Source: a phage | Direction: 5' to 3' (one strand) | DNA: 64,000 nt | Assembly: GCA_011911785.1 (NCBI GenBank) | Contig: GCA_011911785.1_4084.1 | Shown here: positions 1 to 64,000 of the stretch, in pieces | How the letters are laid out: every line of letters starts with the position of its first letter | How positions within the stretch are numbered: position 1 is the first letter of the stretch | Made by a program: the position numbers and the translations under genes | The notes under the pieces: generated by a model | What the model was told of the DNA's origin: nothing | Database searches by the model: none | The model's input: only the letters and a program-made list of their open reading frames with translations

Positions 1-141
1 TGATTTGTCTATCCCGTTGCATTGTACTGTACAGAATGTTAAACGCAAAAAAGATCTTTAATTAGCTTTACTTTATGCAGATACTTTGATATAGTGTCTG
101 CATAGGGGAAAGAAATTAAATTAACTTAAGAGGATAGTATA

Positions 142-411
142 ATGAAAAATATCAGTACTTTAATCGATGCAGGTACGCATGTTCGTCGGTCTATGGTTGC
201 AACCAGTACTACAAAACAAGTACCAAGCGGTTATCTTGTATTTGTACACGATGGAAAACTCCTGGAACGTTCAATCAATTTTGATGTTAAGAACAATTGT
301 CGTTTTATTATCTTTAAGCGTGAACAATATAAAATTGATTTGCCAGCGAAGCCCATTAGCGGGGCGTACAACGTGCAATCATTGTTTGAGCGTCAACCAT
401 ACACCTATTAA
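142..411 (+). CDS. hypothetical protein (89 aa)
   Basis: RBS AAGAGGA 7 nt upstream of ATG; intact ORF. Confidence 0.55.
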   Translation: MKNISTLIDAGTHVRRSMVATSTTKQVPSGYLVFVHDGKLLERSINFDVKNNCRFIIFKREQYKIDLPAKPISGAYNVQSLFERQPYTY

Positions 412-462
412 TCAAAACATCGTTAGCGGTCGATTTAGGCCGCTAATATTGAGGATAATACC

Positions 463-633
463 ATGAACGTTAATCAAGTACTGAATGAAGTTGAAAGCAT
501 CATTAAACCTATGCAGCGTAGCGATGCTATTCCTACACCGGAAGAATGCAGACTATACGAACAATACAGCGTAGAACAAGCCCAGGCGATGGCCCGTATT
601 CGTCCGGTTGCTAGTACTGATAAGGCGGTGTAA
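463..633 (+). CDS. hypothetical small protein (56 aa)
   Basis: below track cutoff; RBS GAGGA upstream of ATG 463; stop TAA 631-633. Confidence 0.4.
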   Translation: MNVNQVLNEVESIIKPMQRSDAIPTPEECRLYEQYSVEQAQAMARIRPVASTDKAV

Positions 634-634
634 T

Positions 635-844
635 ATGCTTACTGTACAGGATAAGATCGACATCTTAAAGGTTAATATGTATGTGATTGATGCCGTACCT
701 GGTAAAGTATTTGCATACGATGATTCTAATCGTAGTCCTTTCTATTGTAGTCATGTAGTTGGATACGTGCCGTTGGCGTATGTTATCGAAAGAGTGGTTG
801 ATGCAGCATACAATCATTTTTTAGAAAATAATACTTGCAATTAG
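635..844 (+). CDS. hypothetical protein (69 aa)
   Basis: track ORF 608-844 trimmed to ATG overlapping upstream stop (TAATATG). Confidence 0.4.
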   Translation: MLTVQDKIDILKVNMYVIDAVPGKVFAYDDSNRSPFYCSHVVGYVPLAYVIERVVDAAYNHFLENNTCN

Positions 845-896
845 TTTTCAGTACTGTATAATTGTTTACATAGAGGGGGGAAATGGTTCTCCCCTG
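835..896 (+). promoter_or_regulatory. sigma70-like promoter (TTGCAA-N16-TATAAT) plus G-rich 5'UTR stem-loop (PeSL-like cassette)
   Basis: TTGCAA 835-840, AGTACTG then TATAAT 857-862, hairpin GGGGGGAAatggTTCTCCCC about 873-895. Confidence 0.55.
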
Positions 897-913
897 ATAC
901 TAGGAGAATCAAA

Positions 914-1066
914 ATGAAACAATACAACGCTCGGTTTGATGTTACTATCGGCAACGGCAAAGGTCAATTTTCTTTCAGTACTCGTCGCAGTTATACAGAA
1001 AACTTCCTGCGTAATTGTGCATTGACCGCCGCACAAATTAAACATTACTTCCAGGCTAAAAAATGA
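914..1066 (+). CDS. hypothetical small protein (50 aa)
   Basis: RBS AGGAGAA upstream; below track cutoff. Confidence 0.45.
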   Translation: MKQYNARFDVTIGNGKGQFSFSTRRSYTENFLRNCALTAAQIKHYFQAKK

Positions 1067-1152
1067 AATCATTGGCTTATTACAGTTCGGCGGTGATCGG
1101 TGCATTGATCGCGGCATTGTTAGTAACCTATCTATTCTTTGTGGTGATTTAA
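1063..1152 (+). CDS. hypothetical 29-aa hydrophobic peptide (single predicted TM helix)
   Basis: ATGA stop/start overlap with previous ORF; MKSLAYYSSAVIGALIAALLVTYLFFVVI. Confidence 0.3.
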   Translation: MKSLAYYSSAVIGALIAALLVTYLFFVVI

Positions 1153-1290
1153 ATGAATCCTAACGGTTTAATTTACAGTGCTCCTAAAACGAAAGCAGAT
1201 AAAGCGAAAGCACGTAAAGCGAAAGTAAAGGAGTACATCAAGCAAGGCATGACGCGAAAAGCAGCAGTACTAAAAGCTAAAAATAAATGA
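1153..1290 (+). CDS. hypothetical Lys-rich small protein (45 aa)
   Basis: ATG directly after upstream stop; KAxKAK repeats. Confidence 0.35.
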   Translation: MNPNGLIYSAPKTKADKAKARKAKVKEYIKQGMTRKAAVLKAKNK

Positions 1291-1297
1291 AAAAAGT

Positions 1298-1375
1298 GGT
1301 TGACTTCGGTCAGCCATTTTGCTATTATATATTCATTGAGAGATAGCTCACTAGCCCACCGGGTGCGGAAGTGTA
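1298..1375 (+). promoter_or_regulatory. repeat copy 1 of 4: intrinsic-terminator hairpin fused to sigma70 promoter (TTGACT-N17-TATTAT) plus conserved leader
   Basis: hairpin TGGTTGAC-ttcg-GTCAGCCA then T-run; -35 inside 5' arm of stem; leader block ...AGCCCACCGGGTGC... Confidence 0.6.
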
Positions 1376-1409
1376 AATAAAATATATCAATCTAATAAGG
1401 AGTACTACA

Positions 1410-1592
1410 ATGTTTAAACCAATCGAACTAGCGGCATCACATATCATCGGTAAACCTGCCGTTATCATACGCCAGGAAGACGTAAACCTATGGATCATCT
1501 ATGTAGACATGAAAGAGATTGAGCGTCACGATGATTTCAAATCAGCGTCAATTGCGTATGATATGGCGTTATGTGAGTATCAAAGAGATTAA
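1410..1592 (+). CDS. hypothetical protein (60 aa)
   Basis: RBS AAGGAG upstream of ATG. Confidence 0.55.
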   Translation: MFKPIELAASHIIGKPAVIIRQEDVNLWIIYVDMKEIERHDDFKSASIAYDMALCEYQRD

Positions 1593-1612
1593 AAGTATTT
1601 TGCAAAAAGTAC

Positions 1613-1671
1613 TTGCATTGTACTTAGAATCAAGTATAATGTTTTACATAGCAAGGGGAAACGGTTTCCCC
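1613..1671 (+). promoter_or_regulatory. sigma70-like promoter (TTGCAT-N16-TATAAT) plus 5'UTR stem-loop (PeSL-like)
   Basis: AAGTAC-TTGCATT-GTACTT inverted repeat around -35; TATAAT 1635-1640; hairpin GGGGAAACggTTTCCCC 1655-1671. Confidence 0.6.
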
Positions 1672-1691
1672 TGGTAATAAGGAAACGAATC

Positions 1692-2033
1692 ATGACTATC
1701 TCAATTGCTCAATCTAACTTTGAAAACGAAATCATCGCCCAGGCACTGCGTTTAAATGATGGTCGGGCCGAAATTAATTACGGTTTCAATTCAGGCGGTT
1801 GTGAAAACTATCAGTACTTTGTAACGGCTGATGGCGGTGTCCTGGGAATCAATACAGTTATTGTAAACATTCAGAAAATTAATTTCAATGATCCAGACGA
1901 TAGCCAGTTTTACATTGTCGGCGTAGACGTGAACTATGAGGATGACTCACTAACTGATGATTGCACTGGTGAGAAGTTAGAAAGTGCATACGGTGAAGAT
2001 GATTATCAGTCCGGTCCAGAAGATTTCGAATAA
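1692..2033 (+). CDS. hypothetical acidic protein (113 aa)
   Basis: RBS AAGGAAA; D/E-rich C-terminal half. Confidence 0.6.
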   Translation: MTISIAQSNFENEIIAQALRLNDGRAEINYGFNSGGCENYQYFVTADGGVLGINTVIVNIQKINFNDPDDSQFYIVGVDVNYEDDSLTDDCTGEKLESAYGEDDYQSGPEDFE

Positions 2034-2047
2034 TATTAAAAAATAGT

Positions 2048-2106
2048 TTGACAATAGATTATAGTACTGTATAATAGTTTACATCAAGGGGAGAATAGTT
2101 CTCCCC
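2048..2106 (+). promoter_or_regulatory. sigma70-like promoter (TTGACA-N16-TATAAT) plus 5'UTR stem-loop (PeSL-like)
   Basis: TTGACA 2048-2053, AGTACTG-TATAAT 2070-2075, hairpin GGGGAGAAtagTTCTCCCC 2088-2106. Confidence 0.65.
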
Positions 2107-2128
2107 ACTAACAGAGAGAGAAAACAAA

Positions 2129-2341
2129 ATGGCTAATATCCGGTCGAAATTGAAAAATGCAAAACAAGTTTTATTTTCAGACCATGAATACTTTAATAAA
2201 GATATTACAGGAGTTACAAGTATCAAGGAAGTAAAAGAAAAAACTGGCGTTTTGTGTGATGTGCGATTGGTTGGAACATTTGGGAATAACGTGCTATATC
2301 GATGCGGTGATTATAACTTTACATTAACCATTATCGATTAA
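2129..2341 (+). CDS. hypothetical protein (70 aa)
   Basis: ORF downstream of promoter cassette; RBS GAGAGAGA. Confidence 0.55.
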   Translation: MANIRSKLKNAKQVLFSDHEYFNKDITGVTSIKEVKEKTGVLCDVRLVGTFGNNVLYRCGDYNFTLTIID

Positions 2342-2360
2342 AAATATTATCACAGTACTA

Positions 2361-2389
2361 TTGACAAAGATTGATAGTACTGGCATAAT
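2361..2389 (+). promoter_or_regulatory. sigma70-like promoter (TTGACA-N17-CATAAT)
   Basis: TTGACA 2361-2366, AGTACTG, CATAAT 2384-2389. Confidence 0.5.
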
Positions 2390-2423
2390 AGATTTTATCA
2401 ACTACACTACTAAGGAATTAAAA

Positions 2424-2603
2424 ATGGCTATCATCGCAAAAACTGAAATCGTTGGTCTGGATTCTATCATCATGACGTTTGAAGATCAAAAAGGGATGTA
2501 TGTAGTTTCCTATGGTGATTATGTTCGGGAGTATGAAACGGTAGACGAAGCCTTTGAAAGTTACATTCGCCAGGTGAATAAAGCATACGACGACTACCGC
2601 TAA
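2424..2603 (+). CDS. hypothetical small protein (59 aa)
   Basis: track ORF 2361-2603 trimmed: its first ATG lies inside the promoter; RBS AAGGAA precedes ATG 2424. Confidence 0.5.
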   Translation: MAIIAKTEIVGLDSIIMTFEDQKGMYVVSYGDYVREYETVDEAFESYIRQVNKAYDDYR

Positions 2604-2630
2604 AATATATTACCAGTACTATTAAAGATA

Positions 2631-2658
2631 TTGACATAGTTTGATAGTACTGTATAAT
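2631..2658 (+). promoter_or_regulatory. sigma70-like promoter (TTGACA-N16-TATAAT)
   Basis: TTGACA 2631-2636, AGTACTG-TATAAT 2653-2658. Confidence 0.55.
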
Positions 2659-2702
2659 AAGTTTTATCAACAGTAGTTAACTTAACCTAAGAGAGAAAGA
2701 AA

Positions 2703-2846
2703 ATGATCGCACTGGATTCATTCATCGAAGCAGTACTGGCAAAAACTGGCGAAGATCTGACCGCAGAACAATACGCAATGATCGAACAATGCCAGCAAGA
2801 CGGTAAATCGGTGAAAGATACTGTTAAGATTATCCGCAAGATGTAA
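2703..2846 (+). CDS. hypothetical small protein (47 aa)
   Basis: RBS AGAGAGAAAG; below track cutoff; followed by intrinsic terminator. Confidence 0.45.
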   Translation: MIALDSFIEAVLAKTGEDLTAEQYAMIEQCQQDGKSVKDTVKIIRKM

Positions 2847-2852
2847 GATTAT

Positions 2853-2883
2853 AGCCCACTGGTTAACGCTGGTGGGCTTTTTA
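2853..2883 (+). terminator. rho-independent terminator
   Basis: stem AGCCCAC/GTGGGCT followed by TTTTT. Confidence 0.65.
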
Positions 2884-2967
2884 GTATATACCTATCCGAT
2901 AGTACTACAAAATAGATTAGCTCGTTAGAATGCGTTTGAGAGCGTTTAAATAAGTACTAAAAAGTAA

Positions 2968-2995
2968 TTGACAGTACTGAAAGATAGTATATAAT
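2968..2995 (+). promoter_or_regulatory. sigma70-like promoter (TTGACA-N16-TATAAT)
   Basis: TTGACA 2968-2973 then AGTACTG; TATAAT 2990-2995. Confidence 0.55.
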
Positions 2996-3024
2996 ATTTT
3001 ATATCTTAACTGAGGATAGAAATC

Positions 3025-3381
3025 ATGGGAATACAACACATCACGCGTACTACTGACAATGGTGAGATCACTGGTTATCAAGTACAGGGAAAAGCGTCAC
3101 AATTGCAGTACTGGTTTGAAAAACGTGGATTGATTGCACCGGATCTTGATTATGACCGTGTAGCGTTTATTGATTCTCTTTATGTTGATTCTGCTAGTCG
3201 GGGTAATGGTGAAGGCACGGAATTGATGAACGCCTTTATTGATGCCGCCGATGATTCAGATTGTATCATTTTAGAATGCGATACGGGAGAAGATAACGCC
3301 TTTAATCTTAAAGAATGGTACGAAGGTTTCGGATTCGAAGTACTGATCGATAGTGAATATCCTATCATGATTTTATCGTAG
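3025..3381 (+). CDS. putative GNAT-family N-acetyltransferase (118 aa)
   Basis: RBS GAGGA; segment VAFIDSLYVDSASRGNGEGTELM resembles GNAT motif A (R-G-x-G-x-G). Confidence 0.5.
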   Translation: MGIQHITRTTDNGEITGYQVQGKASQLQYWFEKRGLIAPDLDYDRVAFIDSLYVDSASRGNGEGTELMNAFIDAADDSDCIILECDTGEDNAFNLKEWYEGFGFEVLIDSEYPIMILS

Positions 3382-3394
3382 TACTAAAAAGTAA

Positions 3395-3451
3395 TTGACA
3401 GTACTGATAGATAGTGTATAATGTTTTACATGAAGGGGAAACATCTTCCCC
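3395..3451 (+). promoter_or_regulatory. sigma70-like promoter plus 5'UTR stem-loop (PeSL-like)
   Basis: TTGACA 3395-3400, TATAAT 3417-3422, hairpin GGGGAAacatcTTCCCC. Confidence 0.6.
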
Positions 3452-3463
3452 TACTAAGAGGAA

Positions 3464-3658
3464 ATGAAAATGGAAAACTTATCAAGTATTTTAGTACAAG
3501 ATGAATACGGCAATCCAGGAAGTGCTATCATTGTTCGGGGTAATAAGGCAACGTTTGTTATTGCTGGTGGACCTGTACAGCGTAGCATTAAAAACAATGC
3601 CGTTACTATTAATAATGTACGCTATCGCTTAGATAAAGAATTGATTCACAAACTGTAA
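3464..3658 (+). CDS. hypothetical protein (64 aa)
   Basis: RBS AAGAGGA upstream. Confidence 0.55.
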   Translation: MKMENLSSILVQDEYGNPGSAIIVRGNKATFVIAGGPVQRSIKNNAVTINNVRYRLDKELIHKL

Positions 3659-3685
3659 TATTAATTTAATAGAGGATAACAATAA

Positions 3686-4009
3686 ATGTACATTCATACT
3701 ACTATCACAAAGGAAGTCCGTTGCCAGTTCGAAAGTATTCCGGGCGTATGTTTCATCACTGGTACGTTTTCCCCTGGTGATCGTGATAATCCAGTACTGT
3801 TACAATTACGCCATCCATCATGGGATAAAGCATTTGATCTACCGTTGAATGAATTCGCAACTACTGCTGAAAAGTACATTAAAAATATTCGCGAGAATGA
3901 TCGACTATTCATTAATGCTTTTAGTGATTCCGCGTTAAGCGAGATCCACGGCGTATTGGTTGCAATCATGGAATCTATGCAGAAAACTAAATTCAAACAA
4001 GGTGAATAA
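3686..4009 (+). CDS. hypothetical protein (107 aa)
   Basis: RBS GAGGA upstream of ATG. Confidence 0.6.
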   Translation: MYIHTTITKEVRCQFESIPGVCFITGTFSPGDRDNPVLLQLRHPSWDKAFDLPLNEFATTAEKYIKNIRENDRLFINAFSDSALSEIHGVLVAIMESMQKTKFKQGE

Positions 4010-4015
4010 AAACTA

Positions 4016-4075
4016 TTGACAATGCAATCCAGTACTGTATAATAAGTTACATGAAGGGGAGAAATGATTCTCCCC
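4016..4075 (+). promoter_or_regulatory. sigma70-like promoter plus 5'UTR stem-loop (PeSL-like)
   Basis: TTGACA 4016-4021, AGTACTG-TATAAT 4038-4043, hairpin GGGGAGAAatgaTTCTCCCC 4056-4075. Confidence 0.65.
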
Positions 4076-4093
4076 AGTACTGAGGAAAGAAAA

Positions 4094-4306
4094 ATGCAAG
4101 GTCAACTAATCGTTCGTAAATGGTCTGATACTAACGAAAAACCGTGGGATGTACAATACATCGCCCCCAATGGTGAATCCAGATATCAACCAGGTGTAAC
4201 GCATAGTACTGAGCAATTCGCCGCCGCACACCGTGAACGCCTGTTACAATCCATGCAGCAAGGCTTCGGTGAAAAATTCATCCAAGATCATTGGCTGAAA
4301 GATTAA
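4094..4306 (+). CDS. hypothetical protein (70 aa)
   Basis: track ORF 4064-4306 trimmed: first ATG is inside the UTR hairpin; RBS GAGGAAAG precedes ATG 4094. Confidence 0.55.
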   Translation: MQGQLIVRKWSDTNEKPWDVQYIAPNGESRYQPGVTHSTEQFAAAHRERLLQSMQQGFGEKFIQDHWLKD

Positions 4307-4314
4307 AAAAGTAC

Positions 4315-4371
4315 TTGTGAAGTACTTAGAATCAAGTATAATGTTTTACATAGAGAGGGGAATAGTTCCCC
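4315..4371 (+). promoter_or_regulatory. sigma70-like promoter (TTGTGA-N16-TATAAT) plus 5'UTR stem-loop (PeSL-like)
   Basis: TATAAT 4337-4342, hairpin GGGGAAtagTTCCCC 4357-4371. Confidence 0.55.
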
Positions 4372-4393
4372 TCCTAACAAAAAGGAAAGTAAC

Positions 4394-4567
4394 ATGATCC
4401 AAGTAGAATTGACAGTACTGAAAGATCTGTTTTATCGGATGGGTACTACTGGCGAATATCCGAAAGGTGATACCGCAAAACTTTACGTATCGCTGGATGT
4501 ATGGCAACGCGAACAATTAGCAACGGCCTGGCGTAAAGGCAAAGCAGATCGCGAGGTGCAAGCATGA
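4394..4567 (+). CDS. hypothetical small protein (57 aa)
   Basis: RBS AAGGAAAG; below track cutoff. Confidence 0.45.
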   Translation: MIQVELTVLKDLFYRMGTTGEYPKGDTAKLYVSLDVWQREQLATAWRKGKADREVQA

Positions 4568-4713
4568 AAGAATACTTATTCGAAGTTACATTTTTGGGGC
4601 AAGGTATGCACCAACTAGTAAGATCCAGCGGTTATAGTCTTAACCAGGCATGGAATAACTTAAAGAAAATGTACCCTAACGCTATCACATATCGCAACCC
4701 AAAAGAAGTTTAA
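4564..4713 (+). CDS. hypothetical small protein (49 aa)
   Basis: ATGA stop/start overlap with previous ORF. Confidence 0.4.
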   Translation: MKEYLFEVTFLGQGMHQLVRSSGYSLNQAWNNLKKMYPNAITYRNPKEV

Positions 4714-4727
4714 AAATAATTGAAAAA

Positions 4728-4806
4728 GGGATTGACTCCGGTCAGTCCCTTTGCTATTATATACGCATAGAAACAAATCAGCCCACAGGGTGCATAAATG
4801 TATCTA
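4728..4806 (+). promoter_or_regulatory. repeat copy 2 of 4: terminator hairpin fused to promoter (TTGACT-N17-TATTAT) plus conserved leader
   Basis: hairpin GGGATTGAC-tccg-GTCAGTCCC then TTT; TATTAT 4755-4760. Confidence 0.65.
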
Positions 4807-4859
4807 TTATATGCTGGTGGACGTATTATCTAGTACTGAAAACTATTATAAAAAAGTAC

Positions 4860-4926
4860 TTGCATTGTACTTAGAATCAAGTATAATGTTTTACATCAGG
4901 ACGGGGAATGAAACAAGTAACCCCGT
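4860..4926 (+). promoter_or_regulatory. sigma70-like promoter (TTGCAT-N16-TATAAT) plus stem-loop
   Basis: TATAAT 4882-4887; hairpin ACGGGG...CCCCGT 4901-4926. Confidence 0.5.
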
Positions 4927-4975
4927 TAAGTAGTCCAGGAGTAAGACATAAGAAAACCTCCCCTGATAAAATAGT

Positions 4976-5003
4976 TTGACAATAGAAAGTAAACGAGTAT
5001 AAT
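4976..5003 (+). promoter_or_regulatory. sigma70-like promoter (TTGACA-N16-TATAAT)
   Basis: TTGACA 4976-4981, TATAAT 4998-5003. Confidence 0.55.
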
Positions 5004-5035
5004 ACTTACATCAACCACTGATAAGGAAACATAAA

Positions 5036-5311
5036 ATGCGGATTCTACTGACAGCTAACGAAATCGAACAAGTACTGACTACTAACCTGCAAGACTGGAA
5101 ACGTGAAGCAGATATCCAGGCGGTTCAATGGCTTAACGATAAGTTAACGCCGGATGACTTAAGCAAGATTGTAGATCCTCAATTCTATGAAGATATTCAC
5201 GACACCGCGTTAAGCGTCGAGGATGTACTTGATAAGCACTACATTGATATTGATTTGCAGGTTTACGGTCGTAAAAACTTTATCACTATTCACGACATTT
5301 ACAATAATTAA
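5036..5311 (+). CDS. hypothetical protein (91 aa)
   Basis: RBS AAGGAAA upstream of ATG. Confidence 0.6.
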   Translation: MRILLTANEIEQVLTTNLQDWKREADIQAVQWLNDKLTPDDLSKIVDPQFYEDIHDTALSVEDVLDKHYIDIDLQVYGRKNFITIHDIYNN

Positions 5312-5314
5312 GTA

Positions 5315-5375
5315 TTGACAAAGTATCTTAGTACTGTATAATAGTTTACATCAAGTGAGGGGAATGGTTCCCCTC
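5315..5375 (+). promoter_or_regulatory. sigma70-like promoter plus 5'UTR stem-loop (PeSL-like)
   Basis: TTGACA 5315-5320, TATAAT 5337-5342, hairpin GAGGGGAAtggTTCCCCTC; near-identical to cassette at 5585. Confidence 0.65.
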
Positions 5376-5398
5376 CTAACTAAAAGAGAGAAATAAAA

Positions 5399-5581
5399 AT
5401 GGCTAAGTGCACTATCTGTAAGAAAGAAATCGTATTAGTTCCAAGTGCCCGTGAACGTGCCGCTCGGTTCGGTGGCAAAGCGTCAGACTATACAAAAATG
5501 TTTACTACCCATGCAGATTGCCAGGTAGCAAAACGTTCACAAGAAAGCGTAGAATTAATGCGTAAACTTTCCAGAAAATAA
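5399..5581 (+). CDS. hypothetical protein (60 aa), possible Zn-ribbon (CxxC...HxxC)
   Basis: RBS AGAGAGA; CTICKK...HADC. Confidence 0.5.
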   Translation: MAKCTICKKEIVLVPSARERAARFGGKASDYTKMFTTHADCQVAKRSQESVELMRKLSRK

Positions 5582-5584
5582 GTA

Positions 5585-5646
5585 TTGACAAAGTATCTTA
5601 GTACTGTATAATAGTTTACATCGAGTGAGGGGAAACGGTTCCCCTC
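5585..5646 (+). promoter_or_regulatory. sigma70-like promoter plus 5'UTR stem-loop (PeSL-like)
   Basis: TTGACA 5585-5590, TATAAT 5607-5612, hairpin GAGGGGAAacggTTCCCCTC. Confidence 0.65.
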
Positions 5647-5669
5647 CTAACAAAGAGAGAGAAATAAAA

Positions 5670-5993
5670 ATGGCTATGATCCTCACCCAGAAAGTAGAAC
5701 TGAAAATTGTAACCTCCTTTGACATTAAAGTTAATCGGTGGACTGATTCACACGGCAATACTTACCACTCTTGCTACGTGTCTGCTTTGATTGGTGATCG
5801 CTGGGAGGATTTAGGACATGAAACCTTTACTTACGGTTACGGCACACAAGGCGAATACACAGGCTTGGAGATCATTAAAGAAACCGTTATAGGTTTCAAC
5901 CCGAAAGAAAAAGTTATTCATCAAATAGAAAAAGAGATCAACAAAGAAATAACAGTTCGATACTACGATGTAAAACGTAAGAAAGACATGTAA
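5670..5993 (+). CDS. hypothetical protein (107 aa)
   Basis: track ORF 5625-5993 trimmed to ATG after RBS GAGAGAGA; upstream part is promoter/hairpin. Confidence 0.55.
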   Translation: MAMILTQKVELKIVTSFDIKVNRWTDSHGNTYHSCYVSALIGDRWEDLGHETFTYGYGTQGEYTGLEIIKETVIGFNPKEKVIHQIEKEINKEITVRYYDVKRKKDM

Positions 5994-6015
5994 TAGAATC
6001 CATTTAAAGTACTAT

Positions 6016-6044
6016 TTGACATTGCCCAGATAGTACTTTATAAT
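6016..6044 (+). promoter_or_regulatory. sigma70-like promoter (TTGACA-N17-TATAAT)
   Basis: TTGACA 6016-6021, TATAAT 6039-6044. Confidence 0.5.
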
Positions 6045-6092
6045 AGACTCTAGCTTGTAGTACTAATTAACTTAACTAATAGGATGTATACC

Positions 6093-6488
6093 ATGATTAC
6101 TAAATTCTACGCTACCCGTGAAGCTGCCCGTATTGTTGCACGCGAGGAAGGAGCAGCATTTAAAGACATGGGCACGACCGCACCGAAAGGCCAACGCTGG
6201 GCCGTACAGTTCAAAGAAATCTCTGATATTGTGCATTCACCTGAGCCAGTACTAACAGCAGCAGAACTAAAACGAGCGGATATGCTGGCGGCAGTACTTA
6301 ACGCACAAGATGAGTTTATCGCTGGTTCTGATATCAAAGTACAGGTAAATGCTAATGCATGGACTCACGCGGATCACCTGGCTAACCTGAAGCGTCCAAG
6401 TGAACTGGTTCGCAACCAAAAAGAGATCCGTCATGATCGTAAGGGTAATCGTGTAACAGTATACAGTAAACGCCGCCAGGTTATCTAA
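6093..6488 (+). CDS. hypothetical protein (131 aa)
   Basis: RBS AGGA then ATG 6093 (track starts 6084); followed by terminator. Confidence 0.6.
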   Translation: MITKFYATREAARIVAREEGAAFKDMGTTAPKGQRWAVQFKEISDIVHSPEPVLTAAELKRADMLAAVLNAQDEFIAGSDIKVQVNANAWTHADHLANLKRPSELVRNQKEIRHDRKGNRVTVYSKRRQVI

Positions 6489-6510
6489 TAACTTGCAGTA
6501 CTAACAACAC

Positions 6511-6536
6511 GGCGGGATCAGTTCCCGCCTTTTTTA
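6511..6536 (+). terminator. rho-independent terminator
   Basis: stem GGCGGGA/TCCCGCC followed by TTTTTT. Confidence 0.7.
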
Positions 6537-6550
6537 TAGGATAAACTAAA

Positions 6551-6805
6551 ATGATTAAGGTTCAACTATCAAAAGATAATATCTTGCGGGTACACTATAA
6601 AGCACCACAGAGAATCATCACAAAGGCCGTACAGCTTGCTAATGAGTTTATTAATGGTAATCTATTGCCCAGGAAGTTAAGCAACGGCAAACTGCGTGTA
6701 ATCGATGTAGACACTAACAACAGAATAGTAATCGAGAATACAGGAAAGATAAACCTATATGAACACCAACAATATAATAAGAAAATAAAACTAATATCAC
6801 GTTGA
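6551..6805 (+). CDS. hypothetical protein (84 aa)
   Basis: RBS AGGA upstream of ATG. Confidence 0.5.
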   Translation: MIKVQLSKDNILRVHYKAPQRIITKAVQLANEFINGNLLPRKLSNGKLRVIDVDTNNRIVIENTGKINLYEHQQYNKKIKLISR

Positions 6806-6830
6806 CAGTACTCAATTGTTTTAGTACTAT
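6802..6830 (+). promoter_or_regulatory. sigma70-like promoter (TTGACA-N17-TACTAT)
   Basis: duplicated cassette, also at 7078. Confidence 0.45.
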
Positions 6831-6858
6831 GTATCTATACCAACACGGGAGAAACAAA

Positions 6859-7077
6859 ATGAAATTATCTAAAATCGAAAAGAAAACTATTGATGAAGCA
6901 GTTAAGCACGGTTATACCTTTCGTAATGATTCACATTTTACCAATTTTCAACAAGGGTATCGTACTATTAAAAAACTTATTGACAAAGGTTTATTAGTTG
7001 AAGTCAATAACGGTAACGGTATCGAGTATCAACCAACACAAGACGCATTATCTTTAAAGAAATATGCAATTATCTAA
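6859..7077 (+). CDS. hypothetical protein (72 aa)
   Basis: track ORF 6802 trimmed to ATG after RBS GGGAGAAA. Confidence 0.5.
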   Translation: MKLSKIEKKTIDEAVKHGYTFRNDSHFTNFQQGYRTIKKLIDKGLLVEVNNGNGIEYQPTQDALSLKKYAII

Positions 7078-7106
7078 TTGACAGTACTCAATTGTTTTAG
7101 TACTAT
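7078..7106 (+). promoter_or_regulatory. sigma70-like promoter (TTGACA-N17-TACTAT)
   Basis: near-identical copy of cassette at 6802. Confidence 0.45.
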
Positions 7107-7142
7107 ATGTACATACCAACACGGAATAACTGGAGAAACAAA

Positions 7143-7370
7143 ATGATTAATATCTTAGAACGCATCAAAGAAACTACTACGCTGGTGGATCTACTCAATG
7201 TACTGACTTTTAAAGTAACTCGGTTTAGTACTCCTGAATTTATCAACCTCATTGATAGTAAAGGTGAATACCGCATCACTATTGAAAATGGTCGTGCTAA
7301 TGTATTCAGTACTAAATCAGGTAAAACCGCAATTCATTCAGTAATTGCAAATAAAACTGTTGCAATCTAA
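7143..7370 (+). CDS. hypothetical protein (75 aa)
   Basis: track ORF 7107 trimmed to ATG after RBS GGAGAAA. Confidence 0.5.
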   Translation: MINILERIKETTTLVDLLNVLTFKVTRFSTPEFINLIDSKGEYRITIENGRANVFSTKSGKTAIHSVIANKTVAI

Positions 7371-7378
7371 TTAGTACT

Positions 7379-7438
7379 AACATATAATAGTCACATCAAG
7401 GCAGGGAATACCTCCCTGCTATCTTAAAGAGTAAATGC
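7379..7438 (+). promoter_or_regulatory. sigma70-like promoter (TTGCAA-N17-TATAAT) plus 5'UTR stem-loop
   Basis: TATAAT 7402-7407; hairpin GCAGGGA...TCCCTGC. Confidence 0.5.
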
Positions 7439-7439
7439 A

Positions 7440-8024
7440 ATGCGTAATTATACTAAATTCATCCGTACACTGGCAGAAATGGAAACTAATAAAGAGATCC
7501 TTACAGCTTGTCGGTTGGCTGGTCTGGAGATCATCGGGGCCGGATCATCCCGTATCGTATTCGCTTTAAATGATCGGTTAGTGATTAAGGTCGCTAATTG
7601 TGACGCTGGCGTAGAACAAAATGAAACAGAATGTAAGGTATGGAATTTTTTAGATTATGACCGCCCTCACCTTAAACAGTACTTTGCTAAGGTGCATATG
7701 CATTTAAGCGATCCTGATAATATGTTTATTGTTATGGATCGTTTGAGTACTGCAAGCAAAGGCAGTGTAAAGCACGTTAACGCTTGCAATGAATTAAAGT
7801 ACAATGTCAAACGTAACACTATTGAACGCCAACACCATTTCGCTGATGCACTACAACACGTTGATGATACCTTATCAACACTAACGATAAGAGATATCAG
7901 AAAGCAGAACATAGGCCAAGATCGCAATGGCCTGATTAAAGTACTTGATTACGGTTTAACCCGCAATATCTGGAATCAGTACTATAAACAACGCGACGTA
8001 AAAGCCGTAACTATAACACGATAA
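7440..8024 (+). CDS. putative protein kinase-like protein (194 aa)
   Basis: Gly-loop IGAGSSRIVF, VIKV lysine, catalytic-loop-like IRDIRKQNI (compare HRDLKPENI), DFG-like LDYG. Confidence 0.5.
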   Translation: MRNYTKFIRTLAEMETNKEILTACRLAGLEIIGAGSSRIVFALNDRLVIKVANCDAGVEQNETECKVWNFLDYDRPHLKQYFAKVHMHLSDPDNMFIVMDRLSTASKGSVKHVNACNELKYNVKRNTIERQHHFADALQHVDDTLSTLTIRDIRKQNIGQDRNGLIKVLDYGLTRNIWNQYYKQRDVKAVTITR

Positions 8025-8038
8025 AAAAGATTAAAAAA

Positions 8039-8120
8039 GGGATTGACTCCAGTCAGTCCCTTTGCTATTATATAGTCATTGAGAGATAACTCACTGACCC
8101 ATAGGGTGCATAAGTGTATC
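8039..8120 (+). promoter_or_regulatory. repeat copy 3 of 4: terminator hairpin fused to promoter plus conserved leader
   Basis: hairpin GGGATTGAC-tcca-GTCAGTCCC then TTT; TATTAT 8066-8071. Confidence 0.65.
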
Positions 8121-8166
8121 TATAATATAAGTATTGTCAGTACTGAAAACTATTTTTAAAAAGTAC

Positions 8167-8229
8167 TTGCATTGTACTTAGATTCAAGTATAATGTTTTA
8201 CATAGAGAGGGGGAAATAGTTCTCCCTCA
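8167..8229 (+). promoter_or_regulatory. sigma70-like promoter (TTGCAT-N16-TATAAT) plus 5'UTR stem-loop (PeSL-like)
   Basis: AAGTAC-TTGCATT-GTACTT; TATAAT 8189-8194; G-rich hairpin. Confidence 0.6.
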
Positions 8230-8248
8230 AAGAATAAGGAATAAAATC

Positions 8249-8470
8249 ATGACTACAATGACTTGCATTTACGCTTCCAATCTTCTGAATGATGCGGCCT
8301 TTAATGTTGATTCAGAATATCAATGTTATCGGGATGAAAATAAAAAAGTTTTTGTAGTTGATAATAATGGTTTCCATATTGAATTACAATCCGGCTTCAC
8401 TGGTGTTGATGGTAAATCAGTATGGGGCGTTCAGGATGATAAAGGCACATATCATTTTAAACGTAATTAA
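8249..8470 (+). CDS. hypothetical protein (73 aa)
   Basis: RBS AAGGAA upstream. Confidence 0.55.
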   Translation: MTTMTCIYASNLLNDAAFNVDSEYQCYRDENKKVFVVDNNGFHIELQSGFTGVDGKSVWGVQDDKGTYHFKRN

Positions 8471-8473
8471 GTA

Positions 8474-8532
8474 TTGACAAAGTATATCAGTACTGTATAA
8501 TAGTTTACATCAAGGGGAGAATAGTTCTCCCC
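8474..8532 (+). promoter_or_regulatory. sigma70-like promoter plus 5'UTR stem-loop (PeSL-like)
   Basis: TTGACA 8474-8479, AGTACTG-TATAAT 8496-8501, hairpin GGGGAGAAtagTTCTCCCC 8514-8532. Confidence 0.65.
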
Positions 8533-8553
8533 GATACTAAAAGGAATAAAATC

Positions 8554-8961
8554 ATGACTACTACTAATCAAGCTCGGTCCATCACCAACGATAAAAATCA
8601 TGCTGCAATGGTCGCTGGTTACATTGAAGCTATGCAATTCAGTACTGTACACAATGAGAACGGCGACTACCTGGAAGATTATGAATTATCAGAGCAAGCC
8701 CATCAAGCGGCAGTGATTGCATGTTCTCGTTTCCTTGAGAAGTTTAGTAATGAAATGGAAGCAGTACAAAAACACCATAATCCTGATTATACTTATAGTC
8801 ATGCAGGTCATGATCTCTTTCTTACCCGCGAAGGTCACGGTACTGGCTTTTGGGATCGTGATATCGGTCACTATGACGATGTATTCACTAAGTACTGCGA
8901 AGAAATCAACGTTTGCGATCCCTATGTAGGCGATGATAATCTAATCTATATGGGCGAATAA
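8554..8961 (+). CDS. hypothetical protein (135 aa)
   Basis: RBS AAGGAA; His/Gly-rich motif HAGHDLFLTREGHGTGFWD. Confidence 0.6.
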   Translation: MTTTNQARSITNDKNHAAMVAGYIEAMQFSTVHNENGDYLEDYELSEQAHQAAVIACSRFLEKFSNEMEAVQKHHNPDYTYSHAGHDLFLTREGHGTGFWDRDIGHYDDVFTKYCEEINVCDPYVGDDNLIYMGE

Positions 8962-8967
8962 AAGTAT

Positions 8968-9026
8968 TTGACAAAGCATATCAGTACTGTATAATAGTTT
9001 ACATCAAGGGGAGAATAGTTCTCCCC
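8968..9026 (+). promoter_or_regulatory. sigma70-like promoter plus 5'UTR stem-loop (PeSL-like)
   Basis: near-identical copy of cassette at 8474; TTGACA 8968-8973, TATAAT 8990-8995. Confidence 0.65.
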
Positions 9027-9048
9027 ACTACTAAAAGGAAACAAAATT

Positions 9049-9321
9049 ATGTCTAGCTACTCCGCTACTATGATCATCAAAGATATGAACGGTAATCCTA
9101 CTTCCGCTGGTGGATCATTTGGAAACATTAACTTAGATGGTCGGTTATCAATGGAATCAGCCATCAATGCAGCGAAAGAAGTTTTTAAGAATGAATGTAC
9201 TGTAAGCAAGCTGGATTATATGGGCTTCGCTATCGAGAAAACTAAACGTTTTGTGGACTACAAAAATCCACTGATGATTGATACTAACCTGAAAGCTAAC
9301 GAAGTGGAATACTTATTATGA
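9049..9321 (+). CDS. hypothetical protein (90 aa)
   Basis: RBS AAGGAAA upstream. Confidence 0.55.
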   Translation: MSSYSATMIIKDMNGNPTSAGGSFGNINLDGRLSMESAINAAKEVFKNECTVSKLDYMGFAIEKTKRFVDYKNPLMIDTNLKANEVEYLL

Positions 9322-9509
9322 CAGTTGATGAAGTTAAAAAAGTACTGGCAGTACTACGCTATCATAATCATTGTAAGGTTAAGAATGATCCTGATTATGT
9401 TGATTCATCCCTGGAGGAAGACACCTTAAACGCGATAAGCCATATGCAAACATTAGCAAAGCGTATGACCGAAAAGAATAGGCCGGACTATATCGGAAAT
9501 AAAATTTAA
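9318..9509 (+). CDS. hypothetical protein (63 aa)
   Basis: ATGA stop/start overlap with previous ORF. Confidence 0.5.
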   Translation: MTVDEVKKVLAVLRYHNHCKVKNDPDYVDSSLEEDTLNAISHMQTLAKRMTEKNRPDYIGNKI

Positions 9510-9516
9510 AAAGTAC

Positions 9517-9578
9517 TTGCATTGTAGTTAGATTAACGTATAATGTTTTATATCGAGAGGGGGAAATGGTTTCCCCTC
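9517..9578 (+). promoter_or_regulatory. sigma70-like promoter (TTGCAT-N16-TATAAT) plus 5'UTR stem-loop
   Basis: TATAAT 9539-9544; hairpin GAGGGGGAAAtggTTTCCCCTC. Confidence 0.6.
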
Positions 9579-9596
9579 AAGTCCAGGAGATACACC

Positions 9597-9863
9597 ATGA
9601 ACACTATCGAAATCACTATCAATGCTCACGTATACGACAACGTAGTACTGCAAACTACTATGACCGCTAACGATACCAGTACTTTGCGGAATACTGTTAT
9701 AAGTGCTGTATGTGCCGCTATCGGTGATGTATCCCTGGAAAACGCAGAACACATCAATAACGGTTTCACTATGTGCAAACGTGATAACGCAAAACATATC
9801 ATCGTAGAAGGTTACGGCGGTGTAGAATATAATCTTTATATGAAAAAAGTACTTGCATCGTAA
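9597..9863 (+). CDS. hypothetical protein (88 aa)
   Basis: track ORF 9543 trimmed to ATG after RBS AGGAGA. Confidence 0.55.
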   Translation: MNTIEITINAHVYDNVVLQTTMTANDTSTLRNTVISAVCAAIGDVSLENAEHINNGFTMCKRDNAKHIIVEGYGGVEYNLYMKKVLAS

Positions 9864-9909
9864 GTAAAACAAAGTATAATGTTTTGCATAGGGGGAGATA
9901 TCCTCCCCC
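9853..9909 (+). promoter_or_regulatory. sigma70-like promoter (TTGCAT-N16-TATAAT) plus 5'UTR stem-loop
   Basis: TATAAT 9875-9880; hairpin GGGGGAGatatCCTCCCCC. Confidence 0.6.
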
Positions 9910-9928
9910 ACTAATAAGGAGTACTACG

Positions 9929-10153
9929 ATGGCTAATCATGATGAACTGATTCGGGAAGTAGCTAACCTGGCGGCAGAAAAGAAATCATTTGATTCTATC
10001 TATAACACCGCTCACCGTGATTCAGTACTGGCATGTAATCAGGATCAAAAAGATGAACTGATCGCAACCTATCATGAAGCGTGGAAGTATTACCGTCAAT
10101 GGGAGAAAGAAGAAAAAGCATCAACCATAAGAGGATTAAATAATCTAGTATAA
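9929..10153 (+). CDS. hypothetical protein (74 aa)
   Basis: track ORF 9884 trimmed to ATG after RBS AAGGAG. Confidence 0.55.
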   Translation: MANHDELIREVANLAAEKKSFDSIYNTAHRDSVLACNQDQKDELIATYHEAWKYYRQWEKEEKASTIRGLNNLV

Positions 10154-10160
10154 CAATAAA

Positions 10161-10189
10161 AGGGGATGATAATATCCCCTTAATAATTT
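10161..10189 (+). terminator. putative intrinsic terminator
   Basis: stem AGGGGAT/ATCCCCT followed by an A/T-rich tract. Confidence 0.45.
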
Positions 10190-10205
10190 CTATAATAGGT
10201 TAACA

Positions 10206-10472
10206 ATGAAAAAGAAAACAACATATCGCTATAATAAAAATTATCAATCCGTTGTATTAGATCACTCTATGCTCCCGCTCGTTGTCCCTGCCGTTGGTGT
10301 AGTCTATCAATCCATATACTGGTCAAGGAAACAACAAAAGTACTTAAAAGGCCCAATAGCACGCTATGAGGGTAATGGTGTATGGTCCGATCCGTTACAT
10401 CCAATCACTACGCGTTATATTGAATATTTTCCTTATTGTGACTACATTGAAATACATCCTAAATTTAATTGA
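10206..10472 (+). CDS. hypothetical protein (88 aa), paralog of 10553-10810
   Basis: shared motif GNGxWxDPxxP...DYIE with the next ORF. Confidence 0.55.
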   Translation: MKKKTTYRYNKNYQSVVLDHSMLPLVVPAVGVVYQSIYWSRKQQKYLKGPIARYEGNGVWSDPLHPITTRYIEYFPYCDYIEIHPKFN

Positions 10473-10477
10473 TAGTA

Positions 10478-10531
10478 TTGACAGTACTAACTGATAGTGT
10501 ATAATGTTTTGCATAGGGGGAATACTCCCCC
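10478..10531 (+). promoter_or_regulatory. sigma70-like promoter plus 5'UTR stem-loop
   Basis: TTGACA 10478-10483, TATAAT 10500-10505, hairpin GGGGG-aatact-CCCCC. Confidence 0.6.
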
Positions 10532-10552
10532 AATATTAAAAGGGGAAACATC

Positions 10553-10810
10553 ATGGAACAATTCACACAATATCGGGTAAATCCTCAAGCTATGGCCTAC
10601 GTAGAAGACCATAAAACGTTACCAGTACTGCAACCAGTTAAAGGCCGTATCTATCGTGGCCTTGCATGGAATACGGCCCAGGATGGATATAAAACCGTTG
10701 CCGTGGGGATGTATTGCGGTAATGGTGAATGGTTTGATCCAAATAATCCGGTAGCTATTGACAGTACTGAAAAAATGAAATGGGCCGACTATATCGAGGA
10801 TATCTCATAA
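10553..10810 (+). CDS. hypothetical protein (85 aa), paralog of 10206-10472
   Basis: RBS AAGGGGAAA; shared motif CGNGEWFDPNNP. Confidence 0.55.
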   Translation: MEQFTQYRVNPQAMAYVEDHKTLPVLQPVKGRIYRGLAWNTAQDGYKTVAVGMYCGNGEWFDPNNPVAIDSTEKMKWADYIEDIS

Positions 10811-10816
10811 AACTAT

Positions 10817-10877
10817 TTGACAGTACTATCATATAGTGTATAATGTTTTACATAGAGCGGGGGAATAGTTCTCCCGC
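10817..10877 (+). promoter_or_regulatory. sigma70-like promoter plus 5'UTR stem-loop
   Basis: TTGACA 10817-10822, TATAAT 10839-10844, hairpin GCGGGGGAAtagTTCTCCCGC. Confidence 0.6.
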
Positions 10878-10899
10878 CAATAGTTTGGAGTAAAACATT

Positions 10900-11100
10900 A
10901 TGTCAATCGCTAACGAAATGATCGCAGTACTGAAAGAAGCTAAAGCCAACCTGATCGACGTAAAGATCCAGGAACTACAATCCGGCTTAATCGGCTGTAC
11001 TTGTACCGCTGGTGGGGCGACAGATTATCGTGAATTCGAATCACTCGAATCGATGGTTCGGTATCTTACAATGATCGTGGAAGATTGGAAGATCATCTAA
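10900..11100 (+). CDS. hypothetical protein (66 aa)
   Basis: RBS GGAG upstream. Confidence 0.55.
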   Translation: MSIANEMIAVLKEAKANLIDVKIQELQSGLIGCTCTAGGATDYREFESLESMVRYLTMIVEDWKII

Positions 11101-11118
11101 CAAAAAAGAATAAAAAAA

Positions 11119-11196
11119 GGGATTGACTCCGGTCAGTCCCTTTGCTATTATATACGCATAGACAAAAACTAGCCCACAGGGTGCATAAGTGTATCC
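11119..11196 (+). promoter_or_regulatory. repeat copy 4 of 4: terminator hairpin fused to promoter plus conserved leader
   Basis: hairpin GGGATTGAC-tccg-GTCAGTCCC then TTT; TATTAT 11146-11151. Confidence 0.65.
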
Positions 11197-11264
11197 AAAA
11201 TATATAGTTAATAACGGTGAGTAACTATCTGCTGGTGGAGTGAAAACTATTAATAAAAAAAGTA

Positions 11265-11293
11265 TTGACAAAGTATATCAGTACTGCAATAAT
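11265..11293 (+). promoter_or_regulatory. sigma70-like promoter (TTGACA-N17-AATAAT)
   Basis: TTGACA 11265-11270, AGTACTG, weaker -10. Confidence 0.45.
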
Positions 11294-11347
11294 GTATCTC
11301 GTAGGGCGGCAATGGTGCGACGGCCCACAAAGTTAGGAGATTCACAA

Positions 11348-11680
11348 ATGAGTACTTCAATCGCCATCGTTAATGCTTTCATCCGTACCAATGTTTCTTC
11401 TGTATTCATCGACGGACTGGATCGGGAAGTAGAATACTCAATCATTATCGCACAGACTGCAAACGGTGCTCGGTATATCCTCAATGATAGCGAAGCAAAT
11501 CACTACTACTACACTAAAGCTACTGGCTTTAAACGCATCGATGCGGACGTAGTATACGCTAAGATGAATAAGCTGGTAGACAAGATTAACGCTAAAGGTA
11601 CTATCGATTTACAGTACTGGACCGAAACCGATCCAGAATATGGATCTCACCGCTACCTGAATCCAGGTATTAAAATGTAA
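11348..11680 (+). CDS. hypothetical protein (110 aa)
   Basis: track ORF 11240 trimmed to ATG after RBS AGGAGA. Confidence 0.55.
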   Translation: MSTSIAIVNAFIRTNVSSVFIDGLDREVEYSIIIAQTANGARYILNDSEANHYYYTKATGFKRIDADVVYAKMNKLVDKINAKGTIDLQYWTETDPEYGSHRYLNPGIKM

Positions 11681-11687
11681 AAAGTAC

Positions 11688-11749
11688 TTGCATAGTACTT
11701 AGTAAAGTGTATAATGTTTTACATAGAGAGGGGGAAATGGTTCTCCCTC
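11688..11749 (+). promoter_or_regulatory. sigma70-like promoter (TTGCAT-N16-TATAAT) plus 5'UTR stem-loop
   Basis: TATAAT 11710-11715; G-rich hairpin 11728-11749. Confidence 0.6.
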
Positions 11750-11769
11750 CTAAATTAAGGAGTACTACC

Positions 11770-12171
11770 ATGACTTTCTCAATCACTTCCTACGCTGACG
11801 TTTTAGTACTGGCTCGGACTTTTGGTAAAGCTGGCATGGAGTATGCTGTAAACAATGGTCACATGCACCCTGAATATTGCCGCATCATTGGAAGCTGTAA
11901 ACGTTGGGCAACTAACAATACGATTGAACTGGAAAACTTCAATGATGGTAACAATGAATATACTGTTGATGCAGTATTTGAAGCCGTTGATCTCGGCGGT
12001 ATCTATAACACTAACCTGAATGATGTGCGTATCGTTCGCACGGGGTTCGGTGCTTATGATGTATCCATCCGTGAAGCTATGGACACGGGATACATTAGTA
12101 AGGACTTGCTCGCTTACATCATGCAGCAGACTAAGGAGCGTAACGAAGCACGCACTATCTTAGGACTGTAA
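11770..12171 (+). CDS. hypothetical protein (133 aa)
   Basis: track ORF 11707 trimmed to ATG after RBS AAGGAG. Confidence 0.6.
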   Translation: MTFSITSYADVLVLARTFGKAGMEYAVNNGHMHPEYCRIIGSCKRWATNNTIELENFNDGNNEYTVDAVFEAVDLGGIYNTNLNDVRIVRTGFGAYDVSIREAMDTGYISKDLLAYIMQQTKERNEARTILGL

Positions 12172-12195
12172 GCATTACACATCACCAAACATCAT

Positions 12196-12215
12196 AGGCC
12201 GCTCTCTAGCGGCCT
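12196..12215 (+). other. GC-rich hairpin (weak terminator candidate, no T-run)
   Basis: stem AGGCCGCT/AGCGGCCT. Confidence 0.3.
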
Positions 12216-12239
12216 TAACTATATCAGGAGTACACACAC

Positions 12240-12449
12240 ATGATCTATACAGTATACAGCGTTCTAGGTACTATTGCAGGCGTACATGATAACGTCGATG
12301 ATGCTATGCGTACAGTACTGCAACAGGTTCCACTAAAGCCTAAGACTATTAAGCAGATGACAGCACGACTAACCAGGGCAAAGGCTGGCGGTGAAGTCTG
12401 GCAGGACTACGCGGATACGCAGATTATCATTGCAGTAAGTAATGATTAA
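12240..12449 (+). CDS. hypothetical protein (69 aa)
   Basis: RBS AGGAG upstream. Confidence 0.55.
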   Translation: MIYTVYSVLGTIAGVHDNVDDAMRTVLQQVPLKPKTIKQMTARLTRAKAGGEVWQDYADTQIIIAVSND

Positions 12450-12492
12450 TGAATTAAATGATTCAGTACTAAAACTATTAGTCAGAAAATAA

Positions 12493-12527
12493 TCGGTGCA
12501 TTTTAAAAATGCATCGTTTTTTATTTT
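12493..12527 (+). terminator. rho-independent terminator
   Basis: palindrome TGCATTTT-A-AAAATGCA followed by TTTTTT. Confidence 0.6.
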
Positions 12528-12684
12528 AACCAGTACACTATAACGTATGAAATAGTTTCGACCTGTGATTATATTCTTAGGCAACTAGGGGCAGGTAATG
12601 CTTAGCTGCGTGTATAGGGGTTCATAGGTGGGACAAAATTGTTTCGTATGCTACAATCATAACAAATAACATAAGGAGAAACCA

Positions 12685-13107
12685 ATGATTAAATTTAAAG
12701 TTGATTATAATTCTAATATACAAATGGATGCAAATGTTCAATTTCCAAAAAACTTACTAAAAATGTCATTCAGTTATCATATACCATCGAATTCTATGTT
12801 GATTGATTGTGTTAATAAGAATGAAGATGTTATGCGTTCAAGTGTTTATTTCATAAGTGATGATTCTGAAATATTTAACATTGAATATTCAGATTATAAA
12901 GGTCAATTTGTTTTAGATACACCCAGTAACCAATATAAATTCAACATTCTTGATGTATCAAATACAGTAATTAGTTCGTTTGATGTGGGTAATTTATCTG
13001 TTCCACATGACAACGGTGTATCTGGGGATTTATATGAAAACACCATGCCATATACTAAACAAGAAAATATGAGTATTAACGATATATGTAATTATTTGAA
13101 AAAATAA
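12685..13107 (+). CDS. hypothetical protein (140 aa)
   Basis: RBS AAGGAGA upstream; AT-rich composition like the downstream arrays. Confidence 0.6.
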   Translation: MIKFKVDYNSNIQMDANVQFPKNLLKMSFSYHIPSNSMLIDCVNKNEDVMRSSVYFISDDSEIFNIEYSDYKGQFVLDTPSNQYKFNILDVSNTVISSFDVGNLSVPHDNGVSGDLYENTMPYTKQENMSINDICNYLKK

Positions 13108-13114
13108 GTTCTAC

Positions 13115-13143
13115 TTGACATCATGCCTCGTATGGGGTATGAT
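13115..13143 (+). promoter_or_regulatory. sigma70-like promoter (TTGACA-N17-TATGAT) heading the small-protein array
   Basis: TTGACA 13115-13120, TATGAT 13138-13143. Confidence 0.55.
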
Positions 13144-13177
13144 GTTTTTTCATATATGAACCTATGGAATTTGCCCT

Positions 13178-13375
13178 ATGCGTATTTTAACCCAAGAAGA
13201 GCATCACGAAAGACTTATCAATAACATGGCTATGATAATGTATAAGTCACATAAACGTGGTAATGCCTATAAACGTGAATTAGTTATGGAACTATTCTTA
13301 GGAACTAACTTACAAAATGAATATGTTAAACTATATGTAAAAGAGTTATGTTTAGAGATAAATGGTAAACTATGA
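13178..13375 (+). CDS. LGTNYQ-family small protein (65 aa)
   Basis: motif FLGTNLQNEYV; first array member. Confidence 0.6.
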   Translation: MRILTQEEHHERLINNMAMIMYKSHKRGNAYKRELVMELFLGTNLQNEYVKLYVKELCLEINGKL

Positions 13376-13572
13376 AAATGCGTACATTAACTCAAGATGA
13401 ATATCATCATATACTACGTAAAAACACGGCAAGGATTTACCAAAGCAATGTGCACTTAGAAAGAGTTGAGTTGTACCTTTTGATTACGATGGGAACAAAC
13501 TATCAGGAAGTGTGGATAACTCACTATTTGGAATCTTTGAAAGCTGACATACGAGCGAGGTGCAAACATTGA
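13372..13572 (+). CDS. LGTNYQ-family small protein (66 aa)
   Basis: motif TMGTNYQEVWI; ATGA overlap. Confidence 0.6.
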   Translation: MKMRTLTQDEYHHILRKNTARIYQSNVHLERVELYLLITMGTNYQEVWITHYLESLKADIRARCKH

Positions 13573-13778
13573 AAATCATAACACAGACACAAGCATTTGG
13601 TCGTATATTGAAATACCTTGATGACATGATAGATATACATAGTGACCTCCCTAAAACTGTAATCGACGCCAAAAGAGCAGAATATCGCATGATGGCTGTA
13701 CTGGACACAAACTTTCAGGAAGAGTATGTCAATGATTGGATTGGATTTTTAATTGAAGATATAAAGAGTAAACTATGA
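13569..13778 (+). CDS. LGTNYQ-family small protein (about 69 aa), probable TTG start
   Basis: motif VLDTNFQEEYV; RBS GAGG 9 nt upstream of TTG overlapping the previous stop (TTGA). Confidence 0.5.
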   Translation: MKIITQTQAFGRILKYLDDMIDIHSDLPKTVIDAKRAEYRMMAVLDTNFQEEYVNDWIGFLIEDIKSKL

Positions 13779-13987
13779 TTATATTAACACCAGAGCAATA
13801 TAGGAAACGTTACAATTCTAAGCAGATTGAAATCTTGCTGATATATGCAGACAGGGATGATGTATACTTATCAAAAGTTATGGAAAAAGAATTACTTATG
13901 GGTGTCTTCTTAGGAACTGACCACCAGAAATCTTATGTCCAAGAGTATCTAATAGCTCTTGAGAAATACATCAGGAGTAAACTATGA
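13775..13987 (+). CDS. LGTNYQ-family small protein (70 aa)
   Basis: motif FLGTDHQKSYV; ATGA overlap. Confidence 0.6.
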   Translation: MIILTPEQYRKRYNSKQIEILLIYADRDDVYLSKVMEKELLMGVFLGTDHQKSYVQEYLIALEKYIRSKL

Positions 13988-14208
13988 ACTGCATTAATAA
14001 CTTTGAATACGAGGCTCGCTCAAGGTGTGCATCTCAAAAAGAGAACCACATTTACTTCACTATGATGTACTTATCTTGGAATGAAATTGAAGAAATGGTT
14101 GCTGAAGTATGGCTGTTTGAATTCATGGGGACGCAGTATCAGAATAGGTTTGTGGGTGAGTATCTTAATGTTCTTATGAAACATATAGAAAGAAAGGGAA
14201 TGAACTAA
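13984..14208 (+). CDS. LGTNYQ-family small protein (74 aa)
   Basis: motif FMGTQYQNRFV; ATGA overlap. Confidence 0.6.
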   Translation: MNCINNFEYEARSRCASQKENHIYFTMMYLSWNEIEEMVAEVWLFEFMGTQYQNRFVGEYLNVLMKHIERKGMN

Positions 14209-14459
14209 TGAAAGTATTATCAAGCACTGAGTATCAATCTGCCCTATTCTCTCTTATCAATACCCTTCGCAAGAACAATGAACTTTATCCTTCCCCTGAG
14301 AATGATGTAGTTAATGGTGACGTGTTTCTACTTAAATTCGTTGGGACTAATAAACAAGTTATCTTCACTGATCGTTATATCAATGCACTAAGAAACCTTG
14401 TAGCGTATAAAACCCGCCAGGCCAAAAGAGAATGGAAGAGACAATGCGATCCAGAATAA
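14208..14459 (+). CDS. LGTNYQ-family small protein (83 aa)
   Basis: motif FVGTNKQVIF; TAATG overlap. Confidence 0.6.
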   Translation: MKVLSSTEYQSALFSLINTLRKNNELYPSPENDVVNGDVFLLKFVGTNKQVIFTDRYINALRNLVAYKTRQAKREWKRQCDPE

Positions 14460-14692
14460 ATCACATCATGTACGTTAAACTATTTCAGAAACTAATCCAC
14501 AAACACTATGATACAGTATCTGATAAACTCACTAATGATATCAGCAGACTTATTCACTGTGAAGCAGAGATGCTTGTACTGATGACGGGAGACGATACAC
14601 AAACAATCGCTAAGGCAATAGAGAACTATCTGGAAGCATATCAACAACATATAAGAACGGAAGTCTGGAGACGAGAGAATGAAAATCCTTAG
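14432..14692 (+). CDS. divergent LGTNYQ-family small protein (86 aa)
   Basis: degenerate motif LMTGDDTQTI; start may be ATG 14444. Confidence 0.5.
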   Translation: MEETMRSRINHIMYVKLFQKLIHKHYDTVSDKLTNDISRLIHCEAEMLVLMTGDDTQTIAKAIENYLEAYQQHIRTEVWRRENENP

Positions 14693-14894
14693 TGGGTATG
14701 AATATTACAGGCTGTTGCGAACTATACAAGCAAAAGTTTCTAGTATTTCTTTAAACAAATCTATTGCACAAGTGGACAAATGTGTTATAATAACTGAAAT
14801 GAAGCTATCTATCTTCATTGGGACAAACTATCAAAGCATCTACACTGACGCATGGTTAGCAAGTCTACGTAACAAGGTGATATCCAGAGAATGA
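14679..14894 (+). CDS. LGTNYQ-family small protein (71 aa)
   Basis: motif FIGTNYQSIY. Confidence 0.6.
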   Translation: MKILSGYEYYRLLRTIQAKVSSISLNKSIAQVDKCVIITEMKLSIFIGTNYQSIYTDAWLASLRNKVISRE

Positions 14895-15109
14895 AAAATT
14901 TACAAGGTTTTGAATATATTAAGCTTCTGCAAACCTGTGAAATCCAAAGAAGAAAGATTCAAAAGGCTAAAAGAATTACCGCAGAACGAAAGTTTACACT
15001 GATAACTGAAGTCTATGTAGAGGCACTCTTAGGCACAAACTATCAACAAACGTATATAGACCTATGGATCGATGCACTCCAGAAAGAGGTTAAAAGTAAA
15101 TGCAAATGA
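14891..15109 (+). CDS. LGTNYQ-family small protein (72 aa)
   Basis: motif LLGTNYQQTY; ATGA overlap. Confidence 0.6.
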   Translation: MKNLQGFEYIKLLQTCEIQRRKIQKAKRITAERKFTLITEVYVEALLGTNYQQTYIDLWIDALQKEVKSKCK

Positions 15110-15324
15110 TTAATTTAAGTAAAGATGAATATTATGTACGTCTTGCAAAAACTTATTCATTACGCAAGGCCATTTATGAAAGTCACATTATTGAACAATC
15201 AAATAAGTGGATTGTAGTAAATGAGATCAAGATGCTTTCAGTCTTAGGAACAAACTATCAAGCGAGTGCTGTACTGAAGGTCATTAATGCACTTCAAAAT
15301 GAGGTCCAAAGTAAATGCAAATGA
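15100..15324 (+). CDS. LGTNYQ-family small protein (74 aa)
   Basis: motif VLGTNYQASA; conserved junction AAATGCAAATGA. Confidence 0.6.
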   Translation: MQMINLSKDEYYVRLAKTYSLRKAIYESHIIEQSNKWIVVNEIKMLSVLGTNYQASAVLKVINALQNEVQSKCK

Positions 15325-15578
15325 TTAATTTAAGTCAAGATGAATATAACGAGCGACTTGCAAAAATCTCACCTAAACGTAATGCAATCTATCACAGCCA
15401 AGAAATTCAACACAGTAAGAAGATGATTATGTTTCGTGAGTTAAAGATGGGTGTCTTCTTAGGAACAAACTATCAAGAGACAGAAGTAAATCGCGTCATA
15501 ACCGAGTTACTCATGGAAATCAGAGGTAAGCTGTACTTTCATCAAATGACCCAACCACTGAGGTGTAATGAGAAATGA
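15315..15578 (+). CDS. LGTNYQ-family small protein (87 aa)
   Basis: motif FLGTNYQETE; same junction as 15100. Confidence 0.6.
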   Translation: MQMINLSQDEYNERLAKISPKRNAIYHSQEIQHSKKMIMFRELKMGVFLGTNYQETEVNRVITELLMEIRGKLYFHQMTQPLRCNEK

Positions 15579-15811
15579 ATAAAATTAATAACATCAACTT
15601 AGCAGAAAGATTTGATAGAATTGGGGAAGCTCTGAGAAGATACGATAAAGCATATGGTCATTTAAGCTTTACCATAGAAACGAGATATGCCCTTGAAGAA
15701 GAGTTTAAAATGCATAGTCTCTTAGGCACACAGTATCAAAATCAATATGTTCAAAATTGGATTGAACTTTTAATCCAAACAATTCATGTGAGGAACATAA
15801 AATGCAAATGA
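15575..15811 (+). CDS. LGTNYQ-family small protein (78 aa)
   Basis: motif LLGTQYQNQY; ATGA overlap. Confidence 0.6.
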   Translation: MNKINNINLAERFDRIGEALRRYDKAYGHLSFTIETRYALEEEFKMHSLLGTQYQNQYVQNWIELLIQTIHVRNIKCK

Positions 15812-16056
15812 TATACTTAACAGACGATGAAATAAAAGAAAGAATAATTAAATCCAGAAAACATACAAATCAACTTCCAAAAGACCCAAATCAAACCCCT
15901 GCTGAAAGGAGTGCAGAAGTATTATATCAACAACTCCTGTACTTTCTTGGGACTGATAGACAGGATTATTATGTTCGATCGATTCTTAGATATCTTAAAA
16001 TGACTATTCAGGAAAAGATACATGACCAAATATATAAAAATCTTAACAGTCAATGA
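15802..16056 (+). CDS. LGTNYQ-family small protein (84 aa)
   Basis: motif FLGTDRQDYY. Confidence 0.6.
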   Translation: MQMIYLTDDEIKERIIKSRKHTNQLPKDPNQTPAERSAEVLYQQLLYFLGTDRQDYYVRSILRYLKMTIQEKIHDQIYKNLNSQ

Positions 16057-16279
16057 ATATCATAAGATTATCATGAAGACTAATATTGAGAATTCTAAAA
16101 AATCAAATACCAAGTACATTCTGGAACACACATTTGAAGAACGACAATTAGCTTTAGTTGAAGCAAAACTTCTTGCACTATTAGGGACTAACTATCAAGA
16201 CGAGTACGTAAGAAAACTAATATACCTTTTAACTAAACATATAAGAAAAAGAAAAGCACATGAAACACTTGACAGATGA
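16022..16279 (+). CDS. LGTNYQ-family small protein (85 aa)
   Basis: motif LLGTNYQDEY. Confidence 0.55.
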   Translation: MTKYIKILTVNEYHKIIMKTNIENSKKSNTKYILEHTFEERQLALVEAKLLALLGTNYQDEYVRKLIYLLTKHIRKRKAHETLDR

Positions 16280-16490
16280 CGAATACGGTGTTATCATCCT
16301 TGATGTTATCAATAAAGAATACCATAGGAAACAACGATACGCTTGTTATGAAGATAAACAGCTTTCTATAGCTGAACAACAATTAGTTCATTTATTAGGA
16401 ACAAACTATCAAGAACAATGCACTGAACGTTACCTGTATCTACTGTCGAGGAAAGCAAAAAGAGATTATGAAAATTTTAAACGAAGGTGA
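16260..16490 (+). CDS. LGTNYQ-family small protein (76 aa)
   Basis: motif LLGTNYQEQC. Confidence 0.6.
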   Translation: MKHLTDDEYGVIILDVINKEYHRKQRYACYEDKQLSIAEQQLVHLLGTNYQEQCTERYLYLLSRKAKRDYENFKRR

Positions 16491-16683
16491 TGAAGTAATA
16501 TTACTTATAGAGAATTCAAGTAAATTCTTAAACATATCACTGTCTGATATAGATGAAGATGACAAAGAAGTACTGAGAGCAGATTTAAGAGTACTGTTAC
16601 ATCTCGGAACAAACCTACAAGAGCAATTCGTTGAGGACTACATCGATGAACTTAAAGAATCAGTACTGAGAAGATGCAAATGA
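16468..16683 (+). CDS. LGTNYQ-family small protein (71 aa)
   Basis: motif HLGTNLQEQF. Confidence 0.6.
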   Translation: MKILNEGDEVILLIENSSKFLNISLSDIDEDDKEVLRADLRVLLHLGTNLQEQFVEDYIDELKESVLRRCK

Positions 16684-16925
16684 AAATCCTTTCACCAAGT
16701 GAATACCACGAACTATTAAGTAGTTTAATTCCAAAGTTACATCGTAGCTGGTCAGCAGAATTATCACAGGATGAAAAAAATATTCTAATAAGTGAAATCT
16801 ATGTTCTAGCTACTATAGGAACTAACTATCAAGAACACATCATCGTGGATTATATTAATACACTTCAAAGGTCTATCCAATGCAAATGCGAATCATTACC
16901 GGAGAAGAATACCGAACAATCATAA
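16674..16925 (+). CDS. LGTNYQ-family small protein (83 aa), C-terminally extended
   Basis: motif TIGTNYQEHI; the usual KCK-stop junction has lost its stop, giving a 13-codon read-through tail. Confidence 0.55.
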   Translation: MQMKILSPSEYHELLSSLIPKLHRSWSAELSQDEKNILISEIYVLATIGTNYQEHIIVDYINTLQRSIQCKCESLPEKNTEQS

Positions 16926-17122
16926 ATGGACTGTTTTTGAAGTTATTTGCCATTAACACATCAAAACTACCAGACACGGATAAAATTATTAAGTTAAATG
17001 AAATCTACGTTCAAGCAACTCTAGGAACTAACTATCAAGAAGCCAATGTTTATAATTACATTAATACACTTAAAAGGGTAATACAATTAAAATGCACAGA
17101 CAGCACATACACAAACCCCTAG
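16880..17122 (+). CDS. LGTNYQ-family small protein (80 aa)
   Basis: motif TLGTNYQEAN. Confidence 0.55.
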   Translation: MQMRIITGEEYRTIINGLFLKLFAINTSKLPDTDKIIKLNEIYVQATLGTNYQEANVYNYINTLKRVIQLKCTDSTYTNP

Positions 17123-17322
17123 GAACAGCAGAATACCTTGAACTAATGGCAGCAAACTTCTCATCCTTTCAGAAACTGATGCAAGAATCAAATAATGATT
17201 TAGAATATCATATCAAAAGTTCAGATTTAAGATTGTTACTCACTCTAGGAACAGACAGTCAGTACCAATTCGTACAGGAGCATATTAGAGCACTTTTAAA
17301 TGGCATCAGGAATAAACTATGA
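17092..17322 (+). CDS. LGTNYQ-family small protein (76 aa)
   Basis: motif TLGTDSQYQF. Confidence 0.55.
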   Translation: MHRQHIHKPLGTAEYLELMAANFSSFQKLMQESNNDLEYHIKSSDLRLLLTLGTDSQYQFVQEHIRALLNGIRNKL

Positions 17323-17534
17323 AGACAATATCTAATCAAGAGTACTTAGAACTATTCAGAAAGAATAATCACAAATTTTTAGTACTTGATACAAGAACTG
17401 ATATAGGGGAACTTGAAAAAAATCTTTTGCGTTCAGAGATGATAGTACTGACACTCTTAGGAACACAGCACCAAGAGAGAACTGTTAATTCACACATAGG
17501 GATTCTTATACAGATAGTACAGGAAAAGATATGA
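17319..17534 (+). CDS. LGTNYQ-family small protein (71 aa)
   Basis: motif LLGTQHQERT; ATGA overlap. Confidence 0.6.
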   Translation: MKTISNQEYLELFRKNNHKFLVLDTRTDIGELEKNLLRSEMIVLTLLGTQHQERTVNSHIGILIQIVQEKI

Positions 17535-17752
17535 GAATCATAACACAACAAGATATTCTTAAGTTCACAAGGGTTCATGCATCTGAATTTGATGCTATAT
17601 TATCAAAAAGTTACAACAACCCTTATACAGAAGATGTACACTACAGTGAATTATGGGTGTATATACTTTTAGATACAAATTATCAAGAGCAAGCAGTACA
17701 GAAGTATTTGACAGCTTTAAGTACTGCTATTGCTAATGGAATAGGTGTTTAA
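17531..17752 (+). CDS. LGTNYQ-family small protein (73 aa)
   Basis: motif LLDTNYQEQA; ATGA overlap. Confidence 0.6.
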   Translation: MRIITQQDILKFTRVHASEFDAILSKSYNNPYTEDVHYSELWVYILLDTNYQEQAVQKYLTALSTAIANGIGV

Positions 17753-17754
17753 AA

Positions 17755-18096
17755 ATGAAAACTAATATTCAACTTAAGGTTTATAAATCATTTGCAAGTA
17801 CATATATCAAATGCAGTCTATGTAAAGATGTAATGGACTACAAAGGTAAGCCATTCACGATTACTTACGATTCTACAAGAGGTTTTTATATATCTTTTGC
17901 TGATTACAAATATAACATGTACGAACACATTGACATTAAAGATTTAAGTACTTTATCTGAAGAAGAATACTTTCAAGAATCATTAGTATGGGATTTAGAG
18001 TTTCCTATGCCATTGGTACATAAGATGATAGTACTAATAAAAGAAACTAAACAGGAGCCTAATAGTGCTTATGAAGAACACATTATTGAGTACTGA
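17755..18096 (+). CDS. FQxS-motif family protein (113 aa)
   Basis: motif EEEYFQESLVWD. Confidence 0.65.
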   Translation: MKTNIQLKVYKSFASTYIKCSLCKDVMDYKGKPFTITYDSTRGFYISFADYKYNMYEHIDIKDLSTLSEEEYFQESLVWDLEFPMPLVHKMIVLIKETKQEPNSAYEEHIIEY

Positions 18097-18099
18097 ACC

Positions 18100-18330
18100 A
18101 TGAAAAGATTATCATTCGAAGAGTACTGCAAGCTTATTAATACTTTACAACCACAAATAAAACAAATAAATTCTCTTCCTATATCCCAAGAAGAACGTGC
18201 AGTACTGAAAGATGAGTTAATTTTAAAATGCACAGTAGGTACTAACTATCAAGCTGATAGTGTTCGTTATCTAATTTGGGGTTTAATGTGCATAATAGAG
18301 AACAAAGCAGTTGACAGTACTCTAATGTAG
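18100..18330 (+). CDS. LGTNYQ-family small protein (76 aa)
   Basis: motif TVGTNYQADS. Confidence 0.6.
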   Translation: MKRLSFEEYCKLINTLQPQIKQINSLPISQEERAVLKDELILKCTVGTNYQADSVRYLIWGLMCIIENKAVDSTLM

Positions 18331-18378
18331 TGCTATAGTACTTGTACTTTTCGAGCGTTCTAATAGAGGGTACAGATT

Positions 18379-18624
18379 ATGTTAAAATTTTTAAATTTTC
18401 TTATCGTCTTGTGTATTGTTCTTGGGATTGCACCGTTTGTATTAGCGTATCTGGATTCAGATGAAATGCACAAGATGAATTGCACAAAGACAGGACAGAG
18501 TAGAAAAGAGACGGTTATGATGCCCGTAACGGTTATTGTGAATAACATGCCGATTACAAACATGGTCCCTACCCTAACGACAACGTACCAGTACTCTTGC
18601 GATGACGGAGAGAGATGGAGATGA
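18379..18624 (+). CDS. hypothetical membrane protein (81 aa)
   Basis: N-terminal hydrophobic helix FLNFLIVLCIVLGIAPFVLAYL; RBS AGAGGG. Confidence 0.45.
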   Translation: MLKFLNFLIVLCIVLGIAPFVLAYLDSDEMHKMNCTKTGQSRKETVMMPVTVIVNNMPITNMVPTLTTTYQYSCDDGERWR

Positions 18625-18958
18625 TGCGATAATGCGTAAGATCAATTGTATAAAAAGAGCGAATACATGTTTCATTGCGTTGACCAATGTACCGGGTGGG
18701 TCTGGTGTTAAGATATTTGAGTACAATAAAGTTGATAATTGTTTCTATTGGGTAGAAGGTATCAAATCATATGAAAATACGATAGCAGTACCGAATCTAG
18801 TTGATATCTCTGAAGAAGAAGAGTTTCAGTACATGTTAGTACACGATGATTCTTTTGGGTTGACATACAAAGAGATGAAGGAAGTACAAAGGCAGATGAT
18901 ATCATGTATGAATATTTCTAAGCATTTCCTTCAAAATATTCATCCAATTTACGTATAA
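18602..18958 (+). CDS. FQxS-motif family protein (118 aa)
   Basis: motif EEEEFQYMLVHD. Confidence 0.6.
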   Translation: MTERDGDDAIMRKINCIKRANTCFIALTNVPGGSGVKIFEYNKVDNCFYWVEGIKSYENTIAVPNLVDISEEEEFQYMLVHDDSFGLTYKEMKEVQRQMISCMNISKHFLQNIHPIYV

Positions 18959-18967
18959 GAGATTAAT

Positions 18968-19303
18968 ATGAAATTCAACATTCATAGAATTAATTCCGGT
19001 TGTATATTTGCTTATACGCATGAGAATTACAAGAAGTACATGAATCATGAAGTACATTATGTTTTTGAGGACGGTAAAGAATATTTTGCTTATTTGAGTC
19101 CCAGGAGTTTAGGTAAGTACGAGTTGCTTCAGGATCTTTCTCTTATGCAGGAAGATGAATTATTTCAGTACAGTCTAATTCATGACCCTTATATGTTTGA
19201 TATAGATATTATGTGCAGTTTACAGAAGAGGATGAAAGAAGTTTGGGATTCGATTAAAAGAGGTGATTGTATAGAATATGATAGTATACAAGAAGATGCC
19301 TAA
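18968..19303 (+). CDS. FQxS-motif family protein (111 aa)
   Basis: motif EDELFQYSLIHD. Confidence 0.65.
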   Translation: MKFNIHRINSGCIFAYTHENYKKYMNHEVHYVFEDGKEYFAYLSPRSLGKYELLQDLSLMQEDELFQYSLIHDPYMFDIDIMCSLQKRMKEVWDSIKRGDCIEYDSIQEDA

Positions 19304-19496
19304 CGGATATGAATTGAAGTACAGACAGTTTATTCGAAATGTAGATTCAGATCCTTTTAATGTTAAAATGGCAGAGTTTGATTTATTATTTTATCTAGGA
19401 ACGAGAGCACAGCCACAATTCGTTGATGCATACATAAGGGCTTTACGAACAGAGATAGTATGCACACCAAAGGAGTCTAAATGTACAAAAATGTAA
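19278..19496 (+). CDS. LGTNYQ-family small protein (72 aa)
   Basis: motif YLGTRAQPQF. Confidence 0.55.
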   Translation: MIVYKKMPNGYELKYRQFIRNVDSDPFNVKMAEFDLLFYLGTRAQPQFVDAYIRALRTEIVCTPKESKCTKM

Positions 19497-19738
19497 ACCA
19501 TCATTTGTACGCATCGAAGTACAGGGATTTTTGTTTACAAGGGGGCGATGAAGATTTTGCTCTGCGATTATCGGAATTTAATATGTTATTTTATCTTGGT
19601 ACATCAGTACAAGAAGAAATGGTACAGAAATTTATCAAGCACCTTGAGCGAAAAATTCATACGCAAATTTTGGTTGTTAAGTTACAGAATGAGATAAATG
19701 AATACAATGCAGAATCTAACAATAGTACAGGATCTTAG
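19481..19738 (+). CDS. LGTNYQ-family small protein (85 aa)
   Basis: motif YLGTSVQEEM. Confidence 0.55.
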   Translation: MYKNVNHHLYASKYRDFCLQGGDEDFALRLSEFNMLFYLGTSVQEEMVQKFIKHLERKIHTQILVVKLQNEINEYNAESNNSTGS

Positions 19739-20099
19739 ACCAGTAATAATGATGTTAAATGCAAGACGAGATTTATGGCACGAAATGCATAACAAGAAGG
19801 ATTCATTTGCACAAATCAATTTAGTCTTTCAGGAGTTAATCCAGAGTGCATTGGGTGTTATCGAACCAAAATACAAAGATGGTATATTCTGTGTAAAGAA
19901 TGCAGTTCGTCCTCATGCAATTCCAAGGAAAATTAAGTTAGCCAGATTAACATTTGACGAGAGGGATTTCTTCAGTTATAATCCCAGTACAGCTTTATAT
20001 TTTATTCCTGATTCAGACAAATATCATCCTATCCATTACGGATGGATTATGTCTTATATAGTAAATGAAACGGAATACCCTATTAAATGGGAAAGATGA
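19698..20099 (+). CDS. hypothetical protein (133 aa), possibly a divergent array member
   Basis: ORF in array context; weak LVFQELIQSAL segment. Confidence 0.5.
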   Translation: MNTMQNLTIVQDLRPVIMMLNARRDLWHEMHNKKDSFAQINLVFQELIQSALGVIEPKYKDGIFCVKNAVRPHAIPRKIKLARLTFDERDFFSYNPSTALYFIPDSDKYHPIHYGWIMSYIVNETEYPIKWER

Positions 20100-20275
20100 T
20101 GATAGATACAAAGACATTAAATGCATTACAGGATTCATTATTAGATAGTATTAAGCTGTATTACAATATGCATTTGAGGGGTGGTATCAATGATTACAAT
20201 TATTATTTGAGTGTAATTATATTTGAGCATCTTTCAGTACAGGATAGAATTTTACACAAGTACAAACATTATTGA
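20087..20275 (+). CDS. hypothetical protein (62 aa)
   Basis: ORF coupled to neighbours. Confidence 0.4.
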   Translation: MGKMMIDTKTLNALQDSLLDSIKLYYNMHLRGGINDYNYYLSVIIFEHLSVQDRILHKYKHY

Positions 20276-20286
20276 GGAAACAAAAT

Positions 20287-20646
20287 ATGTTCAATAAAAT
20301 CATGTTCATTTTAACATTTGTGTTTTTATCATTCACAAACACCGCTCATGCAGCACAGGCAGTACAGGCATCATCGGATGTACCGTTATATGAAACATAC
20401 AAATTTGATTGCAGATTACAGAATAATGAAATAATCAATATCTTTTTACACAATACAGAAGTACCTTATTTGCAGATTGAAGCAACGAAGTACATGTATT
20501 ATGGTACGAATTCGGTACAGGAATTTTTATTTAAACACACAGAACAGGATGTAATTATATCATTGCAGTACGTTGATAGTTCATTGTCTTTAATGCATTT
20601 CAAGAATGCAGAGGGATTAGTTACAGTGCTCAAATGCTATAGGTAA
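20287..20646 (+). CDS. predicted secreted protein with Sec-type signal peptide (119 aa)
   Basis: N-terminus MFNKIMFILTFVFLSFTNTAHA-AQA; RBS GAGGAAA; contains YYGTNSVQEF segment. Confidence 0.55.
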   Translation: MFNKIMFILTFVFLSFTNTAHAAQAVQASSDVPLYETYKFDCRLQNNEIINIFLHNTEVPYLQIEATKYMYYGTNSVQEFLFKHTEQDVIISLQYVDSSLSLMHFKNAEGLVTVLKCYR

Positions 20647-20652
20647 TAATAT

Positions 20653-21168
20653 ATGAATGAAATTGAATTATTAACGCACAAGATTAGTACAATAATGCTT
20701 ATGCTCAAAAATAATCATCCTATACATAAGTACATTGATATAGATGAATTACGCATAGAAGATAGGCATGGTAAATTATCGTTTATGTTTCACAATGCAA
20801 ATAATGCAGGGAATGTTAACGTTTGTTTTGCAGCATTTACCCAAGCCAATCCAGTACAAACATCTCCTGTTGTATACGAAAATAAAGAAGGGTATTTGTG
20901 GGTAAACACAAACGATTATTTCTTTTATGATTTGAAACAAGATGATGAAGTAGAAGAACGAATTGATTTAATTGATATTAGTACAGATTGTAGTGCTGAA
21001 TTATTTCAGAAATCGTTATTATATAGTCCTCGTCAAATGCATTATCTAAAGTTATTCAGTTCATTGTACGCGAATCCTTTAATTAAGGGTTTTAAATTTT
21101 ATATAAAAGTTCCTGACATTCAAGCAGTTTATGATATTTTGATGCAAGGATATAGTTATGAAGTATAG
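20653..21168 (+). CDS. FQxS-motif family protein (171 aa)
   Basis: motif AELFQKSLLYS. Confidence 0.65.
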   Translation: MNEIELLTHKISTIMLMLKNNHPIHKYIDIDELRIEDRHGKLSFMFHNANNAGNVNVCFAAFTQANPVQTSPVVYENKEGYLWVNTNDYFFYDLKQDDEVEERIDLIDISTDCSAELFQKSLLYSPRQMHYLKLFSSLYANPLIKGFKFYIKVPDIQAVYDILMQGYSYEV

Positions 21169-21466
21169 AATGCTCTATACCAAAGATATGATTTATGTTG
21201 AATTAGAAGGCGATGAAGACGGTTGGAATTTGATTTATTCATGTAGTTCAGGTTGGTACATGGCACATTTAAATGATAACGAAGTCACAGATTATTTTGT
21301 AGATTTCAATACATTATCCGACGAAGAATTGTTTCAACAGCAATTAGTGATTGACACAGGTGGATATGATGTGTTATTATTAAAAAAGATACAGAAAGCT
21401 GTTATGAATTTTAATGCACATGTATCCGAATGGGAAAGGAAATATTATGACCTCGAAGTACAATAA
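21158..21466 (+). CDS. FQxS-motif family protein (102 aa)
   Basis: motif DEELFQQQLVID. Confidence 0.65.
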   Translation: MKYRMLYTKDMIYVELEGDEDGWNLIYSCSSGWYMAHLNDNEVTDYFVDFNTLSDEELFQQQLVIDTGGYDVLLLKKIQKAVMNFNAHVSEWERKYYDLEVQ

Positions 21467-21815
21467 TACATTTGATATTAATAAGTTAACAGAATGGTTT
21501 TATAATATTGAAATTGAAGCTATTCCGTATCACAAGTACGAACAACGTGATTTACGTAGTATAGATATTCGTGAGTTGTACGAGTATTATCAGAGTGCAT
21601 TAGAGATGCATAAGATATTTTTGAGTACAGAATACATGACACGTTGTAAGGATGCGTTTGATGAATTCAAGAAGAATGATAATTTAGTACAGAAATATGT
21701 AATAGCAAAGTACATGTACCTTCAGGGAATTACAAGTACAGTGCAATTCAATACAGTTCTTGCTTTAGTTGAGATTATTTTATTATGCAAAAATGTAAAG
21801 TGGAATTTAGTTTAG
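21447..21815 (+). CDS. hypothetical protein (about 122 aa), divergent array member
   Basis: track ORF 21414; segment ELYEYYQSALEMH. Confidence 0.5.
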   Translation: MTSKYNNTFDINKLTEWFYNIEIEAIPYHKYEQRDLRSIDIRELYEYYQSALEMHKIFLSTEYMTRCKDAFDEFKKNDNLVQKYVIAKYMYLQGITSTVQFNTVLALVEIILLCKNVKWNLV

Positions 21816-22282
21816 AGAGTGCTGTGCAGTACGTTAAGTACATTGAAGGTGTATACAATATAATGAAAGCATATGAAGGAAAAGGATATGCTTCAATAAA
21901 TCACAAATATGATTATATTAACAATCAGTTAGAAGAATCAAATTCAGGTAAAGTGCTTTTTAGTTTTTTATATTTTGCTCCTGACAATGTATATCCTGAT
22001 GAAAATGATCTTCGTCTGGAAAGAGATGACCTTTGGTATATGTATCCAGGACGTGATAAGCCAATGGATGATGCTTTGTTGGAAATCAAATACAGTCCAG
22101 AACCCTTGACACCGGAGTTGTGGTTCCAGTACAGTACAATACATGAAGAAATTGATATCTTTTTCTACGCAATATACAAGATGCTTTATGAGAATGGTGT
22201 GCTTAAGAATCATGTATATTTTTATTTCCAGCAAATGAAAAATGTATATGAGTCCTTTTACCCAACCGAGCCTGTATCGTAA
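21785..22282 (+). CDS. FQxS-motif family protein (165 aa)
   Basis: motif ELWFQYSTIHEE. Confidence 0.65.
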   Translation: MQKCKVEFSLESAVQYVKYIEGVYNIMKAYEGKGYASINHKYDYINNQLEESNSGKVLFSFLYFAPDNVYPDENDLRLERDDLWYMYPGRDKPMDDALLEIKYSPEPLTPELWFQYSTIHEEIDIFFYAIYKMLYENGVLKNHVYFYFQQMKNVYESFYPTEPVS

Positions 22283-22308
22283 GATATGGGCTTTTTTTCG
22301 TTTTGGTA

Positions 22309-22338
22309 TTGACACAGTACAGAATCGGTGCTAATATA
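22309..22338 (+). promoter_or_regulatory. sigma70-like promoter (TTGACA-N18-TAATAT)
   Basis: TTGACA 22309-22314, TAATAT 22333-22338; preceded by a T-run. Confidence 0.5.
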
Positions 22339-22362
22339 CCTGAACATTTTTAAGGAGAACCC

Positions 22363-22897
22363 CATGCAAACATCGCAAAAATCGCAAGTACAGAAAGCAA
22401 TGTCATTCAATGAAATTGGTGCATTTAAAGATAAGATTATTGATTGTATTGAATACGCGATTTGTAGTAATATCAAAAGTATAGAGGTATTTAACAAGTC
22501 AAATCGCTCTTACCATATGATGTACATTGCAAACAATAATGGTATCATTCCATTTGTTTCGGATAGTACAATATGGTTCGCTTGCGATGTGAAAAAATAC
22601 ACAATAGGTTCATATGTCTTCGGTAAACATGGTGATCTAATTATTCCTGAGCATTGTATGCAAGAAGAAGAATATTTTCAAAAGCAATGTGTACATGAAC
22701 CATTAGAGATGGTTGCTTTATATATGATACCTTATATCTCTAAATGTGTTCATGAGAATAAAGCTCCGTGGAATCATGAATTTGTATCGTTGAAGTTATT
22801 GTATAATGTTTTAGTACAATATTATGATTACAGACACGAGGGTACAATCAGCGATGTATGGGATTTCGAAAATTTAAGGGTAAAAACATATGAATAA
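22363..22897 (+). CDS. FQxS-motif family protein (178 aa)
   Basis: track ORF 22328 trimmed to ATG after RBS AAGGAGA; motif EEEYFQKQCVHE. Confidence 0.65.
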
Positions 22898-23528
22898 TTT
22901 TCCAAGAAATGCTTCACCGTATGAGGTGATGAAGTTCATGGAGCCTCATGTTCCTTATATGTTTGAAATGCTAAAGAAGTTCAATGCTATTTTCCCTGAG
23001 AATTCAAAATTGGAGATTCCATTTGATTCCGCATCCAGATACAGTGCATCCTGTGGTAAATTAGTTTTAGTTATCGGTAGTGACAGAATAGGTTTCAGGG
23101 AAGTATTTGACACGTCATTAGCATTTGGTATATTCGATAACAACAATAACATCACATACATTGACAAGTACATTTGCGACATAGCAGGTTCCTCTAAGCC
23201 GGATTCCTTTGTGGATTCAGTTGCAGATTATGGTGTTTCAAAAGATGGTAATGTAATAAGTACAAAGACGTTCATATCATTATCGTTAGAAGATGACATA
23301 TGTTACATTGCAGGGCAAGAGTACGAGGGTGTAGAGGAAGTGCTTTTTCAAATGTCCTTAGTACAGAAGGATATGGTGGACCCTACCGAAATCCTGAAGT
23401 TGTGCAAATATGCGAATGAGTACAAGAAATTGATTGAACCTGGGTTTAGTTTCAGTGCACAGAGTCCGCATTTTCAGATAAAAGTATATGAAGATTTCAT
23501 TTTGAAGTTAAAAGAGATTGTGTTATAA
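22890..23528 (+). CDS. FQxS-motif family protein (212 aa)
   Basis: motif EEVLFQMSLVQKD. Confidence 0.65.
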   Translation: MNNFPRNASPYEVMKFMEPHVPYMFEMLKKFNAIFPENSKLEIPFDSASRYSASCGKLVLVIGSDRIGFREVFDTSLAFGIFDNNNNITYIDKYICDIAGSSKPDSFVDSVADYGVSKDGNVISTKTFISLSLEDDICYIAGQEYEGVEEVLFQMSLVQKDMVDPTEILKLCKYANEYKKLIEPGFSFSAQSPHFQIKVYEDFILKLKEIVL

Positions 23529-23580
23529 TACGCAATAACATGCAATAACACACAATACAACAAAGACGGGAGTGATTTAG

Positions 23581-24117
23581 ATGATCCAGCACAAACATTT
23601 TGAGTACGAGTTCGCTGACAATTTAGTAAAAATCGTACAGGCGTTTGAGGCTGGGGATTTTGACCACATCTATCCTAAGCACAAGGAAGGATGGCTTGAG
23701 CCTAAGAGCGATATTGAAAAGTATCCATCTATTGTGTATTACAGGAGAGATACGGTAATGCACGCTGTAGGTGAGAAGATGCAGTTAGAGTATTGTCTTT
23801 TGTTCAATGCTATTACATCGGCTACATCAGCATCTGAAGAGTTCGCTCCAGTGAATTGGATTCGTTATTTGGATATGAGCAAGAGAGAGGAAGAAACCTT
23901 TTTTGGTTTAACAAAGCACGTTGATATTGCAACCTTGAATCCTAACATCCTGAGTCCTGAAGAATATTTTCAGGAGTCCTTAGTACAAGATCCTTATATT
24001 TTACAGGTGCAGCAAGTATATAATGTATTACGTGCTAATGTGAAAACGAATTTCTTTTTAGCTTTAACGTGGTACGATAGGTTAGTAAAAGATCTCAAAG
24101 AGATTAAGGGGGAGTAA
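23581..24117 (+). CDS. FQxS-motif family protein (178 aa)
   Basis: motif PEEYFQESLVQD; RBS GGGAG. Confidence 0.65.
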   Translation: MIQHKHFEYEFADNLVKIVQAFEAGDFDHIYPKHKEGWLEPKSDIEKYPSIVYYRRDTVMHAVGEKMQLEYCLLFNAITSATSASEEFAPVNWIRYLDMSKREEETFFGLTKHVDIATLNPNILSPEEYFQESLVQDPYILQVQQVYNVLRANVKTNFFLALTWYDRLVKDLKEIKGE

Positions 24118-24683
24118 TGCTGGACCTTCAGGACATAGAAAGTACATGCAAAGCGATAGAAGATGATTTAGAATACATCAAGGGGTTGTATTTAATTGTA
24201 GATAGGATTTACAAAAATCCGAATGCGTTTCAGGAAACGTACCAGCATGATAAATTTCGACACGAACCAATCATTACGCTTATGTCGGATTTATCGATTT
24301 ACGAAAGAAAATCCAACAAATCACATAGTGTATTATTTGTGAGTACAGATAGATTTTACAGTACAACATCAATTTGTTCAGATGTATCATGTGCATGGTT
24401 CAGTTCAAATGAATATATAACAGTTAAAAATAATGGCGAAAATGAGAAATTAAAAGTAAGTGAGCTTATTGATTTGATGCCATATAGTCCTGATGTAGTG
24501 TTTCAGTACAGTACATTGCACGATTATAATTCAATACGATATCGTTATTTTGTTAAGCATTATTATGATACCTTCGGGGAGTTAACGGAGAAGTTAACGT
24601 TGAGATTTGACCGTGATATTGATCTCGTTGCAATGCTTCAGTACATACAGTACGTGTTTGATAAGGACGCGGAAAAGGGGTAA
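24117..24683 (+). CDS. FQxS-motif family protein (188 aa)
   Basis: motif DVVFQYSTLHD; TAATG overlap. Confidence 0.65.
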   Translation: MLDLQDIESTCKAIEDDLEYIKGLYLIVDRIYKNPNAFQETYQHDKFRHEPIITLMSDLSIYERKSNKSHSVLFVSTDRFYSTTSICSDVSCAWFSSNEYITVKNNGENEKLKVSELIDLMPYSPDVVFQYSTLHDYNSIRYRYFVKHYYDTFGELTEKLTLRFDRDIDLVAMLQYIQYVFDKDAEKG

Positions 24684-24895
24684 TTTTAAAATGATAAATA
24701 TAGGCTTGTTTTTGGGGGCGTTTTGGGGGGTCAAAAAAATTTTCGCTGAAAAACATGTTAAGGTATATGTTTAATATAAAATTTTATATTGTGTTTTTCA
24801 GAGTACAGTTCATGTTTCCTTAAACAAAAAATACCCCGCCGCCGAACGTGCTCCTTATATTGTAGTTTACCTTATTAATTATAGTAGAGGTTATT

Positions 24896-25252
24896 ATGAG
24901 CAATGATTTTGCTATTCACAGTTTTTTCTACAAAAAGGTTGAGTTCTATTGTAATCTCGTTAAGGGTGATACCAATCATTCGTTGGACCAATATATTAAG
25001 TACACCTCAAATGGATTTTCTTTTATTGATTACGGTCGAGTGGGTGGTGGTGTTAATGAACCTATGCTGGACTATACAGAAATGGATGAGGCTACACTAT
25101 TTCAGGAATCATTAGTGTTCGATAAGAAATATATTTGTACACTAGATGAAGTTATTGGTATTCAGAATATCATGAAAGAACACTCTGCGAAGTGCATGAT
25201 AGAATTAACTCAAGATAAGCACAAGACTGTTCAGTACCATTTCAATCTTTAG
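24896..25252 (+). CDS. FQxS-motif family protein (118 aa)
   Basis: motif EATLFQESLVFD; RBS AGAGG. Confidence 0.65.
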   Translation: MSNDFAIHSFFYKKVEFYCNLVKGDTNHSLDQYIKYTSNGFSFIDYGRVGGGVNEPMLDYTEMDEATLFQESLVFDKKYICTLDEVIGIQNIMKEHSAKCMIELTQDKHKTVQYHFNL

Positions 25253-25263
25253 GGGTCTTAACT

Positions 25264-25608
25264 ATGACATACAATGAATACCGTGAAATAGATCTTCTCC
25301 AGAATACATTATATGAAATTGAAGATTTAATGCACGGATGGACAAGTCTTTCTTTCTTTAATGAAATGTTCGAAGAAATAAAAGTAGTACTACAGAAAAA
25401 ACATAATGGTACTAAAATTAAAATAAAGACTTTCACTGGAGAAGTCTGGTGCGGAGAAATTGTGAAATACATTATAACTCGCAATAACGCATCATTCTGT
25501 TTGAATACTGGTCATTACAGAAATCATTTCAACAATAGCAGTACTCAAGTTATTTCCGAGGAAGAATACAATGAGCACTGTAATAAACTTCTTAAGAGTA
25601 GATTCTAA
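25264..25608 (+). CDS. hypothetical protein (114 aa)
   Basis: ORF in array without the FQ motif. Confidence 0.5.
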   Translation: MTYNEYREIDLLQNTLYEIEDLMHGWTSLSFFNEMFEEIKVVLQKKHNGTKIKIKTFTGEVWCGEIVKYIITRNNASFCLNTGHYRNHFNNSSTQVISEEEYNEHCNKLLKSRF

Positions 25609-25934
25609 TGAATACTAAAATATATGTTTCTTCAAGTACAATGGGAAGTGGTTTTACTTATACGTGCTTTTTTACTACATTGAATAAAACACCTATATTG
25701 ATTATTCGTGATTTCAATGAATGTAATATAGAGTACGTATCCAAAACAGATAAGCTTCCTAATTACATCGAATGCGAATACATGGAGAACTATGAAAGTT
25801 TTATATTTCAGGAATCATTAGTATGGGATAAAGAAATCGATTTCTTTATGTACCTTGCATTACAAAAGTACTACAGAGATAACAAGGACCAAATAGTTCG
25901 TTCTTGCATTTATTCTATTAATCTGGAGTACTGA
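25608..25934 (+). CDS. FQxS-motif family protein (108 aa)
   Basis: motif ESFIFQESLVWD. Confidence 0.65.
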   Translation: MNTKIYVSSSTMGSGFTYTCFFTTLNKTPILIIRDFNECNIEYVSKTDKLPNYIECEYMENYESFIFQESLVWDKEIDFFMYLALQKYYRDNKDQIVRSCIYSINLEY

Positions 25935-26104
25935 TGCTTAAAAAAGAACAAATGGAATCATTAATGAATGCAGTTATTCGTCGTTTTGTTAAAGACATTA
26001 GTCATAAAAACTGTATTACAAATGACAGGTACGGTATAGAATTGTATATAGCTAATATTCACATGGCGTACAGAGAATATATTAAGACACGTCACAGGGG
26101 TTGA
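25934..26104 (+). CDS. hypothetical small protein (56 aa)
   Basis: below track cutoff; coupled start; ends in the duplicated junction CACAGGGGTTGAAATG. Confidence 0.35.
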   Translation: MLKKEQMESLMNAVIRRFVKDISHKNCITNDRYGIELYIANIHMAYREYIKTRHRG

Positions 26105-26105
26105 A

Positions 26106-26588
26106 ATGAGTTTAGAAAGTGCATTGAAAGAAGCAAAGAAGATTCATGAGTACATGAATATGGCAAAAGAAGGTTCAGTTTACGGTATTTTCAAAGACAC
26201 AAGTACTCAATATTATGTCTCTGATAACCTCATTGATAATGACTTCCCAGATACAGAAACGTGCGTACTAGATACCGACCCTAATGATTATGAATGTTTC
26301 ATTGATATGCATAATGAGTACATGGTCTATGTTAATGATGGAGATATTACCATCTACAGTACTGTCCACGATACCGATGACATTATAATTCCGTGTGCAG
26401 TACTGGAAGGTCCGTGGGATAGTGAAGAGTATTACTTCCAACAAAGTACTGTATACAATGAAGAAGAACTTGATTGTATTGTAATTATGTGGTACTTTAA
26501 AAGTATTGGTTCTGAGAACTTCTATTTCGATTACAGATACGTAAAGAAAACTGTAGATAACGGTATTAATAAACTTCACAGGGGTTGA
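26106..26588 (+). CDS. FQxS-motif family protein (160 aa), one of three recent paralogs
   Basis: motif EEYYFQQSTVYN; N-terminus MSLESALKEAKKIHEYM shared with 27033. Confidence 0.7.
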   Translation: MSLESALKEAKKIHEYMNMAKEGSVYGIFKDTSTQYYVSDNLIDNDFPDTETCVLDTDPNDYECFIDMHNEYMVYVNDGDITIYSTVHDTDDIIIPCAVLEGPWDSEEYYFQQSTVYNEEELDCIVIMWYFKSIGSENFYFDYRYVKKTVDNGINKLHRG

Positions 26589-26589
26589 A

Positions 26590-27033
26590 ATGAGTTTAGA
26601 AAGAGCACTAGAACTAGCCAACAAAATACATCACTTCCACGATAACATAAAAAGTGGGTTCTATGGTGATAAAGTAAGTGCATTTGGTAATGAGTATTAT
26701 CTATCAGGTATAAAGACATACTCTGCTGATATTTTACTTATGGGTCATGATAAAGACAATACTATACAGTACTCTTCATGTAGTCAATATACTAGTTTTA
26801 TGGTATATATTCCAGGTACTAAGATTACTTTTGACACATCAAATTCACCTGTTGACTTCGGGGTACTTGATGGCCCGTGGGGTACTGAAGAGTATTACTT
26901 CCAACAGAGTCTCATTTTTAACCAAGAAATGCTTGATTCCTTGGTTGTGTTGTGGTACTTTAAGGAATTGAATTTTGAACCATTCTTTCTTGACTGGGGA
27001 GCATGTGAATATTTAAGTACAGGGGATTTGTAA
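26590..27033 (+). CDS. FQxS-motif family protein (147 aa), recent paralog
   Basis: motif EEYYFQQSLIFN; N-terminus MSLERALELANKIH. Confidence 0.7.
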   Translation: MSLERALELANKIHHFHDNIKSGFYGDKVSAFGNEYYLSGIKTYSADILLMGHDKDNTIQYSSCSQYTSFMVYIPGTKITFDTSNSPVDFGVLDGPWGTEEYYFQQSLIFNQEMLDSLVVLWYFKELNFEPFFLDWGACEYLSTGDL

Positions 27034-27488
27034 TGTCGTTACAAAGTGCATTGAAAGAAGCAAAGAAGATTCATGAGTACATGATTAAGGTCAAAGGTGG
27101 AGAAATTCCAGGTATCTTCAAAATGTCAGAGACTGAATATTGCACGAAGAATATTGAGGATTTTGATGGTTCTGATACATTAGTACTGCAATGTGATGAT
27201 TATGATCATGATAATTGTGGTTATAACCCTTTGTACTACTTTATCAATTACTACCCAGGGTCAGATATAACCGTATACAACCCTGATTATTATGCTAAAG
27301 ATTTGACAATTCCGTTTTCAGTACTGGATGGTCCGTGGGATAGTGAAGAGTATTACTTTCAGCAAAGTACTGTATATACTGAACATGAACTCGATACTCT
27401 GGTCATTATGTGGTACTTTAAAAGTATAGATTCAACATGTTTCTATATGGATTATGAATACATAGAGACACAGAAATATAAGAGGTAA
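27033..27488 (+). CDS. FQxS-motif family protein (151 aa), recent paralog
   Basis: motif EEYYFQQSTVYT; N-terminus MSLQSALKEAKKIHEYM. Confidence 0.7.
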   Translation: MSLQSALKEAKKIHEYMIKVKGGEIPGIFKMSETEYCTKNIEDFDGSDTLVLQCDDYDHDNCGYNPLYYFINYYPGSDITVYNPDYYAKDLTIPFSVLDGPWDSEEYYFQQSTVYTEHELDTLVIMWYFKSIDSTCFYMDYEYIETQKYKR

Positions 27489-27493
27489 TTGTA

Positions 27494-27940
27494 ATGTTTT
27501 TTTATTATTATGAAGTAAATGATAAGTTGGTTCAGGATATTGTACAAATAATCAAGTACTTCAATGATAATCCTAAAGTATTGGGTAGTGAACTTGAATA
27601 CGAGAAAGGTGGGTGTGTATATTTTACTTTCTGCGGTGGGTGCTCTGATGAGCAATCATTTTTCAATTCTTATTCAAATTACATCTCCTATAATGCACTT
27701 GCAGACGAGTTGATTGTGGTACGTGACAGTAGTGATGACCGTACAGTGTATACCAGAGAGACAATACAAAGTGTAGGTAATGAAGAAGGATACTTTCAAT
27801 TGAGTACAGTACTTAATCATGAAGAACTACATGTATTACGTTTGTTTTATCTTATTAGTACTATGAACTTGAAGCACGATCAGGTATACATTGATTTAGA
27901 TTACTTTGAGTACTTACGTAAGATTAGTTCTAAAAAATAA
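27494..27940 (+). CDS. FQxS-motif family protein (148 aa)
   Basis: motif EEGYFQLSTVLN. Confidence 0.65.
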   Translation: MFFYYYEVNDKLVQDIVQIIKYFNDNPKVLGSELEYEKGGCVYFTFCGGCSDEQSFFNSYSNYISYNALADELIVVRDSSDDRTVYTRETIQSVGNEEGYFQLSTVLNHEELHVLRLFYLISTMNLKHDQVYIDLDYFEYLRKISSKK

Positions 27941-27950
27941 GTTCATGCTA

Positions 27951-27978
27951 TTGACAAGAGCCTGTACTGTGTTACAAT
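27951..27978 (+). promoter_or_regulatory. sigma70-like promoter (TTGACA-N16-TACAAT)
   Basis: TTGACA 27951-27956; TACAAT 27973-27978 flanked by inverted repeat CTGTG...CACAG. Confidence 0.5.
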
Positions 27979-28012
27979 GCACAGTAATATTAATTCAAAA
28001 GGTGCACATTAA

Positions 28013-28546
28013 ATGATTATTGATGCTTACAATGCTGAGGAAATGCAGGAATTATCTCGTAAAATCAACATTATAGTTCCTTTGCTTAAGGATTGCAGTA
28101 CTGGTTTGATTCCATCACGAGACATTATTAAAGAAGGATACTACCTACAGGCAGTCTATAAGGGTGGTACATTTCATCGTTGTCGTGTATTACGTGATGG
28201 CCTTCCTGCACTTACACTTATTGGTATTGGTATTGCCGTATGCGGCACGAACCGTTTGTACTTGAATGAAAAAAATCAAATCATGAATTTGTTTTATACA
28301 GGAAAAAGTACTGAATTATATTTTGGTATTCAGAACTGGTGGGATACAGTAAAGAGTAGTACTATTGAAATCCCAAAATACAATTACAACACATTTGAAG
28401 AGCAGATGTTTCAATTGTCATGTACAGATGACATGTACATGATTCTACGTCTCTATATGGAGATGCAAATGAACTTCAGAAGTAATTTATACATTGATAC
28501 TTCAACATTTGAATTCGAAGATGTATTCGTTGATGGTATATTATGA
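28013..28546 (+). CDS. FQxS-motif family protein (177 aa)
   Basis: motif EEQMFQLSCTDD. Confidence 0.65.
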   Translation: MIIDAYNAEEMQELSRKINIIVPLLKDCSTGLIPSRDIIKEGYYLQAVYKGGTFHRCRVLRDGLPALTLIGIGIAVCGTNRLYLNEKNQIMNLFYTGKSTELYFGIQNWWDTVKSSTIEIPKYNYNTFEEQMFQLSCTDDMYMILRLYMEMQMNFRSNLYIDTSTFEFEDVFVDGIL

Positions 28547-28770
28547 AGTATATTCCAAAACACCAGTACTACAGGATGTGTTCTGACATTTACACAAAAT
28601 GGAATACATTTCATCCCCTTTTGAAGAAGAGGCGTCCATATCATGATTACAAGTTGAATCATTTTCTTGGAACTAATTATCAAGAGGTTGTGATGAAAGA
28701 TTACATTTTTAACCTTCAGAAATTAATTCAGAATAAAGTTCAAGGAAAGGGGGAGTCACCGTGGGTATAA
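28543..28770 (+). CDS. LGTNYQ-family small protein (75 aa)
   Basis: motif FLGTNYQEVV; ATGA overlap. Confidence 0.6.
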   Translation: MKYIPKHQYYRMCSDIYTKWNTFHPLLKKRRPYHDYKLNHFLGTNYQEVVMKDYIFNLQKLIQNKVQGKGESPWV

Positions 28771-28967
28771 GACACAGAGACATGCAAGATATTCTTAACC
28801 AATACAGTGCTCAAATGTTCACTGCAATCAGGTCTTCCAATCAAAATGACGTGTCGGAATTACAGTTACTGATGTACATAGGGACACAATACCAGGAGGC
28901 TTCAGTTGAGACGTATATTAAGTACCTATTGGGTATTATAAGGATGAAAAATGGACAATACTTTTGA
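28761..28967 (+). CDS. LGTNYQ-family small protein (68 aa)
   Basis: motif YIGTQYQEAS. Confidence 0.6.
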   Translation: MGIRHRDMQDILNQYSAQMFTAIRSSNQNDVSELQLLMYIGTQYQEASVETYIKYLLGIIRMKNGQYF

Positions 28968-29187
28968 ACAAGCACCAGCATCGGATTTTAGTTATGGGTT
29001 TATTATAGATATATTTTCTGGTACTGAAGAATCGGATATACCTCTTTATATCTTTGCTAATATGCGTTATATTTTTCGTATTGCAGAGGACAGTGACAAA
29101 TCTGATATGTCTTTTATGATTAAAAAAATCATATACTTATCGTGCTATGAATATATGAATGAAATGAGCGAACACTATGACCTATGA
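28951..29187 (+). CDS. hypothetical protein (78 aa)
   Basis: ORF coupled to neighbours. Confidence 0.45.
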   Translation: MDNTFEQAPASDFSYGFIIDIFSGTEESDIPLYIFANMRYIFRIAEDSDKSDMSFMIKKIIYLSCYEYMNEMSEHYDL

Positions 29188-29725
29188 TGAGATAATTTCT
29201 TTTGCAAATAAGTTAAGTACACTAACCAAATTGACGGAAGTAGTACTGCAAGATGAGCGTATACTTTCTAGGAGTGAGCTAATTGTTTCACAACACGATT
29301 ACATGACGTATATGTCTTTCAGATCGTCAGGCCGAACAATTATTAAGTTCGGTTCTGTTCCTGAAACAAATGGAAAATTATCTATGTGCACCCATAACAA
29401 TGGGGAATTGTATGGATTAGTGTACAGAAAAGATTCGACAGTACTGAATACTTTTAATGCAGGTGCGAGTGCAGTTGATGTTACATCATTAAGCGATGTT
29501 GACAAACACATAGATTTACCACACATTGAAATTAATGAAGAAAGTGTTTTTCAGTTAAGTACTTTGTACAATGATATTGAAGTGTTTGGTATTTCTTTAT
29601 GGAATATCCTTCGTTTAAGGGATGATGCTCCTGTATTTGTATATGCAAATTATGAAGACATTGATACTTGTATTGATGAAATGGAGAAATACATTGATCA
29701 ATTTAAACAAAACTTCCACATTTGA
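29177..29725 (+). CDS. FQxS-motif family protein (182 aa)
   Basis: motif EESVFQLSTLYN. Confidence 0.65.
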   Translation: MTYDEIISFANKLSTLTKLTEVVLQDERILSRSELIVSQHDYMTYMSFRSSGRTIIKFGSVPETNGKLSMCTHNNGELYGLVYRKDSTVLNTFNAGASAVDVTSLSDVDKHIDLPHIEINEESVFQLSTLYNDIEVFGISLWNILRLRDDAPVFVYANYEDIDTCIDEMEKYIDQFKQNFHI

Positions 29726-30284
29726 TATTCACGAGAAAGCTAAGCTACTCATCAGTACTGCTGAATATTATTACGATACAGTACTGAGTCAATCACCTTC
29801 TACATTTCGTGATTTAGTTAAATCATTTAATAAAACACAAAAAGACTGTGAGCTTTCATATAATGGTGTGAACTTTATGTATATTAAACCATATATGTCA
29901 AAGCGTGATTTGATTAAATGCAATGATGATTTCAAGATTGATCGTGATTTAAATCGTTTCTTCTACGATGTAAGAAGCAATCTGTATCAACTTACATTAA
30001 ATTCCAGTACTTCTTTCATTATTGGATTGGGTAAGAATTTAGGCACAGGTACTTCATTTTATAATAAAGGTGCAGTACAAGATGTGGATCTCAATCCAAG
30101 TACTGATGTTGCATTCCAACAGGATTTGATTATGAATGTGGATTCAGCATCAGTATACAGTTCTAATGTTCTGTGTAAGGAATTTCAGAATTCCAAAATT
30201 CTTGAGTTATTGTACATTGCGGATTGCAATATACTGTACAAATTTTGTACTCATCTGAAGGAGATTTATGAAAAAAGAAATTAG
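29676..30284 (+). CDS. FQxS-motif family protein (about 202 aa)
   Basis: motif DVAFQQDLIMN; start uncertain, chose ATG 29676 (track 29622). Confidence 0.5.
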   Translation: MKWRNTLINLNKTSTFDIHEKAKLLISTAEYYYDTVLSQSPSTFRDLVKSFNKTQKDCELSYNGVNFMYIKPYMSKRDLIKCNDDFKIDRDLNRFFYDVRSNLYQLTLNSSTSFIIGLGKNLGTGTSFYNKGAVQDVDLNPSTDVAFQQDLIMNVDSASVYSSNVLCKEFQNSKILELLYIADCNILYKFCTHLKEIYEKRN

Positions 30285-30636
30285 AATCCAATTCGGTATG
30301 AGGAAAAAAGAGGTCATTTGTACACTGAATCATGCGGTCGTGGAAAGGTTTGATGCATTACAAAAATTCTCCCATTTTGTTCTTGTACTATATGAAAATG
30401 GGTCTTTTAAAATCTTCACATATGATGATTCAAAAAATTATCGTAATGATTTTGTAAATCTTACAGTACTGTCAGAAGAGGAATTCTTTCAGGAAAGTAC
30501 AGTCTGGGATTTACCAGGAGCACCAATTGAATACGTCCGTGCTACACAGGCAGAAATGATCAAAGCAATGCAGAACTATCCAGAAGATCATATGACTAAG
30601 TTTCCTGAATCTATTCATGTAGAGGTTGAGTACTGA
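30268..30636 (+). CDS. FQxS-motif family protein (122 aa)
   Basis: motif EEEFFQESTVWD. Confidence 0.65.
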   Translation: MKKEIRIQFGMRKKEVICTLNHAVVERFDALQKFSHFVLVLYENGSFKIFTYDDSKNYRNDFVNLTVLSEEEFFQESTVWDLPGAPIEYVRATQAEMIKAMQNYPEDHMTKFPESIHVEVEY

Positions 30637-30974
30637 TGGATTTAGTAAAAGTTACTATAGCCAAACATCAGTACTATGTAATGATTGAGTTAGGTTATAA
30701 CCACAAGAAAGAACATTTTTATTATCTTACATATGAAAAGAATATGTTCAAGATAATCACTAATAATTTAGCACGAGATGTATTTCATATTTTTGATTAC
30801 AGTGATTATAGTGAAGAAGAGTTATTTCAGGAATCATTAGTATGGGAGTACAATAGAATTGTAGATATTGAAAAGTTATTTAAGTATCAACAACTAATGA
30901 AAGATATAATGAATAACTATCCATGTGAACTACAAAGAGAACTGGAATTTATTGTCCAATACAAAGAGGTTTAA
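30636..30974 (+). CDS. FQxS-motif family protein (112 aa)
   Basis: motif EEELFQESLVWE. Confidence 0.65.
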   Translation: MDLVKVTIAKHQYYVMIELGYNHKKEHFYYLTYEKNMFKIITNNLARDVFHIFDYSDYSEEELFQESLVWEYNRIVDIEKLFKYQQLMKDIMNNYPCELQRELEFIVQYKEV

Positions 30975-30976
30975 TT

Positions 30977-31513
30977 ATGTTAGATTATGACAGAATAGAG
31001 AAAGATGATTGGGACGGTACTCACCATTTAAAGGTTGACACTTTTGAACACGCTCGCAGTACTGCTCAAGATCTTATGCAAATCCATGAGTTCATTTGTA
31101 ATAACAGAGAGACTTCTATTTGGACAAAATCTGACAGATTTATTGATTCAAGTTATGATTACTTCAGTATTCGTTCAAATCATCTAGATGATGACGGGTA
31201 CAGTGTTGATATGTTCAATATCAACAAATTTAATGACCCTGAATATGATCCAAAATACAGCGGTGGATTTTTAAGTTATTCCCCTAACTATGACAGAATA
31301 AAGTTCTTTTACGTAGATACTGACATTGTTCTTCCATTTATCGAAGAAGAACTTACCGAAGAACTGTTCTTTCAGATGAGTACTGTTGACGACCCGTACA
31401 TAGTTGGTGTACAATTCATGTTCTCTTGGCTTAAACAGAATAACTTCCCTCCTTTTTATGTTGACCTTACTTTTTACGATTTGATTTGGAATTTTGTTCG
31501 TAATCCATCTTGA
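30977..31513 (+). CDS. FQxS-motif family protein (178 aa)
   Basis: motif EELFFQMSTVDD. Confidence 0.65.
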   Translation: MLDYDRIEKDDWDGTHHLKVDTFEHARSTAQDLMQIHEFICNNRETSIWTKSDRFIDSSYDYFSIRSNHLDDDGYSVDMFNINKFNDPEYDPKYSGGFLSYSPNYDRIKFFYVDTDIVLPFIEEELTEELFFQMSTVDDPYIVGVQFMFSWLKQNNFPPFYVDLTFYDLIWNFVRNPS

Positions 31514-31539
31514 CACCTCCTTCTGTGCATGATATAATC
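31510..31539 (+). promoter_or_regulatory. sigma70-like promoter (TTGACA-N18-TATAAT)
   Basis: TTGACA 31510-31515, TATAAT 31534-31539. Confidence 0.5.
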
Positions 31540-31569
31540 TTTTTCATCTAATACGAAAAGGATCATATC

Positions 31570-32076
31570 ATGCAATTCAATCCTGAACTCTCATACAGTA
31601 ATGCTATAACTTTTGCAGACAATTTAATTCGCATTCATAACTTTTTAAGAGATGTTGAAACTAATTTTGACGTTACATATGTGGACCCCAAAAGTGGAGA
31701 GATGTTTACCGATACAGTACAGGTATCCAGTATTCTGTCATTTCGTATGCATATGTTATACAGCAAAGTTGAAGCACATAATAATGTAAGAATTCTTGGT
31801 TCGTCATTCTTTGGATTCAATGCGAAAGCGAAAGGTACTCTTCGTTTTTATAAAGAATTTTTGGAGTACGAAGATATAGAATATATAGATCTCATTGATA
31901 TCAATGATGAGTGTGAATACTTTCAGTACTGCACAATCTATTCAGAAGATGTGGTTTTTGCATTAACTGCAATATCTGAATTGCATAAAAAATTACCACC
32001 AGATGCCCAATTTTACTTTGACCTTAGTGATTATGATATCATGTTGGATCATATTAATCGTGTAGGAGAATTGTAA
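31570..32076 (+). CDS. FQxS-motif family protein (168 aa)
   Basis: motif ECEYFQYCTIYS; RBS AAAGGA. Confidence 0.65.
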   Translation: MQFNPELSYSNAITFADNLIRIHNFLRDVETNFDVTYVDPKSGEMFTDTVQVSSILSFRMHMLYSKVEAHNNVRILGSSFFGFNAKAKGTLRFYKEFLEYEDIEYIDLIDINDECEYFQYCTIYSEDVVFALTAISELHKKLPPDAQFYFDLSDYDIMLDHINRVGEL

Positions 32077-32579
32077 TGCCTGATATTAGCAAACTTAATT
32101 ACGATGAGATTGAACAGTACGCAAAAGATATCTACGAAATCTATGATGAATTCAAGAACAATACTACAGCATTTGGTTCAATGTATTCTCGAAAAAAGAG
32201 TCTTAACAGGGATAGGAAAAGTTGTTTAACATATACACAGAAATCGGGCGAAATGATGGAAATCTTCTGTGAATCATTTGATGATAGTGAATATAGTGTA
32301 GGCATGAATTACCTATCTTACTCAAAAAAAGGTGAAGTTGTAGTAGATTTACGTCTTGAAAATGGTCGTAATAGAAAGAGTAGTATCAATGAAGAAGATG
32401 TAAAACTAATTTCTGAAGAAGATTACTTTCAGTTAAGTACTACTATGAATATGTTGGTATTGAATGTCATAACACTCTACGGTTTCCTTCGATATAAGCA
32501 TGAAATTGAAACTGACTTCTATTTTGATTTGAATGATTTTGAAGTATGTAAGGGATATCTAAATGGGAAAAGTAGTTGA
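32076..32579 (+). CDS. FQxS-motif family protein (167 aa)
   Basis: motif EEDYFQLSTTMN. Confidence 0.65.
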   Translation: MPDISKLNYDEIEQYAKDIYEIYDEFKNNTTAFGSMYSRKKSLNRDRKSCLTYTQKSGEMMEIFCESFDDSEYSVGMNYLSYSKKGEVVVDLRLENGRNRKSSINEEDVKLISEEDYFQLSTTMNMLVLNVITLYGFLRYKHEIETDFYFDLNDFEVCKGYLNGKSS

Positions 32580-32901
32580 TATTGAGTACATGCACGATGG
32601 TGATGAAATTTTCATTGTCCAAAAAGAATGCAAGGCTGGACATTGGGTTATCTTCTCTGTAGAAGAGGATGAATCCATTGTATCTTTTATTTCTACTAAA
32701 CACAAAGATACGAATTTAGAACTTCTTTACAATTTAAGTGAAGAAGAACTATTTCAAATGAGCACTGCATTTGAATATGATGTATACGAATTATTAGATG
32801 TACAGAATATTTTGTTGGAGTCTCTTCAGAAACTAAAACACAAAGATTTATTTCTGGTTAAATCATTTATGATGCACAAATTTACACTTGAGGTGGATTA
32901 A
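32563..32901 (+). CDS. FQxS-motif family protein (112 aa)
   Basis: motif EEELFQMSTAFE. Confidence 0.65.
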   Translation: MGKVVDIEYMHDGDEIFIVQKECKAGHWVIFSVEEDESIVSFISTKHKDTNLELLYNLSEEELFQMSTAFEYDVYELLDVQNILLESLQKLKHKDLFLVKSFMMHKFTLEVD

Positions 32902-33332
32902 TGTATTTTGAAATTATAAAAGTTAAATCAAAGGCTTTACTTAATACAAGATTTCAAACGTATGGTTGCACTCATAGTGTAATGCTGGATGATAATAACG
33001 AATTGTATTATTCTAAAGTAACACAACCAGTACCGGAGAATAAATTCTATATCTATTCTCACAAAGATAACTCACAATATGACATTGAGAATCTCGCTGT
33101 AATGCCACCTGACGAGCTATTTCAGTACAGCTTAGTATGTCCTTACCGTGGTGATATTGACCTTCTCAAGAAGATTCAGGAGGGTTTAATGGACTTTGTG
33201 CCTAAGTCTAGCCCTGAATATTTTTCAACTAATGTAGAGTTTTTAAAGATCGAAAGAGAAATTCCTGATTATATGCTTAGTGATGATGAGTTCTACGATA
33301 AGCATTTCCCAGGAAAAAAATGGAGAGATTAA
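32901..33332 (+). CDS. FQxS-motif family protein (143 aa)
   Basis: motif PDELFQYSLVCP. Confidence 0.65.
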   Translation: MYFEIIKVKSKALLNTRFQTYGCTHSVMLDDNNELYYSKVTQPVPENKFYIYSHKDNSQYDIENLAVMPPDELFQYSLVCPYRGDIDLLKKIQEGLMDFVPKSSPEYFSTNVEFLKIEREIPDYMLSDDEFYDKHFPGKKWRD

Positions 33333-33802
33333 TGACATTCCAGGAAGATATTGATTTTGCAAAAAAGATTTACAAAATTCATCTTATAATGGAAAGTACT
33401 GAGTTCCAAAATCGTTCATATGTCGATAAGATTAAAAGCTGTGATAAAAGTTCATTTGTCATAAAACTACCTACATTCAAATCCAAAAGAGAGGCCATCT
33501 ACGCTACGATTTATGATGATTCAGAATACAATCTAATGGATTTGTACATGACCTTTACCCCAGGGAATACACTTGTATGTTACTTCCAATGGGAGGAAGA
33601 GACAATTGTACTTGATAATATAGGTTCTTATAAGCCTACTGAAGAGACGCACTTTCAGTTATCTTTGATCTATACAGAAGAAACAGTTCGTGCTATAATG
33701 TTGTATTCATATCTCAATAGTGTAAATGCCAGTGCTTTCTATCTGGATTTAGTACATCTTGAACTTATTGAGGAATTACTTGCAGAGGAACTTTCTCTAT
33801 GA
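33320..33802 (+). CDS. FQxS-motif family protein (160 aa)
   Basis: motif EETHFQLSLIYT. Confidence 0.65.
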   Translation: MERLMTFQEDIDFAKKIYKIHLIMESTEFQNRSYVDKIKSCDKSSFVIKLPTFKSKREAIYATIYDDSEYNLMDLYMTFTPGNTLVCYFQWEEETIVLDNIGSYKPTEETHFQLSLIYTEETVRAIMLYSYLNSVNASAFYLDLVHLELIEELLAEELSL

Positions 33803-34269
33803 TAGAATCCGAAGAGTTAGTACTGGATGGTCACGTTATCCGATACGATTCATATGCGGCGTGTATTGATTTTGCAAAGATTTTGATGAAGATTTATCAT
33901 GCTGGTAATAATGGTAAATTTGACAAAGTGTTTGAAAAATCATTTACTCATAATGCATGGTATTACGCTGGTACTGAAGTTTTAAACATAGGGGAATCAG
34001 TGTGTGATAATGAATCATTCATGAGCTTTGATTACTATTATATTCAGTACCATTCATACCTTGATAAAATTTGTGTTCATGACAGTGATTTTAAAGTATT
34101 ACCTTCATATATTGAAATATGTAATGAAGAGATGTACTTTCAAAACTCATTATTATATACAAGTAATATACTTTTACTATCTGTGATTGTAACATACTTA
34201 AGAAGCGAAGGACTTAATTCCTTTTATATTGATTTGGATTTCTTTAATACATTTTTGGAACATTTATAA
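33799..34269 (+). CDS. FQxS-motif family protein (156 aa)
   Basis: motif EEMYFQNSLLYT. Confidence 0.65.
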   Translation: MIESEELVLDGHVIRYDSYAACIDFAKILMKIYHAGNNGKFDKVFEKSFTHNAWYYAGTEVLNIGESVCDNESFMSFDYYYIQYHSYLDKICVHDSDFKVLPSYIEICNEEMYFQNSLLYTSNILLLSVIVTYLRSEGLNSFYIDLDFFNTFLEHL

Positions 34270-34278
34270 AGGTGCTAT

Positions 34279-34785
34279 ATGTCGAGGAAACTATCAGAAC
34301 TAATAAAGTTCGCAAAGGATTGTCTTGATACAATAACTTATTTGTACGTTAATGAAGTTAATTTGCATAGATATTTCGCTATCCATCACAGTACTGAATC
34401 GTCTTTCAATATTCGTCACGGTGCTCATAGTATATATTTTCATACTAAAGCTGAAGATCGTCTGGCTCATTCTATGTTTGAGAAAGGTAAAACGGACTAT
34501 ATTCTATTTCGTTCAGATGGTTCTGATATAAAATATATCGCTCACCAAAGAGGAAAAGCCCAATTTATTAATCATATACTTCCGTACATTACGGATTTAA
34601 CGGATGAAAATTATTTCCAAAATTCATTAATTTACAATGACTCTGAACTTAAAGCAATGTTTATTCTATCGTACTTTAAAAAATATAGTGAGTTTCAGAG
34701 AATTAGTTTTGAATTTGCTTCAATGAAGCACTTTATTAAACAGGTAAGGATTTTAAAAAATGCTGACAAACGAAACAATAGATAA
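34279..34785 (+). CDS. FQxS-motif family protein (168 aa)
   Basis: motif DENYFQNSLIYN. Confidence 0.65.
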   Translation: MSRKLSELIKFAKDCLDTITYLYVNEVNLHRYFAIHHSTESSFNIRHGAHSIYFHTKAEDRLAHSMFEKGKTDYILFRSDGSDIKYIAHQRGKAQFINHILPYITDLTDENYFQNSLIYNDSELKAMFILSYFKKYSEFQRISFEFASMKHFIKQVRILKNADKRNNR

Positions 34786-35374
34786 AATCAGTCAGATAAG
34801 TTTAGAACTAATTCGTATTCATGAATTTGCATGGCGTCTAACAAATCGTGTTATTTCATTTCATACCAGTACTGAACAAAATTCTACATACAAATTTGAC
34901 CGTGGTGACAAATGGTTTGATTTAATGGATGAAAATTGTAAAGCTATCATCTGCGTAAGAACAGAATTGACCGACCACAACAGAGAAAGAGATTTAGATA
35001 TATATATGCCCGGTTCTTATATTTGTATCTCAAGAAGCGATGGTATTTTTATTAGTTCATCTGGACTTAATTATCTTAATAAAGTCTACATTGATATGGA
35101 TGAAGAAGAAGAATACTATGTCACAACACATGAACCTGAATTTCTGGATATTCCAGATGATGATGTACTCGACGAAACATTGTTTCAGTACTCATTAATT
35201 CACAACGCCTGTGTTATTGATGCTATTAAATTTTGTAAAAATCTATCCCCTAAATTACCATTAACAAAGTATATCAAATTAGAACCTGAAATATTCAAAG
35301 AACAGGACTGGGATGGGTTATTACTTAAATTAAAAAGTATTACTGAAGAAAACATATGTACAATTGGGGATTAA
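34760..35374 (+). CDS. FQxS-motif family protein (204 aa)
   Basis: motif DETLFQYSLIHN. Confidence 0.65.
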   Translation: MLTNETIDKISQISLELIRIHEFAWRLTNRVISFHTSTEQNSTYKFDRGDKWFDLMDENCKAIICVRTELTDHNRERDLDIYMPGSYICISRSDGIFISSSGLNYLNKVYIDMDEEEEYYVTTHEPEFLDIPDDDVLDETLFQYSLIHNACVIDAIKFCKNLSPKLPLTKYIKLEPEIFKEQDWDGLLLKLKSITEENICTIGD

Positions 35375-35378
35375 TTGA

Positions 35379-36011
35379 ATGAGTACAAAAAGAAAACCAA
35401 TTTCAAAGTACGTGTTTCATCGCCTAGAGTATAAGCACTGCATTGCGTATGCACGAGCATTAACAGACATATTACCACGTCTGAAGGATGATAAGTTCCT
35501 TGAATGTTATGACATGCGTTTTCATAACAATGTTCTTGAGTACATAGAATCAGATGATAGTGAGTTGAATGAAGTATGGCTTGATTTCAGTCCTAGTGGT
35601 TTAGATAAAAATAGAGTTGGGAACTTGGGTCTATTTTATACGCACTGCTTGAACTTCGATTTGTCAGATAAAACATTAGTACTGGATAGTAATGAGGTAC
35701 TTAGATTGAACCTCAATGTTATGGATTATTCAGAAGAAGCATTCTTTCAAAATAGTTTAATATATGAACCGAATGATTTATTATATACTATTGTTTTCCC
35801 ATATCTACATGAGCACCTTAAAGGTACTACAGTTCAAAGAGCAGACATTACCTTTAGTTTAGTAAATTTATTCAAGTACAGTGACGTATTCAAAGAAATA
35901 TGTATTGAAGGCGGTTACTTCGATGACCTTGCTGATTTGAATAACATGGCGTTTGAAAATGATAATTATTTTAACGATACCTATATAGGCGGTTCAAGGA
36001 TAATGAAATGA
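35379..36011 (+). CDS. FQxS-motif family protein (210 aa)
   Basis: motif EEAFFQNSLIYE. Confidence 0.65.
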   Translation: MSTKRKPISKYVFHRLEYKHCIAYARALTDILPRLKDDKFLECYDMRFHNNVLEYIESDDSELNEVWLDFSPSGLDKNRVGNLGLFYTHCLNFDLSDKTLVLDSNEVLRLNLNVMDYSEEAFFQNSLIYEPNDLLYTIVFPYLHEHLKGTTVQRADITFSLVNLFKYSDVFKEICIEGGYFDDLADLNNMAFENDNYFNDTYIGGSRIMK

Positions 36012-36559
36012 GTCTACCATTAACAATAAACCCAGTACTAAAAGATCTATCTAAAGTTATTATTAACTTTTTTCCTATTGTACTACAAGATATAAAACCT
36101 ATATCAAATCTTGGTTCATGTTATATTCGACACAGTAATAATAAAAACGGTTCTATAGGTACTTTGTACATTAGTGATAGTTCATTGTTTCTTTTGCACC
36201 CTGAGTTATCAGATGAAGAAATTGCAGATGGTTGTTCGGAGGCACAGAATCGTGTACTCACACGTTATCCATATGTGTACATAAGCAGCATTAAACATAA
36301 AAATCTTGCTAATAACTTTTGCCAATGCAATCACGGTGATAACTTAATAGATTTAAATGTTGACGATGGGGTGCTTTTCCAGTACAGTACTCTATATGAT
36401 CAGTTAACAATGGATATCATCGAGTTGGATAAGCTAGTGCGTGATTACATCCCTGATGGTTTCTATCTTACAATGGATCTTAATGTACTGAATTCTGTAA
36501 TGGAACAAGGCACTCTACCAAACATTCTGAGAGACTTACGAGCATTTAAAAGACCCTGA
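36008..36559 (+). CDS. FQxS-motif family protein (183 aa)
   Basis: motif DGVLFQYSTLYD; followed by terminator. Confidence 0.65.
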   Translation: MSLPLTINPVLKDLSKVIINFFPIVLQDIKPISNLGSCYIRHSNNKNGSIGTLYISDSSLFLLHPELSDEEIADGCSEAQNRVLTRYPYVYISSIKHKNLANNFCQCNHGDNLIDLNVDDGVLFQYSTLYDQLTMDIIELDKLVRDYIPDGFYLTMDLNVLNSVMEQGTLPNILRDLRAFKRP

Positions 36560-36572
36560 TGGGTCTTTTTTC
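36551..36572 (+). terminator. rho-independent terminator
   Basis: stem AGACCC/GGGTCT followed by TTTTTT. Confidence 0.65.
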
Positions 36573-36581
36573 GTTTATAGG

Positions 36582-36610
36582 TTGACATTAGTAATGTAGA
36601 GTGTTAGAAT
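36582..36610 (+). promoter_or_regulatory. sigma70-like promoter (TTGACA-N17-TAGAAT)
   Basis: TTGACA 36582-36587, TAGAAT 36605-36610. Confidence 0.55.
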
Positions 36611-36641
36611 ATTGTAACCTATTTAAAAGAGAGCGTATTTT

Positions 36642-37190
36642 ATGGATAGCATTGTAAATATTATTGAATGCATGATTTATATTTTTAAAAACAGTCCTGA
36701 TAATAAGACTGTTAATTTTGAGTTAGGTGAATTAAATATCAACCCAAAAGAATCTCCATCAGTATATTCTAATATTACATTGTTCATTAGTGGTTTAGGT
36801 TATGTCGTAAAGATCATTAATGCAACACAACGTAGACAAGAATACAAGATGGAAATTCTACGCGGAGATAGTGAAATTCGTCTATATAATGTATCACGCT
36901 ACACTAAGATACTGGTAAAACATTCTTATGAAGATGACGAGAAGTTAGCTGTAGCTAAAATTGATTCAAACACTTTCAAAGAACAAATGTTCATGGCTGC
37001 TATGTCATATGATCAATTAACTTATAATAAGCTAGAAATGGGTTATAAATTACTTAGGTTATTAGAAGATCATTATGAAATTACAATTATGGACAAATTG
37101 CTTACCAAAAGCCAAGAGGAACTAGAGAAAATGCATTTGTTATTAAAAAAATATATTGATGATAATTTAAATTATGGAGAAGTACGTTGA
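36642..37190 (+). CDS. divergent FQxS-family-like protein (182 aa)
   Basis: degenerate motif [12 protein letters not shown]. Confidence 0.55.
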
Positions 37191-38599
37191 AAAGTAATTT
37201 AGAAAATATACGCAAAAAAGCCGATAATTTAGTACTATGTTGTATAGGGGCTTTATTTGCTGTTACTTTAGTTTCCGGTGTTGTTCATGGTAGTTTTATT
37301 ATTGCACTAATCGGTGCAGTTTTATTATTAGTAATGCTAACTCCTTTACTATTTGTTGAAAGTAATGCGTTCACTCGAACGTTGTTAAGTATAAATGTGA
37401 TGTGCTGGAGTGCGTTACTAATACATCTTGGCTTAGGGATGGTGGAATGGCACTTTACAGTTTTTGTCTTTTTAAGTTTATTGATTGTATGGCGTGACTG
37501 GCGTTGTGTATTAGCAGGTTCAGTACTGATTGCTATACATCATTTATTATTTGGATTGTTACAGGGTGCTGGAATTCCAATATTATTCGTGTTTTCTTTT
37601 CACCATATTTCGTTATGGCACATTATAGAGCACGCAATATATGTAGTAGTACAGGCAATAGTTCTGATGTACGTAGCGTACATTATGGAGAAAGATGCAA
37701 ATGAAGCAGATGAAATTCAACGAATTGCAAGATCAGTGAATTCTGAAGACGGCAATATTACTTTAGAAATACAAAATAATCATTTCAACTCCGAATTTGC
37801 ACAGACTTTTAGTAAAACAATATCAGCTATGCGTGAGGCAATTGAACAAGTACAAATTACAGTTCAGTCAATGAAAAGCAACTCCTATCATCTCGAAAGT
37901 AAAAGTAATGATTTAGCTTTCAGAACTGAAACACAAGGACAGGCACTTACTCAAATCGCTGCTGCTATGGAAGAATTAAGTGCTACATCTGCAAATACAT
38001 CTGATAACTCCAATACTGCAAAAAGTATGGTTAAAACTACAAAAGAATCCAGTACTAATGCAATTGAAAGTATCAATAATTGCAAAGAGCAGATGGATAG
38101 AATTAAAGAAGATTCTAATGCTATAGTTGCTATACTCAAAAATATAGAAACTATTGCTTTCCAGACTAATATTCTTTCTTTAAATGCCAGTATTGAAGCT
38201 GCTAAAGCTGGTGAACATGGTCGTGGATTCTCTGTTGTTGCACAGGAAGTTCGTAACTTAGCAATGAAATGTGATGCATGTAGTAAAGAAATTAAAGAAA
38301 TCGTTGATAACTCCGTAAAAAACAACAACCAAGGAATAGAACAAATCAACGAAACTGCAAGTGATATTGATTCTATTGTAAAAAATGTTGATTCACTCTT
38401 GCAGTTCATTGATGATTTAGCTATAATGGCTGAACAACAAAGCATTGCAATCCTTCAGGTTACCGAGAGTGTTAATATGATGGACCGTTCAGTACAGCAA
38501 AATGCGGAGCATGTAAAGGACACAATGATGATGGTAGACAATCAACAGTCTGAAGTACATGCTTTACAAAAAGCCACTTCGATTTTTAACGTGAAATAA
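37187..38599 (+). CDS. methyl-accepting chemotaxis protein (MCP)-like membrane transducer (470 aa)
   Basis: multiple N-terminal TM helices; C-terminal MCP signalling domain with core [35 protein letters not shown]; TTG start with TTGA overlap, RBS GGAGA. Confidence 0.8.
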
Positions 38600-38605
38600 T
38601 TTTAA

Positions 38606-38644
38606 AGCCAGGGTATTGACTCTGGCTTTTTTCTTTGCTATTAT
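38606..38644 (+). promoter_or_regulatory. intrinsic terminator fused to sigma70 promoter (TTGACT-N17-TATTAT)
   Basis: stem AGCCAG/CTGGCT with TTGACT in the loop, then a T-run that serves as spacer to TATTAT. Confidence 0.6.
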
Positions 38645-38672
38645 TTTAATATTATTTAACCGAGGATATCAT

Positions 38673-39227
38673 ATGGACAATTACCTATTAATCTTACAAA
38701 TTTACAACGAACTGGGAAAACTTCTTGAAACGTGTAATTCACAGGGACGTAAATTAAGAATCGGTTTCGATTATGAAATTGAATACACAGGAGAGGGTAT
38801 TGCAACGCAGCAGATGTTCACAGAAGAAAATAAAACTATTCTGTGCGTTTACCCACATGAAGGTGATGAGGAAGACTGTGTTGTTGATTTTTCATATGAC
38901 AGTTCTTGGGCTTTTATTTCACGTAATCCTCGAATGAAAGAGGCAGTGGATTACAAAGAACCATCATATGATCCTATTGCGTTGTTCAGTACTGAGAATT
39001 TAGAAGAACAAAATTTCCAGAGTTCTGTAACTCACGATAAATTAATCACTGATGCACTTACGATTGAAGCTTTAGCACGTAACTATAAATTTGATTTCAA
39101 TCTCAATAATTATTATATGTCATATAGTGCAACAGCATCATTACTCACTGATGATCAATTAGTAGTATTACTCAAGGACTTGAAAAACTACGCACAAACG
39201 AGAAAAGAACATGAAAACACTAATTGA
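38673..39227 (+). CDS. FQxS-motif family protein (184 aa)
   Basis: track ORF 38616 trimmed to ATG after RBS GAGGA; motif EEQNFQSSVTHD. Confidence 0.65.
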   Translation: MDNYLLILQIYNELGKLLETCNSQGRKLRIGFDYEIEYTGEGIATQQMFTEENKTILCVYPHEGDEEDCVVDFSYDSSWAFISRNPRMKEAVDYKEPSYDPIALFSTENLEEQNFQSSVTHDKLITDALTIEALARNYKFDFNLNNYYMSYSATASLLTDDQLVVLLKDLKNYAQTRKEHENTN

Positions 39228-39783
39228 TATTTTTAAAGTACTAGAAGAACTTACTCATAAGTTAGATGAACAAAAAAGAACTGAGAATATTTTTCATTAC
39301 TTCAACAATCCAATGTACCGATTAGTTTTTGATTGCAGTACTTTGTATCGTTATGCTAATATCCAAATACAACACTGCATTCAACATAAAACCAAAAATA
39401 TATGGTCAGTTGATGCTTCTTATGTGGCATCAGGCAGAGAGAGTAAATTTTTGGGTTCAGTTTCTGATTGTAGTCTTACTGTGAATAAACTCAAAGAAAC
39501 TAACGAATTAATCGTCAGAAATTTGTACGATGATTATTATGATGATGAAGAATATCTTCATATTGCACCTGAGCTACAAAATCCAGAAGAGCGAGAAGCA
39601 TATCTTTTCCAGTTGTCGTTGCTCCCAGGTTATGATATGATAGCTAAAGCTGATTTTGTATATCAACTATCAATGCAACTTGGTAGTGGGGAGTGTTCTG
39701 CTTTCAATAATCTATACAATGAAAGTACTGAAACACAAGAAGAATTATTGGAGGAATTAAATGCCTTTCTCAAATCTTTATAA
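39211..39783 (+). CDS. FQxS-motif family protein (190 aa)
   Basis: motif EAYLFQLSLLPGYD. Confidence 0.65.
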   Translation: MKTLIDIFKVLEELTHKLDEQKRTENIFHYFNNPMYRLVFDCSTLYRYANIQIQHCIQHKTKNIWSVDASYVASGRESKFLGSVSDCSLTVNKLKETNELIVRNLYDDYYDDEEYLHIAPELQNPEEREAYLFQLSLLPGYDMIAKADFVYQLSMQLGSGECSAFNNLYNESTETQEELLEELNAFLKSL

Positions 39784-40339
39784 TTACATGTCCGAAGAGT
39801 ATCAATATTACACTAAGATGGTTTTGAAAGTGAATGCTATTCTTAATAGTGATTTATGTAAAACTAAAAAGACATTTAATCTCCCATATATGCGTTTGAC
39901 GATTACTAAAGACCAGGAAGGTATGTATGATCATGCAGTAGTTTCGATGAATGATCTACGTGTCTTTCTGATAATTAAGTACAATAAAGAAGATTTAACC
40001 AACAACGATGGGTACATTAACTACGATTATATTATTGGAGGAAATGCTGAAGTTCCAGGGACAAGTGAATTTGCAGGGATTGTTATTTCAGGTAAAAAAA
40101 TTCCAAAGATTAATCTTAACAGTAGTACTATAGAAGAAGAACTATTCCAGTTAAGTACTATGTACAGTACTAACGAATTGGATTTATTACTTTTCAGTAC
40201 AATCGTCAATCATGAACTGGATAAGAAAGACAAATACTGTCCATTACAACAAATTGTTCATCGTTTTAAACGTAGTGAATTTAAAAGAATTCATGAAGGT
40301 CTGGACAGTCTTATCAACAATACTGGGGAGTTCTCATGA
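39761..40339 (+). CDS. FQxS-motif family protein (192 aa)
   Basis: motif EEELFQLSTMYS. Confidence 0.65.
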   Translation: MPFSNLYNYMSEEYQYYTKMVLKVNAILNSDLCKTKKTFNLPYMRLTITKDQEGMYDHAVVSMNDLRVFLIIKYNKEDLTNNDGYINYDYIIGGNAEVPGTSEFAGIVISGKKIPKINLNSSTIEEELFQLSTMYSTNELDLLLFSTIVNHELDKKDKYCPLQQIVHRFKRSEFKRIHEGLDSLINNTGEFS

Positions 40340-40896
40340 AATATAGTCTTTACAGTAGAGGAAAGTTTCTTGAGAAGTTCATTGAAGATTGTGTAGCTGC
40401 ACTGAGTTTAATTCGTGAAGGTGAATACATTAAAGTCAATCACACTGTACTAAGAGATCTTAATTTTTTTCTGAGTGGTGATTTGAATAATGATATGCAC
40501 TTCACAATAACGTACAACCACAAAGATATCATTGAAATCAATACACAACAACGACACATAAAAGAATACACCCGATTACGCAATACCAAGACAAAGCGTG
40601 TAGTAATTAAAAAAGGTGATGTAGAGTTGATGTGTAAAGATAGTACTGCAATAGATATCAGTACTTACTTCGATAATGAAGAAGATATGGATTGTGATTG
40701 CTTCCAGAAGAGTTTAATTATTGATGATCCGTATGTACTGTACGGTGCAGTACTGGCTCCGTTCTGTCAGAAGAACTTACCAGATGGATGTACGGTTGAA
40801 TTGAACTTGACAGAACTCATGAATGATGATATATTTGAGTACATGAGTACTAACTCCAAGGCAATGATTGAACATATTAAGGCAATCCAATGTTAA
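40336..40896 (+). CDS. FQxS-motif family protein (186 aa)
   Basis: motif DCDCFQKSLIID. Confidence 0.65.
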   Translation: MKYSLYSRGKFLEKFIEDCVAALSLIREGEYIKVNHTVLRDLNFFLSGDLNNDMHFTITYNHKDIIEINTQQRHIKEYTRLRNTKTKRVVIKKGDVELMCKDSTAIDISTYFDNEEDMDCDCFQKSLIIDDPYVLYGAVLAPFCQKNLPDGCTVELNLTELMNDDIFEYMSTNSKAMIEHIKAIQC

Positions 40897-41375
40897 ATCC
40901 AGAAGACGTTATTAAATTTTGTAAAATTCTTGTGAAGTATTCTCATAAATTTGTGCACGAAGTACAGATAATGATTGATGGTATTCCATTTAACTTCGTG
41001 AAAAACAACGACATTATATCTGTGTTCTGTGGCTCATGGACATTTTGTGAACTCAACTGTCAAGAATCTCAAAATGTTATTGTGAAACGAAACATGATCC
41101 TATCAAGGGAAAGTTCAGTATTCATTGAACCAAGTGGTGAAATCATATACGAGAAAAAGAACGGCGACAGAACTTTAGATGATTTTATGGCTGAATTGAG
41201 CCTTGATAATGAGTTTCATAGAAATGCAGTACTGATACATAGTGCTATGGTGCATGAAACTAATTTAAATTCTATATCAATTAATTTCGGTGTTTATTCT
41301 TATTACAAATTTACATTTGATATGATATTTCAAACACTTAACAAACATCCTATATTCTGGAAATGCAATGAATAA
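40890..41375 (+). CDS. hypothetical protein (161 aa), divergent array member
   Basis: ORF coupled to neighbours; motif degenerate. Confidence 0.5.
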   Translation: MLNPEDVIKFCKILVKYSHKFVHEVQIMIDGIPFNFVKNNDIISVFCGSWTFCELNCQESQNVIVKRNMILSRESSVFIEPSGEIIYEKKNGDRTLDDFMAELSLDNEFHRNAVLIHSAMVHETNLNSISINFGVYSYYKFTFDMIFQTLNKHPIFWKCNE

Positions 41376-41826
41376 AGACGATTACGAATTACTGAAAAAG
41401 TTAATCCAGTACTGCCTCAATGAACTGGATAATGGTAAAGCTCGAAAATCAGGTTCATGGTTTGATGTAAGCTATCCATCAGACGGCGATGATATGATGA
41501 CATTATGGTCAAATGAAAGATACATTGATTATAGTGTAATGGATAATACTACTATAGATTATGTCAATGACAATGTATGGTATTTCAATACACAGTTAAT
41601 CATTGATATTAAAAGTATAGATTTAAGTACTGAGATTGATGAAGCAACCATATTTCAATTAAGTACTTTGTATTCTGATGAAGTGATATATCCGTTATTA
41701 CTTCTCCTACAGTTGAGAGCCATTGCAGCGGAACGTGGTTTCACATCCATATCATTTGCTCATGACATTGATGTACGAAGAGCAGAAATTACAAAATTAG
41801 TTGAGGGATATGATGGAACACTTTAG
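41368..41826 (+). CDS. FQxS-motif family protein (152 aa)
   Basis: motif EATIFQLSTLYS. Confidence 0.65.
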   Translation: MNKDDYELLKKLIQYCLNELDNGKARKSGSWFDVSYPSDGDDMMTLWSNERYIDYSVMDNTTIDYVNDNVWYFNTQLIIDIKSIDLSTEIDEATIFQLSTLYSDEVIYPLLLLLQLRAIAAERGFTSISFAHDIDVRRAEITKLVEGYDGTL

Positions 41827-42304
41827 TACTAAAGACTTTGTGGAATTGCATAAAATTCTTGAAGAAAAATATATCAATGAACAATATGGTCGATTCGAAC
41901 TGGCTCCAGATATTATTCTTAAAATACAAAAAGATGGTATGATCCGAGTTGTATTTGAGCAGAAAAGAGGTTTAGACCATGACATTTTCATGCTCTTTGA
42001 TAGCAATAGTCCTATCTATGATGCACCAAGCTTCGATACAAGCACCATTGGTTCACAATCCGCAGTCTTTCATCCAGGAACTACTGTTGTAAAAATCGAT
42101 GGTGTAGATTGCAACATGCGACCTGTATCATTGGATGAAATTGATGAAGTTGAATTTCAGAACAGTACTGTGAATAATTATAGTGCAATGTTCACCTACA
42201 TGTGCTATCTTAACAGTACTTGTTGCAAATTTCTTATGTACACATCGTATGTAAATGAAGATGAAGTACTACACTATGTATTGAAAAAACTAAGAGAATT
42301 ATGA
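41801..42304 (+). CDS. FQxS-motif family protein (167 aa)
   Basis: motif DEVEFQNSTVNN. Confidence 0.65.
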   Translation: MRDMMEHFSTKDFVELHKILEEKYINEQYGRFELAPDIILKIQKDGMIRVVFEQKRGLDHDIFMLFDSNSPIYDAPSFDTSTIGSQSAVFHPGTTVVKIDGVDCNMRPVSLDEIDEVEFQNSTVNNYSAMFTYMCYLNSTCCKFLMYTSYVNEDEVLHYVLKKLREL

Positions 42305-42305
42305 T

Positions 42306-42908
42306 ATGATCATTGACATGCCTATTCTTAATAAAATGCTTAACCCTGTCATTACGTTAGCTAAAAGTATTTCTAATAATGAAAAGTTGCATCTCCCATA
42401 CTCTATGTTAACGTATGCAACTGATTTTTACAGGATTGAAATCTCGGCATGTGAACAACGAATTACACTAGCATTCAAACGCCTTGGTGCTGGACTTGCA
42501 AATGATTTTGATATTTCACTGATACTTCATGGTGAATTAGAAGATAGTAAAATTCTGTCCTATGAAAGAATTCTTCGCAGTACAAATGAAATAAAATTAT
42601 TCAAAACATTTTCACATTATAATGGTTCTGATGTTTCATATTATTTTGATAAGGATTCATTTAAGAATATCAAAAGTGTTGAAGTGAAAGATTTCAGCGA
42701 AGAATGGTATTTTCAAAATACATTAATTCATTCTTTACCTTCATATGAAGAAATGAAGATGAACATTGATCTTTATGAAAAATTAAAATCAGAACTGAAA
42801 TGTAATTTTCTATTATCAATGAACTACAAAAAGATCAGTACTGATGTGGTATTGGAAGATGAACTAATGAAACGAATTTGGTCTGCTATACCAGTTATTA
42901 AGGAATAA
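42306..42908 (+). CDS. FQxS-motif family protein (200 aa)
   Basis: motif EEWYFQNTLIHS. Confidence 0.65.
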   Translation: MIIDMPILNKMLNPVITLAKSISNNEKLHLPYSMLTYATDFYRIEISACEQRITLAFKRLGAGLANDFDISLILHGELEDSKILSYERILRSTNEIKLFKTFSHYNGSDVSYYFDKDSFKNIKSVEVKDFSEEWYFQNTLIHSLPSYEEMKMNIDLYEKLKSELKCNFLLSMNYKKISTDVVLEDELMKRIWSAIPVIKE

Positions 42909-42910
42909 TA

Positions 42911-43450
42911 ATGCACATTGCAACATTATCAAATACTAAAGAATTTGAGCTATGGCCTGAGAAAGTTAACAGCTTAAGACAGCGTTATGTGAATTTCTGC
43001 CGTGGTATCAGGAAAGCCAGTAGAATGTCACATTCACTAAGCATGTCAATTGATGGTTGTGTTATGAATGCAGATAAGAACCGTTTGTACGTTGAATCAT
43101 ACAGTTCGCAAGCTCTGTACATTATGCTTCATGCTGGTACACAAATCCCACAGAATTCGATTGGTTGTTATTCAATTACATGGTCTGGACGAAAGTCTAC
43201 TAAATTATATCCGTGCAAAAGAAACGACCAATCGTTCAGTGTTGATATTAATTACTGTGAGTACACTGAAGAAGAACACTTTCAGCACAGTACTCTTCAT
43301 GATATCATTGAGTACAATGAATGCATCAATGTACTGGATAAATGTTATGATTTAGAACATAATACTGGTATCGTTGTAGTTAATAATTGCTTTTTTGATA
43401 GTGATGTACTTGATACATTAGATTATTTTTTAGAGGGTTACAATGACTAA
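42911..43450 (+). CDS. FQxS-motif family protein (179 aa)
   Basis: motif EEEHFQHSTLHD. Confidence 0.65.
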   Translation: MHIATLSNTKEFELWPEKVNSLRQRYVNFCRGIRKASRMSHSLSMSIDGCVMNADKNRLYVESYSSQALYIMLHAGTQIPQNSIGCYSITWSGRKSTKLYPCKRNDQSFSVDINYCEYTEEEHFQHSTLHDIIEYNECINVLDKCYDLEHNTGIVVVNNCFFDSDVLDTLDYFLEGYND

Positions 43451-44060
43451 CATTAGAACAGAGTATGTTAAGTACGAGAAAGCACTACGTGATTTACTAA
43501 ACATTGCACCGGATTTAATTAGAGCTAAACAAACACTATTTGACAAGTACGGTCCGAAAAGTGAACTCAAGCTATCAAAAAAGGGAAAACCCACACAATA
43601 TACAACGCTGTATAATAGATATAGCGTTGGGATTTGTAATATCTATACAGATGAATTAGTACTGGAATTAACCCAAGACGATGATGAAGAAGCACATGAT
43701 TTATTTCCTGAATTTGAAGAGTGCATGTTTAGTCCAGGTAATCCAGTGTTTTTAACCTTAAATGATGGAAGAAAAACGCTAAAAGAATCGTTCATCACAT
43801 ATGATGCCAAAACTAAAACACTAATGGATATTGAATCTGGGTATAAGACTGATCTGAAATCACTTGAAGATTGTAAGGGTGCATTGTTTCAGATGGGTGT
43901 AATCACAGAGGTTACCACTACACCAGAAGAATTATGGCTTATGGTTTCAGTACTGAATGATTGGTACAAAGTGAAGAGTCTACGAAATATGTTCATTTAT
44001 ATCAAGCCTGATTGCATCAAGAAAGAAACACTAATTAACAATATGGTAATACCTGAATGA
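43443..44060 (+). CDS. FQxS-motif family protein (205 aa)
   Basis: motif KGALFQMGVITE. Confidence 0.6.
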   Translation: MTNIRTEYVKYEKALRDLLNIAPDLIRAKQTLFDKYGPKSELKLSKKGKPTQYTTLYNRYSVGICNIYTDELVLELTQDDDEEAHDLFPEFEECMFSPGNPVFLTLNDGRKTLKESFITYDAKTKTLMDIESGYKTDLKSLEDCKGALFQMGVITEVTTTPEELWLMVSVLNDWYKVKSLRNMFIYIKPDCIKKETLINNMVIPE

Positions 44061-44656
44061 AAAAAGATCCAAATGAAGACTTAATCAATTCTTTAAGTAC
44101 TATCAAAGATTTGTGGTTACGATATCGTGGATTGTATAGTGTTAAAGATACAGAAAATAACATACTCCAAAGTCTTAAAATCACGATTCGAATGCAATTC
44201 AAAAATGGAATGGCAGTTGATGTTGAGATGAACAAAACTGGAGTTTATGTATATGATGGTTCTCGAACTGCAATCTTTATGGCAGAATTCATAGATGAAG
44301 ACTGTAATCTATATTGTTCATACGACATTGAAAGTGGTGATATCGAAATGTTCGCTAATGAACCTATCCTGCTCCGTTTCACTAAATCATGGAATGAAGA
44401 TTACATTATATATCAAAATGGAGGCTTCTTAAATTCCGATGAGGAACCCATCGATAACATAGAAGAAATGGCATTCCAGAGTAGTACTGTTAATGATGAT
44501 GCATTATCTTATCAAGAAATCCTTGACACAGTGAATGGTTATGATAAGATACAGGCTGCAATGAAAGAGAACGGTATCTGTTACCTTACAGTACTGGACA
44601 AACTCTTCTACGATGAACTGTGTTCGTACCTGAACTGTATTCTCACTGAGGATTGA
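44057..44656 (+). CDS. FQxS-motif family protein (199 aa)
   Basis: motif EEMAFQSSTVND. Confidence 0.65.
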   Translation: MKKDPNEDLINSLSTIKDLWLRYRGLYSVKDTENNILQSLKITIRMQFKNGMAVDVEMNKTGVYVYDGSRTAIFMAEFIDEDCNLYCSYDIESGDIEMFANEPILLRFTKSWNEDYIIYQNGGFLNSDEEPIDNIEEMAFQSSTVNDDALSYQEILDTVNGYDKIQAAMKENGICYLTVLDKLFYDELCSYLNCILTED

Positions 44657-45072
44657 TGATGATTCTATACCATGCAAGTACTGTTAAAATTGACAACTTC
44701 TACATTCCTTATGGTGGTTTACATATGGGAGGGAAGCATAGTGCTCTTGAGGCTGCGTTACGCAAGCTGAGAAGCCCACTGAACGTTGTTGATGCTGACA
44801 CGGTGTACTTGCATACCTTAGAAGTTGACGTTGATAACGTGCTTCTGTGTGAGGATATGGGTAGTGATGACGAATGGCGATCACTTATTGAGTATTGTGA
44901 TACTGAAGGTTACGATGCAGTTCAGTACAAGAATGAATACGAGCCGGACAATGTTCCTAGTTATATGATTTGGGATACATCTAAAGTTCGTATTGTTGAA
45001 GTTGATGCTATGCATATGGATGAAGCTGAAATGATTATCGAAGATTTTCTTGATGAATATGAAGGTGTATAA
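44653..45072 (+). CDS. hypothetical protein (139 aa)
   Basis: ORF in array without the FQ motif. Confidence 0.5.
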   Translation: MMMILYHASTVKIDNFYIPYGGLHMGGKHSALEAALRKLRSPLNVVDADTVYLHTLEVDVDNVLLCEDMGSDDEWRSLIEYCDTEGYDAVQYKNEYEPDNVPSYMIWDTSKVRIVEVDAMHMDEAEMIIEDFLDEYEGV

Positions 45073-45596
45073 TGACTGATTCAATGACAGTACTGGTACG
45101 TACTAAGTTACTATTGAAGATTGGTGAGATTTTCACAGATCTTATGCACAATCAAATTGATATTACAGAACTAGATATTAAGCAACCGTGGGAAATTACA
45201 AGGTTCTCGGCGTTCCACCGATTGTCATATAAAGGTGAAACTGTTCTTGATTTTAATCACAAAGCAAAATTCATGGATTATGCCGCGTTGTACCGAAATA
45301 ATTATTCAGGTTGTATAACCAATAACTTCAAAGGAATAAAAGTACAGATTGAATCAATTGAATTTAACGAATTACTATATCCAGAATTTAAGTTAACTGA
45401 AGAATCTATGTTTCAGTACTCACTAATTCTAAAAGATCTAGAAACTCTAGAGTACTACAGAGAGTTAGTAGATATTTTTATGAATGTTCGTCTTTCAAAA
45501 GATATTGTGATATTCTGGTATACAGAGCGTATTACAGAGGAAGTACTTGAAGAATTTCTCGTAAATATGACAGCTATTAAGGAGAATTTATGTTAG
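45072..45596 (+). CDS. FQxS-motif family protein (174 aa)
   Basis: motif EESMFQYSLILKD. Confidence 0.65.
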   Translation: MTDSMTVLVRTKLLLKIGEIFTDLMHNQIDITELDIKQPWEITRFSAFHRLSYKGETVLDFNHKAKFMDYAALYRNNYSGCITNNFKGIKVQIESIEFNELLYPEFKLTEESMFQYSLILKDLETLEYYRELVDIFMNVRLSKDIVIFWYTERITEEVLEEFLVNMTAIKENLC

Positions 45597-46054
45597 ACAT
45601 TTTAGGAAACATTGATACGGTAAACTTTTTTATTCAAGACGCAATTATCAATATCACATCAAAGCCAATCCAAGTTAGAAGTAACTTTTATAGTGGGGAT
45701 GGTTATATGGTTGATATTGTTGAAGTTAAGAAAAATGTTTTCCAAATCAATATTCTCACACAAACGAGAACACAGATTTCTCGTATCATCATCAATAAAG
45801 ATGAAGCCGTCATTCGTTATAATTCAAAATTCATGATGTTCTTTAAAAAGAAAACTGGTATGTTCAGTACTAATCTCTTTGATGAATCATTTTATTCAAC
45901 CGATGTGGAATCTACCTTCTTCACACAAAGTACATTTATCAAATTTGATAGTATTGAGTTCGATTCAAATATCATGTCAGAAACATTACAATGCCTAAAG
46001 GTATTACATAATGAATTTACCAACTTTATCGATAGCCGAAACAAGATTAACTAA
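45590..46054 (+). CDS. divergent FQxS-family-like protein (154 aa)
   Basis: degenerate motif ESTFFTQSTFIKFD. Confidence 0.55.
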   Translation: MLDILGNIDTVNFFIQDAIINITSKPIQVRSNFYSGDGYMVDIVEVKKNVFQINILTQTRTQISRIIINKDEAVIRYNSKFMMFFKKKTGMFSTNLFDESFYSTDVESTFFTQSTFIKFDSIEFDSNIMSETLQCLKVLHNEFTNFIDSRNKIN

Positions 46055-46469
46055 TATAAATGAATTAGTTAATGCTATCTTATCATGCAAATTAAAAATT
46101 GATACCAAATGTAAGTACAATGGTATTAATTTATACAAATTAAAATATTCACGAATACATAATTCAGTAAAATACATTTACGGTACTAGTCAAATCATCT
46201 TTGAAACGGTTACAGTGAACAGTAAATTACTTATTGATGTTTATATCAGTAATAAGATTAAAAATTCACAAAAAGTGTTGACAGTTTCTTCTGATAATGT
46301 TACTATGTTTGATACCAACAATAAGAAGTTAGATATTGATTTAGATGTTATTCTTGATGGTGACTTATTCCAGTACGAGTGTATTGGTCTAAATAATCCA
46401 TTTGATAAATCAGTACTAGTCAATTTAATCAAACATATTAAGGGTATTTTAGATGAAACTAACAACTGA
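46011..46469 (+). CDS. FQxS-motif family protein (152 aa)
   Basis: motif DGDLFQYECIGLN. Confidence 0.6.
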   Translation: MNLPTLSIAETRLTNINELVNAILSCKLKIDTKCKYNGINLYKLKYSRIHNSVKYIYGTSQIIFETVTVNSKLLIDVYISNKIKNSQKVLTVSSDNVTMFDTNNKKLDIDLDVILDGDLFQYECIGLNNPFDKSVLVNLIKHIKGILDETNN

Positions 46470-46953
46470 TATGAAACTTTGCATTTCTTTGATTATGCGT
46501 TCATTCGATGACAAAAGGACAAGTAAAGTTACTATCACCAATGACCATTTACAATGCAGTACACTCAATAGTACTGTAGTTTTCGGATTACATAGCCTCC
46601 GTTTGACGATAGTAAATAATATTGACAATACGGCGATGTGTATTACCCCCTGCCACGTTCAGGATGAACATGGTGTTTATCTTCACCACATGGGGACTTC
46701 GTATTTCATTTTCAATGAAGAAAAGGGAGTACAAAAAGACTTTAACACGTTGTGCGTAGACGGCGGTGAATTGTTCCAGATGGGAACTTTATATCAGTGT
46801 GATTTTACTGATACATCTGAAGTACTTCCATTATTTCTTGATCTCATTAAGAATTTAGGTTCATTTACTGGTCGCTATAACAAATCATTAAAGGCACAGG
46901 CAATTCAAAATATCTCGGAAGCAATAGAATATTACGAAAACGCTGTGTCGTAA
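46453..46953 (+). CDS. FQxS-motif family protein (166 aa)
   Basis: motif GGELFQMGTLYQ. Confidence 0.6.
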   Translation: MKLTTDMKLCISLIMRSFDDKRTSKVTITNDHLQCSTLNSTVVFGLHSLRLTIVNNIDNTAMCITPCHVQDEHGVYLHHMGTSYFIFNEEKGVQKDFNTLCVDGGELFQMGTLYQCDFTDTSEVLPLFLDLIKNLGSFTGRYNKSLKAQAIQNISEAIEYYENAVS

Positions 46954-46993
46954 CACCAGCACATGGATGTGCGATGACGATCAAGGATAGATC

Positions 46994-47467
46994 ATGGAGA
47001 TTAAAACTGTTGAAAACGGAAAGATTGATGACATTTTAGAGTTGGACGCTTTCAAAGTGCATGATATAATGTTTAACGTAAGAGACATTATCCAATGCCT
47101 TTTCTTGTGCAGCAAGTCAATGTATGAACATTTCCATTGCCCACGTACTAATATTTTTATACTAACTATCAGTACTGAAAACTCATTTATAATGGGTATA
47201 CCAATGAATACGAATGAAGAATATATTGATTGTGTTGTTCGTAATGATCCTTCTATCACACCACAGAGTGAAGTGCATAAGAAGAAAAATACATATACTA
47301 TTAAAGACGATAAAATTATGATGTGCGTTACCAAGGGTTTTCTACTTGACAACTTCATAATCAAAGATAGTTATCATGACTTTAAAGTATCTGAGAAGCA
47401 AGTCAACGTAGTTCTATATGCAAGTGATATCGAGAGCCTTACAGTGAAAGATCCAGACCTGGAGTAA
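46994..47467 (+). CDS. hypothetical protein (157 aa)
   Basis: RBS AAGGA; preferred over the overlapping hydrophobic minus-strand ORF. Confidence 0.55.
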   Translation: MEIKTVENGKIDDILELDAFKVHDIMFNVRDIIQCLFLCSKSMYEHFHCPRTNIFILTISTENSFIMGIPMNTNEEYIDCVVRNDPSITPQSEVHKKKNTYTIKDDKIMMCVTKGFLLDNFIIKDSYHDFKVSEKQVNVVLYASDIESLTVKDPDLE

Positions 47468-47469
47468 TT

Positions 47470-47607
47470 ATGGCTAAGAAATCTAAAGTAAACAACTTTG
47501 TTGCAAAGCACTGTAATGAGTTTAATAAGGCTCAAGTGCACGTGGACCGCAAGAAAGCTGCAAAAAATGGAAAAATTAAACACCAGTCGAGATTTTATCT
47601 CGACTAA
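47470..47607 (+). CDS. hypothetical basic small protein (45 aa)
   Basis: below track cutoff; Lys-rich; stop sits inside the terminator stem. Confidence 0.35.
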   Translation: MAKKSKVNNFVAKHCNEFNKAQVHVDRKKAAKNGKIKHQSRFYLD

Positions 47608-47613
47608 TTTTTT
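47585..47613 (+). terminator. rho-independent terminator
   Basis: stem AGTCGAGA/TCTCGACT followed by a T-run. Confidence 0.6.
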
Positions 47614-47629
47614 GTCCGAGGAAATGTAA

Positions 47630-48466
47630 ATGTTCTTAAACTTCAAAGAGTATTCAGTACTTGATCATATCAAGATTCTATCTGAGAATCCTGAAACATT
47701 TGGTGCAGTAAAAACAGCAAATGGAGAATCTTATGATGTTTATAACATTACAGGACATACTGTTTCTGTAAAAAACAATATCCGTCCTTCGACACTAGAT
47801 ATTAATATTCGTAATAATGAAACTTATGAAACTTCACTATCATACGAATATGATTCAGATCTTAAGTCTGAAATATTCAACACACCATCAGTCCATTATT
47901 ACAAGTCAGAAGATACAATTCGTTACCGAGATACCACGATTAATGATATAGTTTTTAATCGTAGAATTAATGCCAGTGGTATAGTTTCAGTTCGTAGTAC
48001 TGATAGATTTGCAAAATATACTGTCGAAAATAATGTACGATCATTTGAAACAACTTTCCGTCTAACACAAGGTACAGAAGAAAGCAACATCACACTCCAA
48101 GAACGTTTGTCATCAGACGGGATTATTATGCGTAGTGTTGCTTTTTTCAGATATAACACCGAAGATGGGCGTCCAGTGATGTGTGATTTGGATATCACTC
48201 GTACAGGTGATAAAACAATCGCCACTATAACCTCTGGATACCGACATTCGTTTACATTAGAACTGGATGTACCTGATGCATCATTACTTGGTATTTTTGA
48301 TCCGCTGGCAGCATTTCAAGCAGAGTTAGTACTGAACCCTAAGCAGTACGAGATTCTTGATATCTTACGTAAAGGCATAGTTAATAAGTTGAAAACTTAC
48401 CAACAGTTAGGTGGTAAGATGAGTATAGTTAATACTATTCTCGAAAATATTGAAAGAGTAAGTTAA
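47630..48466 (+). CDS. hypothetical protein (278 aa)
   Basis: RBS GAGGAAA; long intact ORF. Confidence 0.6.
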   Translation: MFLNFKEYSVLDHIKILSENPETFGAVKTANGESYDVYNITGHTVSVKNNIRPSTLDINIRNNETYETSLSYEYDSDLKSEIFNTPSVHYYKSEDTIRYRDTTINDIVFNRRINASGIVSVRSTDRFAKYTVENNVRSFETTFRLTQGTEESNITLQERLSSDGIIMRSVAFFRYNTEDGRPVMCDLDITRTGDKTIATITSGYRHSFTLELDVPDASLLGIFDPLAAFQAELVLNPKQYEILDILRKGIVNKLKTYQQLGGKMSIVNTILENIERVS

Positions 48467-48486
48467 TACATGGAGATAGATTTAGT

Positions 48487-48789
48487 ATGGATACTAAATT
48501 TGAAATTAAATTCTTGACACAACCATATACTCCTAATACTGGGAAACGTTTTATTCCTGAAGGAGCAGTAGAGGTTGTTCACCCTGATGGTACTAAATTG
48601 TATTTGAATCCATGTTCATATGAGCGTGCTGTTGAAATGCTTATCATGAACTGTAAGCACAATACAAAGACAGAGGACAGTAAGTACATCAGTTATCTAT
48701 ATAGCGAGCACATCCTCGACTTCCAAGACGAGAATATGTTCATCCTTGCAATTCAAGACTTTGAAAATTGGATTGAAAATATTGTCTAA
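48487..48789 (+). CDS. hypothetical protein (100 aa)
   Basis: intact ORF. Confidence 0.5.
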   Translation: MDTKFEIKFLTQPYTPNTGKRFIPEGAVEVVHPDGTKLYLNPCSYERAVEMLIMNCKHNTKTEDSKYISYLYSEHILDFQDENMFILAIQDFENWIENIV

Positions 48790-48796
48790 AATCATC

Positions 48797-48824
48797 TGGA
48801 CATATGACAATTCAATGATATAAT
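48797..48824 (+). promoter_or_regulatory. sigma70-like promoter (TGGACA-N16-TATAAT)
   Basis: TGGACA 48797-48802, TATAAT 48819-48824. Confidence 0.45.
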
Positions 48825-48855
48825 GTTCGCATCTTTTTGATAAACGGAGATAAAG

Positions 48856-49242
48856 ATGAATACAAGTTCTATTCTAAAAGCAATTGGTGGTGTACTTCTC
48901 ATCGAGGTACAAGGTGAACCAAAACTATGTTGTTTAGAAGATATGAAACAAACTAAATTCTTTGGTACTGGTCAGATTTTCAATGCAATTCGCGTTTTGA
49001 ATGATAAAACAGTAGGTGACTACGGTCGTGCATGGCCTAACTATCGCAATGACGAAGGTGAAATCAGTACTGACTGGAAAACAATTGAAGCTGTTCGTCA
49101 GAATTGTGATTCAGATTGGGATTTCATTGTTGAAGTGTGTAATCAACTTCAAGAAGAAGTACCAGAGATTGTTGAACGTAAAGAAGTACTATCACAGCTA
49201 GAGAAGTTCCGTCACGGAACACTACAATACGAAGTACTGTAA
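48856..49242 (+). CDS. hypothetical protein (128 aa)
   Basis: RBS GGAGA upstream. Confidence 0.55.
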   Translation: MNTSSILKAIGGVLLIEVQGEPKLCCLEDMKQTKFFGTGQIFNAIRVLNDKTVGDYGRAWPNYRNDEGEISTDWKTIEAVRQNCDSDWDFIVEVCNQLQEEVPEIVERKEVLSQLEKFRHGTLQYEVL

Positions 49243-49296
49243 TATCTCCGATTATTAAAACAAACTAATTAAACATTATATAAAAAGGAATTTAAA

Positions 49297-49605
49297 ATGG
49301 AAGACAACGGAATGAAATTTGATATGTTTGAAGGTGTACCAGAGTTTGATTTCAACAAGCTTGAAAATGGCGAAGAAGCAGAACTCGTAAGTGTTACCTT
49401 AAAATCGGATACTAAGAAGAAATACTCTTCAGCAGTTCGTGCTCGTTCACAAGAAGAATATGAAACGTTCATTGAAAGTATTCATTATGAAACAATGACT
49501 CGTGCAGATGGAAGTACTTATGAAGTTCGCGTTACAGTACTGAAACCTGAAGTTAATCCTCTTGAGAATTTGAAACCAGTCTACTGCTGGGGAACCTCAA
49601 ACTAA
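49297..49605 (+). CDS. hypothetical protein (102 aa)
   Basis: RBS AAGGAA; followed by terminator. Confidence 0.55.
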   Translation: MEDNGMKFDMFEGVPEFDFNKLENGEEAELVSVTLKSDTKKKYSSAVRARSQEEYETFIESIHYETMTRADGSTYEVRVTVLKPEVNPLENLKPVYCWGTSN

Positions 49606-49620
49606 TACATAATAAAAAAA

Positions 49621-49646
49621 GGTCGGGAATATTCTCGGCCTTTTTG
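49621..49646 (+). terminator. rho-independent terminator (A-run and T-run flank the stem)
   Basis: AAAAAAA-GGTCGGGAATATTCTCGGCC-TTTTT. Confidence 0.65.
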
Positions 49647-49659
49647 TCTATGAGGCACT

Positions 49660-50499
49660 ATGAAATTAAATTTTATTATCAACTTTAATGTTAAAGAAAC
49701 CGATCATTACGCATCAGAAGATGACCGTGTTGCACCAGCTTCGTCTGAATACATCAGAAATGAAAATGTCCATATGCATGAAAATTATTTCGACTTTGGT
49801 AATTTTATTATCTACCGTGGATTTAAGGATGTTGTATTCCGTTCCAGATATGAAGACTTTGAACATGCACTCGTTGATGTACCGGATGAATTAGTATTCC
49901 AGTTCATGTTACTTGGTATTAAAGATTATGACTTTATAGTTTATAACCATTATACTAAGCGTATTATGATTGGTAATGATTCATATGATCTTACTTATTA
50001 TTCCAGTACTGATGAAGATTTAGAAAATATTAAACGCCGTTCTGGTGGTATACGTAATTGTTCATCTTCAAACTCCAGTAGAATGAGTGAAAGGTTTTTT
50101 GATTTCAAAAATAGCAATAATAACGACTGTGAAGACGCGGACAATACTGAACATGTAATGTTTGAAATTGACCACAATAATGGATATAATGACTTCCTTA
50201 ATGTTCTGAAGCCTTATATCAATCATAAATTCATCAAAGATGTAAATCTGGTAGCTCGTGACTTACAGTACAGTGATCGTACTGGTGGTATGCCTGTACC
50301 AATGGATCGTGTATGTACGAACAATACAGTGTTTAATGTACCACGAGAAGATGTTGCATTTGTATTTCTGGCATTTTTGAATTCAGATGCACTATGGGAC
50401 GATAATGAAAGACAATTTAGTTCAAGACATATTGAAATAATTCGTCAAAACACACTACTTCTGTGGAAGAAATTTACTGAAAATACCCAGGACAAATAA
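49660..50499 (+). CDS. hypothetical protein (279 aa) with Asn/Ser-rich linker
   Basis: intact ORF; partial family-like segment DELVFQFMLLG. Confidence 0.55.
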   Translation: MKLNFIINFNVKETDHYASEDDRVAPASSEYIRNENVHMHENYFDFGNFIIYRGFKDVVFRSRYEDFEHALVDVPDELVFQFMLLGIKDYDFIVYNHYTKRIMIGNDSYDLTYYSSTDEDLENIKRRSGGIRNCSSSNSSRMSERFFDFKNSNNNDCEDADNTEHVMFEIDHNNGYNDFLNVLKPYINHKFIKDVNLVARDLQYSDRTGGMPVPMDRVCTNNTVFNVPREDVAFVFLAFLNSDALWDDNERQFSSRHIEIIRQNTLLLWKKFTENTQDK

Positions 50500-50519
50500 A
50501 TTCTTGGTGATATAATGAT

Positions 50520-50552
50520 GAGTGGCAATATATCTTTGTCACTCTTTTTTTT
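50520..50552 (+). terminator. rho-independent terminator
   Basis: 9-bp stem GAGTGGCAA/TTGTCACTC followed by T8. Confidence 0.7.
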
Positions 50553-51191
50553 AATCCTGAAAGGTTCCATATGGAAATGATTAAGAGCCTAATCCACTCG
50601 AAAATGTAGAGGGTAGATGAGTAGTCCTTTCAGTACGAACAGCAGATGAAACCCGTCAGATGTGGGCATATTATGAACCCCTCACGGCAATGCGGCTGTA
50701 TAAAGAACTCCGATAAGCACACAGAGAGTTCCTAGATAGACATATAAGGATCGCACCTTACCAGATTTGCTAAGGGAGATTTCATTAGAAATTGCGGTCA
50801 ACTATTTGTACAAGATAGTTGCGTCCAAAATTTGGTGAAATCAAATACCAGTACTGTTCATATGGTACTCGTATTATGTGTCGGGATGTTTAAGACCGAC
50901 GACCGTTGCTACAAGAACCGCGATAGAGAGAAACAGAGCAACCCGCTTTCGCCTCGTTAAGAGAATTCGTGATATGAAATATGTGAAGACCACCAGCGTC
51001 AAATTTTAATTCTTTCCCCCAGTGGGGGGATGAAATATGCTCTTCCAAACCTCGTCAATATTAATTAAAACCATTTAGTACTATTAGAATTATTCAGAGC
51101 GTAGCGATGAATTAATTCTACTGATGTTGATTGAGTGCTAACGAAATCAACATCGAGTACATTATTTGATGTTTCCTAAAAAGGAATAATA
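50553..51191. other. ORF-free, GC-richer intergenic island (candidate structured RNA or regulatory region)
   Basis: about 640 bp with no ORF of 60 codons or more on either strand; visibly less AT-rich than flanks; contains hairpin CCCCCAGTGGGGGG. Confidence 0.35.
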
Positions 51192-51734
51192 ATGCCTGTA
51201 TTTTCAAAGAACAAAACAACAGAGATCATTTATAAATCAAAAGAATTTGAAGTACTAGAAGAATTTGATAGAGATTCATTTGATGGATATAAAATAGTAA
51301 AAGAAAAAGGAACTATCAATCATATTGTTGAGTACATGGGAGGTGTAGAACTAGCAAAAATCACTTGTAGACCTACAAAAAACCCAGTAATTTTTTCTGT
51401 TCGCTATGGACATTACGGAGAAGAGCGATATAATTCTAATACAGTATCAAGGAAATTCCATGTTGTAGATGGGAAATTAGAAGGGGAATCCAGACAATAT
51501 AGTGTTCTTGGACTTCCTTTGTCAGTGAAGTACTTCCATCAAGGACATGATGTTACTATTGAAATTATGGATTTTATTGGGTTCAATGGTACAGTAGATG
51601 ACTTCAACTTCTATGTATTAGCAGAAGATGAAGCATTCAATATAATGATGAAGTACGGTTCTAGATTTAAATTTTTATATGAGTACAACCTGGACAGTAA
51701 ACTGTTCGATAATATCTTACAGAACTGTCTATAA
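51192..51734 (+). CDS. hypothetical protein (180 aa)
   Basis: RBS AAGGAA upstream. Confidence 0.6.
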   Translation: MPVFSKNKTTEIIYKSKEFEVLEEFDRDSFDGYKIVKEKGTINHIVEYMGGVELAKITCRPTKNPVIFSVRYGHYGEERYNSNTVSRKFHVVDGKLEGESRQYSVLGLPLSVKYFHQGHDVTIEIMDFIGFNGTVDDFNFYVLAEDEAFNIMMKYGSRFKFLYEYNLDSKLFDNILQNCL

Positions 51735-51751
51735 TTAAAGGACTTAATGAT

Positions 51752-52279
51752 ATGGGGAAAAAGGATAATCCCACAAAAAACAAACATTCAGTACACTTCA
51801 GTACTGGAAAAGATAACTGGACTACTCCAAAGGAATTCTTTGAAGATTTGGATGAAGTCTGGGGATTTACACTTGATGCAGCATGTGTTAAAGAAACTGC
51901 ATTATGTGACAAGTTTTTTACACCGGAAGATGATAGTCTTTCACAGGATTGGGGAAACAATATCGTCTGGTTAAACCCCCCTTACAGTGACTTAAAACCT
52001 TGGCTATCTAAGGCAGTTGATGCTTATAATAATGGTGCAACAGTACTGATACTTGTTCCATCACGTACTGATACAATTGCATTTCAGGAATATGCATCTA
52101 AGCTTTGTGACTGTATTTGTTTTATTAAAGGACGTTTAAAATTTGGCATCCCTGAAGAACCAGATAAAAAGACTGATAGTGCTCCATTCCCTAGCTGTTT
52201 AATAGTACTGGATAAGTACTTAACACCAGCTAAAATCAACCATCTTAAATCTATCGGTCAGGTGATGAAGAATATATGA
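51752..52279 (+). CDS. dam: phage Dam-family DNA N6-adenine methyltransferase (175 aa)
   Basis: catalytic NPPY motif (WLNPPYSD) and overall organisation of small phage N6-adenine methyltransferases. Confidence 0.8.
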   Translation: MGKKDNPTKNKHSVHFSTGKDNWTTPKEFFEDLDEVWGFTLDAACVKETALCDKFFTPEDDSLSQDWGNNIVWLNPPYSDLKPWLSKAVDAYNNGATVLILVPSRTDTIAFQEYASKLCDCICFIKGRLKFGIPEEPDKKTDSAPFPSCLIVLDKYLTPAKINHLKSIGQVMKNI

Positions 52280-52815
52280 AAGACACTTGTATAGTAACGT
52301 ATGGACGTATAAATCCAGTGCATTTGGGACATGGGTTAATTTTTGATAAAGCCGTATCGATGAAAGAACAATACAATGCTGATTTAAAAATATACCTTAG
52401 TACTACACAAGATTGTATCAAGAATCCATTACCACCTGAATTGAAAATGTATTACACTGAGGGTTTCTATCCAAGAATTCAACACAACATCAGTACTGAA
52501 GATAATCTTTTTGATATTATGCAGGAATTGAATGGTAAGTACAGTGATGTTCTTTTCATATGTGGTTCAGACAGGATAGAAAACTTTCAAAATGTACTTG
52601 ACAGATACAATGGAAACTTGTATAATTTTCGTAATATAAAAGCAATCCAAGCTGGTATAGACCGAACCGTTAGCAAGTACAGTTCAACTGAAATGCGTTC
52701 TTTTGCTAAGCGTGATGATTTTGAAAGCTTCAGTTCTTATCTACCAGGTGATGATAATGACTTGAAAATAAAACTTTTTAAAGATGTAATAAAATACATG
52801 AGGAAAGAACCATGA
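52276..52815 (+). CDS. putative nucleotidyltransferase (HxGH / ISxT cytidylyl- or adenylyltransferase fold, 179 aa)
   Basis: N-terminal GRINPVHLGH (HxGH motif) and later SKYSSTEMR (ISSTxxR-like); ATGA overlap with dam. Confidence 0.55.
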   Translation: MKDTCIVTYGRINPVHLGHGLIFDKAVSMKEQYNADLKIYLSTTQDCIKNPLPPELKMYYTEGFYPRIQHNISTEDNLFDIMQELNGKYSDVLFICGSDRIENFQNVLDRYNGNLYNFRNIKAIQAGIDRTVSKYSSTEMRSFAKRDDFESFSSYLPGDDNDLKIKLFKDVIKYMRKEP

Positions 52816-53105
52816 CAGTACTCTTCAAAACTAACCCAGTACTATGGGAACAAAATGAAAGTTCAGGATATCGTAATATCCAAGTAGAATACAAAGGTAA
52901 CACTATTGTATCGGTTGTTGCGAACAAAACCCTAGGTGAATGGACATGTCAAGTGGTTCCAATGGGTTATTCATATCGTCTGGATGAAGTTGAATTTCTC
53001 GCTAATCTTTATTCACAAATGCAGTTCATTATGAACTTTCTTTGCACTGATACTGATCTTACACACGATGATGTAATCAACTTACTGGACAATTTACATG
53101 TCTGA
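52812..53105 (+). CDS. hypothetical protein (97 aa)
   Basis: ATGA overlap with previous ORF. Confidence 0.5.
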   Translation: MTVLFKTNPVLWEQNESSGYRNIQVEYKGNTIVSVVANKTLGEWTCQVVPMGYSYRLDEVEFLANLYSQMQFIMNFLCTDTDLTHDDVINLLDNLHV

Positions 53106-53388
53106 AATAAATGATATCACTTCTATCATATTGGATGAGTGTATTTTAGGATCATACGAAACATTTTCAGTACTAGACGGTATAGAACTATGGCACATTA
53201 AATGCCGTGGTATCAATGGCTTCAGTACTGAATGTAAAAAACTCTTGACTTCGTGCAGTACTGAAGGTAAACTGTGTACAGTGAGGTCATCACCGAGTCT
53301 TTCATATACTGGATATATAATTTATCTTGGAAGTGATCATTTATTCTATCTCACCAAGGAGAACTATTTTGACAAATACAAACAGTAA
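53098..53388 (+). CDS. hypothetical protein (96 aa)
   Basis: ORF coupled to previous. Confidence 0.5.
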   Translation: MSEINDITSIILDECILGSYETFSVLDGIELWHIKCRGINGFSTECKKLLTSCSTEGKLCTVRSSPSLSYTGYIIYLGSDHLFYLTKENYFDKYKQ

Positions 53389-53986
53389 TACATATTTTCG
53401 TTACCTACGCCTTGGGCTATCACTTCGTCCAATTCGAGGTAAATGTGATTCTCTTGCTGATTTAGATTATGCATATTCCATTTATGATGATGGTGTACAG
53501 TATGTTCTGGGTGACTTCGGTGAGTTTGAAGAAACCAATGACAGTACTGGTATTATGGACGGCATTGAGAATCTAGATTGCATCGTAAACAGTTCAAGAC
53601 ATGATGTAATCAAAGAAATTCATAAATTTATTGAAACTAACACAGCAAAAACTACATGGTGTTTAGTAGGTACAGATCCACAAATGGCAATTGCTTTTGG
53701 TAATGAAGATGGATATGTAGCACAACTTATCATGGATTTTGCATCTAAAGAGAAATTTGAAGAATTCAAAGCAAAGATGGTTCAATCACTTCTTCAGATG
53801 GGTATCCCTGAAGATAAGATGCCAGAGATTCAAGATATTGAAGAATTTGTCTTAATTCCTTCAGATGAAAAATATGACGTATTATTCAGTACTCTGAACA
53901 TTCCAGGTGTTATCGTTGAAAGCTTTGATGACGATGATGGTGAAATCTACATCGAACTGGATGATGATGACGACGACGATGAATAA
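53369..53986 (+). CDS. hypothetical protein with poly-Asp C-terminus (about 205 aa), probable TTG start
   Basis: RBS AAGGAGA 6 nt upstream of TTG 53369 (track starts 53327); C-terminus DDDDGEIYIELDDDDDDDE. Confidence 0.5.
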   Translation: MTNTNSNTYFRYLRLGLSLRPIRGKCDSLADLDYAYSIYDDGVQYVLGDFGEFEETNDSTGIMDGIENLDCIVNSSRHDVIKEIHKFIETNTAKTTWCLVGTDPQMAIAFGNEDGYVAQLIMDFASKEKFEEFKAKMVQSLLQMGIPEDKMPEIQDIEEFVLIPSDEKYDVLFSTLNIPGVIVESFDDDDGEIYIELDDDDDDDE

Positions 53987-53991
53987 TAATT

Positions 53992-54019
53992 ATGCCCGAC
54001 TTTGTTCGGGCATCTTTTT
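53992..54019 (+). terminator. rho-independent terminator
   Basis: stem GCCCGA/TCGGGC followed by a T-run. Confidence 0.65.
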
Positions 54020-54031
54020 AAGGAAAAGTAA

Positions 54032-54304
54032 ATGGACTATCGAGTACTGAATAGAACATATAAAGCTTTATACAAAACATATATTGAAAGTAAAGTACAT
54101 AATCCTATCATTTATAAAAATCCAGTTTATATTATATGGAATGAATATTTTACAATGATTCAAAATTACTTTTACTCTAACGAAATCTTTATAGATGGTG
54201 AAATGCGTAAGCTAACACGCGTTGATAGTATAGGTGGTGAAATTGTGTTATTCTATACTGATTCTATTATTGGACAACAATCTATAAATTTAGAGATATT
54301 ATAA
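54032..54304 (+). CDS. YIGK-motif ~90-aa paralog family member (90 aa)
   Basis: first of tandem paralogs; RBS AAGGAAAAG. Confidence 0.55.
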   Translation: MDYRVLNRTYKALYKTYIESKVHNPIIYKNPVYIIWNEYFTMIQNYFYSNEIFIDGEMRKLTRVDSIGGEIVLFYTDSIIGQQSINLEIL

Positions 54305-54570
54305 TGAATTATAAGGATTTACATTTCACCTATAAACTAACATTTTATATGTATCGTTACGCTGATAACAACTTAATGGATAATGCATTTTATCATCGTT
54401 TGTGGAGTGATTATATAAAATCTTTACGTGAACATTTTATAGGTACTATAATTCAATACGAAGGTAAAACAGTAAAAATATTTCAAGTTGATAGTTACAA
54501 CGGGGATCTATGCTTCAGGGGTAGAGATTCTAGTGATGGATTACATGAGATTTATATCTATGAATTATAA
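54304..54570 (+). CDS. YIGK-motif family member (88 aa)
   Basis: N-terminus MNYKDLHFTYK; segment REHFIGTIIQYEGK. Confidence 0.6.
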   Translation: MNYKDLHFTYKLTFYMYRYADNNLMDNAFYHRLWSDYIKSLREHFIGTIIQYEGKTVKIFQVDSYNGDLCFRGRDSSDGLHEIYIYEL

Positions 54571-54835
54571 GGATTTACAATTCACGTACAAAATTCTTCA
54601 TGAACAATATGAACGTGGTGAAGGAATATTAACTTACGATGAACGAGATTTTTTTCTTACATTGTGGTGTGAATATTTGGCAATGATTAACGAGATTTTT
54701 GTTGATAAAGAATATATGATTGACGACATGACTGTACGTATTATCAGAATTAAAAGTTATAATGGAAGTCTTGTTGGAATTTACTATAACAATGAAAAGG
54801 CGAAAAGCGGATTTGTTGATTTGGAGTACCTATGA
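54560..54835 (+). CDS. YIGK-motif family member (91 aa)
   Basis: track ORF 54488 trimmed to MNYKDLQFTYK start. Confidence 0.55.
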   Translation: MNYKDLQFTYKILHEQYERGEGILTYDERDFFLTLWCEYLAMINEIFVDKEYMIDDMTVRIIRIKSYNGSLVGIYYNNEKAKSGFVDLEYL

Positions 54836-55095
54836 ACTATCATGATTTACAATTCACATATCAACTTTTATATGATGATATGAATAACGAATTAGGTTTC
54901 TACTATGAAGTACGTAATAAAATATGGTCAAATTATCTATCTGAGATACAACATCATTTTATAGGACTTCCAATACGTAGAAATAATAAAAACTATCGTT
55001 GTACTGATGTAGTAAGTCATAGAGGTAGGTTGCGTTTAGAATTCTACCGCAGAGACGGGGACTTCATTGGTATAAATTTACTGGATTTTAAATGA
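54832..55095 (+). CDS. YIGK-motif family member (87 aa)
   Basis: N-terminus MNYHDLQFTYQ; segment QHHFIGLPIRRNNK; ATGA overlap. Confidence 0.6.
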   Translation: MNYHDLQFTYQLLYDDMNNELGFYYEVRNKIWSNYLSEIQHHFIGLPIRRNNKNYRCTDVVSHRGRLRLEFYRRDGDFIGINLLDFK

Positions 55096-55379
55096 TGAAA
55101 AACAACTTAAAGGAAATACAAGTATTTTATAGCTTCTTATACTTGTCATATGTAACAGATGAGTACTATGAAAGTGTGTATTATTTTTTATGGCAACATT
55201 ACCGTACTATAGTAAGAGATTTATATATAGGAAAATCTATCATATCCAATGGTGAAAAATGTACCTGTACTGATGTTGTTAGTTTTAATGGTTCTTTAAC
55301 ACTGTGTTTCAGATGCGATAATAATAGTGGGTCATTTTCATTAAACGTATATCAGTTAGAAGGAATAAATTTTGAATAA
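55092..55379 (+). CDS. YIGK-motif family member (95 aa)
   Basis: segment RDLYIGKSIISNGEKCTCTDVVS. Confidence 0.6.
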   Translation: MMKNNLKEIQVFYSFLYLSYVTDEYYESVYYFLWQHYRTIVRDLYIGKSIISNGEKCTCTDVVSFNGSLTLCFRCDNNSGSFSLNVYQLEGINFE

Positions 55380-55572
55380 GTGTCCATATTGTAACAGTAC
55401 TCAATTAGCTCGTTTCCGCTTAGATTCAGACTGGGCCACTGGTGCTGGGGATTTCTTTCCCATCAATGATGATGCGGAATACACTGAAGAACAGCACAAA
55501 GATTTTGATAAATCATGGCGACCAGACATTGAGTGCATTTATTGCCTTAATTGTGAGCGTGTACATGACTAA
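55372..55572 (+). CDS. small Zn-ribbon protein (66 aa)
   Basis: CPYC...CIYCLNC paired-Cys motifs. Confidence 0.5.
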   Translation: MNKCPYCNSTQLARFRLDSDWATGAGDFFPINDDAEYTEEQHKDFDKSWRPDIECIYCLNCERVHD

Positions 55573-55828
55573 AGCTGAACTAATAGTTCATACATATAAA
55601 ATGATAGCCAGTACTGAGTTATCCTGTGGTGCAGATAATCCAGTACTGGACTATTTTATAGAATCTTTGAAAGAACATTATATTGGTAAATCACTGATTC
55701 TTAATAATATTAATTTCACTGTAAAGGATGTAGCACCTGGAAAAAACGTACTAATAGTATGTGTTACTTCATCTGATAACCCAGTATACCCAATAACAAT
55801 AATTTTTGAGGTATTAGGTGATTTATGA
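55565..55828 (+). CDS. YIGK-motif family member (87 aa)
   Basis: track ORF 55442 trimmed to ATG overlapping the upstream stop; segment KEHYIGKSLILNNI. Confidence 0.5.
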   Translation: MTKAELIVHTYKMIASTELSCGADNPVLDYFIESLKEHYIGKSLILNNINFTVKDVAPGKNVLIVCVTSSDNPVYPITIIFEVLGDL

Positions 55829-56115
55829 ATATCATTTTAATACAGAAAACATATTCTATATTGGTGAAAGATTATTCCATTACTTTCGATTCACAAGAAA
55901 GTGCTCTACATAACCTATACAAAAACGTAACACAAGAATACAGAAATATGTTTTCTGACTTAGTAGTAGGAAGGTATTTCAGTACTAGAAAATATCCAAA
56001 ACTTCAAGCAGAGGATGTTTCTTTTTATTTCAATGGTCATATTACTATTCATAGTTTAGACCAAAATTCACCAACGTACTTAAACTTTTCATTCGATGAG
56101 GTAACCTTTTTATGA
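55825..56115 (+). CDS. YIGK-family-like protein (96 aa)
   Basis: ATGA overlap; divergent paralog. Confidence 0.5.
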   Translation: MNIILIQKTYSILVKDYSITFDSQESALHNLYKNVTQEYRNMFSDLVVGRYFSTRKYPKLQAEDVSFYFNGHITIHSLDQNSPTYLNFSFDEVTFL

Positions 56116-56294
56116 GAACATTATTTTTTATCTGGAGTCTTTTTTCTCTTGCAGTACTGACAGTTGCAGGTGCTTATTCATTTTCAACAATGAATACATG
56201 GTATATCAATTTACTATTTCCAATTGTCGGTGTAGGTTTAGGATTTACTTTACATAGTGTATGTAAGGATTTCAATGACAAATCAAACAAATGA
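56112..56294 (+). CDS. hypothetical small membrane protein (60 aa, two predicted TM helices)
   Basis: hydrophobic segments LFFIWSLFSLAVLTVAGA and INLLFPIVGVGLGFTL. Confidence 0.45.
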   Translation: MRTLFFIWSLFSLAVLTVAGAYSFSTMNTWYINLLFPIVGVGLGFTLHSVCKDFNDKSNK

Positions 56295-56559
56295 AGTACT
56301 TATTGCTGAAACAATGAAGATGATTTATAGTATTACTACAGCACAGAATATGCCCTATCCCATTAAGTCTTTATTGAGGACCGTGTATCTTGTGACTGTG
56401 CAGGAATACTATAAATCCAAGCACAAAAGCATTATTAGTGTTTATCGTGATTATGAAAGGATTCGTATTTTGTACTGGAACAAGAACCGAGTACGTTCTG
56501 AATGTGACCTTGCGGACTTCAAATTAGAGAATCTTTATTGTTATAAAGCGGGACAGTAG
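56275..56559 (+). CDS. hypothetical protein (about 94 aa)
   Basis: track ORF 56257; start uncertain. Confidence 0.45.
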   Translation: MTNQTNEVLIAETMKMIYSITTAQNMPYPIKSLLRTVYLVTVQEYYKSKHKSIISVYRDYERIRILYWNKNRVRSECDLADFKLENLYCYKAGQ

Positions 56560-56617
56560 TATAAGTAGTGATATAATTGTTGGTATGGAATAATAACTAA
56601 CACAAGGAGCGTGTAGA

Positions 56618-57346
56618 GTGATTGACCGTATCAGATTTGCCAGCGAGTTAGCAAACCAATTAAACATTGCAAATTTCCAAATGCTAACATCCGTAATGGC
56701 AGAACATGCAACTGCATATTCAGTAAGTGGTGTCCAATGCGGACAAGAGAATTTACTAGCTGATGTATACAGTGAAGTGCAAGGTAAACAATATTCAGTC
56801 AAAACATACAAGGATAAGTTTGTTAGTCTGTATATGAACGGCGATATTGAAGAAGAACGTAAGTTTACCGATTTTATTATTGAACGCCGTGTATCAGGTG
56901 TGTCAAACCCGAATGCTGCAAGTGATGTAGTATTTGATGAAGTACTGAAAGATATATACGAAAATGAAGCGAAAAGTAAGAATCATTACAATGTACGTGA
57001 AACTAACACAGTGCTCTTGGGATATGATGAAGACGAATTTTTCTATTATTTCCGTATAACTGAAGTACCTTTTGATTATAAAAAACCACATACCACATGT
57101 GCTCGTGAATTTACTGAAAAGAGTAAAAACTACAAAAAGCACGAAGGCAATCGTTGTAGTGTAAATGGTTATGATGAGAATGGTGTACACATTTATGAAT
57201 GGGTACATCCGAACTGTCAGACTTACACACGTTGCCTTAAAAAGAGATATAATTTAGAAGAACATGAATCTTTCTACTTCAAAGTTAAGAAGCAAGATTA
57301 TAACAGACCAGACGATTCTGAATTACTTGGTATGATTTACTTCTAA
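56618..57346 (+). CDS. hypothetical protein (242 aa), GTG start
   Basis: RBS AAGGAG 8 nt upstream of GTG; Cys/His-containing C-terminal region. Confidence 0.55.
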   Translation: MIDRIRFASELANQLNIANFQMLTSVMAEHATAYSVSGVQCGQENLLADVYSEVQGKQYSVKTYKDKFVSLYMNGDIEEERKFTDFIIERRVSGVSNPNAASDVVFDEVLKDIYENEAKSKNHYNVRETNTVLLGYDEDEFFYYFRITEVPFDYKKPHTTCAREFTEKSKNYKKHEGNRCSVNGYDENGVHIYEWVHPNCQTYTRCLKKRYNLEEHESFYFKVKKQDYNRPDDSELLGMIYF

Positions 57347-57354
57347 GGTAAGTT

Positions 57355-57633
57355 ATGAATTTACAAAGAGATGTGTGGACATATGAATATCTTTTAGAAC
57401 TTTATGGTGATATGTATCTTAAAAATAAACCATACATAGACGATATAAGGGCTATGATAGATGATTTTTCTTCTGAGTTTATTCCACTTTATACTAATAA
57501 AGAAGTTACACATAAATCAATGAATAAATCAGGTATTATTGATGAAATTGATTTTGATACACATGGTGTGTATTTTTATATTATTTTCTCCAATGATACT
57601 GTTGGTATATACACGTATAAAGAATTAAAATAA
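57355..57633 (+). CDS. hypothetical protein (92 aa)
   Basis: ORF followed by terminator. Confidence 0.5.
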   Translation: MNLQRDVWTYEYLLELYGDMYLKNKPYIDDIRAMIDDFSSEFIPLYTNKEVTHKSMNKSGIIDEIDFDTHGVYFYIIFSNDTVGIYTYKELK

Positions 57634-57638
57634 GTACA

Positions 57639-57666
57639 GGCCAGCATGGATTGCTGGTCTTTTTTG
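57639..57666 (+). terminator. rho-independent terminator
   Basis: stem GGCCAGCA/TGCTGGTC followed by TTTTTT. Confidence 0.65.
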
Positions 57667-57676
57667 TAGGTACATT

Positions 57677-57976
57677 ATGGACAAAATACAATTAGTTAGT
57701 AGTACGATAACAATGCTTGCTGATGTTGCCAGATGGAGCAGTGGTGGTTCAGTTAGTACTATGCTCGGTATACTCACGCAATACACCTATACCTGCAATG
57801 CAATGTTATATGGTAAGGAAGTTGAAATTGATGATCCCTATGGAATTCCCATATCATATGACCGAGGTGTAATAAAAAGAGTTACTCTGAGACTAACATA
57901 TCATCCATATTTTGTAGTAGAACTTCCTGATGGAAAATTAAGAGAATATGTTGCTAAAAGGTTAAAACTAAAATGA
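57677..57976 (+). CDS. hypothetical protein (99 aa)
   Basis: intact ORF. Confidence 0.5.
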   Translation: MDKIQLVSSTITMLADVARWSSGGSVSTMLGILTQYTYTCNAMLYGKEVEIDDPYGIPISYDRGVIKRVTLRLTYHPYFVVELPDGKLREYVAKRLKLK

Positions 57977-58551
57977 ATATTGTAGAATTAAGTACTAAGC
58001 TGATTACTATGCGTAACGAGTGGTACAATTGGTATTATAACGGTACTGACATGGATTTTTCAAAATATCCATTTATGGAATCAGGATGTGATTCAAGATA
58101 CCGCTGGTTGAGTAAAGATGATTCTGGTTTACATATTCGAGTTGATGATAGTGGTCAGGGAATTATAAAAGATTTACTTCAAGTTGAAGAACTCGTCCAT
58201 GATGAGTGGTGTGATAATGATCCATACCTAGGAAATATAATTTATGTAACTGAAGATGATTGTATATTCGTCATTCAGCGTCATGGTGATTCTATGTTTT
58301 ATATAGCAGACAGCAGTACACCTGAAGGTGCAGCATCAGATGGTCTTATTCCTAAGATTAATATATTAGATTTTGGCTTACCTGAGCACTTCCAGATGAG
58401 TACTCTATTCGATATTCCACCGTTTGAGTTTTTTGAAGAATTTAAATTGTACTACAGTGAACTTCAAAAATTGAGTACCGAGAGTCGTATTGAAATAACA
58501 GTCAGGTACATGGACGGGGTAAAATTAACCGACACGGGGATAGAATTTTGA
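57973..58551 (+). CDS. FQxS-motif family protein (192 aa), outlying member
   Basis: motif PEHFQMSTLFD; ATGA overlap. Confidence 0.6.
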   Translation: MNIVELSTKLITMRNEWYNWYYNGTDMDFSKYPFMESGCDSRYRWLSKDDSGLHIRVDDSGQGIIKDLLQVEELVHDEWCDNDPYLGNIIYVTEDDCIFVIQRHGDSMFYIADSSTPEGAASDGLIPKINILDFGLPEHFQMSTLFDIPPFEFFEEFKLYYSELQKLSTESRIEITVRYMDGVKLTDTGIEF

Positions 58552-59237
58552 TTAAAGACTTAGACCGAATTTTGTATGTACTAAGGGGTGTAATTACTTT
58601 ACAACCACAGATTAACCGCATGGAGAGAGCCTTTGAATTAAAATCAAGAGAAACTCCATATTCACATATATCAAATGTAGTTGGTTCATTCTGCTCTGAA
58701 GACTCTGCATATGATATATATGTGTGTGAAGTACAGCCCAGTAATGATCTTGGTTTTGCAATCTTCGATAAAAATCAAGTACTGGTCAGTATGTTTCAGT
58801 GTAATAATCCTTTCTGGAAAACATGCCTGTACCCTGATTGGGCTATGCTTGACCCTACGAATAGTAAGATTAAAGTATATGACTCTAAGAATGAAGAAGT
58901 TGTTATTGATTTAGATGAATCAATGACAGAGGAAGAACACTTCCAGCTTATGATGATGCGTGCGATGCCAGACTATGAAGCAATGATTAACACAGTACAA
59001 TACATTAAGGATACGATGAGATCATTGTGTAATCATGAGTTTTGTCATCCAGTATCGTATGAACATTTGGATTTAGATTTCAGTACTATCAAGTTTAAAG
59101 ATAGTGTTATTGAATATATCCAAGAGAACACTAAATTTGATTTTATTAGTACTATGATTAATAATCCTGATACAAATTTCAGACGACAGTACAATGAGTC
59201 TTTATCTAATGGACGTGATACCAGTTGGTGGAAATAA
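58548..59237 (+). CDS. FQxS-family-like protein (229 aa), outlying member
   Basis: motif EEEHFQLMMMRA. Confidence 0.55.
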   Translation: MIKDLDRILYVLRGVITLQPQINRMERAFELKSRETPYSHISNVVGSFCSEDSAYDIYVCEVQPSNDLGFAIFDKNQVLVSMFQCNNPFWKTCLYPDWAMLDPTNSKIKVYDSKNEEVVIDLDESMTEEEHFQLMMMRAMPDYEAMINTVQYIKDTMRSLCNHEFCHPVSYEHLDLDFSTIKFKDSVIEYIQENTKFDFISTMINNPDTNFRRQYNESLSNGRDTSWWK

Positions 59238-59238
59238 T

Positions 59239-59502
59239 ATGAATATCCAAGATAGATTGCAATTGTTGCACACACTTGAAGAAGCTGCTTTTGAACTTGT
59301 TAATAAAATTGCACAAGAACTCCCAAAAGGAACCAACATTCGTGTTCGTGAAATGGATTATTTAACGGGAGAAATTGAAGAAAAAGTTCTAACAGTGATC
59401 AAAGTAACATACTATGAATCAGAGTTATCAATTCAATGTAAGTCAGATAATGGTTACGTTTCCTACTATGGCACAGATGTAGATATAGAGGTAATTAGAT
59501 GA
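59239..59502 (+). CDS. hypothetical protein (87 aa)
   Basis: track ORF 59194 trimmed to ATG just after the upstream stop. Confidence 0.45.
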   Translation: MNIQDRLQLLHTLEEAAFELVNKIAQELPKGTNIRVREMDYLTGEIEEKVLTVIKVTYYESELSIQCKSDNGYVSYYGTDVDIEVIR

Positions 59503-60644
59503 GTAATTTACGAGAAATATACAATGATTTAATGGAACTATGTGAATCTAATGATGCATTTTTCTATATAGATCACACAAGCCCAGGTGGTGGTTTATAC
59601 CGTGTATTCACCTATCGTCTGGCATCTTATACTGATTTCACAAATAAAAATGCACTAGAAACTCGTGGTTCTATGTGGGAAATTGATTCCAACGGAATTA
59701 TGATTCGTTGTGCAGCACGTACAATGAAAAAGTTCTTCAATGCATATGAAAACCCTTACACAATGTTCAGTACTGATACTACCTGTGATGATATTGCGGT
59801 TGTAATGCCTAAGCTAGATGGTTCTATCATCAGCACATTCCGTGATAACGATGGTGAAATCCGTTGTAAATCACACACTTCGTTATCGTCTGACCATGCT
59901 ATTAACAGTACTCGCCTTTTGAACGAGAACCAAAATCTCTATCAATACATTGATGAAGCAGACCGTTTGGGCTATACTGTGAATCTGGAATACACAAGCC
60001 CAGAGTATCGAATTGTGTTACCATATCAGGTGGAACAGTTATTTGTTCTTAACGTTCGTCATCGTATTAGTGGTGAGTTGTTATGCGGTAAAGCACTACG
60101 TGATAAGTTTCCATGCCTTTCACAGTACAGTACTAATATGACAGGTAATGACATTCATCATACATTCCCGATTATGCCTACATTTAAAGAGTCAATCGAT
60201 AAAGTACGTTCTATGCTTGACATTGAAGGTTTTGTGTGTATAATGAAAGATGGTACAATGTGCAAAATCAAAACTGACTGGTATTGCTCTTTGCATTTAA
60301 CAAAAGATTCCATTCTTATTGATTCCCATTTATATGAAGCTGTACTGACTGGTGCAAGTGATGACTTAAAACAATTGTTCAGTACTGATACATATGCAAT
60401 GGATAAGATATTAAGAATGGAACAATTGGTATTTTCGTGCTATAATGCTTTACAAGATGAGGTAGAAAGCTTCGTCCATGCATACAAGCACTTAGAGCGA
60501 AAGGAATTCGCACAAAAGGTTCAGCAAGATTTACCTAATGTATTGAACCGACAAGGCTTGGCCTTTGCGTTGTACAATGGCAAAAGTGTCGATTATAAAG
60601 AGACTTTACTAAAGTACTACAAAGATGTACTAAAGGATTTTTAG
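59499..60644 (+). CDS. rnlA: RNA ligase 1 (T4 Rnl1 / gp63-like), 381 aa
   Basis: colinear similarity to T4 RnlA as recalled (LMELC...FFY start, adenylation KxDG motif VVMPKLDGS, EGFV and K-x-K segments). Confidence 0.85.
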   Translation: MSNLREIYNDLMELCESNDAFFYIDHTSPGGGLYRVFTYRLASYTDFTNKNALETRGSMWEIDSNGIMIRCAARTMKKFFNAYENPYTMFSTDTTCDDIAVVMPKLDGSIISTFRDNDGEIRCKSHTSLSSDHAINSTRLLNENQNLYQYIDEADRLGYTVNLEYTSPEYRIVLPYQVEQLFVLNVRHRISGELLCGKALRDKFPCLSQYSTNMTGNDIHHTFPIMPTFKESIDKVRSMLDIEGFVCIMKDGTMCKIKTDWYCSLHLTKDSILIDSHLYEAVLTGASDDLKQLFSTDTYAMDKILRMEQLVFSCYNALQDEVESFVHAYKHLERKEFAQKVQQDLPNVLNRQGLAFALYNGKSVDYKETLLKYYKDVLKDF

Positions 60645-60673
60645 TACTAACTAGCCCAGCACAAGGAGAAGTG

Positions 60674-60928
60674 ATGGCTAAACCTAAGTATAAAAATGAT
60701 GGTTCCCTTTCTCCTACTGAGTTCAGGAAAATACAACAAGAAATCGATGATTTACAGCACAAACGCTCAATGAAAGGTGTGAAGATTAGTAAGAAGCGAA
60801 TCGAGAATACTTTTGGGTGTAGTAGTACTGAATATAAGAAGAAAAGGAAACCAAAGGATGTTAAGCCGAGAATACATGATGTAACTCGCTATACATCAAA
60901 ACGTGAAAATAAATTCGATCCACTATAA
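60674..60928 (+). CDS. hypothetical basic protein (84 aa)
   Basis: RBS AAGGAGA; Lys/Arg-rich. Confidence 0.5.
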   Translation: MAKPKYKNDGSLSPTEFRKIQQEIDDLQHKRSMKGVKISKKRIENTFGCSSTEYKKKRKPKDVKPRIHDVTRYTSKRENKFDPL

Positions 60929-60937
60929 GGAGTTCAT

Positions 60938-61174
60938 ATGAAAGTTGAAGTTCAGCATAGTATTGTTCAGGATATGTCAGTGGTTAAGTTTCTTTCTCTG
61001 AAAGATTACTTCAGATGTATCAAGTTCCTTGAAGAATCTCAATTACAGTGGACCCCCTTAAAGTACAGTTCATCCAATGACACTGCTAGTATTCGTTGTG
61101 ATGAAGCTGTACTTGTAAAAATCTCCAAGCGATTTGGAGTTGGGAAATACAATGAAAAACAATCATTCAAGTGA
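60938..61174 (+). CDS. hypothetical protein (78 aa)
   Basis: RBS AAGGAG upstream. Confidence 0.5.
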   Translation: MKVEVQHSIVQDMSVVKFLSLKDYFRCIKFLEESQLQWTPLKYSSSNDTASIRCDEAVLVKISKRFGVGKYNEKQSFK

Positions 61175-61406
61175 TTTGTTATATTATAAAGTACTATCAG
61201 AATGTTTGACGGATATATTGTACCGTGAGAGTAATACTCTACGTGAAAAATATATTAACAAAAGAGTACGTTATAAATCATCTTATGATGGGATGAATGT
61301 TTATGGTAAAATCACTAATGTATATGTAGATGATGATTTTACATTGAATATCATTGTCGATAATTGTATTAGTATCTCAATTGATGATATTATTGAGGTA
61401 ATCTAA
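61134..61406 (+). CDS. hypothetical protein (90 aa), possibly related to the YIGK family
   Basis: segment KYINKRVRYKSSYDGMNVYGKI. Confidence 0.45.
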   Translation: MELGNTMKNNHSSDLLYYKVLSECLTDILYRESNTLREKYINKRVRYKSSYDGMNVYGKITNVYVDDDFTLNIIVDNCISISIDDIIEVI

Positions 61407-61717
61407 TGAATAAAGCATTAAAAGAACTTAATAATTTAATGAATGCAGAAATTGAATTAACTAATACTATTTCTGAAATTGTTCATGATATGATTACACA
61501 ATACAAGAAATCACTCATTGGTAAGAAAGTTGAATGCTGGGATTACAACACTAAAACATGGTTCGAAACTATCATTAGTGATGTTAATGTTAAATTTCAT
61601 GTAGTTACTCATCACATTTCTGACGAGTGCTATGTAGAAGTAACTATAGGACACAACACGCGACATGAACGTTTTTCGTGGTACAATCTAAAGAATGTGA
61701 AATTTATTGAGGATTAA
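61406..61717 (+). CDS. hypothetical protein (103 aa), possibly related to the YIGK family
   Basis: segment SLIGKKVECWDYNTKTWFETI. Confidence 0.45.
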   Translation: MNKALKELNNLMNAEIELTNTISEIVHDMITQYKKSLIGKKVECWDYNTKTWFETIISDVNVKFHVVTHHISDECYVEVTIGHNTRHERFSWYNLKNVKFIED

Positions 61718-62650
61718 ATGCCAACTATTACACTAACAGTTGGATTGCCAGGATGTGGTAAAACCACGTGGGCAGTGCAAGAAATTAAAAAAGCAAAGTC
61801 CAAGACTATCAACATCAACCGTGATGATATTCGAGAGTCTATGGCTGGGTCACATGATGCTTATAAATTCACTGATGCGAACGAGAAGTACGTAACTAAT
61901 CAACAGTTCAGTGCAGCAAACGCCGCAGCAGCGAATGGATGGAACATTATTGTGTCCGATACGAACCTGAAACAAGGTTTTCGTGATGAATGGAAACGTT
62001 GGGCTAAAGATAATGGTTATGATTACAAAGAAAAGAACTTCTATGATGATTTTGTGCCTAATGAAGACCGTGGTGCAGATGTTCATGAATTCTTTAAGAT
62101 TAAAGAGTTCGTAAAACTTTGTAAGAAATATAACCTCCAGCGTGAGCGTTCAGTTCAAGATGATATCATTGACACAATGGCAGATACGTACTATTATAGA
62201 AAGGCATTACACATTGGTTACTATGGTAATGCACGTGAAGCTGCTATCATTGTTGATATCGACGGTACTCTTGCTCATAAGTGGGGACGTAACCCGTTTG
62301 ATGAAAGTACTGTCCTTCAGGATACACCAGATGAAGAAGTAATTCTGTCTGTCATTGCTGAGGCTGTTTTCCATAAGCGTAAGGTAATCGTCATGAGTGG
62401 GCGTACTGAAGGGTGTCGTGCTGATACTGAACAGTGGCTTAAGAATTGGGGCATTCCCTACGATGTATTGTTAATGCGAGCTATCGATGATAAACGTCCT
62501 GATGATGTTGTCAAATTCGAGTTGTATATGAATAACGTTGTTAATCATTACGATGTTAAGAAAGTATTTGATGACAGGGCCGCCGTTGTATTCATGTGGC
62601 GTAAGCTACTAGGCTTGAAAGTATTTCAGGTGGAACCTGGACTATTTTGA
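61718..62650 (+). CDS. pseT: polynucleotide 5'-kinase / 3'-phosphatase (T4 Pnk-like), 310 aa
   Basis: N-terminal P-loop GLPGCGKTT and C-terminal HAD-type DxDGT motif (IVDIDGTLA); colinear with T4 PseT as recalled. Confidence 0.85.
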   Translation: MPTITLTVGLPGCGKTTWAVQEIKKAKSKTININRDDIRESMAGSHDAYKFTDANEKYVTNQQFSAANAAAANGWNIIVSDTNLKQGFRDEWKRWAKDNGYDYKEKNFYDDFVPNEDRGADVHEFFKIKEFVKLCKKYNLQRERSVQDDIIDTMADTYYYRKALHIGYYGNAREAAIIVDIDGTLAHKWGRNPFDESTVLQDTPDEEVILSVIAEAVFHKRKVIVMSGRTEGCRADTEQWLKNWGIPYDVLLMRAIDDKRPDDVVKFELYMNNVVNHYDVKKVFDDRAAVVFMWRKLLGLKVFQVEPGLF

Positions 62651-62657
62651 TTATTAC

Positions 62658-62688
62658 AAAGGGATCAGTACTGATCCCTTTTCTTTTA
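62658..62688 (+). terminator. rho-independent terminator
   Basis: perfect palindrome AAAGGGATCAGTACTGATCCCTTT followed by a T-rich tract. Confidence 0.65.
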
Positions 62689-62702
62689 ATTTAGGTGATA
62701 TA

Positions 62703-62963
62703 ATGGATAATAGTTATGATGTACATTTCAAACAATGCCAGTTGGTTTTACACTCCCTAATGGAAGAGTTGCGAATCAAGTACATAGGCAAAATTGCTAC
62801 ATGTTTATCAACTGGAAGACGTGGGCAAATTGTAGAGATTTATTATTCTCCACTTAGTGATGAAATTAAAATAAAAGCTAAAATATTCCTAACTGGATCT
62901 AACGATTTCTTGGGTGAACATATGGTAAAAATTATCTCTGAATTATCTATATCGGATGAATAA
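62703..62963 (+). CDS. YIGK-motif family member (86 aa)
   Basis: segment RIKYIGKIATCLSTGRRG. Confidence 0.55.
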   Translation: MDNSYDVHFKQCQLVLHSLMEELRIKYIGKIATCLSTGRRGQIVEIYYSPLSDEIKIKAKIFLTGSNDFLGEHMVKIISELSISDE

Positions 62964-62965
62964 AC

Positions 62966-63232
62966 ATGAATATTAATATAGATTTCCAATTTGTTAATTC
63001 ACATATTCAAGTACTGAAAAATTTAGTAAAGCAACTATCAGAAAAATATAAAGATACATATGTTAAATGTGTCTATGATACAAGTGACTGGGAACGCATT
63101 ATTAAAATTGATTCAGTATATCTTGATACTAACAATAATATAGTTGTATCTGGCGTTGATATGTATGGGCATAGATACCAATTCACAACGCGAGCAACAA
63201 TAACTACTGTGGATGGATATGAATACGAATGA
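62966..63232 (+). CDS. YIGK-family-like protein (88 aa)
   Basis: tandem paralog. Confidence 0.5.
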   Translation: MNINIDFQFVNSHIQVLKNLVKQLSEKYKDTYVKCVYDTSDWERIIKIDSVYLDTNNNIVVSGVDMYGHRYQFTTRATITTVDGYEYE

Positions 63233-63518
63233 ATTCCAAGCATTATTGAAAACATTATATCTTCTTAAAGAAGAATCTCTTGCAATGTATAATGAAAAAC
63301 AATACAAGTTTGAAGAACAACTCATTCATTTTCATGATGAATATCTTGACTTTTTGAATAAAAAATACTCAAATGTTCAGTGCAAATATCGAGGTAGTGA
63401 TGTTATTATTACCAAAATCGAATCCAGTACTTACGGATATCCATACCTTTGTTGCAAATATATCCCAAGTAATATAACATTTCGCTCAAGAATGTATTCG
63501 AGGTTTATTTTTTCATGA
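63213..63518 (+). CDS. YIGK-family-like protein (101 aa)
   Basis: tandem paralog. Confidence 0.5.
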   Translation: MDMNTNEFQALLKTLYLLKEESLAMYNEKQYKFEEQLIHFHDEYLDFLNKKYSNVQCKYRGSDVIITKIESSTYGYPYLCCKYIPSNITFRSRMYSRFIFS

Positions 63519-63796
63519 ATAATGATTCATTGAAGTTTTTTTATTATCATTATCGTATTTTACGTAGTTTATATTTTTCAGAATCCGATGAAAGATTACT
63601 AACATCATTATCAGTACTGATGGATAATTACGAGAACGAATTATCAAAAGTGGTTTTTGGTGTCAATGTTCTAGATGATACCGATTTAACATGGACAATT
63701 ATTGAAGTGGCGACCTGGAATGGTAATATTTTGTACAGGTGCGAACGAGCAGGTTTTTTATGGGATGCAACATATGACGAGATTAGAATTGTATGA
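63515..63796 (+). CDS. YIGK-family-like protein (93 aa)
   Basis: ATGA overlap; tandem paralog. Confidence 0.5.
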   Translation: MNNDSLKFFYYHYRILRSLYFSESDERLLTSLSVLMDNYENELSKVVFGVNVLDDTDLTWTIIEVATWNGNILYRCERAGFLWDATYDEIRIV

Positions 63797-63803
63797 CAGG
63801 CAA

Positions 63804-64000
63804 GTGAAATTGATAAGAGATACTCGTCGTTTCTTTCATACTCAATTAGTAGACCCATGTTATGATATTTCCGATTTCCTTGAAACCTATCTCCTTGATC
63901 TAACTACACCACTGCTTAAAAAATACGTAGGCACAAAAGCTATATATCTTGGAAGAGAAGTTGAAATTACCAACATATCATATTCTTATGGGGCATACAT
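63804..64000 (+). CDS. YIGK-motif family member, 3'-truncated by window end
   Basis: open frame to window edge; segment KKYVGTKAIYLGREVEI; GTG or TTG start. Confidence 0.4.
   Translation, partial: MKLIRDTRRFFHTQLVDPCYDISDFLETYLLDLTTPLLKKYVGTKAIYLGREVEITNISYSYGAY

Follow-up and report, generated by a model that had tools for sequence, protein, structure and literature searches.

Few RNAs are both large and intricately folded around a conserved unpaired core, and those described are either ribozymes and ribonucleoprotein (RNP) cores (RNase P, introns, the ribosome) or puzzles such as OLE, GOLLD and ROOL. The latter three are closest in kind to the element described here: like it, they span several hundred nucleotides, with many covarying helices, pseudoknots and conserved unpaired nucleotides, and they are independent genes carried by mobile DNA, phages or prophages, with a function that is not known. 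ROOL, GOLLD and OLE are reported to assemble into homo-oligomeric RNA-only complexes (PMC12286853). The new family differs from all three: Rfam 15 gave no match to them in sequence or structure, and the carriers are virulent jumbo phages of the RaK2 type that infect Enterobacterales, along with related islands in chromosomes. Its paralogues, four to five in a genome, have diverged and are fixed in position, and the same conserved promoter precedes every one.

Processive-antitermination RNAs such as HK022 putL/putR, EAR and lambda nut also occur as paralogous, promoter-proximal copies upstream of terminators and have conserved RNA structure; they, too, are present in temperate elements, close to the region that governs immunity. 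However, put (~70 nt) and EAR (~120 nt) are both simple stem-loops, whereas the new RNA is ~500 nt long with multiple long-range pairings, and some of its copies have no co-oriented downstream gene. ColE1 RNA II and T4 oriF/oriG offer a different set of parallels: a promoter-driven transcript of ~0.5 kb in which folding matters, several dispersed copies per genome, G-rich segments ~250 nt apart, and a middle-type promoter at work in a T4-related phage. Unlike these origins, the new family has the conservation pattern of a globular RNA and gives no skew signal, and nothing in it points to an R-loop, an RNase H site, an antisense regulator or an unwinding element. The phi29 pRNA, another structured phage-encoded RNA that functions as RNA, takes part in a virion-related process as a ring of several molecules joined by loop-loop pairing; it is ~120-174 nt long, single-copy and specific to phi29-like podoviruses, and no similarity to it was detected. 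Finally, four intergenic, ORF-free RNAs of 236-619 nt (ncRNA001-004), two of them highly expressed, were found by RNA-seq in jumbo phage PA5oct (PMC7318152), which is distantly related to the RaK2 group. Although the new RNA is likewise intergenic and ORF-free, nhmmer found no similarity between ncRNA002 and the family, and ncRNA004, searched for two conserved 11-mers only, contained neither.

The island and its predicted promoter

The window is a 64,000-nt stretch of phage DNA (GenBank assembly GCA_011911785.1, contig GCA_011911785.1_4084.1). In it, the original prediction had singled out positions 50553-51191 as a GC-richer, ORF-free island. The claim holds: there is no ORF of 60 codons or more in any frame of 50500-51191, and this 692-nt gap is the longest without an ORF in the window, the runner-up being 444 nt (4307-4750). 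GC content is indeed raised (0.394 in 50553-51191 and 0.425 in the conserved core at 50555-51060, against 0.3425 for the whole window), but the difference is modest, at the 93rd percentile among 639-nt windows, and the final ~130 nt (51060-51191) match the flanks in AT-richness. The boundaries were slightly off, since the unit begins at a putative promoter at 50489 and family-wide conservation stops at ~51058-51068. The island had also been said to follow a strong terminator. The hairpin at 50520-50544 and its T8 are real, but the element's own -10 lies upstream of them, so that they are part of the unit and do not precede it. To the upstream ORF, whose last position is 50499, this hairpin would look like a terminator, yet it lies within the transcription unit of the RNA itself. 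Among the five loci at which the family occurs, of which the copy in the window is named locus A, the hairpin is found in the copies at loci A and C and is missing from loci B, D and E.

The promoter scan scored 50489-50516 at 10/12, with the TG of an extended -10. Judged by its sequence, this putative promoter is of the sigma70 type with an extended -10 and belongs to the phage's 'TGAAAC-N17-TGnTATAAT' class, which also precedes the protein genes at 47062, 48816, 56569 and 60438; transcription is predicted to start at ~50522-24. All 32 distinct copies of the family have TG(A/G)(A/G)AC exactly 17 nt 5' of TATAAT, together with the extended -10 TG. A 'divergent RpoD-like' TGAAACG promoter was described in the CBB genome paper, which links this class to DNA-synthesis genes (PMC5259590).

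By the comparisons that follow, no known RNA family fits the element. Rfam 15, whose families include group I/II introns, RNase P, tmRNA, 6S, ROOL, GOLLD, OLE, HEARO, hammerhead and riboswitches, gave no match in the whole window at gathering thresholds. At E<=10, positions 50300-51400 returned noise only (eukaryotic snoRNA/miRNA models and matches resembling terminators, scoring 14-25 bits), and at E<=5 eight other copies gave no match overlapping the RNA and no recurring family. The intron, tmRNA and RNase P models suggested with the original prediction were thus all negative, and ARAGORN detected no tRNA or tmRNA gene in the window. Searches of full-text literature, sequence strings included, turned up no description of the RNA.

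Three local resemblances were followed and rejected. A hammerhead ribozyme was suggested by xAGAUGAG...stem...CGAA, but the likeness is local only: the motif is (C)AGAUGAG / CGA(N), against the required invariant CUGANGA and GAAA core in a three-way junction with cleavage after NUH; many copies read U at core position A6 (GUUGAG, not GAUGAG); and the apparent 'GAAA' is no more than GA followed by a base that varies and is engaged in P3, while G.A/A.G beside PK3 is kept. The Rfam hammerhead models gave no match. A group I intron would have a P3-P9 core ordered P-Q-R-S with a P3/P7 pseudoknot, inserted between exons of a host gene. Here the strings like P/Q/R/S were misordered, the predicted helices cannot be matched to P3-P9, and Rfam gave no match; moreover, the element has a promoter to itself and complete ORFs on both sides, and is therefore not an intron. 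Bacterial RNase P RNA, in which CR-I to CR-V form the P4 pseudoknot (leads AGAUGA... and ACAGNNCAACCCGCUU; CR-IV/V), had no model match, and the CAACCCG of the P10 loop is not a CR-I-like strand, as its CAAC pairs with a GUUG 30 nt upstream in PK2.

Predicted structure and covariation

From the family alignment, the RNA is predicted to have two domains with about 16 helices, three covarying long-range pairings (PK1-PK3), a proposed fourth (PK4) and ~100 conserved unpaired nucleotides (Table 1).

Table 1. Predicted features of the locus A element, 5' to 3', in window coordinates
Feature	Position	Strand	Remarks
Predicted promoter	50489-50516	+	-35-like AGGACA 50489-94; 16-17 nt spacer; extended -10 TGATATAAT 50508-16
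5' hairpin	50520-50552	+	GAGTGGCA...TGTCACTC + U8; terminator scan; optional family element
5' domain, part I	50555-50638	+	P1, P1a, P2, PK3
P1	50557-64/50626-33	+	96.9% paired; 4/8 pairs compensatory
P1a	50565-68/50573-76	+	4/4 pairs compensatory
P2	50589-99/50609-16	+	6/8 pairs compensatory; conserved loop GAAAAUGUA 50600-08
PK3 pseudoknot	50621-23/50634-36	+	100% paired; middle pair UA 22 / AU 8 / CG 3
P3	50639-43/50695-99	+	100% paired; 3 compensatory pairs, e.g. GC 20 / CG 12
P3a	50653-56/50684-87	+	100% paired; encloses variable hairpin
P4 hairpin	50705-10/50726-31	+	94.9% paired; 6/6 compensatory, up to 4 pair types per position
Invariant block GAUAGACAUAU	50735-45	+	Family alignment
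P5	50746-49/50756-59	+	75.8% paired, rough alignment; variants UAAGG/CCUUA, UAGG/CCUA, UGAG/CUCA
PK4, proposed	50749-55/50793-99	+	P5 loop GAUCGCA with UGCGGUC; complementarity across paralogues
Conserved AAGGGAG	50772-78	+	Family alignment
Peripheral long hairpin	50788-50834	+	Outer arms AAAUU/AAUUU; inner stem CAACUAUUU/AAGAUAGUUG; loop GUACA
3' domain	50844-50978	+	P7-P11, PK1, PK2
P7	50844-55/50864-75	+	Loop 50857-63 engaged in PK1
PK1	50857-63/50972-78	+	5/7 compensatory: UUCAUAU/AUAUGAA, AUUGUAU/AUACAAU, GUCGAAU/AUUCGAC
P8	50880-84/50896-50900	+	5/5 pairs compensatory
PK2	50905-09/50938-42	+	Second strand in P10 loop; 100% paired; 3 compensatory pairs
P9	50919-23/50967-71	+	100% paired; 4 compensatory pairs
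P10	50926-30/50946-50	+	100% paired; 4 compensatory pairs; conserved loop AAACAGAGCAACCCG
P11	50953-55/50961-63	+	3' domain
P12 hairpin GAC/GUC	50988-51000	+	94.9% paired; followed by CGUCA(A/G)
P13 hairpin	51010-20/51024-34	+	UUCUUUCCCCC-AGU-GGGGGGAUGAA; upper stem 98.8% paired
Conserved tail	to 51058	+	...CAAACCUCGUCAA; ends family-wide conservation
AT-rich trailer	51059-51191	+	Reaches next gene's start codon (51192); conserved within Asteriusvirus only

The structure was evaluated on an alignment of 33 sequences, with 87 pairs and 2,622 pair cells. Canonical pairs fill 93.6% of the cells, as opposed to 35-44% in slid controls; 60 of the 87 pairs have compensatory changes on both sides, against 19-27 in the controls; and the covariation score is 0.447, against 0.06-0.12. 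None of 500 shuffles matched the observed values, a significance that comes from shuffles and slid controls and takes no account of kinship among the sequences. Single-sequence folding is weak evidence (+ strand, z = -1.8; - strand, z = -0.6); the case for structure rests on covariation. Frequent G-U pairs in P9, P10 and P13, with A-C equivalents almost absent, place the RNA on the + strand; the upper stem of P13 alone has 42 U-G cells and just two mismatched ones, as would be seen if only a + strand RNA were pairing. The same helix accounts for the short GC hairpin that had been picked out near 51017 (CCCCCAGTGGGGGG, at 51016-29). Together, the promoter, the 60/87 covarying pairs, the covarying long-range pairings and the strand-specific G-U pairs strongly favour the structured non-coding RNA that had been listed among the candidates.

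In the 5' domain, PK3 is a hairpin looped by the 3' strand of P1 and flanked by G.A/A.G at 50619-20/50637-38, columns that are invariant in 29-31 of the 33 sequences. The P3/P3a region (50639-50699) includes the conserved strands AGAUGAAAC and CACGGCAAUGCGGC, and its block CGGCAATGCGGC is invariant in 33/33 sequences. The suggestion of PK4 comes from partners that vary by paralogue while keeping complementarity (GATGCAT/ATGCATC, GATACTAC/GTAGTATC, GATAAC/GTTATC, GTGCA/TGCAC and GCATAC/GTATGC); shuffle tests of PK4 on single sequences were not significant, which makes it the weakest structural element. Loop-to-strand pairings such as PK1 and PK4 could equally be intermolecular rather than intramolecular. 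By eye, a hairpin similar to the peripheral long hairpin sits within P11 instead at loci C and D (alignment columns 553-593), and the E. coli island copy seems to have one at both sites.

The 3' domain is the portion best preserved in the diverged RaK2 homologue. P12 is nearly invariant and thus has no covariation support; its loop has the consensus CUAUCAU but reads CACCAGC in the window copy. The copies at loci C, D and E, like those on chromosomes, have a hairpin resembling an intrinsic terminator, with U6-9, inserted directly after P12, whereas loci A and B have no internal terminator, the window copy having an AU-rich linker alone (51001-09). The tail is kept in all copies, including a deletion remnant from Klebsiella. 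It has no coding potential, as AUGs and reading frame vary among copies, and for the same reason a small ORF or leader peptide from GGGGGGAUGAAAAUG was rejected. Beyond the tail, the megablast match to Asteriusvirus genomes ends at ~51131 and a distant search extends it to ~51190, while matches to other genera end at ~51068. The trailer contains a hairpin, GUUGAUU...AAUCAAC, at 51134-51155. A terminator scan of 51059-51191 gave no convincing terminator, and with none after the conserved part in the window copy, the RNA may be the 5' portion of the mRNA of the gene at 51192-51734.

Four further pairings were tried and dropped: a tertiary pairing of GAUGAG (50616-21) with CUCGUC (51051-56), where variation is uncompensated; GAUAG with the P12 loop CUAUC, which fails in the window copy itself; long-range GAC/GUC and GG/CC pairs from RNAalifold, which are invariant and hence unsupported; and an alternative helix CCUUA/UAAGG, which clashes with the covariation of P5.

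Distribution in phages and chromosomal islands

Members of the family share the promoter TG(A/G)(A/G)AC-N17-TGnTATAAT, helices P1-P13 and PK1-PK3, the blocks CGGCAAUGCGGC, GAUAGACAUAU, AAGGGAG, GACCGU and GAAAC.G..CAACCCGC, and, at the 3' end, a hairpin of CCCC/GGGGGGAUGAA together with the tail CAAAyCUCGUCA. The window copy has the promoter, every block and every helix, and matches the family HMM over 50544-51065 (389 bits, E 1e-117). Comparison with related phage genomes therefore identifies locus A as a member of a conserved family, not a decayed gene. The 62-72 phage records matched all belong to RaK2-like jumbo phages. When genome and metagenome collections were scanned with gapped 19-nt patterns, most matches were due to chance (~130 expected by estimate), and at least 21 of the loci were confirmed by nhmmer. 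Within the window, neither a second family copy nor a long direct repeat was found, and two ORFs of ~279 aa upstream of locus A proved on comparison not to be paralogues.

Complete RaK2-like genomes have 4-5 copies each on the same strand, at fixed, dispersed sites 44-86 kb apart. In Yen9-04, for example, they lie at 24.5, 93.3, 174.3, 260.4 and 334.7 kb of 354 kb; in 121Q (Asteriusvirus), where order and spacing differ, they lie at 90, 193, 247 and 327 kb. The copies within a genome are ancient paralogues, each at a fixed, syntenic position. The proteins flanking the five orthologous loci (A-E) are non-homologous between loci, which argues that the RNA was duplicated alone, and the stability of the positions across genera indicates that it has not been recently mobile within phage genomes. 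The RNA-bearing phage genomes are transcribed almost wholly in one direction, and in most copies a co-oriented gene begins 15-160 nt downstream; the locus E copy of 121Q lies between two minus-strand genes. The flanking proteins (Dam methylase, N6/N4 methylase, ADP-ribosylglycohydrolase, DUF7325, otherwise unknowns) offered no functional clue. HNH endonuclease genes are also located nearby.

The promoter-plus-RNA module also appears, as a single copy, in small integrative islands of Enterobacterales with defence cargo. Full-length single copies with the same promoter were found in integrative/defence islands of E. coli and Citrobacter, adjoining integrase/recombinase genes and candidate defence systems; a Serratia chromosomal copy is partial, and an Enterobacteriaceae MAG has a copy that is convergent with a gene for a CI-like repressor. 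The Klebsiella island has lost the body of the RNA, and the promoter, terminator, P13 and tail remain upstream of an operon. These small islands are possibly satellites of the phages.

Possible roles

With moderate confidence, we read ~50489-51060 (+) as a stand-alone gene for a structured non-coding RNA of ~0.5 kb that most likely acts in trans in infection. The folded RNA itself, not DNA or protein, would be the functional product, and our best guess is that it would work as an RNP core or in a ribozyme-like manner in phage-host or phage-island conflict. The copies that do without a co-oriented gene (121Q locus E, the MAG copy) and the full-length copies with the same promoter in the E. coli and Citrobacter islands argue that the RNA is autonomous from its neighbours. 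A more specific version of this reading, which we offer tentatively, is that the RNA represents a large class not described before, with several covarying long-range pairings: a ribozyme or RNP core needed by RaK2-like phages in five specialised, evenly spread versions. The islands, possibly satellites of the phages, would have taken over both RNA and promoter as a means of sensing the phage, mimicking it or sabotaging it. If so, phage-host-satellite conflict would gain a new kind of RNA participant. However, a role tied to location (in cis) accounts more readily than a purely trans one for the way five evenly dispersed, position-specific paralogues have been kept over a long time, and the internal terminator before P13 and the tail, with co-oriented genes downstream, fits a cis-acting leader as well.

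Such a leader, which we regard as somewhat unlikely, would head a transcription unit in each copy and act co-transcriptionally, by processive antitermination or attenuation of the HK022 put or EAR kind, on its own polymerase or on the terminator and P13, and so switch on the downstream genes. The RNA always lies directly 3' of the conserved promoter and, in most copies, 15-160 nt upstream of a co-oriented gene, but these genes are unrelated between loci, and 121Q locus E and the MAG copy have none. The terminator-like hairpin with U6-9 inside the unit points the same way for loci C, D and E and the island copies, but loci A and B, the window copy included, lack it. Paralogues placed every 44-86 kb in genomes transcribed almost all one way would suit a leader, as would the Klebsiella island, which lost the large RNA and kept promoter, terminator, P13 and tail ahead of its operon. 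On the other hand, at ~500 nt with long-range pairings the RNA is several times the size of the antitermination RNAs known to us (put and EAR), and no conserved ORF starts at the tail's SD-like GGGGGGA-AUG.

The RNA could also prime replication, although we think this rather improbable: the transcript from the middle-type promoter would form a persistent R-loop near the G6/C-rich P13-tail region and prime the leading strand, in the manner of ColE1 RNA II or T4 oriF/oriG, and the five copies would be origins of the 350-kb genome. The 4-5 copies on one strand are regularly spaced in Yen9-04 (by our own post hoc calculation, five random points on a circle would show a smallest gap this large with a chance of ~0.005-0.02), but their order and spacing differ in Asteriusvirus (121Q). 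AAGGGAG lies ~250 nt upstream of the G6 run, and in ColE1 a G-run/C-run pair lies at -265/-20; RaK2-like phages have a T4-type replisome. However, we know of no primer RNA that requires a multi-pseudoknot globular fold and ~100 conserved unpaired nucleotides, as this one would, and neither an AT-rich unwinding element nor iterons are conserved across copies. Cumulative GC skew climbs monotonically across the locus with no inflection, which also speaks against an origin, though it is a weak test in phage. A promoter class tied to DNA-synthesis genes (PMC5259590) and the single copies in small integrative islands, potential satellites, would suit an origin, but Klebsiella islands persist without the RNA body. 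If the dispersed layout does reflect origins or the control of transcription domains, it would be relevant to the replication or transcription of phage genomes of 350 kb.

A decayed or mis-sequenced protein gene, a mobile-element or intron relic, or a DNA-level packaging or recombination site is highly improbable: small hypothetical ORFs are annotated over homologous regions in some GenBank records and HNH endonuclease genes lie nearby, but those ORFs shift in position and frame between genomes, the longest ORF among 44 copies is 89 aa, indels among copies are not multiples of three, compensatory changes and strand-specific G-U would not be expected of a gene or DNA site, the element sits between complete ORFs behind its own promoter with negative Rfam intron and ribozyme models, and its syntenic positions are stable across genera. 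The excised-element remnant and the disrupted gene of the original prediction thus fall away, the former also in view of the ~500-nt architecture shared by the 44 copies, and the packaging signal found no support.

Among the carriers are culturable, genetically tractable E. coli phages (A4, 121Q, PBECO4 and phAPEC6), which, with the natural variants, would make a tractable system for a new RNA function. The natural material comprises five variants per genome, the chromosomal-island versions and one natural deletion derivative. Knock-down by antisense oligomers has been reported for phages, jumbo phages among them (PMC12571901). The family also corrects annotation, as in dozens of GenBank jumbo-phage records the ~0.7-kb gaps are either blank or occupied by small ORFs that are spurious. 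Examples of small hypothetical ORFs recorded over homologous regions are 121Q gene 416 and Yen9-04 g047/g048, g159/g160 and g347/g348.

An ORF-free interval conserved in RaK2-like jumbo phages

As the original prediction had stated, ORFs of at least 60 codons are absent from all frames between the stop of the ORF at 49660–50499 and the start of that at 51192–51734; the gap measures 692 nt, and no other ORF-free stretch in the window is as long (runner-up, 444 nt). The terminator and GC hairpins reported there were also found, as a terminator-like hairpin with T8 and a CCCCC/GGGGG hairpin. The claim of higher GC held in direction (the window averages 0.3425, the interval as first drawn 0.394 and the conserved core 0.425), but the excess is modest, reaching only the 93rd percentile. 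The highest GC in the window, above that of the RNA island, lies at 10236–12715 (peak 11784; 0.46 over 639 nt). The part of the window with small, early-looking genes has further ORF-free stretches of 224–444 nt (4307–4750, 2671–3024, 1118–1409 and 8025–8248), which gave no Rfam match and no tRNA.

Window positions 50400–51300 match Escherichia phage A4, an Asteriusvirus jumbo phage of 355 kb, at 99.3%; its record (ON286972.1) has no annotation between A4_403 and A4_404. Using sensitive BLASTN, the interval was matched in 62 phage records, all RaK2-like jumbo phages, with hosts in Escherichia, Salmonella, Yersinia, Erwinia, Serratia, Cronobacter, Pectobacterium, Xanthomonas and Klebsiella. Each genome has four to five matching places, and outside the genus the matches (65–74% identity) are limited to ~50588–51068. 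An IMG/VR motif scan and a second scan supplied 54 loci. With nhmmer, four to five copies were found in each complete 350–370-kb genome, on a single strand throughout; RaK2 has two diverged copies (E 1e-41). The window copy is the only one within the 64 kb. A phage RNA polymerase sigma-factor gene lies immediately upstream of one copy in both RaK2 (190390–192896) and 121Q (86766–94316).

The comparison with related genomes thus shows a conserved, multicopy interval, in which the longest ORF within any copy is 89 aa and indels are not in lengths of three. In some records (121Q gene 416; Yen9-04 g047/g048, g159/g160 and g347/g348; the SD-series Salmonella phages), the copies carry annotations of small "hypothetical protein" ORFs, which disagree in place and frame and are very likely spurious calls.

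By flanking-protein synteny, the copies fall into five orthologous loci, A–E, the window copy belonging to locus A. Flanking proteins are unrelated from one locus to another, so the duplication involved the RNA alone and preceded the divergence of the genera. From 121Q, a fourth copy in A4 should lie near 199 kb. The 121Q locus E copy is on the + strand and is flanked on both sides by − strand genes. Two small HNH endonuclease genes (A4_397 and A4_402; ~47.0–47.4 kb and 49297–49605) are located less than 4 kb upstream of the window copy, and another is found 0.5 kb downstream of the 90-kb copy in 121Q.

Features of the RNA gene in the window, and positions of family members in phage genomes
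Feature	Position	Strand	Remarks
Upstream neighbour, locus A			~270-aa protein
Promoter	-35-like AGGACA 50489–94; extended -10 TGATATAAT 50508–16	+	promoter scan
Transcription start	~50522–24		predicted
Terminator-like hairpin	50520–44		with T8
P1	50557–64/50626–33	+	among best-supported helices
PK3	50621–23/50634–36	+	encloses P1 3' strand; 100% paired
P3	50639–43/50695–99	+	among best-supported helices
P4	50705–10/50726–31	+	among best-supported helices
PK4	P5 loop with downstream strand	+	weaker, proposed; sequence co-varies by paralogue
PK1	P7 loop 50857–63 with 50972–78	+	partner sequences differ between paralogues
P8	50880–84/50896–50900	+	among best-supported helices
PK2	50905–09 with 50938–42	+	within P10 loop
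P9	50919–23/50967–71	+	among best-supported helices
P10	50926–30/50946–50	+	among best-supported helices
CCCCC/GGGGG hairpin	51016–29
Downstream neighbours, locus A			~175-aa protein; Dam methylase (PF05869); cytidyltransferase (phage-record annotation)
Copies, Yen9-04	24.5, 93.3, 174.3, 260.4, 334.7 kb		genome 354.4 kb
Copies, Serratia BF	30.3, 93.0, 174.5, 258.8, 335.3 kb		genome 357.2 kb
Copies, CBB	32.3, 94.3, 174.4, 258.1, 336.3 kb		genome 378.4 kb
Copies, IMG/VR contig 3300042256_000013	43, 129, 214, 297, 359 kb		length 371 kb
Copies, 121Q (Asteriusvirus)	90.3, 193.0, 247.5, 326.6 kb		genome 348.5 kb
Copies, A4	65.1 (this window), 125.7, 321.0 kb		genome 355.5 kb

Fold and promoter of the RNA

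A model of 16 helices, including two pseudoknots, was read from an alignment of 33 non-identical copies, and pair counts were scored on it against controls in which the 3' partners were slid by 1–3 columns and against 500 shuffles. Canonical pairs fill 93.6% of 2,622 cells (35–44% in the slid controls), the covariation score is 0.447 (0.06–0.12), and none of the 500 shuffles reached the observed value in any of the five measures. Both sides have changed in 60 of the 87 pairs, compared to 19–27 in the controls. With the promoter present in 32 of 32 distinct upstream regions, this identifies the structured non-coding RNA among the original candidates as the right one: the feature is a conserved, promoter-equipped, + strand and intricately folded RNA gene family. 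Folding of single sequences is unimpressive alone (z = -1.8).

The long-range pairing PK1 occurs as UUCAUAU/AUAUGAA, AUUGUAU/AUACAAU or GUCGAAU/AUUCGAC depending on the paralogue, and the middle pair of PK3 is UA in 22 copies, AU in 8 and CG in 3; for PK4, single-sequence shuffle tests were not significant. Frequent G-U pairs in P9, P10 and P13 (42 U-G cells and 2 mismatched cells in P13) show that the RNA corresponds to the + strand. About 100 nt in total are conserved and apparently unpaired, in the blocks GAAAAUGUA, AGAUGAG, CAAUGCG, AUAAAG, GAUAGACAUAU, AAGGGAG, GACCG, AAAC.G..CAACCCG and the tail CAAAyCUCGUCA. As judged by eye, loci A, B and E have a long peripheral hairpin after AAGGGAG, and loci C and D have a similar one within P11; it looks as though a single module could take either of two places.

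The distance from the TG(A/G)(A/G)AC box to TATAAT is exactly 17 nt in each promoter, and the TG of an extended -10 is present as well. The counterpart of this class in the CBB genome paper (PMC5259590) is the TGAAACG promoter, called "divergent RpoD-like" and linked there to genes for DNA synthesis. In the GenBank record of fHe-Yen9-03, a -10 signal is annotated at a homologous copy. The same class also precedes protein genes at 47062, 48816, 56569 and 60438, as well as 14783. From its sequence, this recurrent promoter, a (T/C)GGAC(A)-like box, ~16–17 nt and TGnTATAAT, looks like a phage-specific, middle-type set.

No tRNA or tmRNA was called, and the covariance-model scan originally proposed gave no match: no Rfam 15 family was found at gathering thresholds, nor at a permissive E ≤ 5–10 on nine copies. 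Look-alikes of the hammerhead (GAUGAG...CGAA), RNase P CR-V and group I P/Q/R/S fail on the defining features. The PA5oct lncRNAs known from RNA-seq showed no detectable homology (ncRNA002 by nhmmer, ncRNA004 by two motif searches only), and searches of the literature, sequence strings included, turned up no description of the family. As far as Rfam 15 and that literature show, this is a large RNA family not described before.

Copies in Enterobacterales chromosomal islands

Among complete E. coli genomes (n = 5,426), two have a full-length copy (412 bits). It lies in an island of ~10 kb, with ffs on one side and ybaA on the other, and has a promoter of the same class, TGGGAT-N17-TGTGATATAAT. 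The island encodes an integrase split by IS3, membrane proteins and others that are unknown, a resolvase and the candidate defence systems PDC-M45 (DuOB, DUF488, mSLOG/DUF4326) and PDC-S16. Its RNA is a distinct lineage, the closest phage copy (77.6% identical) being a locus E member. A serine recombinase directly precedes the RNA in Citrobacter amalonaticus, with a near-identical metagenome contig, and in Serratia sp. L9 (partial copy). The Citrobacter copy adjoins a CI/Cro-like switch. In an Enterobacteriaceae MAG the copy converges on a CI-like repressor gene and has no co-oriented gene downstream. As a module, the RNA has been copied without its neighbours and has passed between jumbo phages and chromosomal islands; it was found on no plasmid.

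Islands at the same ffs site occur in K. pneumoniae and Y. enterocolitica. All that is left in the K. pneumoniae island is the promoter, about 45 nt, a terminator hairpin, P13 in degenerate form and the tail; this is therefore a deletion derivative. In the Yersinia island, no recognisable motifs of the family were seen when the region after the integrase was read by eye. Right after the integrase, the two share a nearly identical, GTAC-repeat-rich non-coding block of ~280 nt (island-sequence coordinates 5960–6240 and 6350–6630), possibly an att or regulatory sequence or else a further RNA.

A 118-aa protein marks this widespread Enterobacterales family of 8–12-kb ffs-ybaA islands. Their layout (integrase, CI/Cro-like switch, 118-aa protein, variable defence cargo, then resolvase) resembles that of a phage satellite or mobile defence island; the cargo includes a SMODS protein, PDC-M45 DuOB/DUF488/mSLOG and PDC-S16. 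Downstream of the RNA in E. coli LR-29-1 is a ~700-nt non-coding stretch (island-sequence 9546–10256) with the iteron-like repeat TTATCGATCG three times around 9981–10020, which could be an island operator or origin region.

Possible roles of the RNA

On the most likely reading, the folded RNA itself would be the product and would act in trans, as an RNP or a ribozyme-like RNA, in infection or conflict. We put this forward tentatively, at even chances or somewhat short of them. A cis, co-transcriptional role is the main rival and appears rather unlikely: it is favoured by the Klebsiella remnant, the closeness of downstream genes and the terminator that lies inside the unit both in the island copies and at loci C, D and E, whereas the size of the RNA, the unrelatedness of the downstream genes and two copies that have no co-oriented gene after them argue against it. 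Still less probable is an RNA-primed origin, suggested by the promoter class and the regular spacing of copies (a smallest gap this large among five random points on a circle has a chance of about 0.005–0.02, by our own post hoc calculation); however, there is no direct sign of one, and GC skew is flat. Coding, relic or DNA-site explanations, some of them among the original candidates, are essentially excluded. The function of the RNA is accessible by experiment, as carrier phages infect E. coli.

Follow-up and report, generated by a model that had tools for sequence, protein, structure and literature searches.

The window, the whole stretch of 64,000 nucleotides of phage DNA that was analysed, is a fragment of an Asteriusvirus jumbo coliphage with approximately 99% identity to Escherichia phage A4. 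On its plus strand a gene for a small N6-adenine methyltransferase is followed directly by a gene for a nucleotidyltransferase of the HIGH superfamily, and the features of the locus are collected in Table 1. Both ORFs have exactly the coordinates given to them in an earlier note on this DNA, and the ATGA in which they were said to overlap is real, with an AGGTGA sequence 5′ of it. The two genes are the second and third of a block with the order 180 aa, methylase, nucleotidyltransferase, 97 aa, lying in one unit between two terminator-like hairpins, and the nucleotidyltransferase gene overlaps the 97-aa ORF by a second ATGA (52812–52815). The same 4-nt overlap was found at 28 of the 153 neighbouring plus-strand ORF pairs in the window by a crude ORF calling, so that it is typical of the genome and nothing special to this pair; the translational coupling that had been claimed is nevertheless plausible, with the nucleotidyltransferase gene of each of the six lineages examined starting between −4 and +6 nt from the end of the methylase gene. 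This spacing was measured after correction of the GenBank start codons in BF and CBB, which were too far downstream.

Table 1. Features of the methylase and nucleotidyltransferase locus, with positions in the window.
Feature	Position	Strand	Basis or remark
Terminator-like hairpin followed by T8	50520..50544	+	Upstream boundary of the transcription unit holding the methylase-nucleotidyltransferase pair
180-aa ORF, PHROG 16210 (no assigned function)	51192..51734	+	Opens the conserved block of four genes
Shine-Dalgarno AAGGA, 9 nt 5′ of the methylase ATG	51738..51742	+	Read from sequence
PF05869 'phage Dam' N6-adenine methyltransferase, 175 aa	51752..52279	+	Pfam, PHROG, PADLOC, alignment
Shine-Dalgarno AGGTGA for the nucleotidyltransferase, within the 3′ end of the methylase gene	52260..52265	+	Read from sequence
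ATGA overlap of methylase stop and nucleotidyltransferase start	52276..52279	+	Read from sequence
HIGH-superfamily nucleotidyltransferase, 179 aa; phage 'cytitidyltransferase' family; predicted NMNAT/PPAT-like fold	52276..52815	+	PHROG, alignment, model
97-aa ORF, PHROG 14956 (no assigned function)	52812..53105	+	Last gene of the conserved block
Terminator-like hairpin closing the six-ORF unit	53992..54013	+	Hairpin search

The upstream hairpin shows covariation between genera (alignment columns 31–58). Directly upstream of the gene pair an RNA of about 500 nt with a covarying structure was also observed. The 180-aa protein has 40% identity with gp062 of Serratia phage BF, and its gene is syntenic in BF, Kaldavass, CBB and K64-1. 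With PADLOC neither the nucleotidyltransferase nor any of four neighbouring ORFs fell into a defence-related family, and Pfam gave no match for the surrounding small ORFs.

The region 50500–54500 matches Escherichia phage A4 (ON286972, 355 kb) at 99.2%. Among the matches listed, 13 other Asteriusviruses showed 81–83% over about half of this region, and in the remaining Asteriusviruses the similarity was confined to its first ~620 bases. The pair of A4 is A4_406/A4_407, annotated as 'DNA N-6-adenine-methyltransferase' and 'putative cytitidyltransferase'; the methylase is 94.9% and the nucleotidyltransferase 100% identical to those of the window, with the same gene order and flanks, except that in A4 a further 615-bp ORF (A4_405), absent from the window, separates the 180-aa gene from the methylase gene. 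Both genes are already known from the GenBank annotations of phages such as A4, GAP32, CBB and BF, and a comparative paper has dealt with the methylase.

That the first gene encodes a small phage-type N6-adenine methyltransferase with an NPPY motif, as claimed earlier, was borne out by the profile searches. The protein matched Pfam PF05869 (Dam) with an E-value of 8.4e-33 and 113.9 bits against a gathering cut-off of 28.1, PHROG 111 'DNA methyltransferase' with 1.8e-57 and the REBASE-derived 'orphan methyltransferase' model of PADLOC with 1.2e-34. Its score of 92.6 bits with the NCBIfam equivalog TIGR01712 narrowly misses the cut-off of 97.05, which makes it a member of the family and not a certified equivalog. 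NPPY occupies residues 75–78 (nt 51974–51985), and in an alignment of 56 sequences N75 and P77 were invariant, together with T108, G127, R128, P147 and S148, and P76 and Y78 were nearly so; the TP..F, PSRTDT, KGRLKF and APFPS blocks are conserved as in the PF05869 family. A single-sequence search of PDB sequences with the methylase gave nothing useful, and a motif scan of the window for a second amino-methyltransferase ORF with (D/N/S)PP(Y/F/W/H) found none. The non-specific adenine methylases Hia5/Hin1523 were rejected as a match, being of a different, DPPY subfamily in which motif IV lies near residue 194 and motif I reads FxGxG.

The M.EcoVT2Dam, HP1 Dam and T1 Dam enzymes, which we take to be members of PF05869, are reportedly GATC DNA methylases. 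With these PF05869/TIGR01712 Dams the window methylase shares the small size, the lack of a separate target-recognition domain, NPPY and the conserved blocks, and its identity with Stx-phage Dam is about 31% over 89% of its length. It differs from them in a loop insertion and a C-terminal extension. The jumbo-phage methylases carry approximately ten additional residues after KGRLKF and end in an extension (LT..K...LK.LG.VMKN), both of which small-phage members lack, and in the 56-sequence alignment the extension, a helix-strand element, is exclusive to the jumbo-phage clade. In the predicted structure of the window methylase the nearest fold is that of the RNA cap methylase PCIF1, a likeness on record in the literature, and the PCIF1-like fold of the mini-Dam thereby gains independent support from a structural model. 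Sequence identity with PCIF1/CAPAM, the cap-specific mRNA m6Am methyltransferase (PDB 6irx), is 14%, and PCIF1 has at least 482 residues with a helical RNA- and cap-binding domain, whereas the window methylase has no such domain. That the eukaryotic PCIF1 acts on RNA is no indication that the phage enzyme does.

The second gene was correctly recognised as encoding a nucleotidyltransferase, the 179-aa protein matching PHROG 3041 'cytidyltransferase' with 5.5e-54 and PHROG 395 'cytidyltransferase' also strongly, and its AlphaFold model (pLDDT 94.4, pTM 0.88) having a HIGH-type Rossmann fold. The claimed HxGH signature is present as H16-L-G-H19 (nt 52321–52332). The claimed ISxT-type signature is present as SSTEMR 136–141, in the stretch Y135-S-S-T-E-M-R141 (nt 52678–52698), and not as the 'IST' of residues 72–74, which is unconserved in the family and was rejected. 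The protein has in this way the (H/T)xGH motif, the C-terminal ISxTxxR-type motif and the Rossmann-like fold of the HIGH superfamily. R11, P14, G18, H19, S42, N50, L52, G97, D99, R100, G127 and S136 were invariant across 64 members of the family, with N13 and R141 nearly so, and because the motif residues are so conserved the predicted catalytic apparatus is intact.

With Pfam the window protein stays below threshold, scoring 14.6 bits with PF01467 (threshold 21) and 15.5 bits with FAD_syn, while homologues of 32–40% identity exceed the PF01467 threshold (Kaldavass 37.2 bits, P-SSM2 44.7 bits). A profile search recovered 2,683 proteins, many of them carrying PF01467, and by tblastn the gene was found in 562 phage records, approximately 470 of which are Synechococcus/Prochlorococcus T4-like cyanophages and the remaining ones Rak2-like and PA5oct-like jumbo phages. 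The 'cytitidyltransferase' of T4-like cyanophages (T4-GC 190, e.g. P-SSM2 gp194) is thus of the same family, with 32–39% identity. The cyanophage versions are often 260–424 aa long and have additional stretches at both termini for which Pfam gave no match, and their genes have no Dam neighbour, unlike the gene in the window. In a cyanophage paper of 2022 the function of the 'cytitidyltransferase' was described as unclear and the protein was detected in the virion proteome (PMC9146016); a literature search on 'cytitidyltransferase' in phages found nothing else relevant. The family, with more than 2,600 proteins and a place in most sequenced T4-like cyanophage records (about 460 in the phage collection), has no assigned function.

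The question of enzyme class, also raised in the earlier note, is answered by the model in favour of an NMNAT/PPAT-like protein and not of a glycerol-3-phosphate cytidylyltransferase: the closest structures were NMN adenylyltransferases and PPAT, and cytidylyltransferases were not closest. Sub-threshold NCBIfam matches to nadD, nadR and coaD were found in 42, 35 and 11, respectively, of the 64 family members, and the motifs GRF.P..xGH and KNP[LF] are common to the family and a phage NadM. As fold, sub-threshold matches and motifs all point to NMNAT/PPAT, the label 'cytidyltransferase' is a carry-over of the Pfam family name, and a cytidylyltransferase identity (glycerol-3-phosphate or choline-phosphate type) was rejected because the nearest relatives in fold and sequence differ. 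Judged by model and sequence comparison, the protein appears to represent a distinct, phage-specific family of NMNAT/PPAT-like adenylyltransferases that has been mislabelled. Its identity with NadM-type/archaeal NMN adenylyltransferases (PDB 2qjt, 1f9a) and the phage NadM CBB_113 is 13–18%; unlike the NadM type it has no Nudix domain, and it falls far below the cut-offs of all NCBIfam NMNAT models, the best NMNAT/NaMNAT equivalog score being 20.2 bits with TIGR00482 against a cut-off of 112.45. Compared with PPAT (CoaD), its D99-R100 and Y111-N-G have no obvious counterpart, which is a judgement from the alignment. In hhalign the family matched the phage NadM and E. coli PPAT equally weakly over the N-terminal 50–60 residues, and the comparison consequently does not tell NMNAT and PPAT apart. 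The best match of the family profile among PDB sequences was a TmcAL-family protein, a tRNA-acetylating HIGH enzyme (E 1.8e-4), and a single-sequence search of PDB sequences with the window protein gave nothing useful.

The 179-aa protein would most likely transfer the AMP moiety of ATP to a small phosphorylated molecule. Among single reactions the formation of NAD+ from NMN is rated the likeliest, at somewhat less than even odds, and PPAT-, FMNAT- or sugar-phosphate-type reactions would be the alternative. The distribution of NAD+ genes weakens the NMNAT reading. A canonical NadM-type NMNAT and NAMPT lie about 20 kb from the nucleotidyltransferase gene in CBB, BF, Kaldavass, K64-1 and Vibrio phage 2.275.O, and in CBB the NAMPT is paired with a NadM that is separate from the nucleotidyltransferase. 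Asteriusviruses and cyanophages keep the gene with no NAMPT detected in the regions and top matches examined: neither gene was found in the syntenic NadM-NAMPT slot of Asteriusvirus E9.1, no Asteriusvirus was among the 40 best NAMPT matches, and there was no NAMPT in the three T4-like/cyanophage-type contexts sampled, where the neighbours were MazG, PurH, RNR, helicase and UvsX. Since co-occurrence with NAMPT/NadM is inconsistent, the presence of the nucleotidyltransferase appears independent of the phage NAD+ salvage modules (NARP2, NARP3); NARP3 (PnuC and NadR) was set aside as a different system. An NMNAT-like adenylyltransferase, as opposed to a cytidylyltransferase, would narrow the assays worth doing and would link the family to the interest in NAD+ reconstitution by phages.

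The pair was found in at least six lineages, including four named genera, of enterobacterial Rak2-like jumbo phages, namely Asteriusvirus (window, A4, E9.1), Alcyoneusvirus K64-1, Eneladusvirus BF, Erwinia phage Kaldavass and Mimasvirus CBB, and also on three IMG/VR jumbo contigs. Across these carriers the methylases have 41–68% and the nucleotidyltransferases 36–58% identity, and the flanking 180-aa and 97-aa genes are equally syntenic. The pairs CBB_72/73, BF gp063/064, that of K64-1 and that of GAP32 (YP_006987171/YP_006987172, known through its naming in the CBB record) have the same order and flanks as in the window at 36–68% identity, and the relatives differ from the window in having a gap of 3–6 nt in place of the ATGA overlap. 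Outside this clade the two genes were found apart. No nucleotidyltransferase gene lay within 10 kb at 77 of the 80 best PF05869 loci in IMG/VR, the other three being of the same clade, and no PF05869 gene lay within 10 kb at any of the 80 best nucleotidyltransferase loci (IMG/VR, 927 kb; cyanophage-like). The methylase family occurs in 2164 phage records, mostly of small phages, and Synechococcus phages are outside its ten commonest groups. Two further phage loci carry the nucleotidyltransferase gene and no PF05869 methylase gene, those of the Rak2-related Vibrio jumbo phage 2.275.O (43 kb examined), where it adjoins a MORN-like relative of the 180-aa protein, and of Pseudomonas phage MIJ3 (8.5 kb examined). 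The pair is thus no general module, and the pairing is most simply read as inherited gene order and not as an obligate two-enzyme pathway.

From the observed family and fold assignments, the intact catalytic motifs, the gene order and the distribution we infer that two functionally independent enzymes, an orphan DNA adenine methylase and a phage-specific adenylyltransferase, lie together in an inherited jumbo-phage block, and we give this reading a probability of roughly 55%. The two genes would be co-transcribed, and probably translationally coupled, within the four-gene block. The 175-aa protein would act as an orphan AdoMet-dependent N6-adenine methyltransferase on phage DNA at a short site, and GATC would be the first assumption, since the characterised family members are taken as the model; given the loop insertion and C-terminal extension peculiar to the jumbo-phage clade, another site is possible. 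Against functional independence, the persistence of adjacency and tight spacing through divergence to 36–44% protein identity in at least six lineages is equally expected of a functional module, and the predicted fold of the methylase, nearest to that of an RNA methylase, counts against a DNA substrate.

The best placed of the alternatives, itself unlikely, is that the methylase targets AGTACT (CAGTACTG) or a GTAC-containing site and so lays down a dense clade-specific m6A mark, the nucleotidyltransferase being unrelated. The enrichment of AGTACT noticed earlier is real: 231 sites were counted in the window against 18.8 ± 4.3 in shuffles, the count is 10.75 times the zero-order expectation, and the over-representation is put at about 11–12 times. 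The sites occur in each of the three frames as well as between genes. In the window phage the consensus is the longer CAGTACTG, and the flanks are looser in other genera. AGTACT was enriched 7.6–12.8 times in every sampled lineage of the methylase clade (window, A4, E9.1, BF, Kaldavass, CBB, K64-1 and three IMG/VR contigs) and was unenriched at the examined loci of relatives without such a methylase (Vibrio phage 2.275.O 0.63 times, MIJ3 0.71 times, P-SSM2 0 times). This co-distribution is the sole evidence tying the methylase to AGTACT, and because all positive lineages form one clade it counts as effectively a single evolutionary event. The motif is an adenine-containing palindrome, and the private loop insertion and C-terminal extension of the jumbo-clade methylases could alter specificity; however, AGTACT was unenriched at 77 small-phage PF05869 loci with methylases of 39–48% identity, the characterised PF05869 members are reported as GATC-specific, and methylation targets need no enrichment. 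Other methyltransferases are also encoded by these phages, namely a C5-cytosine enzyme in phAPEC6 and another two in Sharanji, and the methylase known for ScaI modifies cytosine.

A switch of specificity of the jumbo-phage branch of small Dams to the AGTACT/CAGTACTG palindrome, as a clade-specific self mark, is accordingly rated improbable. If it were true, genomes of 350 kb would carry one m6A-markable AGTACT site per ~280 bp, and the mark might serve the discrimination of phage from host DNA or temporal control, the early-gene arrays being free of AGTACT. A literature search on AGTACT in jumbo phages and on jumbo-phage methylation motifs found nothing relevant. Three observations were made on the motif besides its enrichment. 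The AGTACT-free early-gene arrays lie just inside the terminal repeat, where PHROG returned families of unassigned function only; there is a strand-asymmetric AGTAC region; and the motif changes at the inferred boundary of the terminal repeat.

It is also improbable, and ranked next, that the small 'Dam' is a PCIF1-like RNA adenine methylase which together with the nucleotidyltransferase belongs to a neighbourhood of RNA processing or repair. In Iyer et al. 2021 a 'distinct family of DAMs ... (AMM43637.1)' was proposed as perhaps being RNA methylases (PMC7824862). AMM43637.1 is CBB_72, the phage CBB orthologue of the window methylase, which is followed by CBB_73 'cytitidyltransferase'. RNA ligase 1 and polynucleotide kinase are encoded 7–9 kb downstream in A4, E9.1 and CBB, in P-SSM2 a tRNA ligase gene is found at a distance of four genes from that of the nucleotidyltransferase, and the TmcAL-family match of the nucleotidyltransferase profile would be in line with such a setting. 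On the other hand, the RNA-repair genes are several kilobases off with many genes between, PADLOC classes the family as orphan DNA methyltransferases, and the GATC activity on DNA reported for the VT2, HP1 and T1 Dams speaks for the preferred reading of an orphan DNA methylase.

The modification state of the DNA bears on the last alternative. GCGC is absent from the window against 37–54 expected occurrences, most G+C-rich 6-bp palindromes have no occurrence in it, and GATC is moderately depleted, with 146 sites against 200–257 expected. EcoRI and HindIII are sensitive to m6A. DNA of the relative fEgEco12 was cut as predicted by ten enzymes, EcoRI and HindIII included (PMC13070987). This normal cutting and the extreme avoidance of restriction sites argue against a bulky or non-specific base modification and are compatible with site-specific methylation only.

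The joint role in DNA or nucleotide modification suggested by the earlier note, in which methylase and nucleotidyltransferase together make a modified base on DNA or on a nucleotide precursor, is very unlikely: it has in its favour the adjacency and spacing kept in at least six lineages (four named genera) and the shared transcription unit between two terminators, and against it that each gene is far more often alone, co-occurrence being found at 3 of 80 methylase loci, all of the same clade, and at 0 of 80 nucleotidyltransferase loci, that the pairing is confined to one clade with syntenic flanks, that fEgEco12 DNA is cut normally while restriction-site avoidance argues against broad protection by modification, and that by its structure the nucleotidyltransferase falls among the adenylyltransferases that make the cofactors NAD and CoA, an outcome which the earlier note had itself named among what would refute it. 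To our knowledge, no DNA hypermodification pathway uses a HIGH-type nucleotidyltransferase.

By itself the pair is an ordinary finding of little consequence. The existing annotations are refined in that the 'cytidyltransferase' is relabelled, the pair is recognised as no general module and the PCIF1-like mini-Dam has support from a predicted structure. More unusual than the gene pair are the structured RNA upstream of it, the anatomy of the AGTACT sites and the absence of GCGC.

The 692-bp 'gap' 5′ of the gene block is a candidate conserved structured RNA, present in one copy in the window, and its position is listed in the table below together with those of the other features. This region can be aligned at the nucleotide level among nine members of the Rak2-like clade, with four named genera among them, even where the proteins flanking it share only about 40% identity. 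Compensatory double changes were found at 39 of the 83 predicted pairs, compared with 7-11 in slid controls, and 95.9% of the cells in the alignment were paired, a level attained by 0 of 500 shuffles. An Rfam search with the candidate RNA gave no match at E ≤ 1. By megablast it is the sole part of 50.5-54.5 kb that is matched in all Asteriusviruses.

Features located in the window and in the loci of related phages (L001, Escherichia phage A4; L002, Serratia phage BF; L006, Pectobacterium phage CBB)
Feature	Location	Strand	Description
AGTACT-free segment	window, about 12470-16569		AGTACT = 0 over 4.1 kb; GTAC just 13
AGTACT-free stretch, 6.8 kb	window, 18596-25386	+ (ORFs)	ORFs of unknown function; from motif counts
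Structured RNA candidate	window, 50545-51100 (core about 50557-51055)	+	nucleotide-level alignment and covariation
Extra ORF A4_405 in A4	L001, 9252-9866		615 bp, 204 aa; matches window junction 51734/51752
Sigma-70 consensus	window, 52598-52626	+	inside nucleotidyltransferase ORF
Nucleotidyltransferase start, BF	L002, 4001-4033		GenBank start apparently too far downstream
Nucleotidyltransferase start, CBB	L006, 4074-4091		GenBank start apparently too far downstream
Tandem array of small ORFs	window, 54032-55828		five or six paralogous ORFs (87-95 aa), several beginning MNY.DL.FTY

The methylase and nucleotidyltransferase genes are bordered by a strain-level indel, since in A4 the 180-aa gene is separated from the methylase gene by the inserted A4_405, which both the window and E9.1 lack. 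The A4_405 product showed no Pfam match. Within the coding sequence of the nucleotidyltransferase lies TTGACA-17 nt-TATAAT, a perfect sigma-70 consensus (12/12 matches), which could, as judged from the sequence, be an internal promoter serving the downstream small genes. In BF and CBB the nucleotidyltransferase start codons given in GenBank appear to lie 18-33 nt too far downstream, and these starts remove the conserved first strand of the protein (MNKTCIMMYGR / MKKTCIMVYGR). In the tandem array downstream several of the small ORFs are linked by ATGA overlaps, and a Pfam search of two ORFs from this array gave no match for either.

A NadM-type NMNAT/Nudix and NAMPT sit between dCMP deaminase and Sir2 in CBB (L006 24983-28190), and were also found, by NAMPT matches, in BF, Kaldavass, K64-1 and Vibrio 2.275.O. 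Neither the NadM-type NMNAT nor NAMPT was found at the matching position of the Asteriusvirus E9.1 (L007 26000-30000), which instead holds a protease, an HslV-like peptidase, Sir2 and a stand-alone Nudix only.

All the enterobacterial Rak2-like jumbo phages sampled (the whole window and the related loci L002, L003, L006, L007, L009 and L012-L014) show a 7.6-12.8-fold over-representation of AGTACT, and the enrichment was not seen in the PA5oct-like, Vibrio Rak2-like or cyanophage relatives. The sites occur in every reading frame as well as in intergenic DNA, and the consensus in the window phage extends to CAGTACTG. No report of AGTACT over-representation in these jumbo phages was found in a literature search. 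In the AGTACT-free stretch of 6.8 kb the motif is retained on a single strand and excluded from the opposite strand: GTACT is nearly absent, and the + strand carries 55 AGTAC, among them 45 AGTACA.

The density of AGTACT also falls sharply near position 12470, where 12.5 kb with 81 sites gives way to 4.1 kb with none, and it is here that some 25 tiny ORFs (65-87 aa) begin to follow one another in an array. The boundary was mapped by homology with fEgEco12, which has a 20,993-bp direct terminal repeat, and with the annotated repeat of vB_Ec-M-J. Because this homology places the drop where the left terminal repeat has its inner end, the window from 1 to about 12.5 kb is probably inside this repeat.

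GCGC is absent from the 64 kb of the window, where 37-54 occurrences were expected, and from roughly another 200 kb in the related Rak2-like enterobacterial loci. CAGCTG, CTGCAG, GGATCC, CCATGG, GGTACC, CGTACG and other palindromes likewise have a count of 0. The Vibrio and Pseudomonas relatives have GCGC at a normal frequency.

Follow-up and report, generated by a model that had tools for sequence, protein, structure and literature searches.

In bacteriophage T4, the genes for RNA ligase 1 (rnlA) and for the polynucleotide kinase/phosphatase (pseT) are separated by four genes: alc, the spanin genes pseT.3 and pseT.2, and pseT.1. Three of the four do work that has no connection with RNA repair, so nothing can be concluded about an ORF merely from its lying between the two enzymes. 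Bacterial Pnkp-type systems combine the end-healing enzyme with a ligase of a different clade and with a Hen1 methyltransferase. The C-terminal domain of T4 Rnl1 confers tRNA specificity (PMC6379707), and RNA repair by Rnl1 and PNK-HAD enzymes figures as a jumbo-phage counter-defence in the passages on this subject in Iyer et al. (2021; Viruses 13:63; PMC7824862). Both repair genes are already annotated in GenBank for the near-identical phage A4 and its relatives; because of these annotations and the existing review of jumbo-phage RNA repair, a pair of this kind was already known.

The window, by which we mean the whole 64-kb stretch of phage DNA that was analysed, is 98.5% identical to jumbo Escherichia phage A4 (Asteriusvirus). 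It is 90% coding and holds 154 same-strand ORFs with a median length of 104 aa; a tRNA scan found no tRNA genes in it, and an Rfam scan no Rfam matches anywhere along its length. It contains a T4-type RNA repair pair, Rnl1 and Pnk, whose identities are confirmed below. The ORFs that the initial annotation had assigned to the two enzymes lie on the + strand at exactly the coordinates it gave, and four small + strand ORFs do fill the interval between them (60674–61717). The pair at 59499–62650 is very probably orthologous, as the jumbo-phage counterpart, to T4 rnlA and pseT, and forms the 3′-terminal part of a + strand, early-type transcription unit. The features of the locus are as follows.

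59499–60644, + strand: rnlA-type RNA ligase 1 (Rnl1), 381 aa, with an adenylyltransferase domain and a C-terminal Rnl1 domain.
60674–60928, + strand: ORF1, 84 aa, basic (pI 10.1, 24 K/R) and helical, directly 3′ of rnlA in RaK2/GAP32-like jumbo phages.
60938–61174, + strand: ORF2, 78 aa, pI 9.2, an orphan family with a putatively ACT-like beta-beta-alpha-beta-beta-alpha fold.
61152–61406, + strand: ORF3, 84 aa, a lineage-specific ORFan, given from its annotated ATG start (mechanical TTG start at 61134).
61406–61717, + strand: ORF4, 103 aa, phrog_31355, in a hypervariable slot just upstream of pnk.
61718–62650, + strand: pseT-type 5′-kinase/3′-phosphatase (Pnk), 310 aa, with an N-terminal P-loop kinase and a C-terminal HAD phosphatase.
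62658–62690, + strand: intrinsic-terminator-like hairpin with a 10-bp stem, a 4-nt loop and a T-run, 8 nt past the pnk stop codon.

The ligase assignment is carried by both of its domains. Pfam recovers RNA_lig_T4_1 (PF09511; E 1.6e-15, 58 bits against a cut-off of 28.3) and, over residues 269–367, T4_Rnl1_C (PF20819; E 7.2e-15, 55.8 bits against a cut-off of 27); the protein also matches phrog_562 (E 2e-106), passes the NCBIfam equivalog cut-off of TIGR02308 (284.7 bits against 242.25), and aligns with the T4 Rnl1 structures 2c5u, 5tt6 and 9do4 at E values of about 1e-55. It shares with T4 RnlA (gp63; PDB 2c5u, 5tt6) the two-domain architecture of an Rnl1 adenylyltransferase followed by the Rnl1-specific C-terminal domain, at 42% identity over 304 aligned residues. 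The KxDG nucleophile, which the initial annotation had proposed to re-inspect, is common to both: motif I reads K105-L-D-G and aligns with T4 K99-E-D-G. Thirteen of the 14 active-site and ATP-contact residues mapped from T4 are conserved (Y39, R56, K78, F80, K105, D107, G108, E164, E243, G244, K256, K258, Y262). Within this set, the N-terminal subdomain residues R56, K78 and F80 (T4 R54, K75, F77) and the residues of motifs III, IV and V, E164, E243, G244, K256 and K258 (T4 E159, E227, G228, K240, K242), are invariant among 14 diverse Rnl1 sequences drawn from seven phage groups, and the catalytic pattern is likewise kept on divergent metagenomic contigs. By its homology to the T4 enzyme, the ligase is predicted to have ATP-dependent RNA sealing activity.

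The evidence for the kinase/phosphatase is similar in kind: Pfam matches to HAD_PNKP (PF25109; E 9.5e-42, 142.9 bits against a cut-off of 27.6) and AAA_33 (E 5.8e-14), a match to phrog_505 (E 5e-94), and alignment with the T4 Pnk structure 1ltq (E 8.8e-37). For both enzymes, then, the homology searches uphold the original assignment at E values that exclude chance. The kinase P-loop, G9-LPGCGKT-16, fits GxxGxGK[ST] and retains K15 and T16, and the equivalents of T4 Asp35 and Arg38 are D36 and R39. In the phosphatase, the DxDGT motif is present as D180-I-D182-G-T, and R191, R229, D262, D285 and D286 complete the set known from T4 (D165, D167, R176, R213, D254, D277, D278). All mapped residues of both domains are thus conserved except at one ambiguous position: T4 Arg126 aligns to Gln141, beside an insertion, and next to it stands Arg142, the same in every clade member examined. 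Relative to T4 PseT (PDB 1ltq), in which an N-terminal P-loop kinase is likewise fused to a C-terminal HAD phosphatase (38% identity over 282 aligned residues), the differences recorded are this ambiguous position and a kinase-domain insertion of about 19 residues (about residues 109–128). Homology to T4 predicts 5′-kinase and 2′,3′-cyclic/3′-phosphatase activity on RNA ends. The retention of catalytic residues in Rnl1 and Pnk at overall identities of 41–64% points to selection on catalysis.

The two genes have the same order and orientation as in T4, an arrangement retained by Asteriusvirus, GAP32, RaK2, XaC1, 7t3 and uncultured relatives. The start codon of rnl1 overlaps the stop codon of the ORF before it (ATGA), so at least one other gene precedes rnl1 in the transcription unit. 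The hairpin downstream of pnk has a centroid energy of -13.5 kcal/mol (z -2.6), and a hairpin with a T-tract occurs at the same place in 10 of 12 related loci, with differing stem sequences. A perfect 12/12 sigma-70 consensus within rnl1 (60217–60244) was considered and set aside: its -10 hexamer varies among relatives, so the match is probably a by-product of the coding sequence.

On the T4 model, a host ribotoxin, for example a PrrC-type anticodon nuclease, would cut tRNA to leave 2′,3′-cyclic-phosphate and 5′-OH ends. Pnk would strip the 3′ phosphate with its HAD domain (nucleophile Asp180 of the DIDGT motif) and phosphorylate the 5′-OH with its P-loop kinase domain (Lys15/Thr16, Asp36, Arg39). 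Rnl1 would then adenylylate itself on Lys105, pass AMP to the 5′-phosphate and seal the break, directed to tRNA anticodon loops by its C-terminal domain; transcription of the unit probably ends at the terminator just 3′ of pnk. The sequences themselves show the identity of the two genes, their domain make-up, the retained catalytic residues and the conserved synteny. The heal-and-seal role that had been proposed for this locus follows from homology to the T4 enzymes, and it is from this analogy that we infer the enzymatic activities, the tRNA substrate and the counter-defence role in the phage studied here. A related Asteriusvirus encodes eight tRNAs, with tRNA-Lys not among them (PMC12805682), so it would have no copy of its own with which to get round a cleaved tRNA-Lys. 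In a transposon screen, the PseT orthologue of the T4-like phage Bas37 was among the genes with the most significant fitness effects in the comparison of clinical E. coli isolates with K-12 (bioRxiv 10.1101/2025.11.20.689424).

It is also conceivable, if rather improbable, that tRNA repair is not the main function, and that Rnl1 is kept mainly for a non-ligase role such as tail-fibre attachment (cf. T4 gp63) and Pnk for general end processing. T4 Rnl1 has an additional, non-catalytic role in tail-fibre attachment, and the PHROGs label of the ligase family reads "RNA ligase and tail fiber protein attachment catalyst". Even on K-12, a host with no known anticodon nuclease, T4 requires the N-terminal domain of rnlA, and the C-terminal domain, which carries tRNA specificity, tolerates insertions (bioRxiv 10.1101/2025.11.20.689424). 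The tail-fibre role and the requirement on K-12 offer other possible reasons for keeping the ligase gene. However, apart from one residue of motif Ia, the catalytic residues of all three ligation steps are invariant across very divergent phages and the C-terminal Rnl1 domain is retained, a combination difficult to account for unless ligase chemistry is under selection; the lasting linkage to an intact end-healing enzyme also fits a heal-and-seal pathway.

One substitution in the ligase bears on this alternative in the other direction. The motif Ia lysine of T4 Rnl1 (K119, in S118-K119) is H126 here (KSHTS), and K124, the equivalent of T4 K117, is retained two residues upstream. This histidine is conserved across the enterobacterial and uncultured RaK2-like jumbo-phage clade, in contrast to the sampled XaC1, T4-like, Vibrio, Acinetobacter, Aeromonas and Campylobacter phages, which do not have the substitution. 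In T4 Rnl1, K119 is reportedly essential, a result attributed to Wang, Ho and Shuman in 2003; a histidine side chain can be positively charged. The basic residue at this place in motif Ia makes contact with the ATP gamma-phosphate and has been proposed to bind the RNA 5′-phosphate in step 2 (PMC6379707, Trl1 paper), and its replacement by His126 means that the ligation chemistry of Rnl1 could be altered.

The four spacer ORFs are heterogeneous and do not form one unit. By tblastn, ORF3 is found in phage A4 only; it is absent from Turkey3 and the Salmonella relatives, and has no PHROG, Pfam or PADLOC match. ORF4 is confined to Escherichia Asteriusviruses, where it is about 38% identical while the flanking ORF2 and Pnk are 91–95% identical, and Salmonella Asteriusviruses have lost both ORF3 and ORF4. 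The "transcriptional regulator" label carried by the ORF4 counterpart in fEgEco12 is without support, since no family match accompanies it. By their distribution, ORF3 and ORF4 count as dispensable passengers that occupy a variable slot. ORF1 and ORF2, by contrast, occupy the interval between the two enzyme genes in most of the RaK2/GAP32-like jumbo-phage supergroup, and their conservation marks them as residents of the cassette; they belong to orphan families without a link to known nuclease modulators. The initial suggestion that the small ORFs might be accessory factors or analogues of nuclease modulators finds no support for ORF3 and ORF4; for ORF1 and ORF2, which are conserved in place, it may hold.

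Two further origins for the spacer ORFs were rejected. ORF3 and ORF4 might have belonged to dispersed families of small paralogues filling the window, but BLASTP and phmmer comparisons with all 154 window ORFs gave nothing significant for these or the other two. ORF2, which has the size of T4 PseT.1 and the same place upstream of pseT, is not its homologue by hhalign (probability 0.15%). An ORF2 profile searched against 1.84 billion representative proteins recovered its own family only, apart from weak multi-stretch matches to five proteins of 472–1458 aa (E 8e-06 to 1e-04), which were discounted, and BFVD returned only the RaK2 orthologue.

On balance, we slightly favour the reading that the spacer ORFs are unrelated small early genes, as in T4, and that the linkage of rnlA and pseT reflects inherited order and not operon design. 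The make-up of the T4 spacer supports it; small ORFs are everywhere in so densely coding a window; the interval between ORF2 and pnk holds from zero to three differing ORFs, depending on the phage; ORF3 is restricted and ORF4 hypervariable, as described; and no small ORF has a credible Pfam (E ≤ 5), NCBIfam or PADLOC match. Set against this, the conservation of ORF1 and ORF2 in position and sequence across genera is unusually strong for passengers in a region that otherwise turns over fast.

That conservation leaves room for a less likely reading, in which an RNA-repair cassette of four or five genes includes ORF1, ORF2 and, in GAP32, XaC1, 7t3 and contig L018, a third small ORF as its dedicated accessory subunits. 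Pnk, for example, could have in ORF2 an ACT-like partner that regulates it or binds ends, and Rnl1 could have in ORF1 a basic, helical partner that binds RNA. ORF1 is invariably the next gene after rnlA, and ORF2 adjoins or overlaps pnk in GAP32, XaC1, 7t3 and SD-6_S16 and is fused in frame to Pnk in Salmonella phage SD-15_S21. The order is kept on contigs whose Rnl1 is just 41–48% identical and whose flanking genes differ, and ORF2 is conserved as well as the enzymes or better. Both proteins are basic, and ACT domains are typically regulatory modules on enzymes, kinases included. Extended further, and with as much doubt, phages of the RaK2/GAP32/Asteriusvirus type might have an ancestral Rnl1-ORF1-ORFx-ORF2-Pnk cassette in which ORF1 (basic helix) and ORF2 (ACT-like) are dedicated partners, which may co-vary with the motif Ia change from lysine to histidine. 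If this were true, ORF1 and ORF2 could serve to target or regulate the ligase and the end-healing enzyme, or to form a bridge between them.

The annotation confirms a classic T4 heal-and-seal tRNA repair pair in a jumbo coliphage, which is relevant to predicting which tRNA-cleaving defences a phage overcomes, as in the choice of therapeutic jumbo phages. The new points are minor: the motif Ia substitution in the Rnl1 clade, the ORF2-Pnk fusion in one Salmonella phage, and the terminator after pnk in most relatives. The possible addition to knowledge is small, and consists of two orphan proteins fixed between the enzymes supergroup-wide and a conserved histidine replacing a ligase residue thought to bind the RNA 5′-phosphate. 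Each of these could turn out to mark a variant of a pathway that has been studied thoroughly; so far they are leads only.

Compared with known systems, the locus resembles the T4 rnlA-alc-pseT.3-pseT.2-pseT.1-pseT block in having the ligase upstream, the kinase downstream and four intervening genes, but the spacer genes are non-homologous, those of T4 belonging to other PHROG families (Alc, spanins, phrog_2347). Bacterial Pnkp1 (PDB 4xrp) is the second-best solved-structure match to Pnk (E 1.6e-29), and the two share the kinase and HAD-phosphatase architecture over their full length; Pfam, PHROG and ORF inspection of the cassette showed no Hen1-like gene. The conserved ORF1/ORF2 cassette residents and the motif Ia substitution are not described in the sections of Iyer et al. 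(2021) that deal with RNA repair. The jumbo-phage systems presented in those sections are otherwise alike, deploying an Rnl1-type ATP-grasp ligase and a PNK-HAD end-healing enzyme against tRNA-cleaving host effectors.

The RNA repair pair proposed in the initial annotation, an Rnl1-like ligase and a Pnk-like kinase/phosphatase separated by four small ORFs, is confirmed: both ORFs lie exactly where they had been placed, and both enzyme assignments are supported by homology and by individual residues. The pair itself is already known, from GenBank annotation and from published comparative work. The window is 98.5% identical over its full length to Escherichia phage A4 (ON286972.1; 355.5 kb, genus Asteriusvirus, isolation host E. 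coli LF82), and 35 further Asteriusvirus-type jumbo phages with E. coli and Salmonella hosts match it at 80-90% identity; A4 labels the pair 'RNA ligase' and '3'-phosphatase, 5'-polynucleotide kinase', with equivalent names in most relatives. New, though only mildly so, are the fixing of an orphan gene pair within the cassette, a one-off ORF2-Pnk fusion, a hypervariable slot upstream of pnk, and a clade-specific Lys-to-His change in motif Ia of the ligase.

Features of the cassette
59499-60644, + strand: rnl1 (rnlA type), RNA ligase 1
60674-60928, + strand: ORF1
60938-61174, + strand: ORF2
61152-61406, + strand: ORF3
61406-61717, + strand: ORF4
61718-62650, + strand: pnk (pseT type), kinase/phosphatase
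62658-62690, + strand: 10-bp hairpin then T-run, 8 nt past the pnk stop

Rnl1 (381 aa) matches Pfam RNA_lig_T4_1 and T4_Rnl1_C, PHROG 562 (E 2e-106) and the NCBIfam equivalog TIGR02308 (284.7 bits; trusted cut-off 242.25), and aligns with solved T4 Rnl1 structures at E ~1e-55. Pnk (310 aa) matches Pfam HAD_PNKP (E 9.5e-42) and AAA_33 as well as PHROG 505 (E 5e-94), and aligns end to end with both T4 Pnk (1ltq, E 8.8e-37) and bacterial Pnkp1 (4xrp, E 1.6e-29). The catalytic motifs that the initial annotation had singled out for re-inspection are present, KLDG (Lys105) in the ligase and DIDGT (Asp180, Asp182) in Pnk, and Pnk also has the P-loop GLPGCGKT. Equivalents of T4 Pnk K15, S16 (Thr here), D35, R38, D165, D167, R176, R213, D254, D277 and D278 were all found. 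T4 Arg126 aligns with Gln141, beside a kinase-domain insertion, but all clade members examined share the adjoining Arg142. This insertion, ~19 residues that T4 Pnk lacks (about residues 109-128; window about 62042-62101), occurs throughout the clade, XaC1 having a longer version. Fourteen T4 Rnl1 residues were mapped (Y37, R54, K75, F77, K99, D101, G102, K119, E159, E227, G228, K240, K242 and Y246), and the window enzyme is identical at 13 of them, K119 being the sole exception. The retention of catalytic residues at 41-64% overall identity argues for selection on catalysis.

The exception falls in motif Ia, where Lys119 of T4 Rnl1 becomes His126 (codon at 59874-59876). The T4 Rnl1 variant K119A is reportedly defective in overall ligation. 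The equivalent basic residue of fungal Trl1 touches the ATP gamma-phosphate, and a role in binding the RNA 5'-phosphate in step 2 has been proposed for it (PMC6379707). When 14 Rnl1 sequences were aligned, the residue here was His for the window, Turkey3, SD-15_S21, GAP32, RaK2 and 7t3, and Lys for Xanthomonas phage XaC1, T4 and T4-like phages of Klebsiella, Aeromonas, Acinetobacter, Vibrio, Cronobacter and Campylobacter. His is found in three divergent metagenomic relatives as well, and every one of the enterobacterial and uncultured RaK2-like jumbo phages examined has it. Because the change is clade-wide and all other residues are intact, we read it as probably tolerated or compensated; Lys124 lies two residues upstream of His126.

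For the activities of Rnl1 and Pnk, their natural substrate and the host nuclease they would counter, the model is inferred from homology with T4. A host ribotoxin would leave RNA with 2',3'-cyclic-phosphate and 5'-OH ends; Pnk would heal both, and Rnl1 would seal the healed ends, its C-terminal domain steering the ligase to tRNA. Several published observations support this heal-and-seal model: a jumbo-phage survey already includes Rnl1 with PNK-HAD among the means of countering defences that cleave tRNA (Iyer et al., PMC7824862); a related Asteriusvirus encodes eight tRNAs, tRNA-Lys not among them (PMC12805682); and in a transposon screen of a T4-like phage, its PseT orthologue was one of the genes whose fitness effects on clinical E. 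coli isolates versus K-12 were most significant (bioRxiv 10.1101/2025.11.20.689424). The main rival holds that the ligase gene is kept for tail-fibre attachment, the second role of T4 gp63, and it draws support from the requirement of T4 for the rnlA N-terminal domain even on K-12 (bioRxiv 10.1101/2025.11.20.689424).

The cassette has features of a transcription unit's end. The rnl1 start codon overlaps the stop of the upstream ORF, and a Shine-Dalgarno-like sequence precedes every gene in the block. The hairpin and T-tract recur at the same post-pnk position in 10 of 12 related loci (L001-L007, L016, L017 and L021), with stem sequences that vary between genera. This positional conservation fits a maintained intrinsic terminator and argues that pnk is the last gene of the unit. 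A perfect 12/12 sigma-70 consensus (TTGACA, 16 nt, TATAAT) lies inside rnl1 at 60217-60244 (+ strand); because the -10 hexamer is CATCCT in Turkey3 and SD-15_S21, this match was rejected as a promoter and is probably a coincidence of coding sequence.

The four spacer ORFs differ in kind, ORF1 and ORF2 being fixtures whereas ORF3 and ORF4 are variable. By tblastn, ORF1 occurs in 62 and ORF2 in 71 phage records, from phages of Escherichia, Salmonella, Klebsiella, Cronobacter, Erwinia, Yersinia, Serratia, Pectobacterium and Xanthomonas, and at every locus examined they sit between rnlA and pseT. The conservation of ORF2 equals or exceeds that of the enzymes (ORF2, Rnl1 and Pnk: 66%, 59% and 58% identity to GAP32; 55%, 49% and 45% to XaC1). 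Gene order is kept on metagenomic contigs with different flanking genes and Rnl1 only 41-48% identical: L018 reads Rnl1-ORF1-ORFx-ORF2-Pnk, and L020 reads Rnl1-ORF1-(weak ORFx-like)-Pnk, ORF2 being absent. ORFx (~74 aa, phrog_26893) separates ORF1 from ORF2 in GAP32, XaC1, 7t3 and the divergent L018, and is missing in Asteriusvirus and RaK2; the ancestral cassette probably had five genes.

Positions of ORFx
L004 (GAP32): 2764-2988, GAP32_082
L006 (related locus): 2770-2994
L007 (related locus): 2764-2991
L018 (metagenomic contig): 4242-4469

In Salmonella phage SD-15_S21 (L003:3437-4588), ORF2 and Pnk are fused in frame (...GKYNE|MPTITL..., 383 aa), a product labeled only hypothetical in its record; in its sister SD-6_S16 (L016:1601-2742) the junction is 10 nt shorter and ORF2 overlaps pnk out of frame. 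Neither record labels Pnk as such. ORF1 and ORF2 are orphan families, with no match in Pfam, NCBIfam or PADLOC. ORF2 forms 30 clusters in a 5.8-billion-protein set and, when 1.84 billion proteins are considered, just three representatives at the 50% identity level; ORF1 forms 61 clusters, every one 57-97 aa and without a Pfam domain. ORF1 is strongly basic (pI 10.1; Lys/Arg at 24 of 84 residues), and its predicted model, a single long helix plus a short one, gave no informative match in a fold search.

ORF3 was found only in A4; Turkey3 and most relatives lack it. ORF4 is restricted to Escherichia Asteriusviruses and is ~38% identical to its positional counterparts, a figure that rises to 91-95% for the flanking ORF2 and Pnk; Salmonella Asteriusviruses lack both ORFs. 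With zero to three ORFs across phages, those of the other phages being unrelated, the ORF2-pnk interval behaves as a variable insertion slot. The 'transcriptional regulator' label on an ORF4 counterpart (fEgEco12 g185, L017:1198-1509) appears unsupported (best Pfam E 0.14).

ORFs in the ORF2-pnk interval
0: GAP32, XaC1, 7t3, Salmonella phages
1: Turkey3
2: window (61152-61717, + strand) and A4
3: RaK2 and contig L021

More broadly, the 64-kb window is ~90% coding, with 154 small ORFs on one strand (median 104 aa), and scans of its whole length found no tRNA genes or Rfam families. Some small ORFs form paralogous families (BLASTP E<=1e-3), and one longer ORF encodes a signalling domain that is unusual cargo for a phage genome.

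Other features of the window
13178-19738 and 28543-28967, + strand: 25-member small-ORF family, mostly tandem at 13-19 kb
17755-36011, + strand: 13-member small-ORF family
54032-55379, + strand: 5-member small-ORF family
37334-38599, + strand: 421-aa ORF, methyl-accepting chemotaxis protein signalling domain (PF00015, E 5.5e-37, residues 232-385)

We consider it unlikely that ORF1 and ORF2 truly serve the RNA repair cassette as accessory components; if they did, the cassette would be a variant, of moderate interest, on a textbook pathway. By PHROG family, the spacer genes of T4 (alc, pseT.3, pseT.2 and pseT.1) are a host-transcription inhibitor, two spanins and one unknown, and location between rnlA and pseT is therefore by itself no evidence of an RNA-repair role. 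Kinship of ORF2 with PseT.1 is ruled out (hhalign probability 0.15%). The layout is nevertheless alike in T4—rnlA, four genes, then pseT, on a single strand—and the rnlA-to-pseT linkage is therefore old, common to T4-like phages and this jumbo-phage supergroup.
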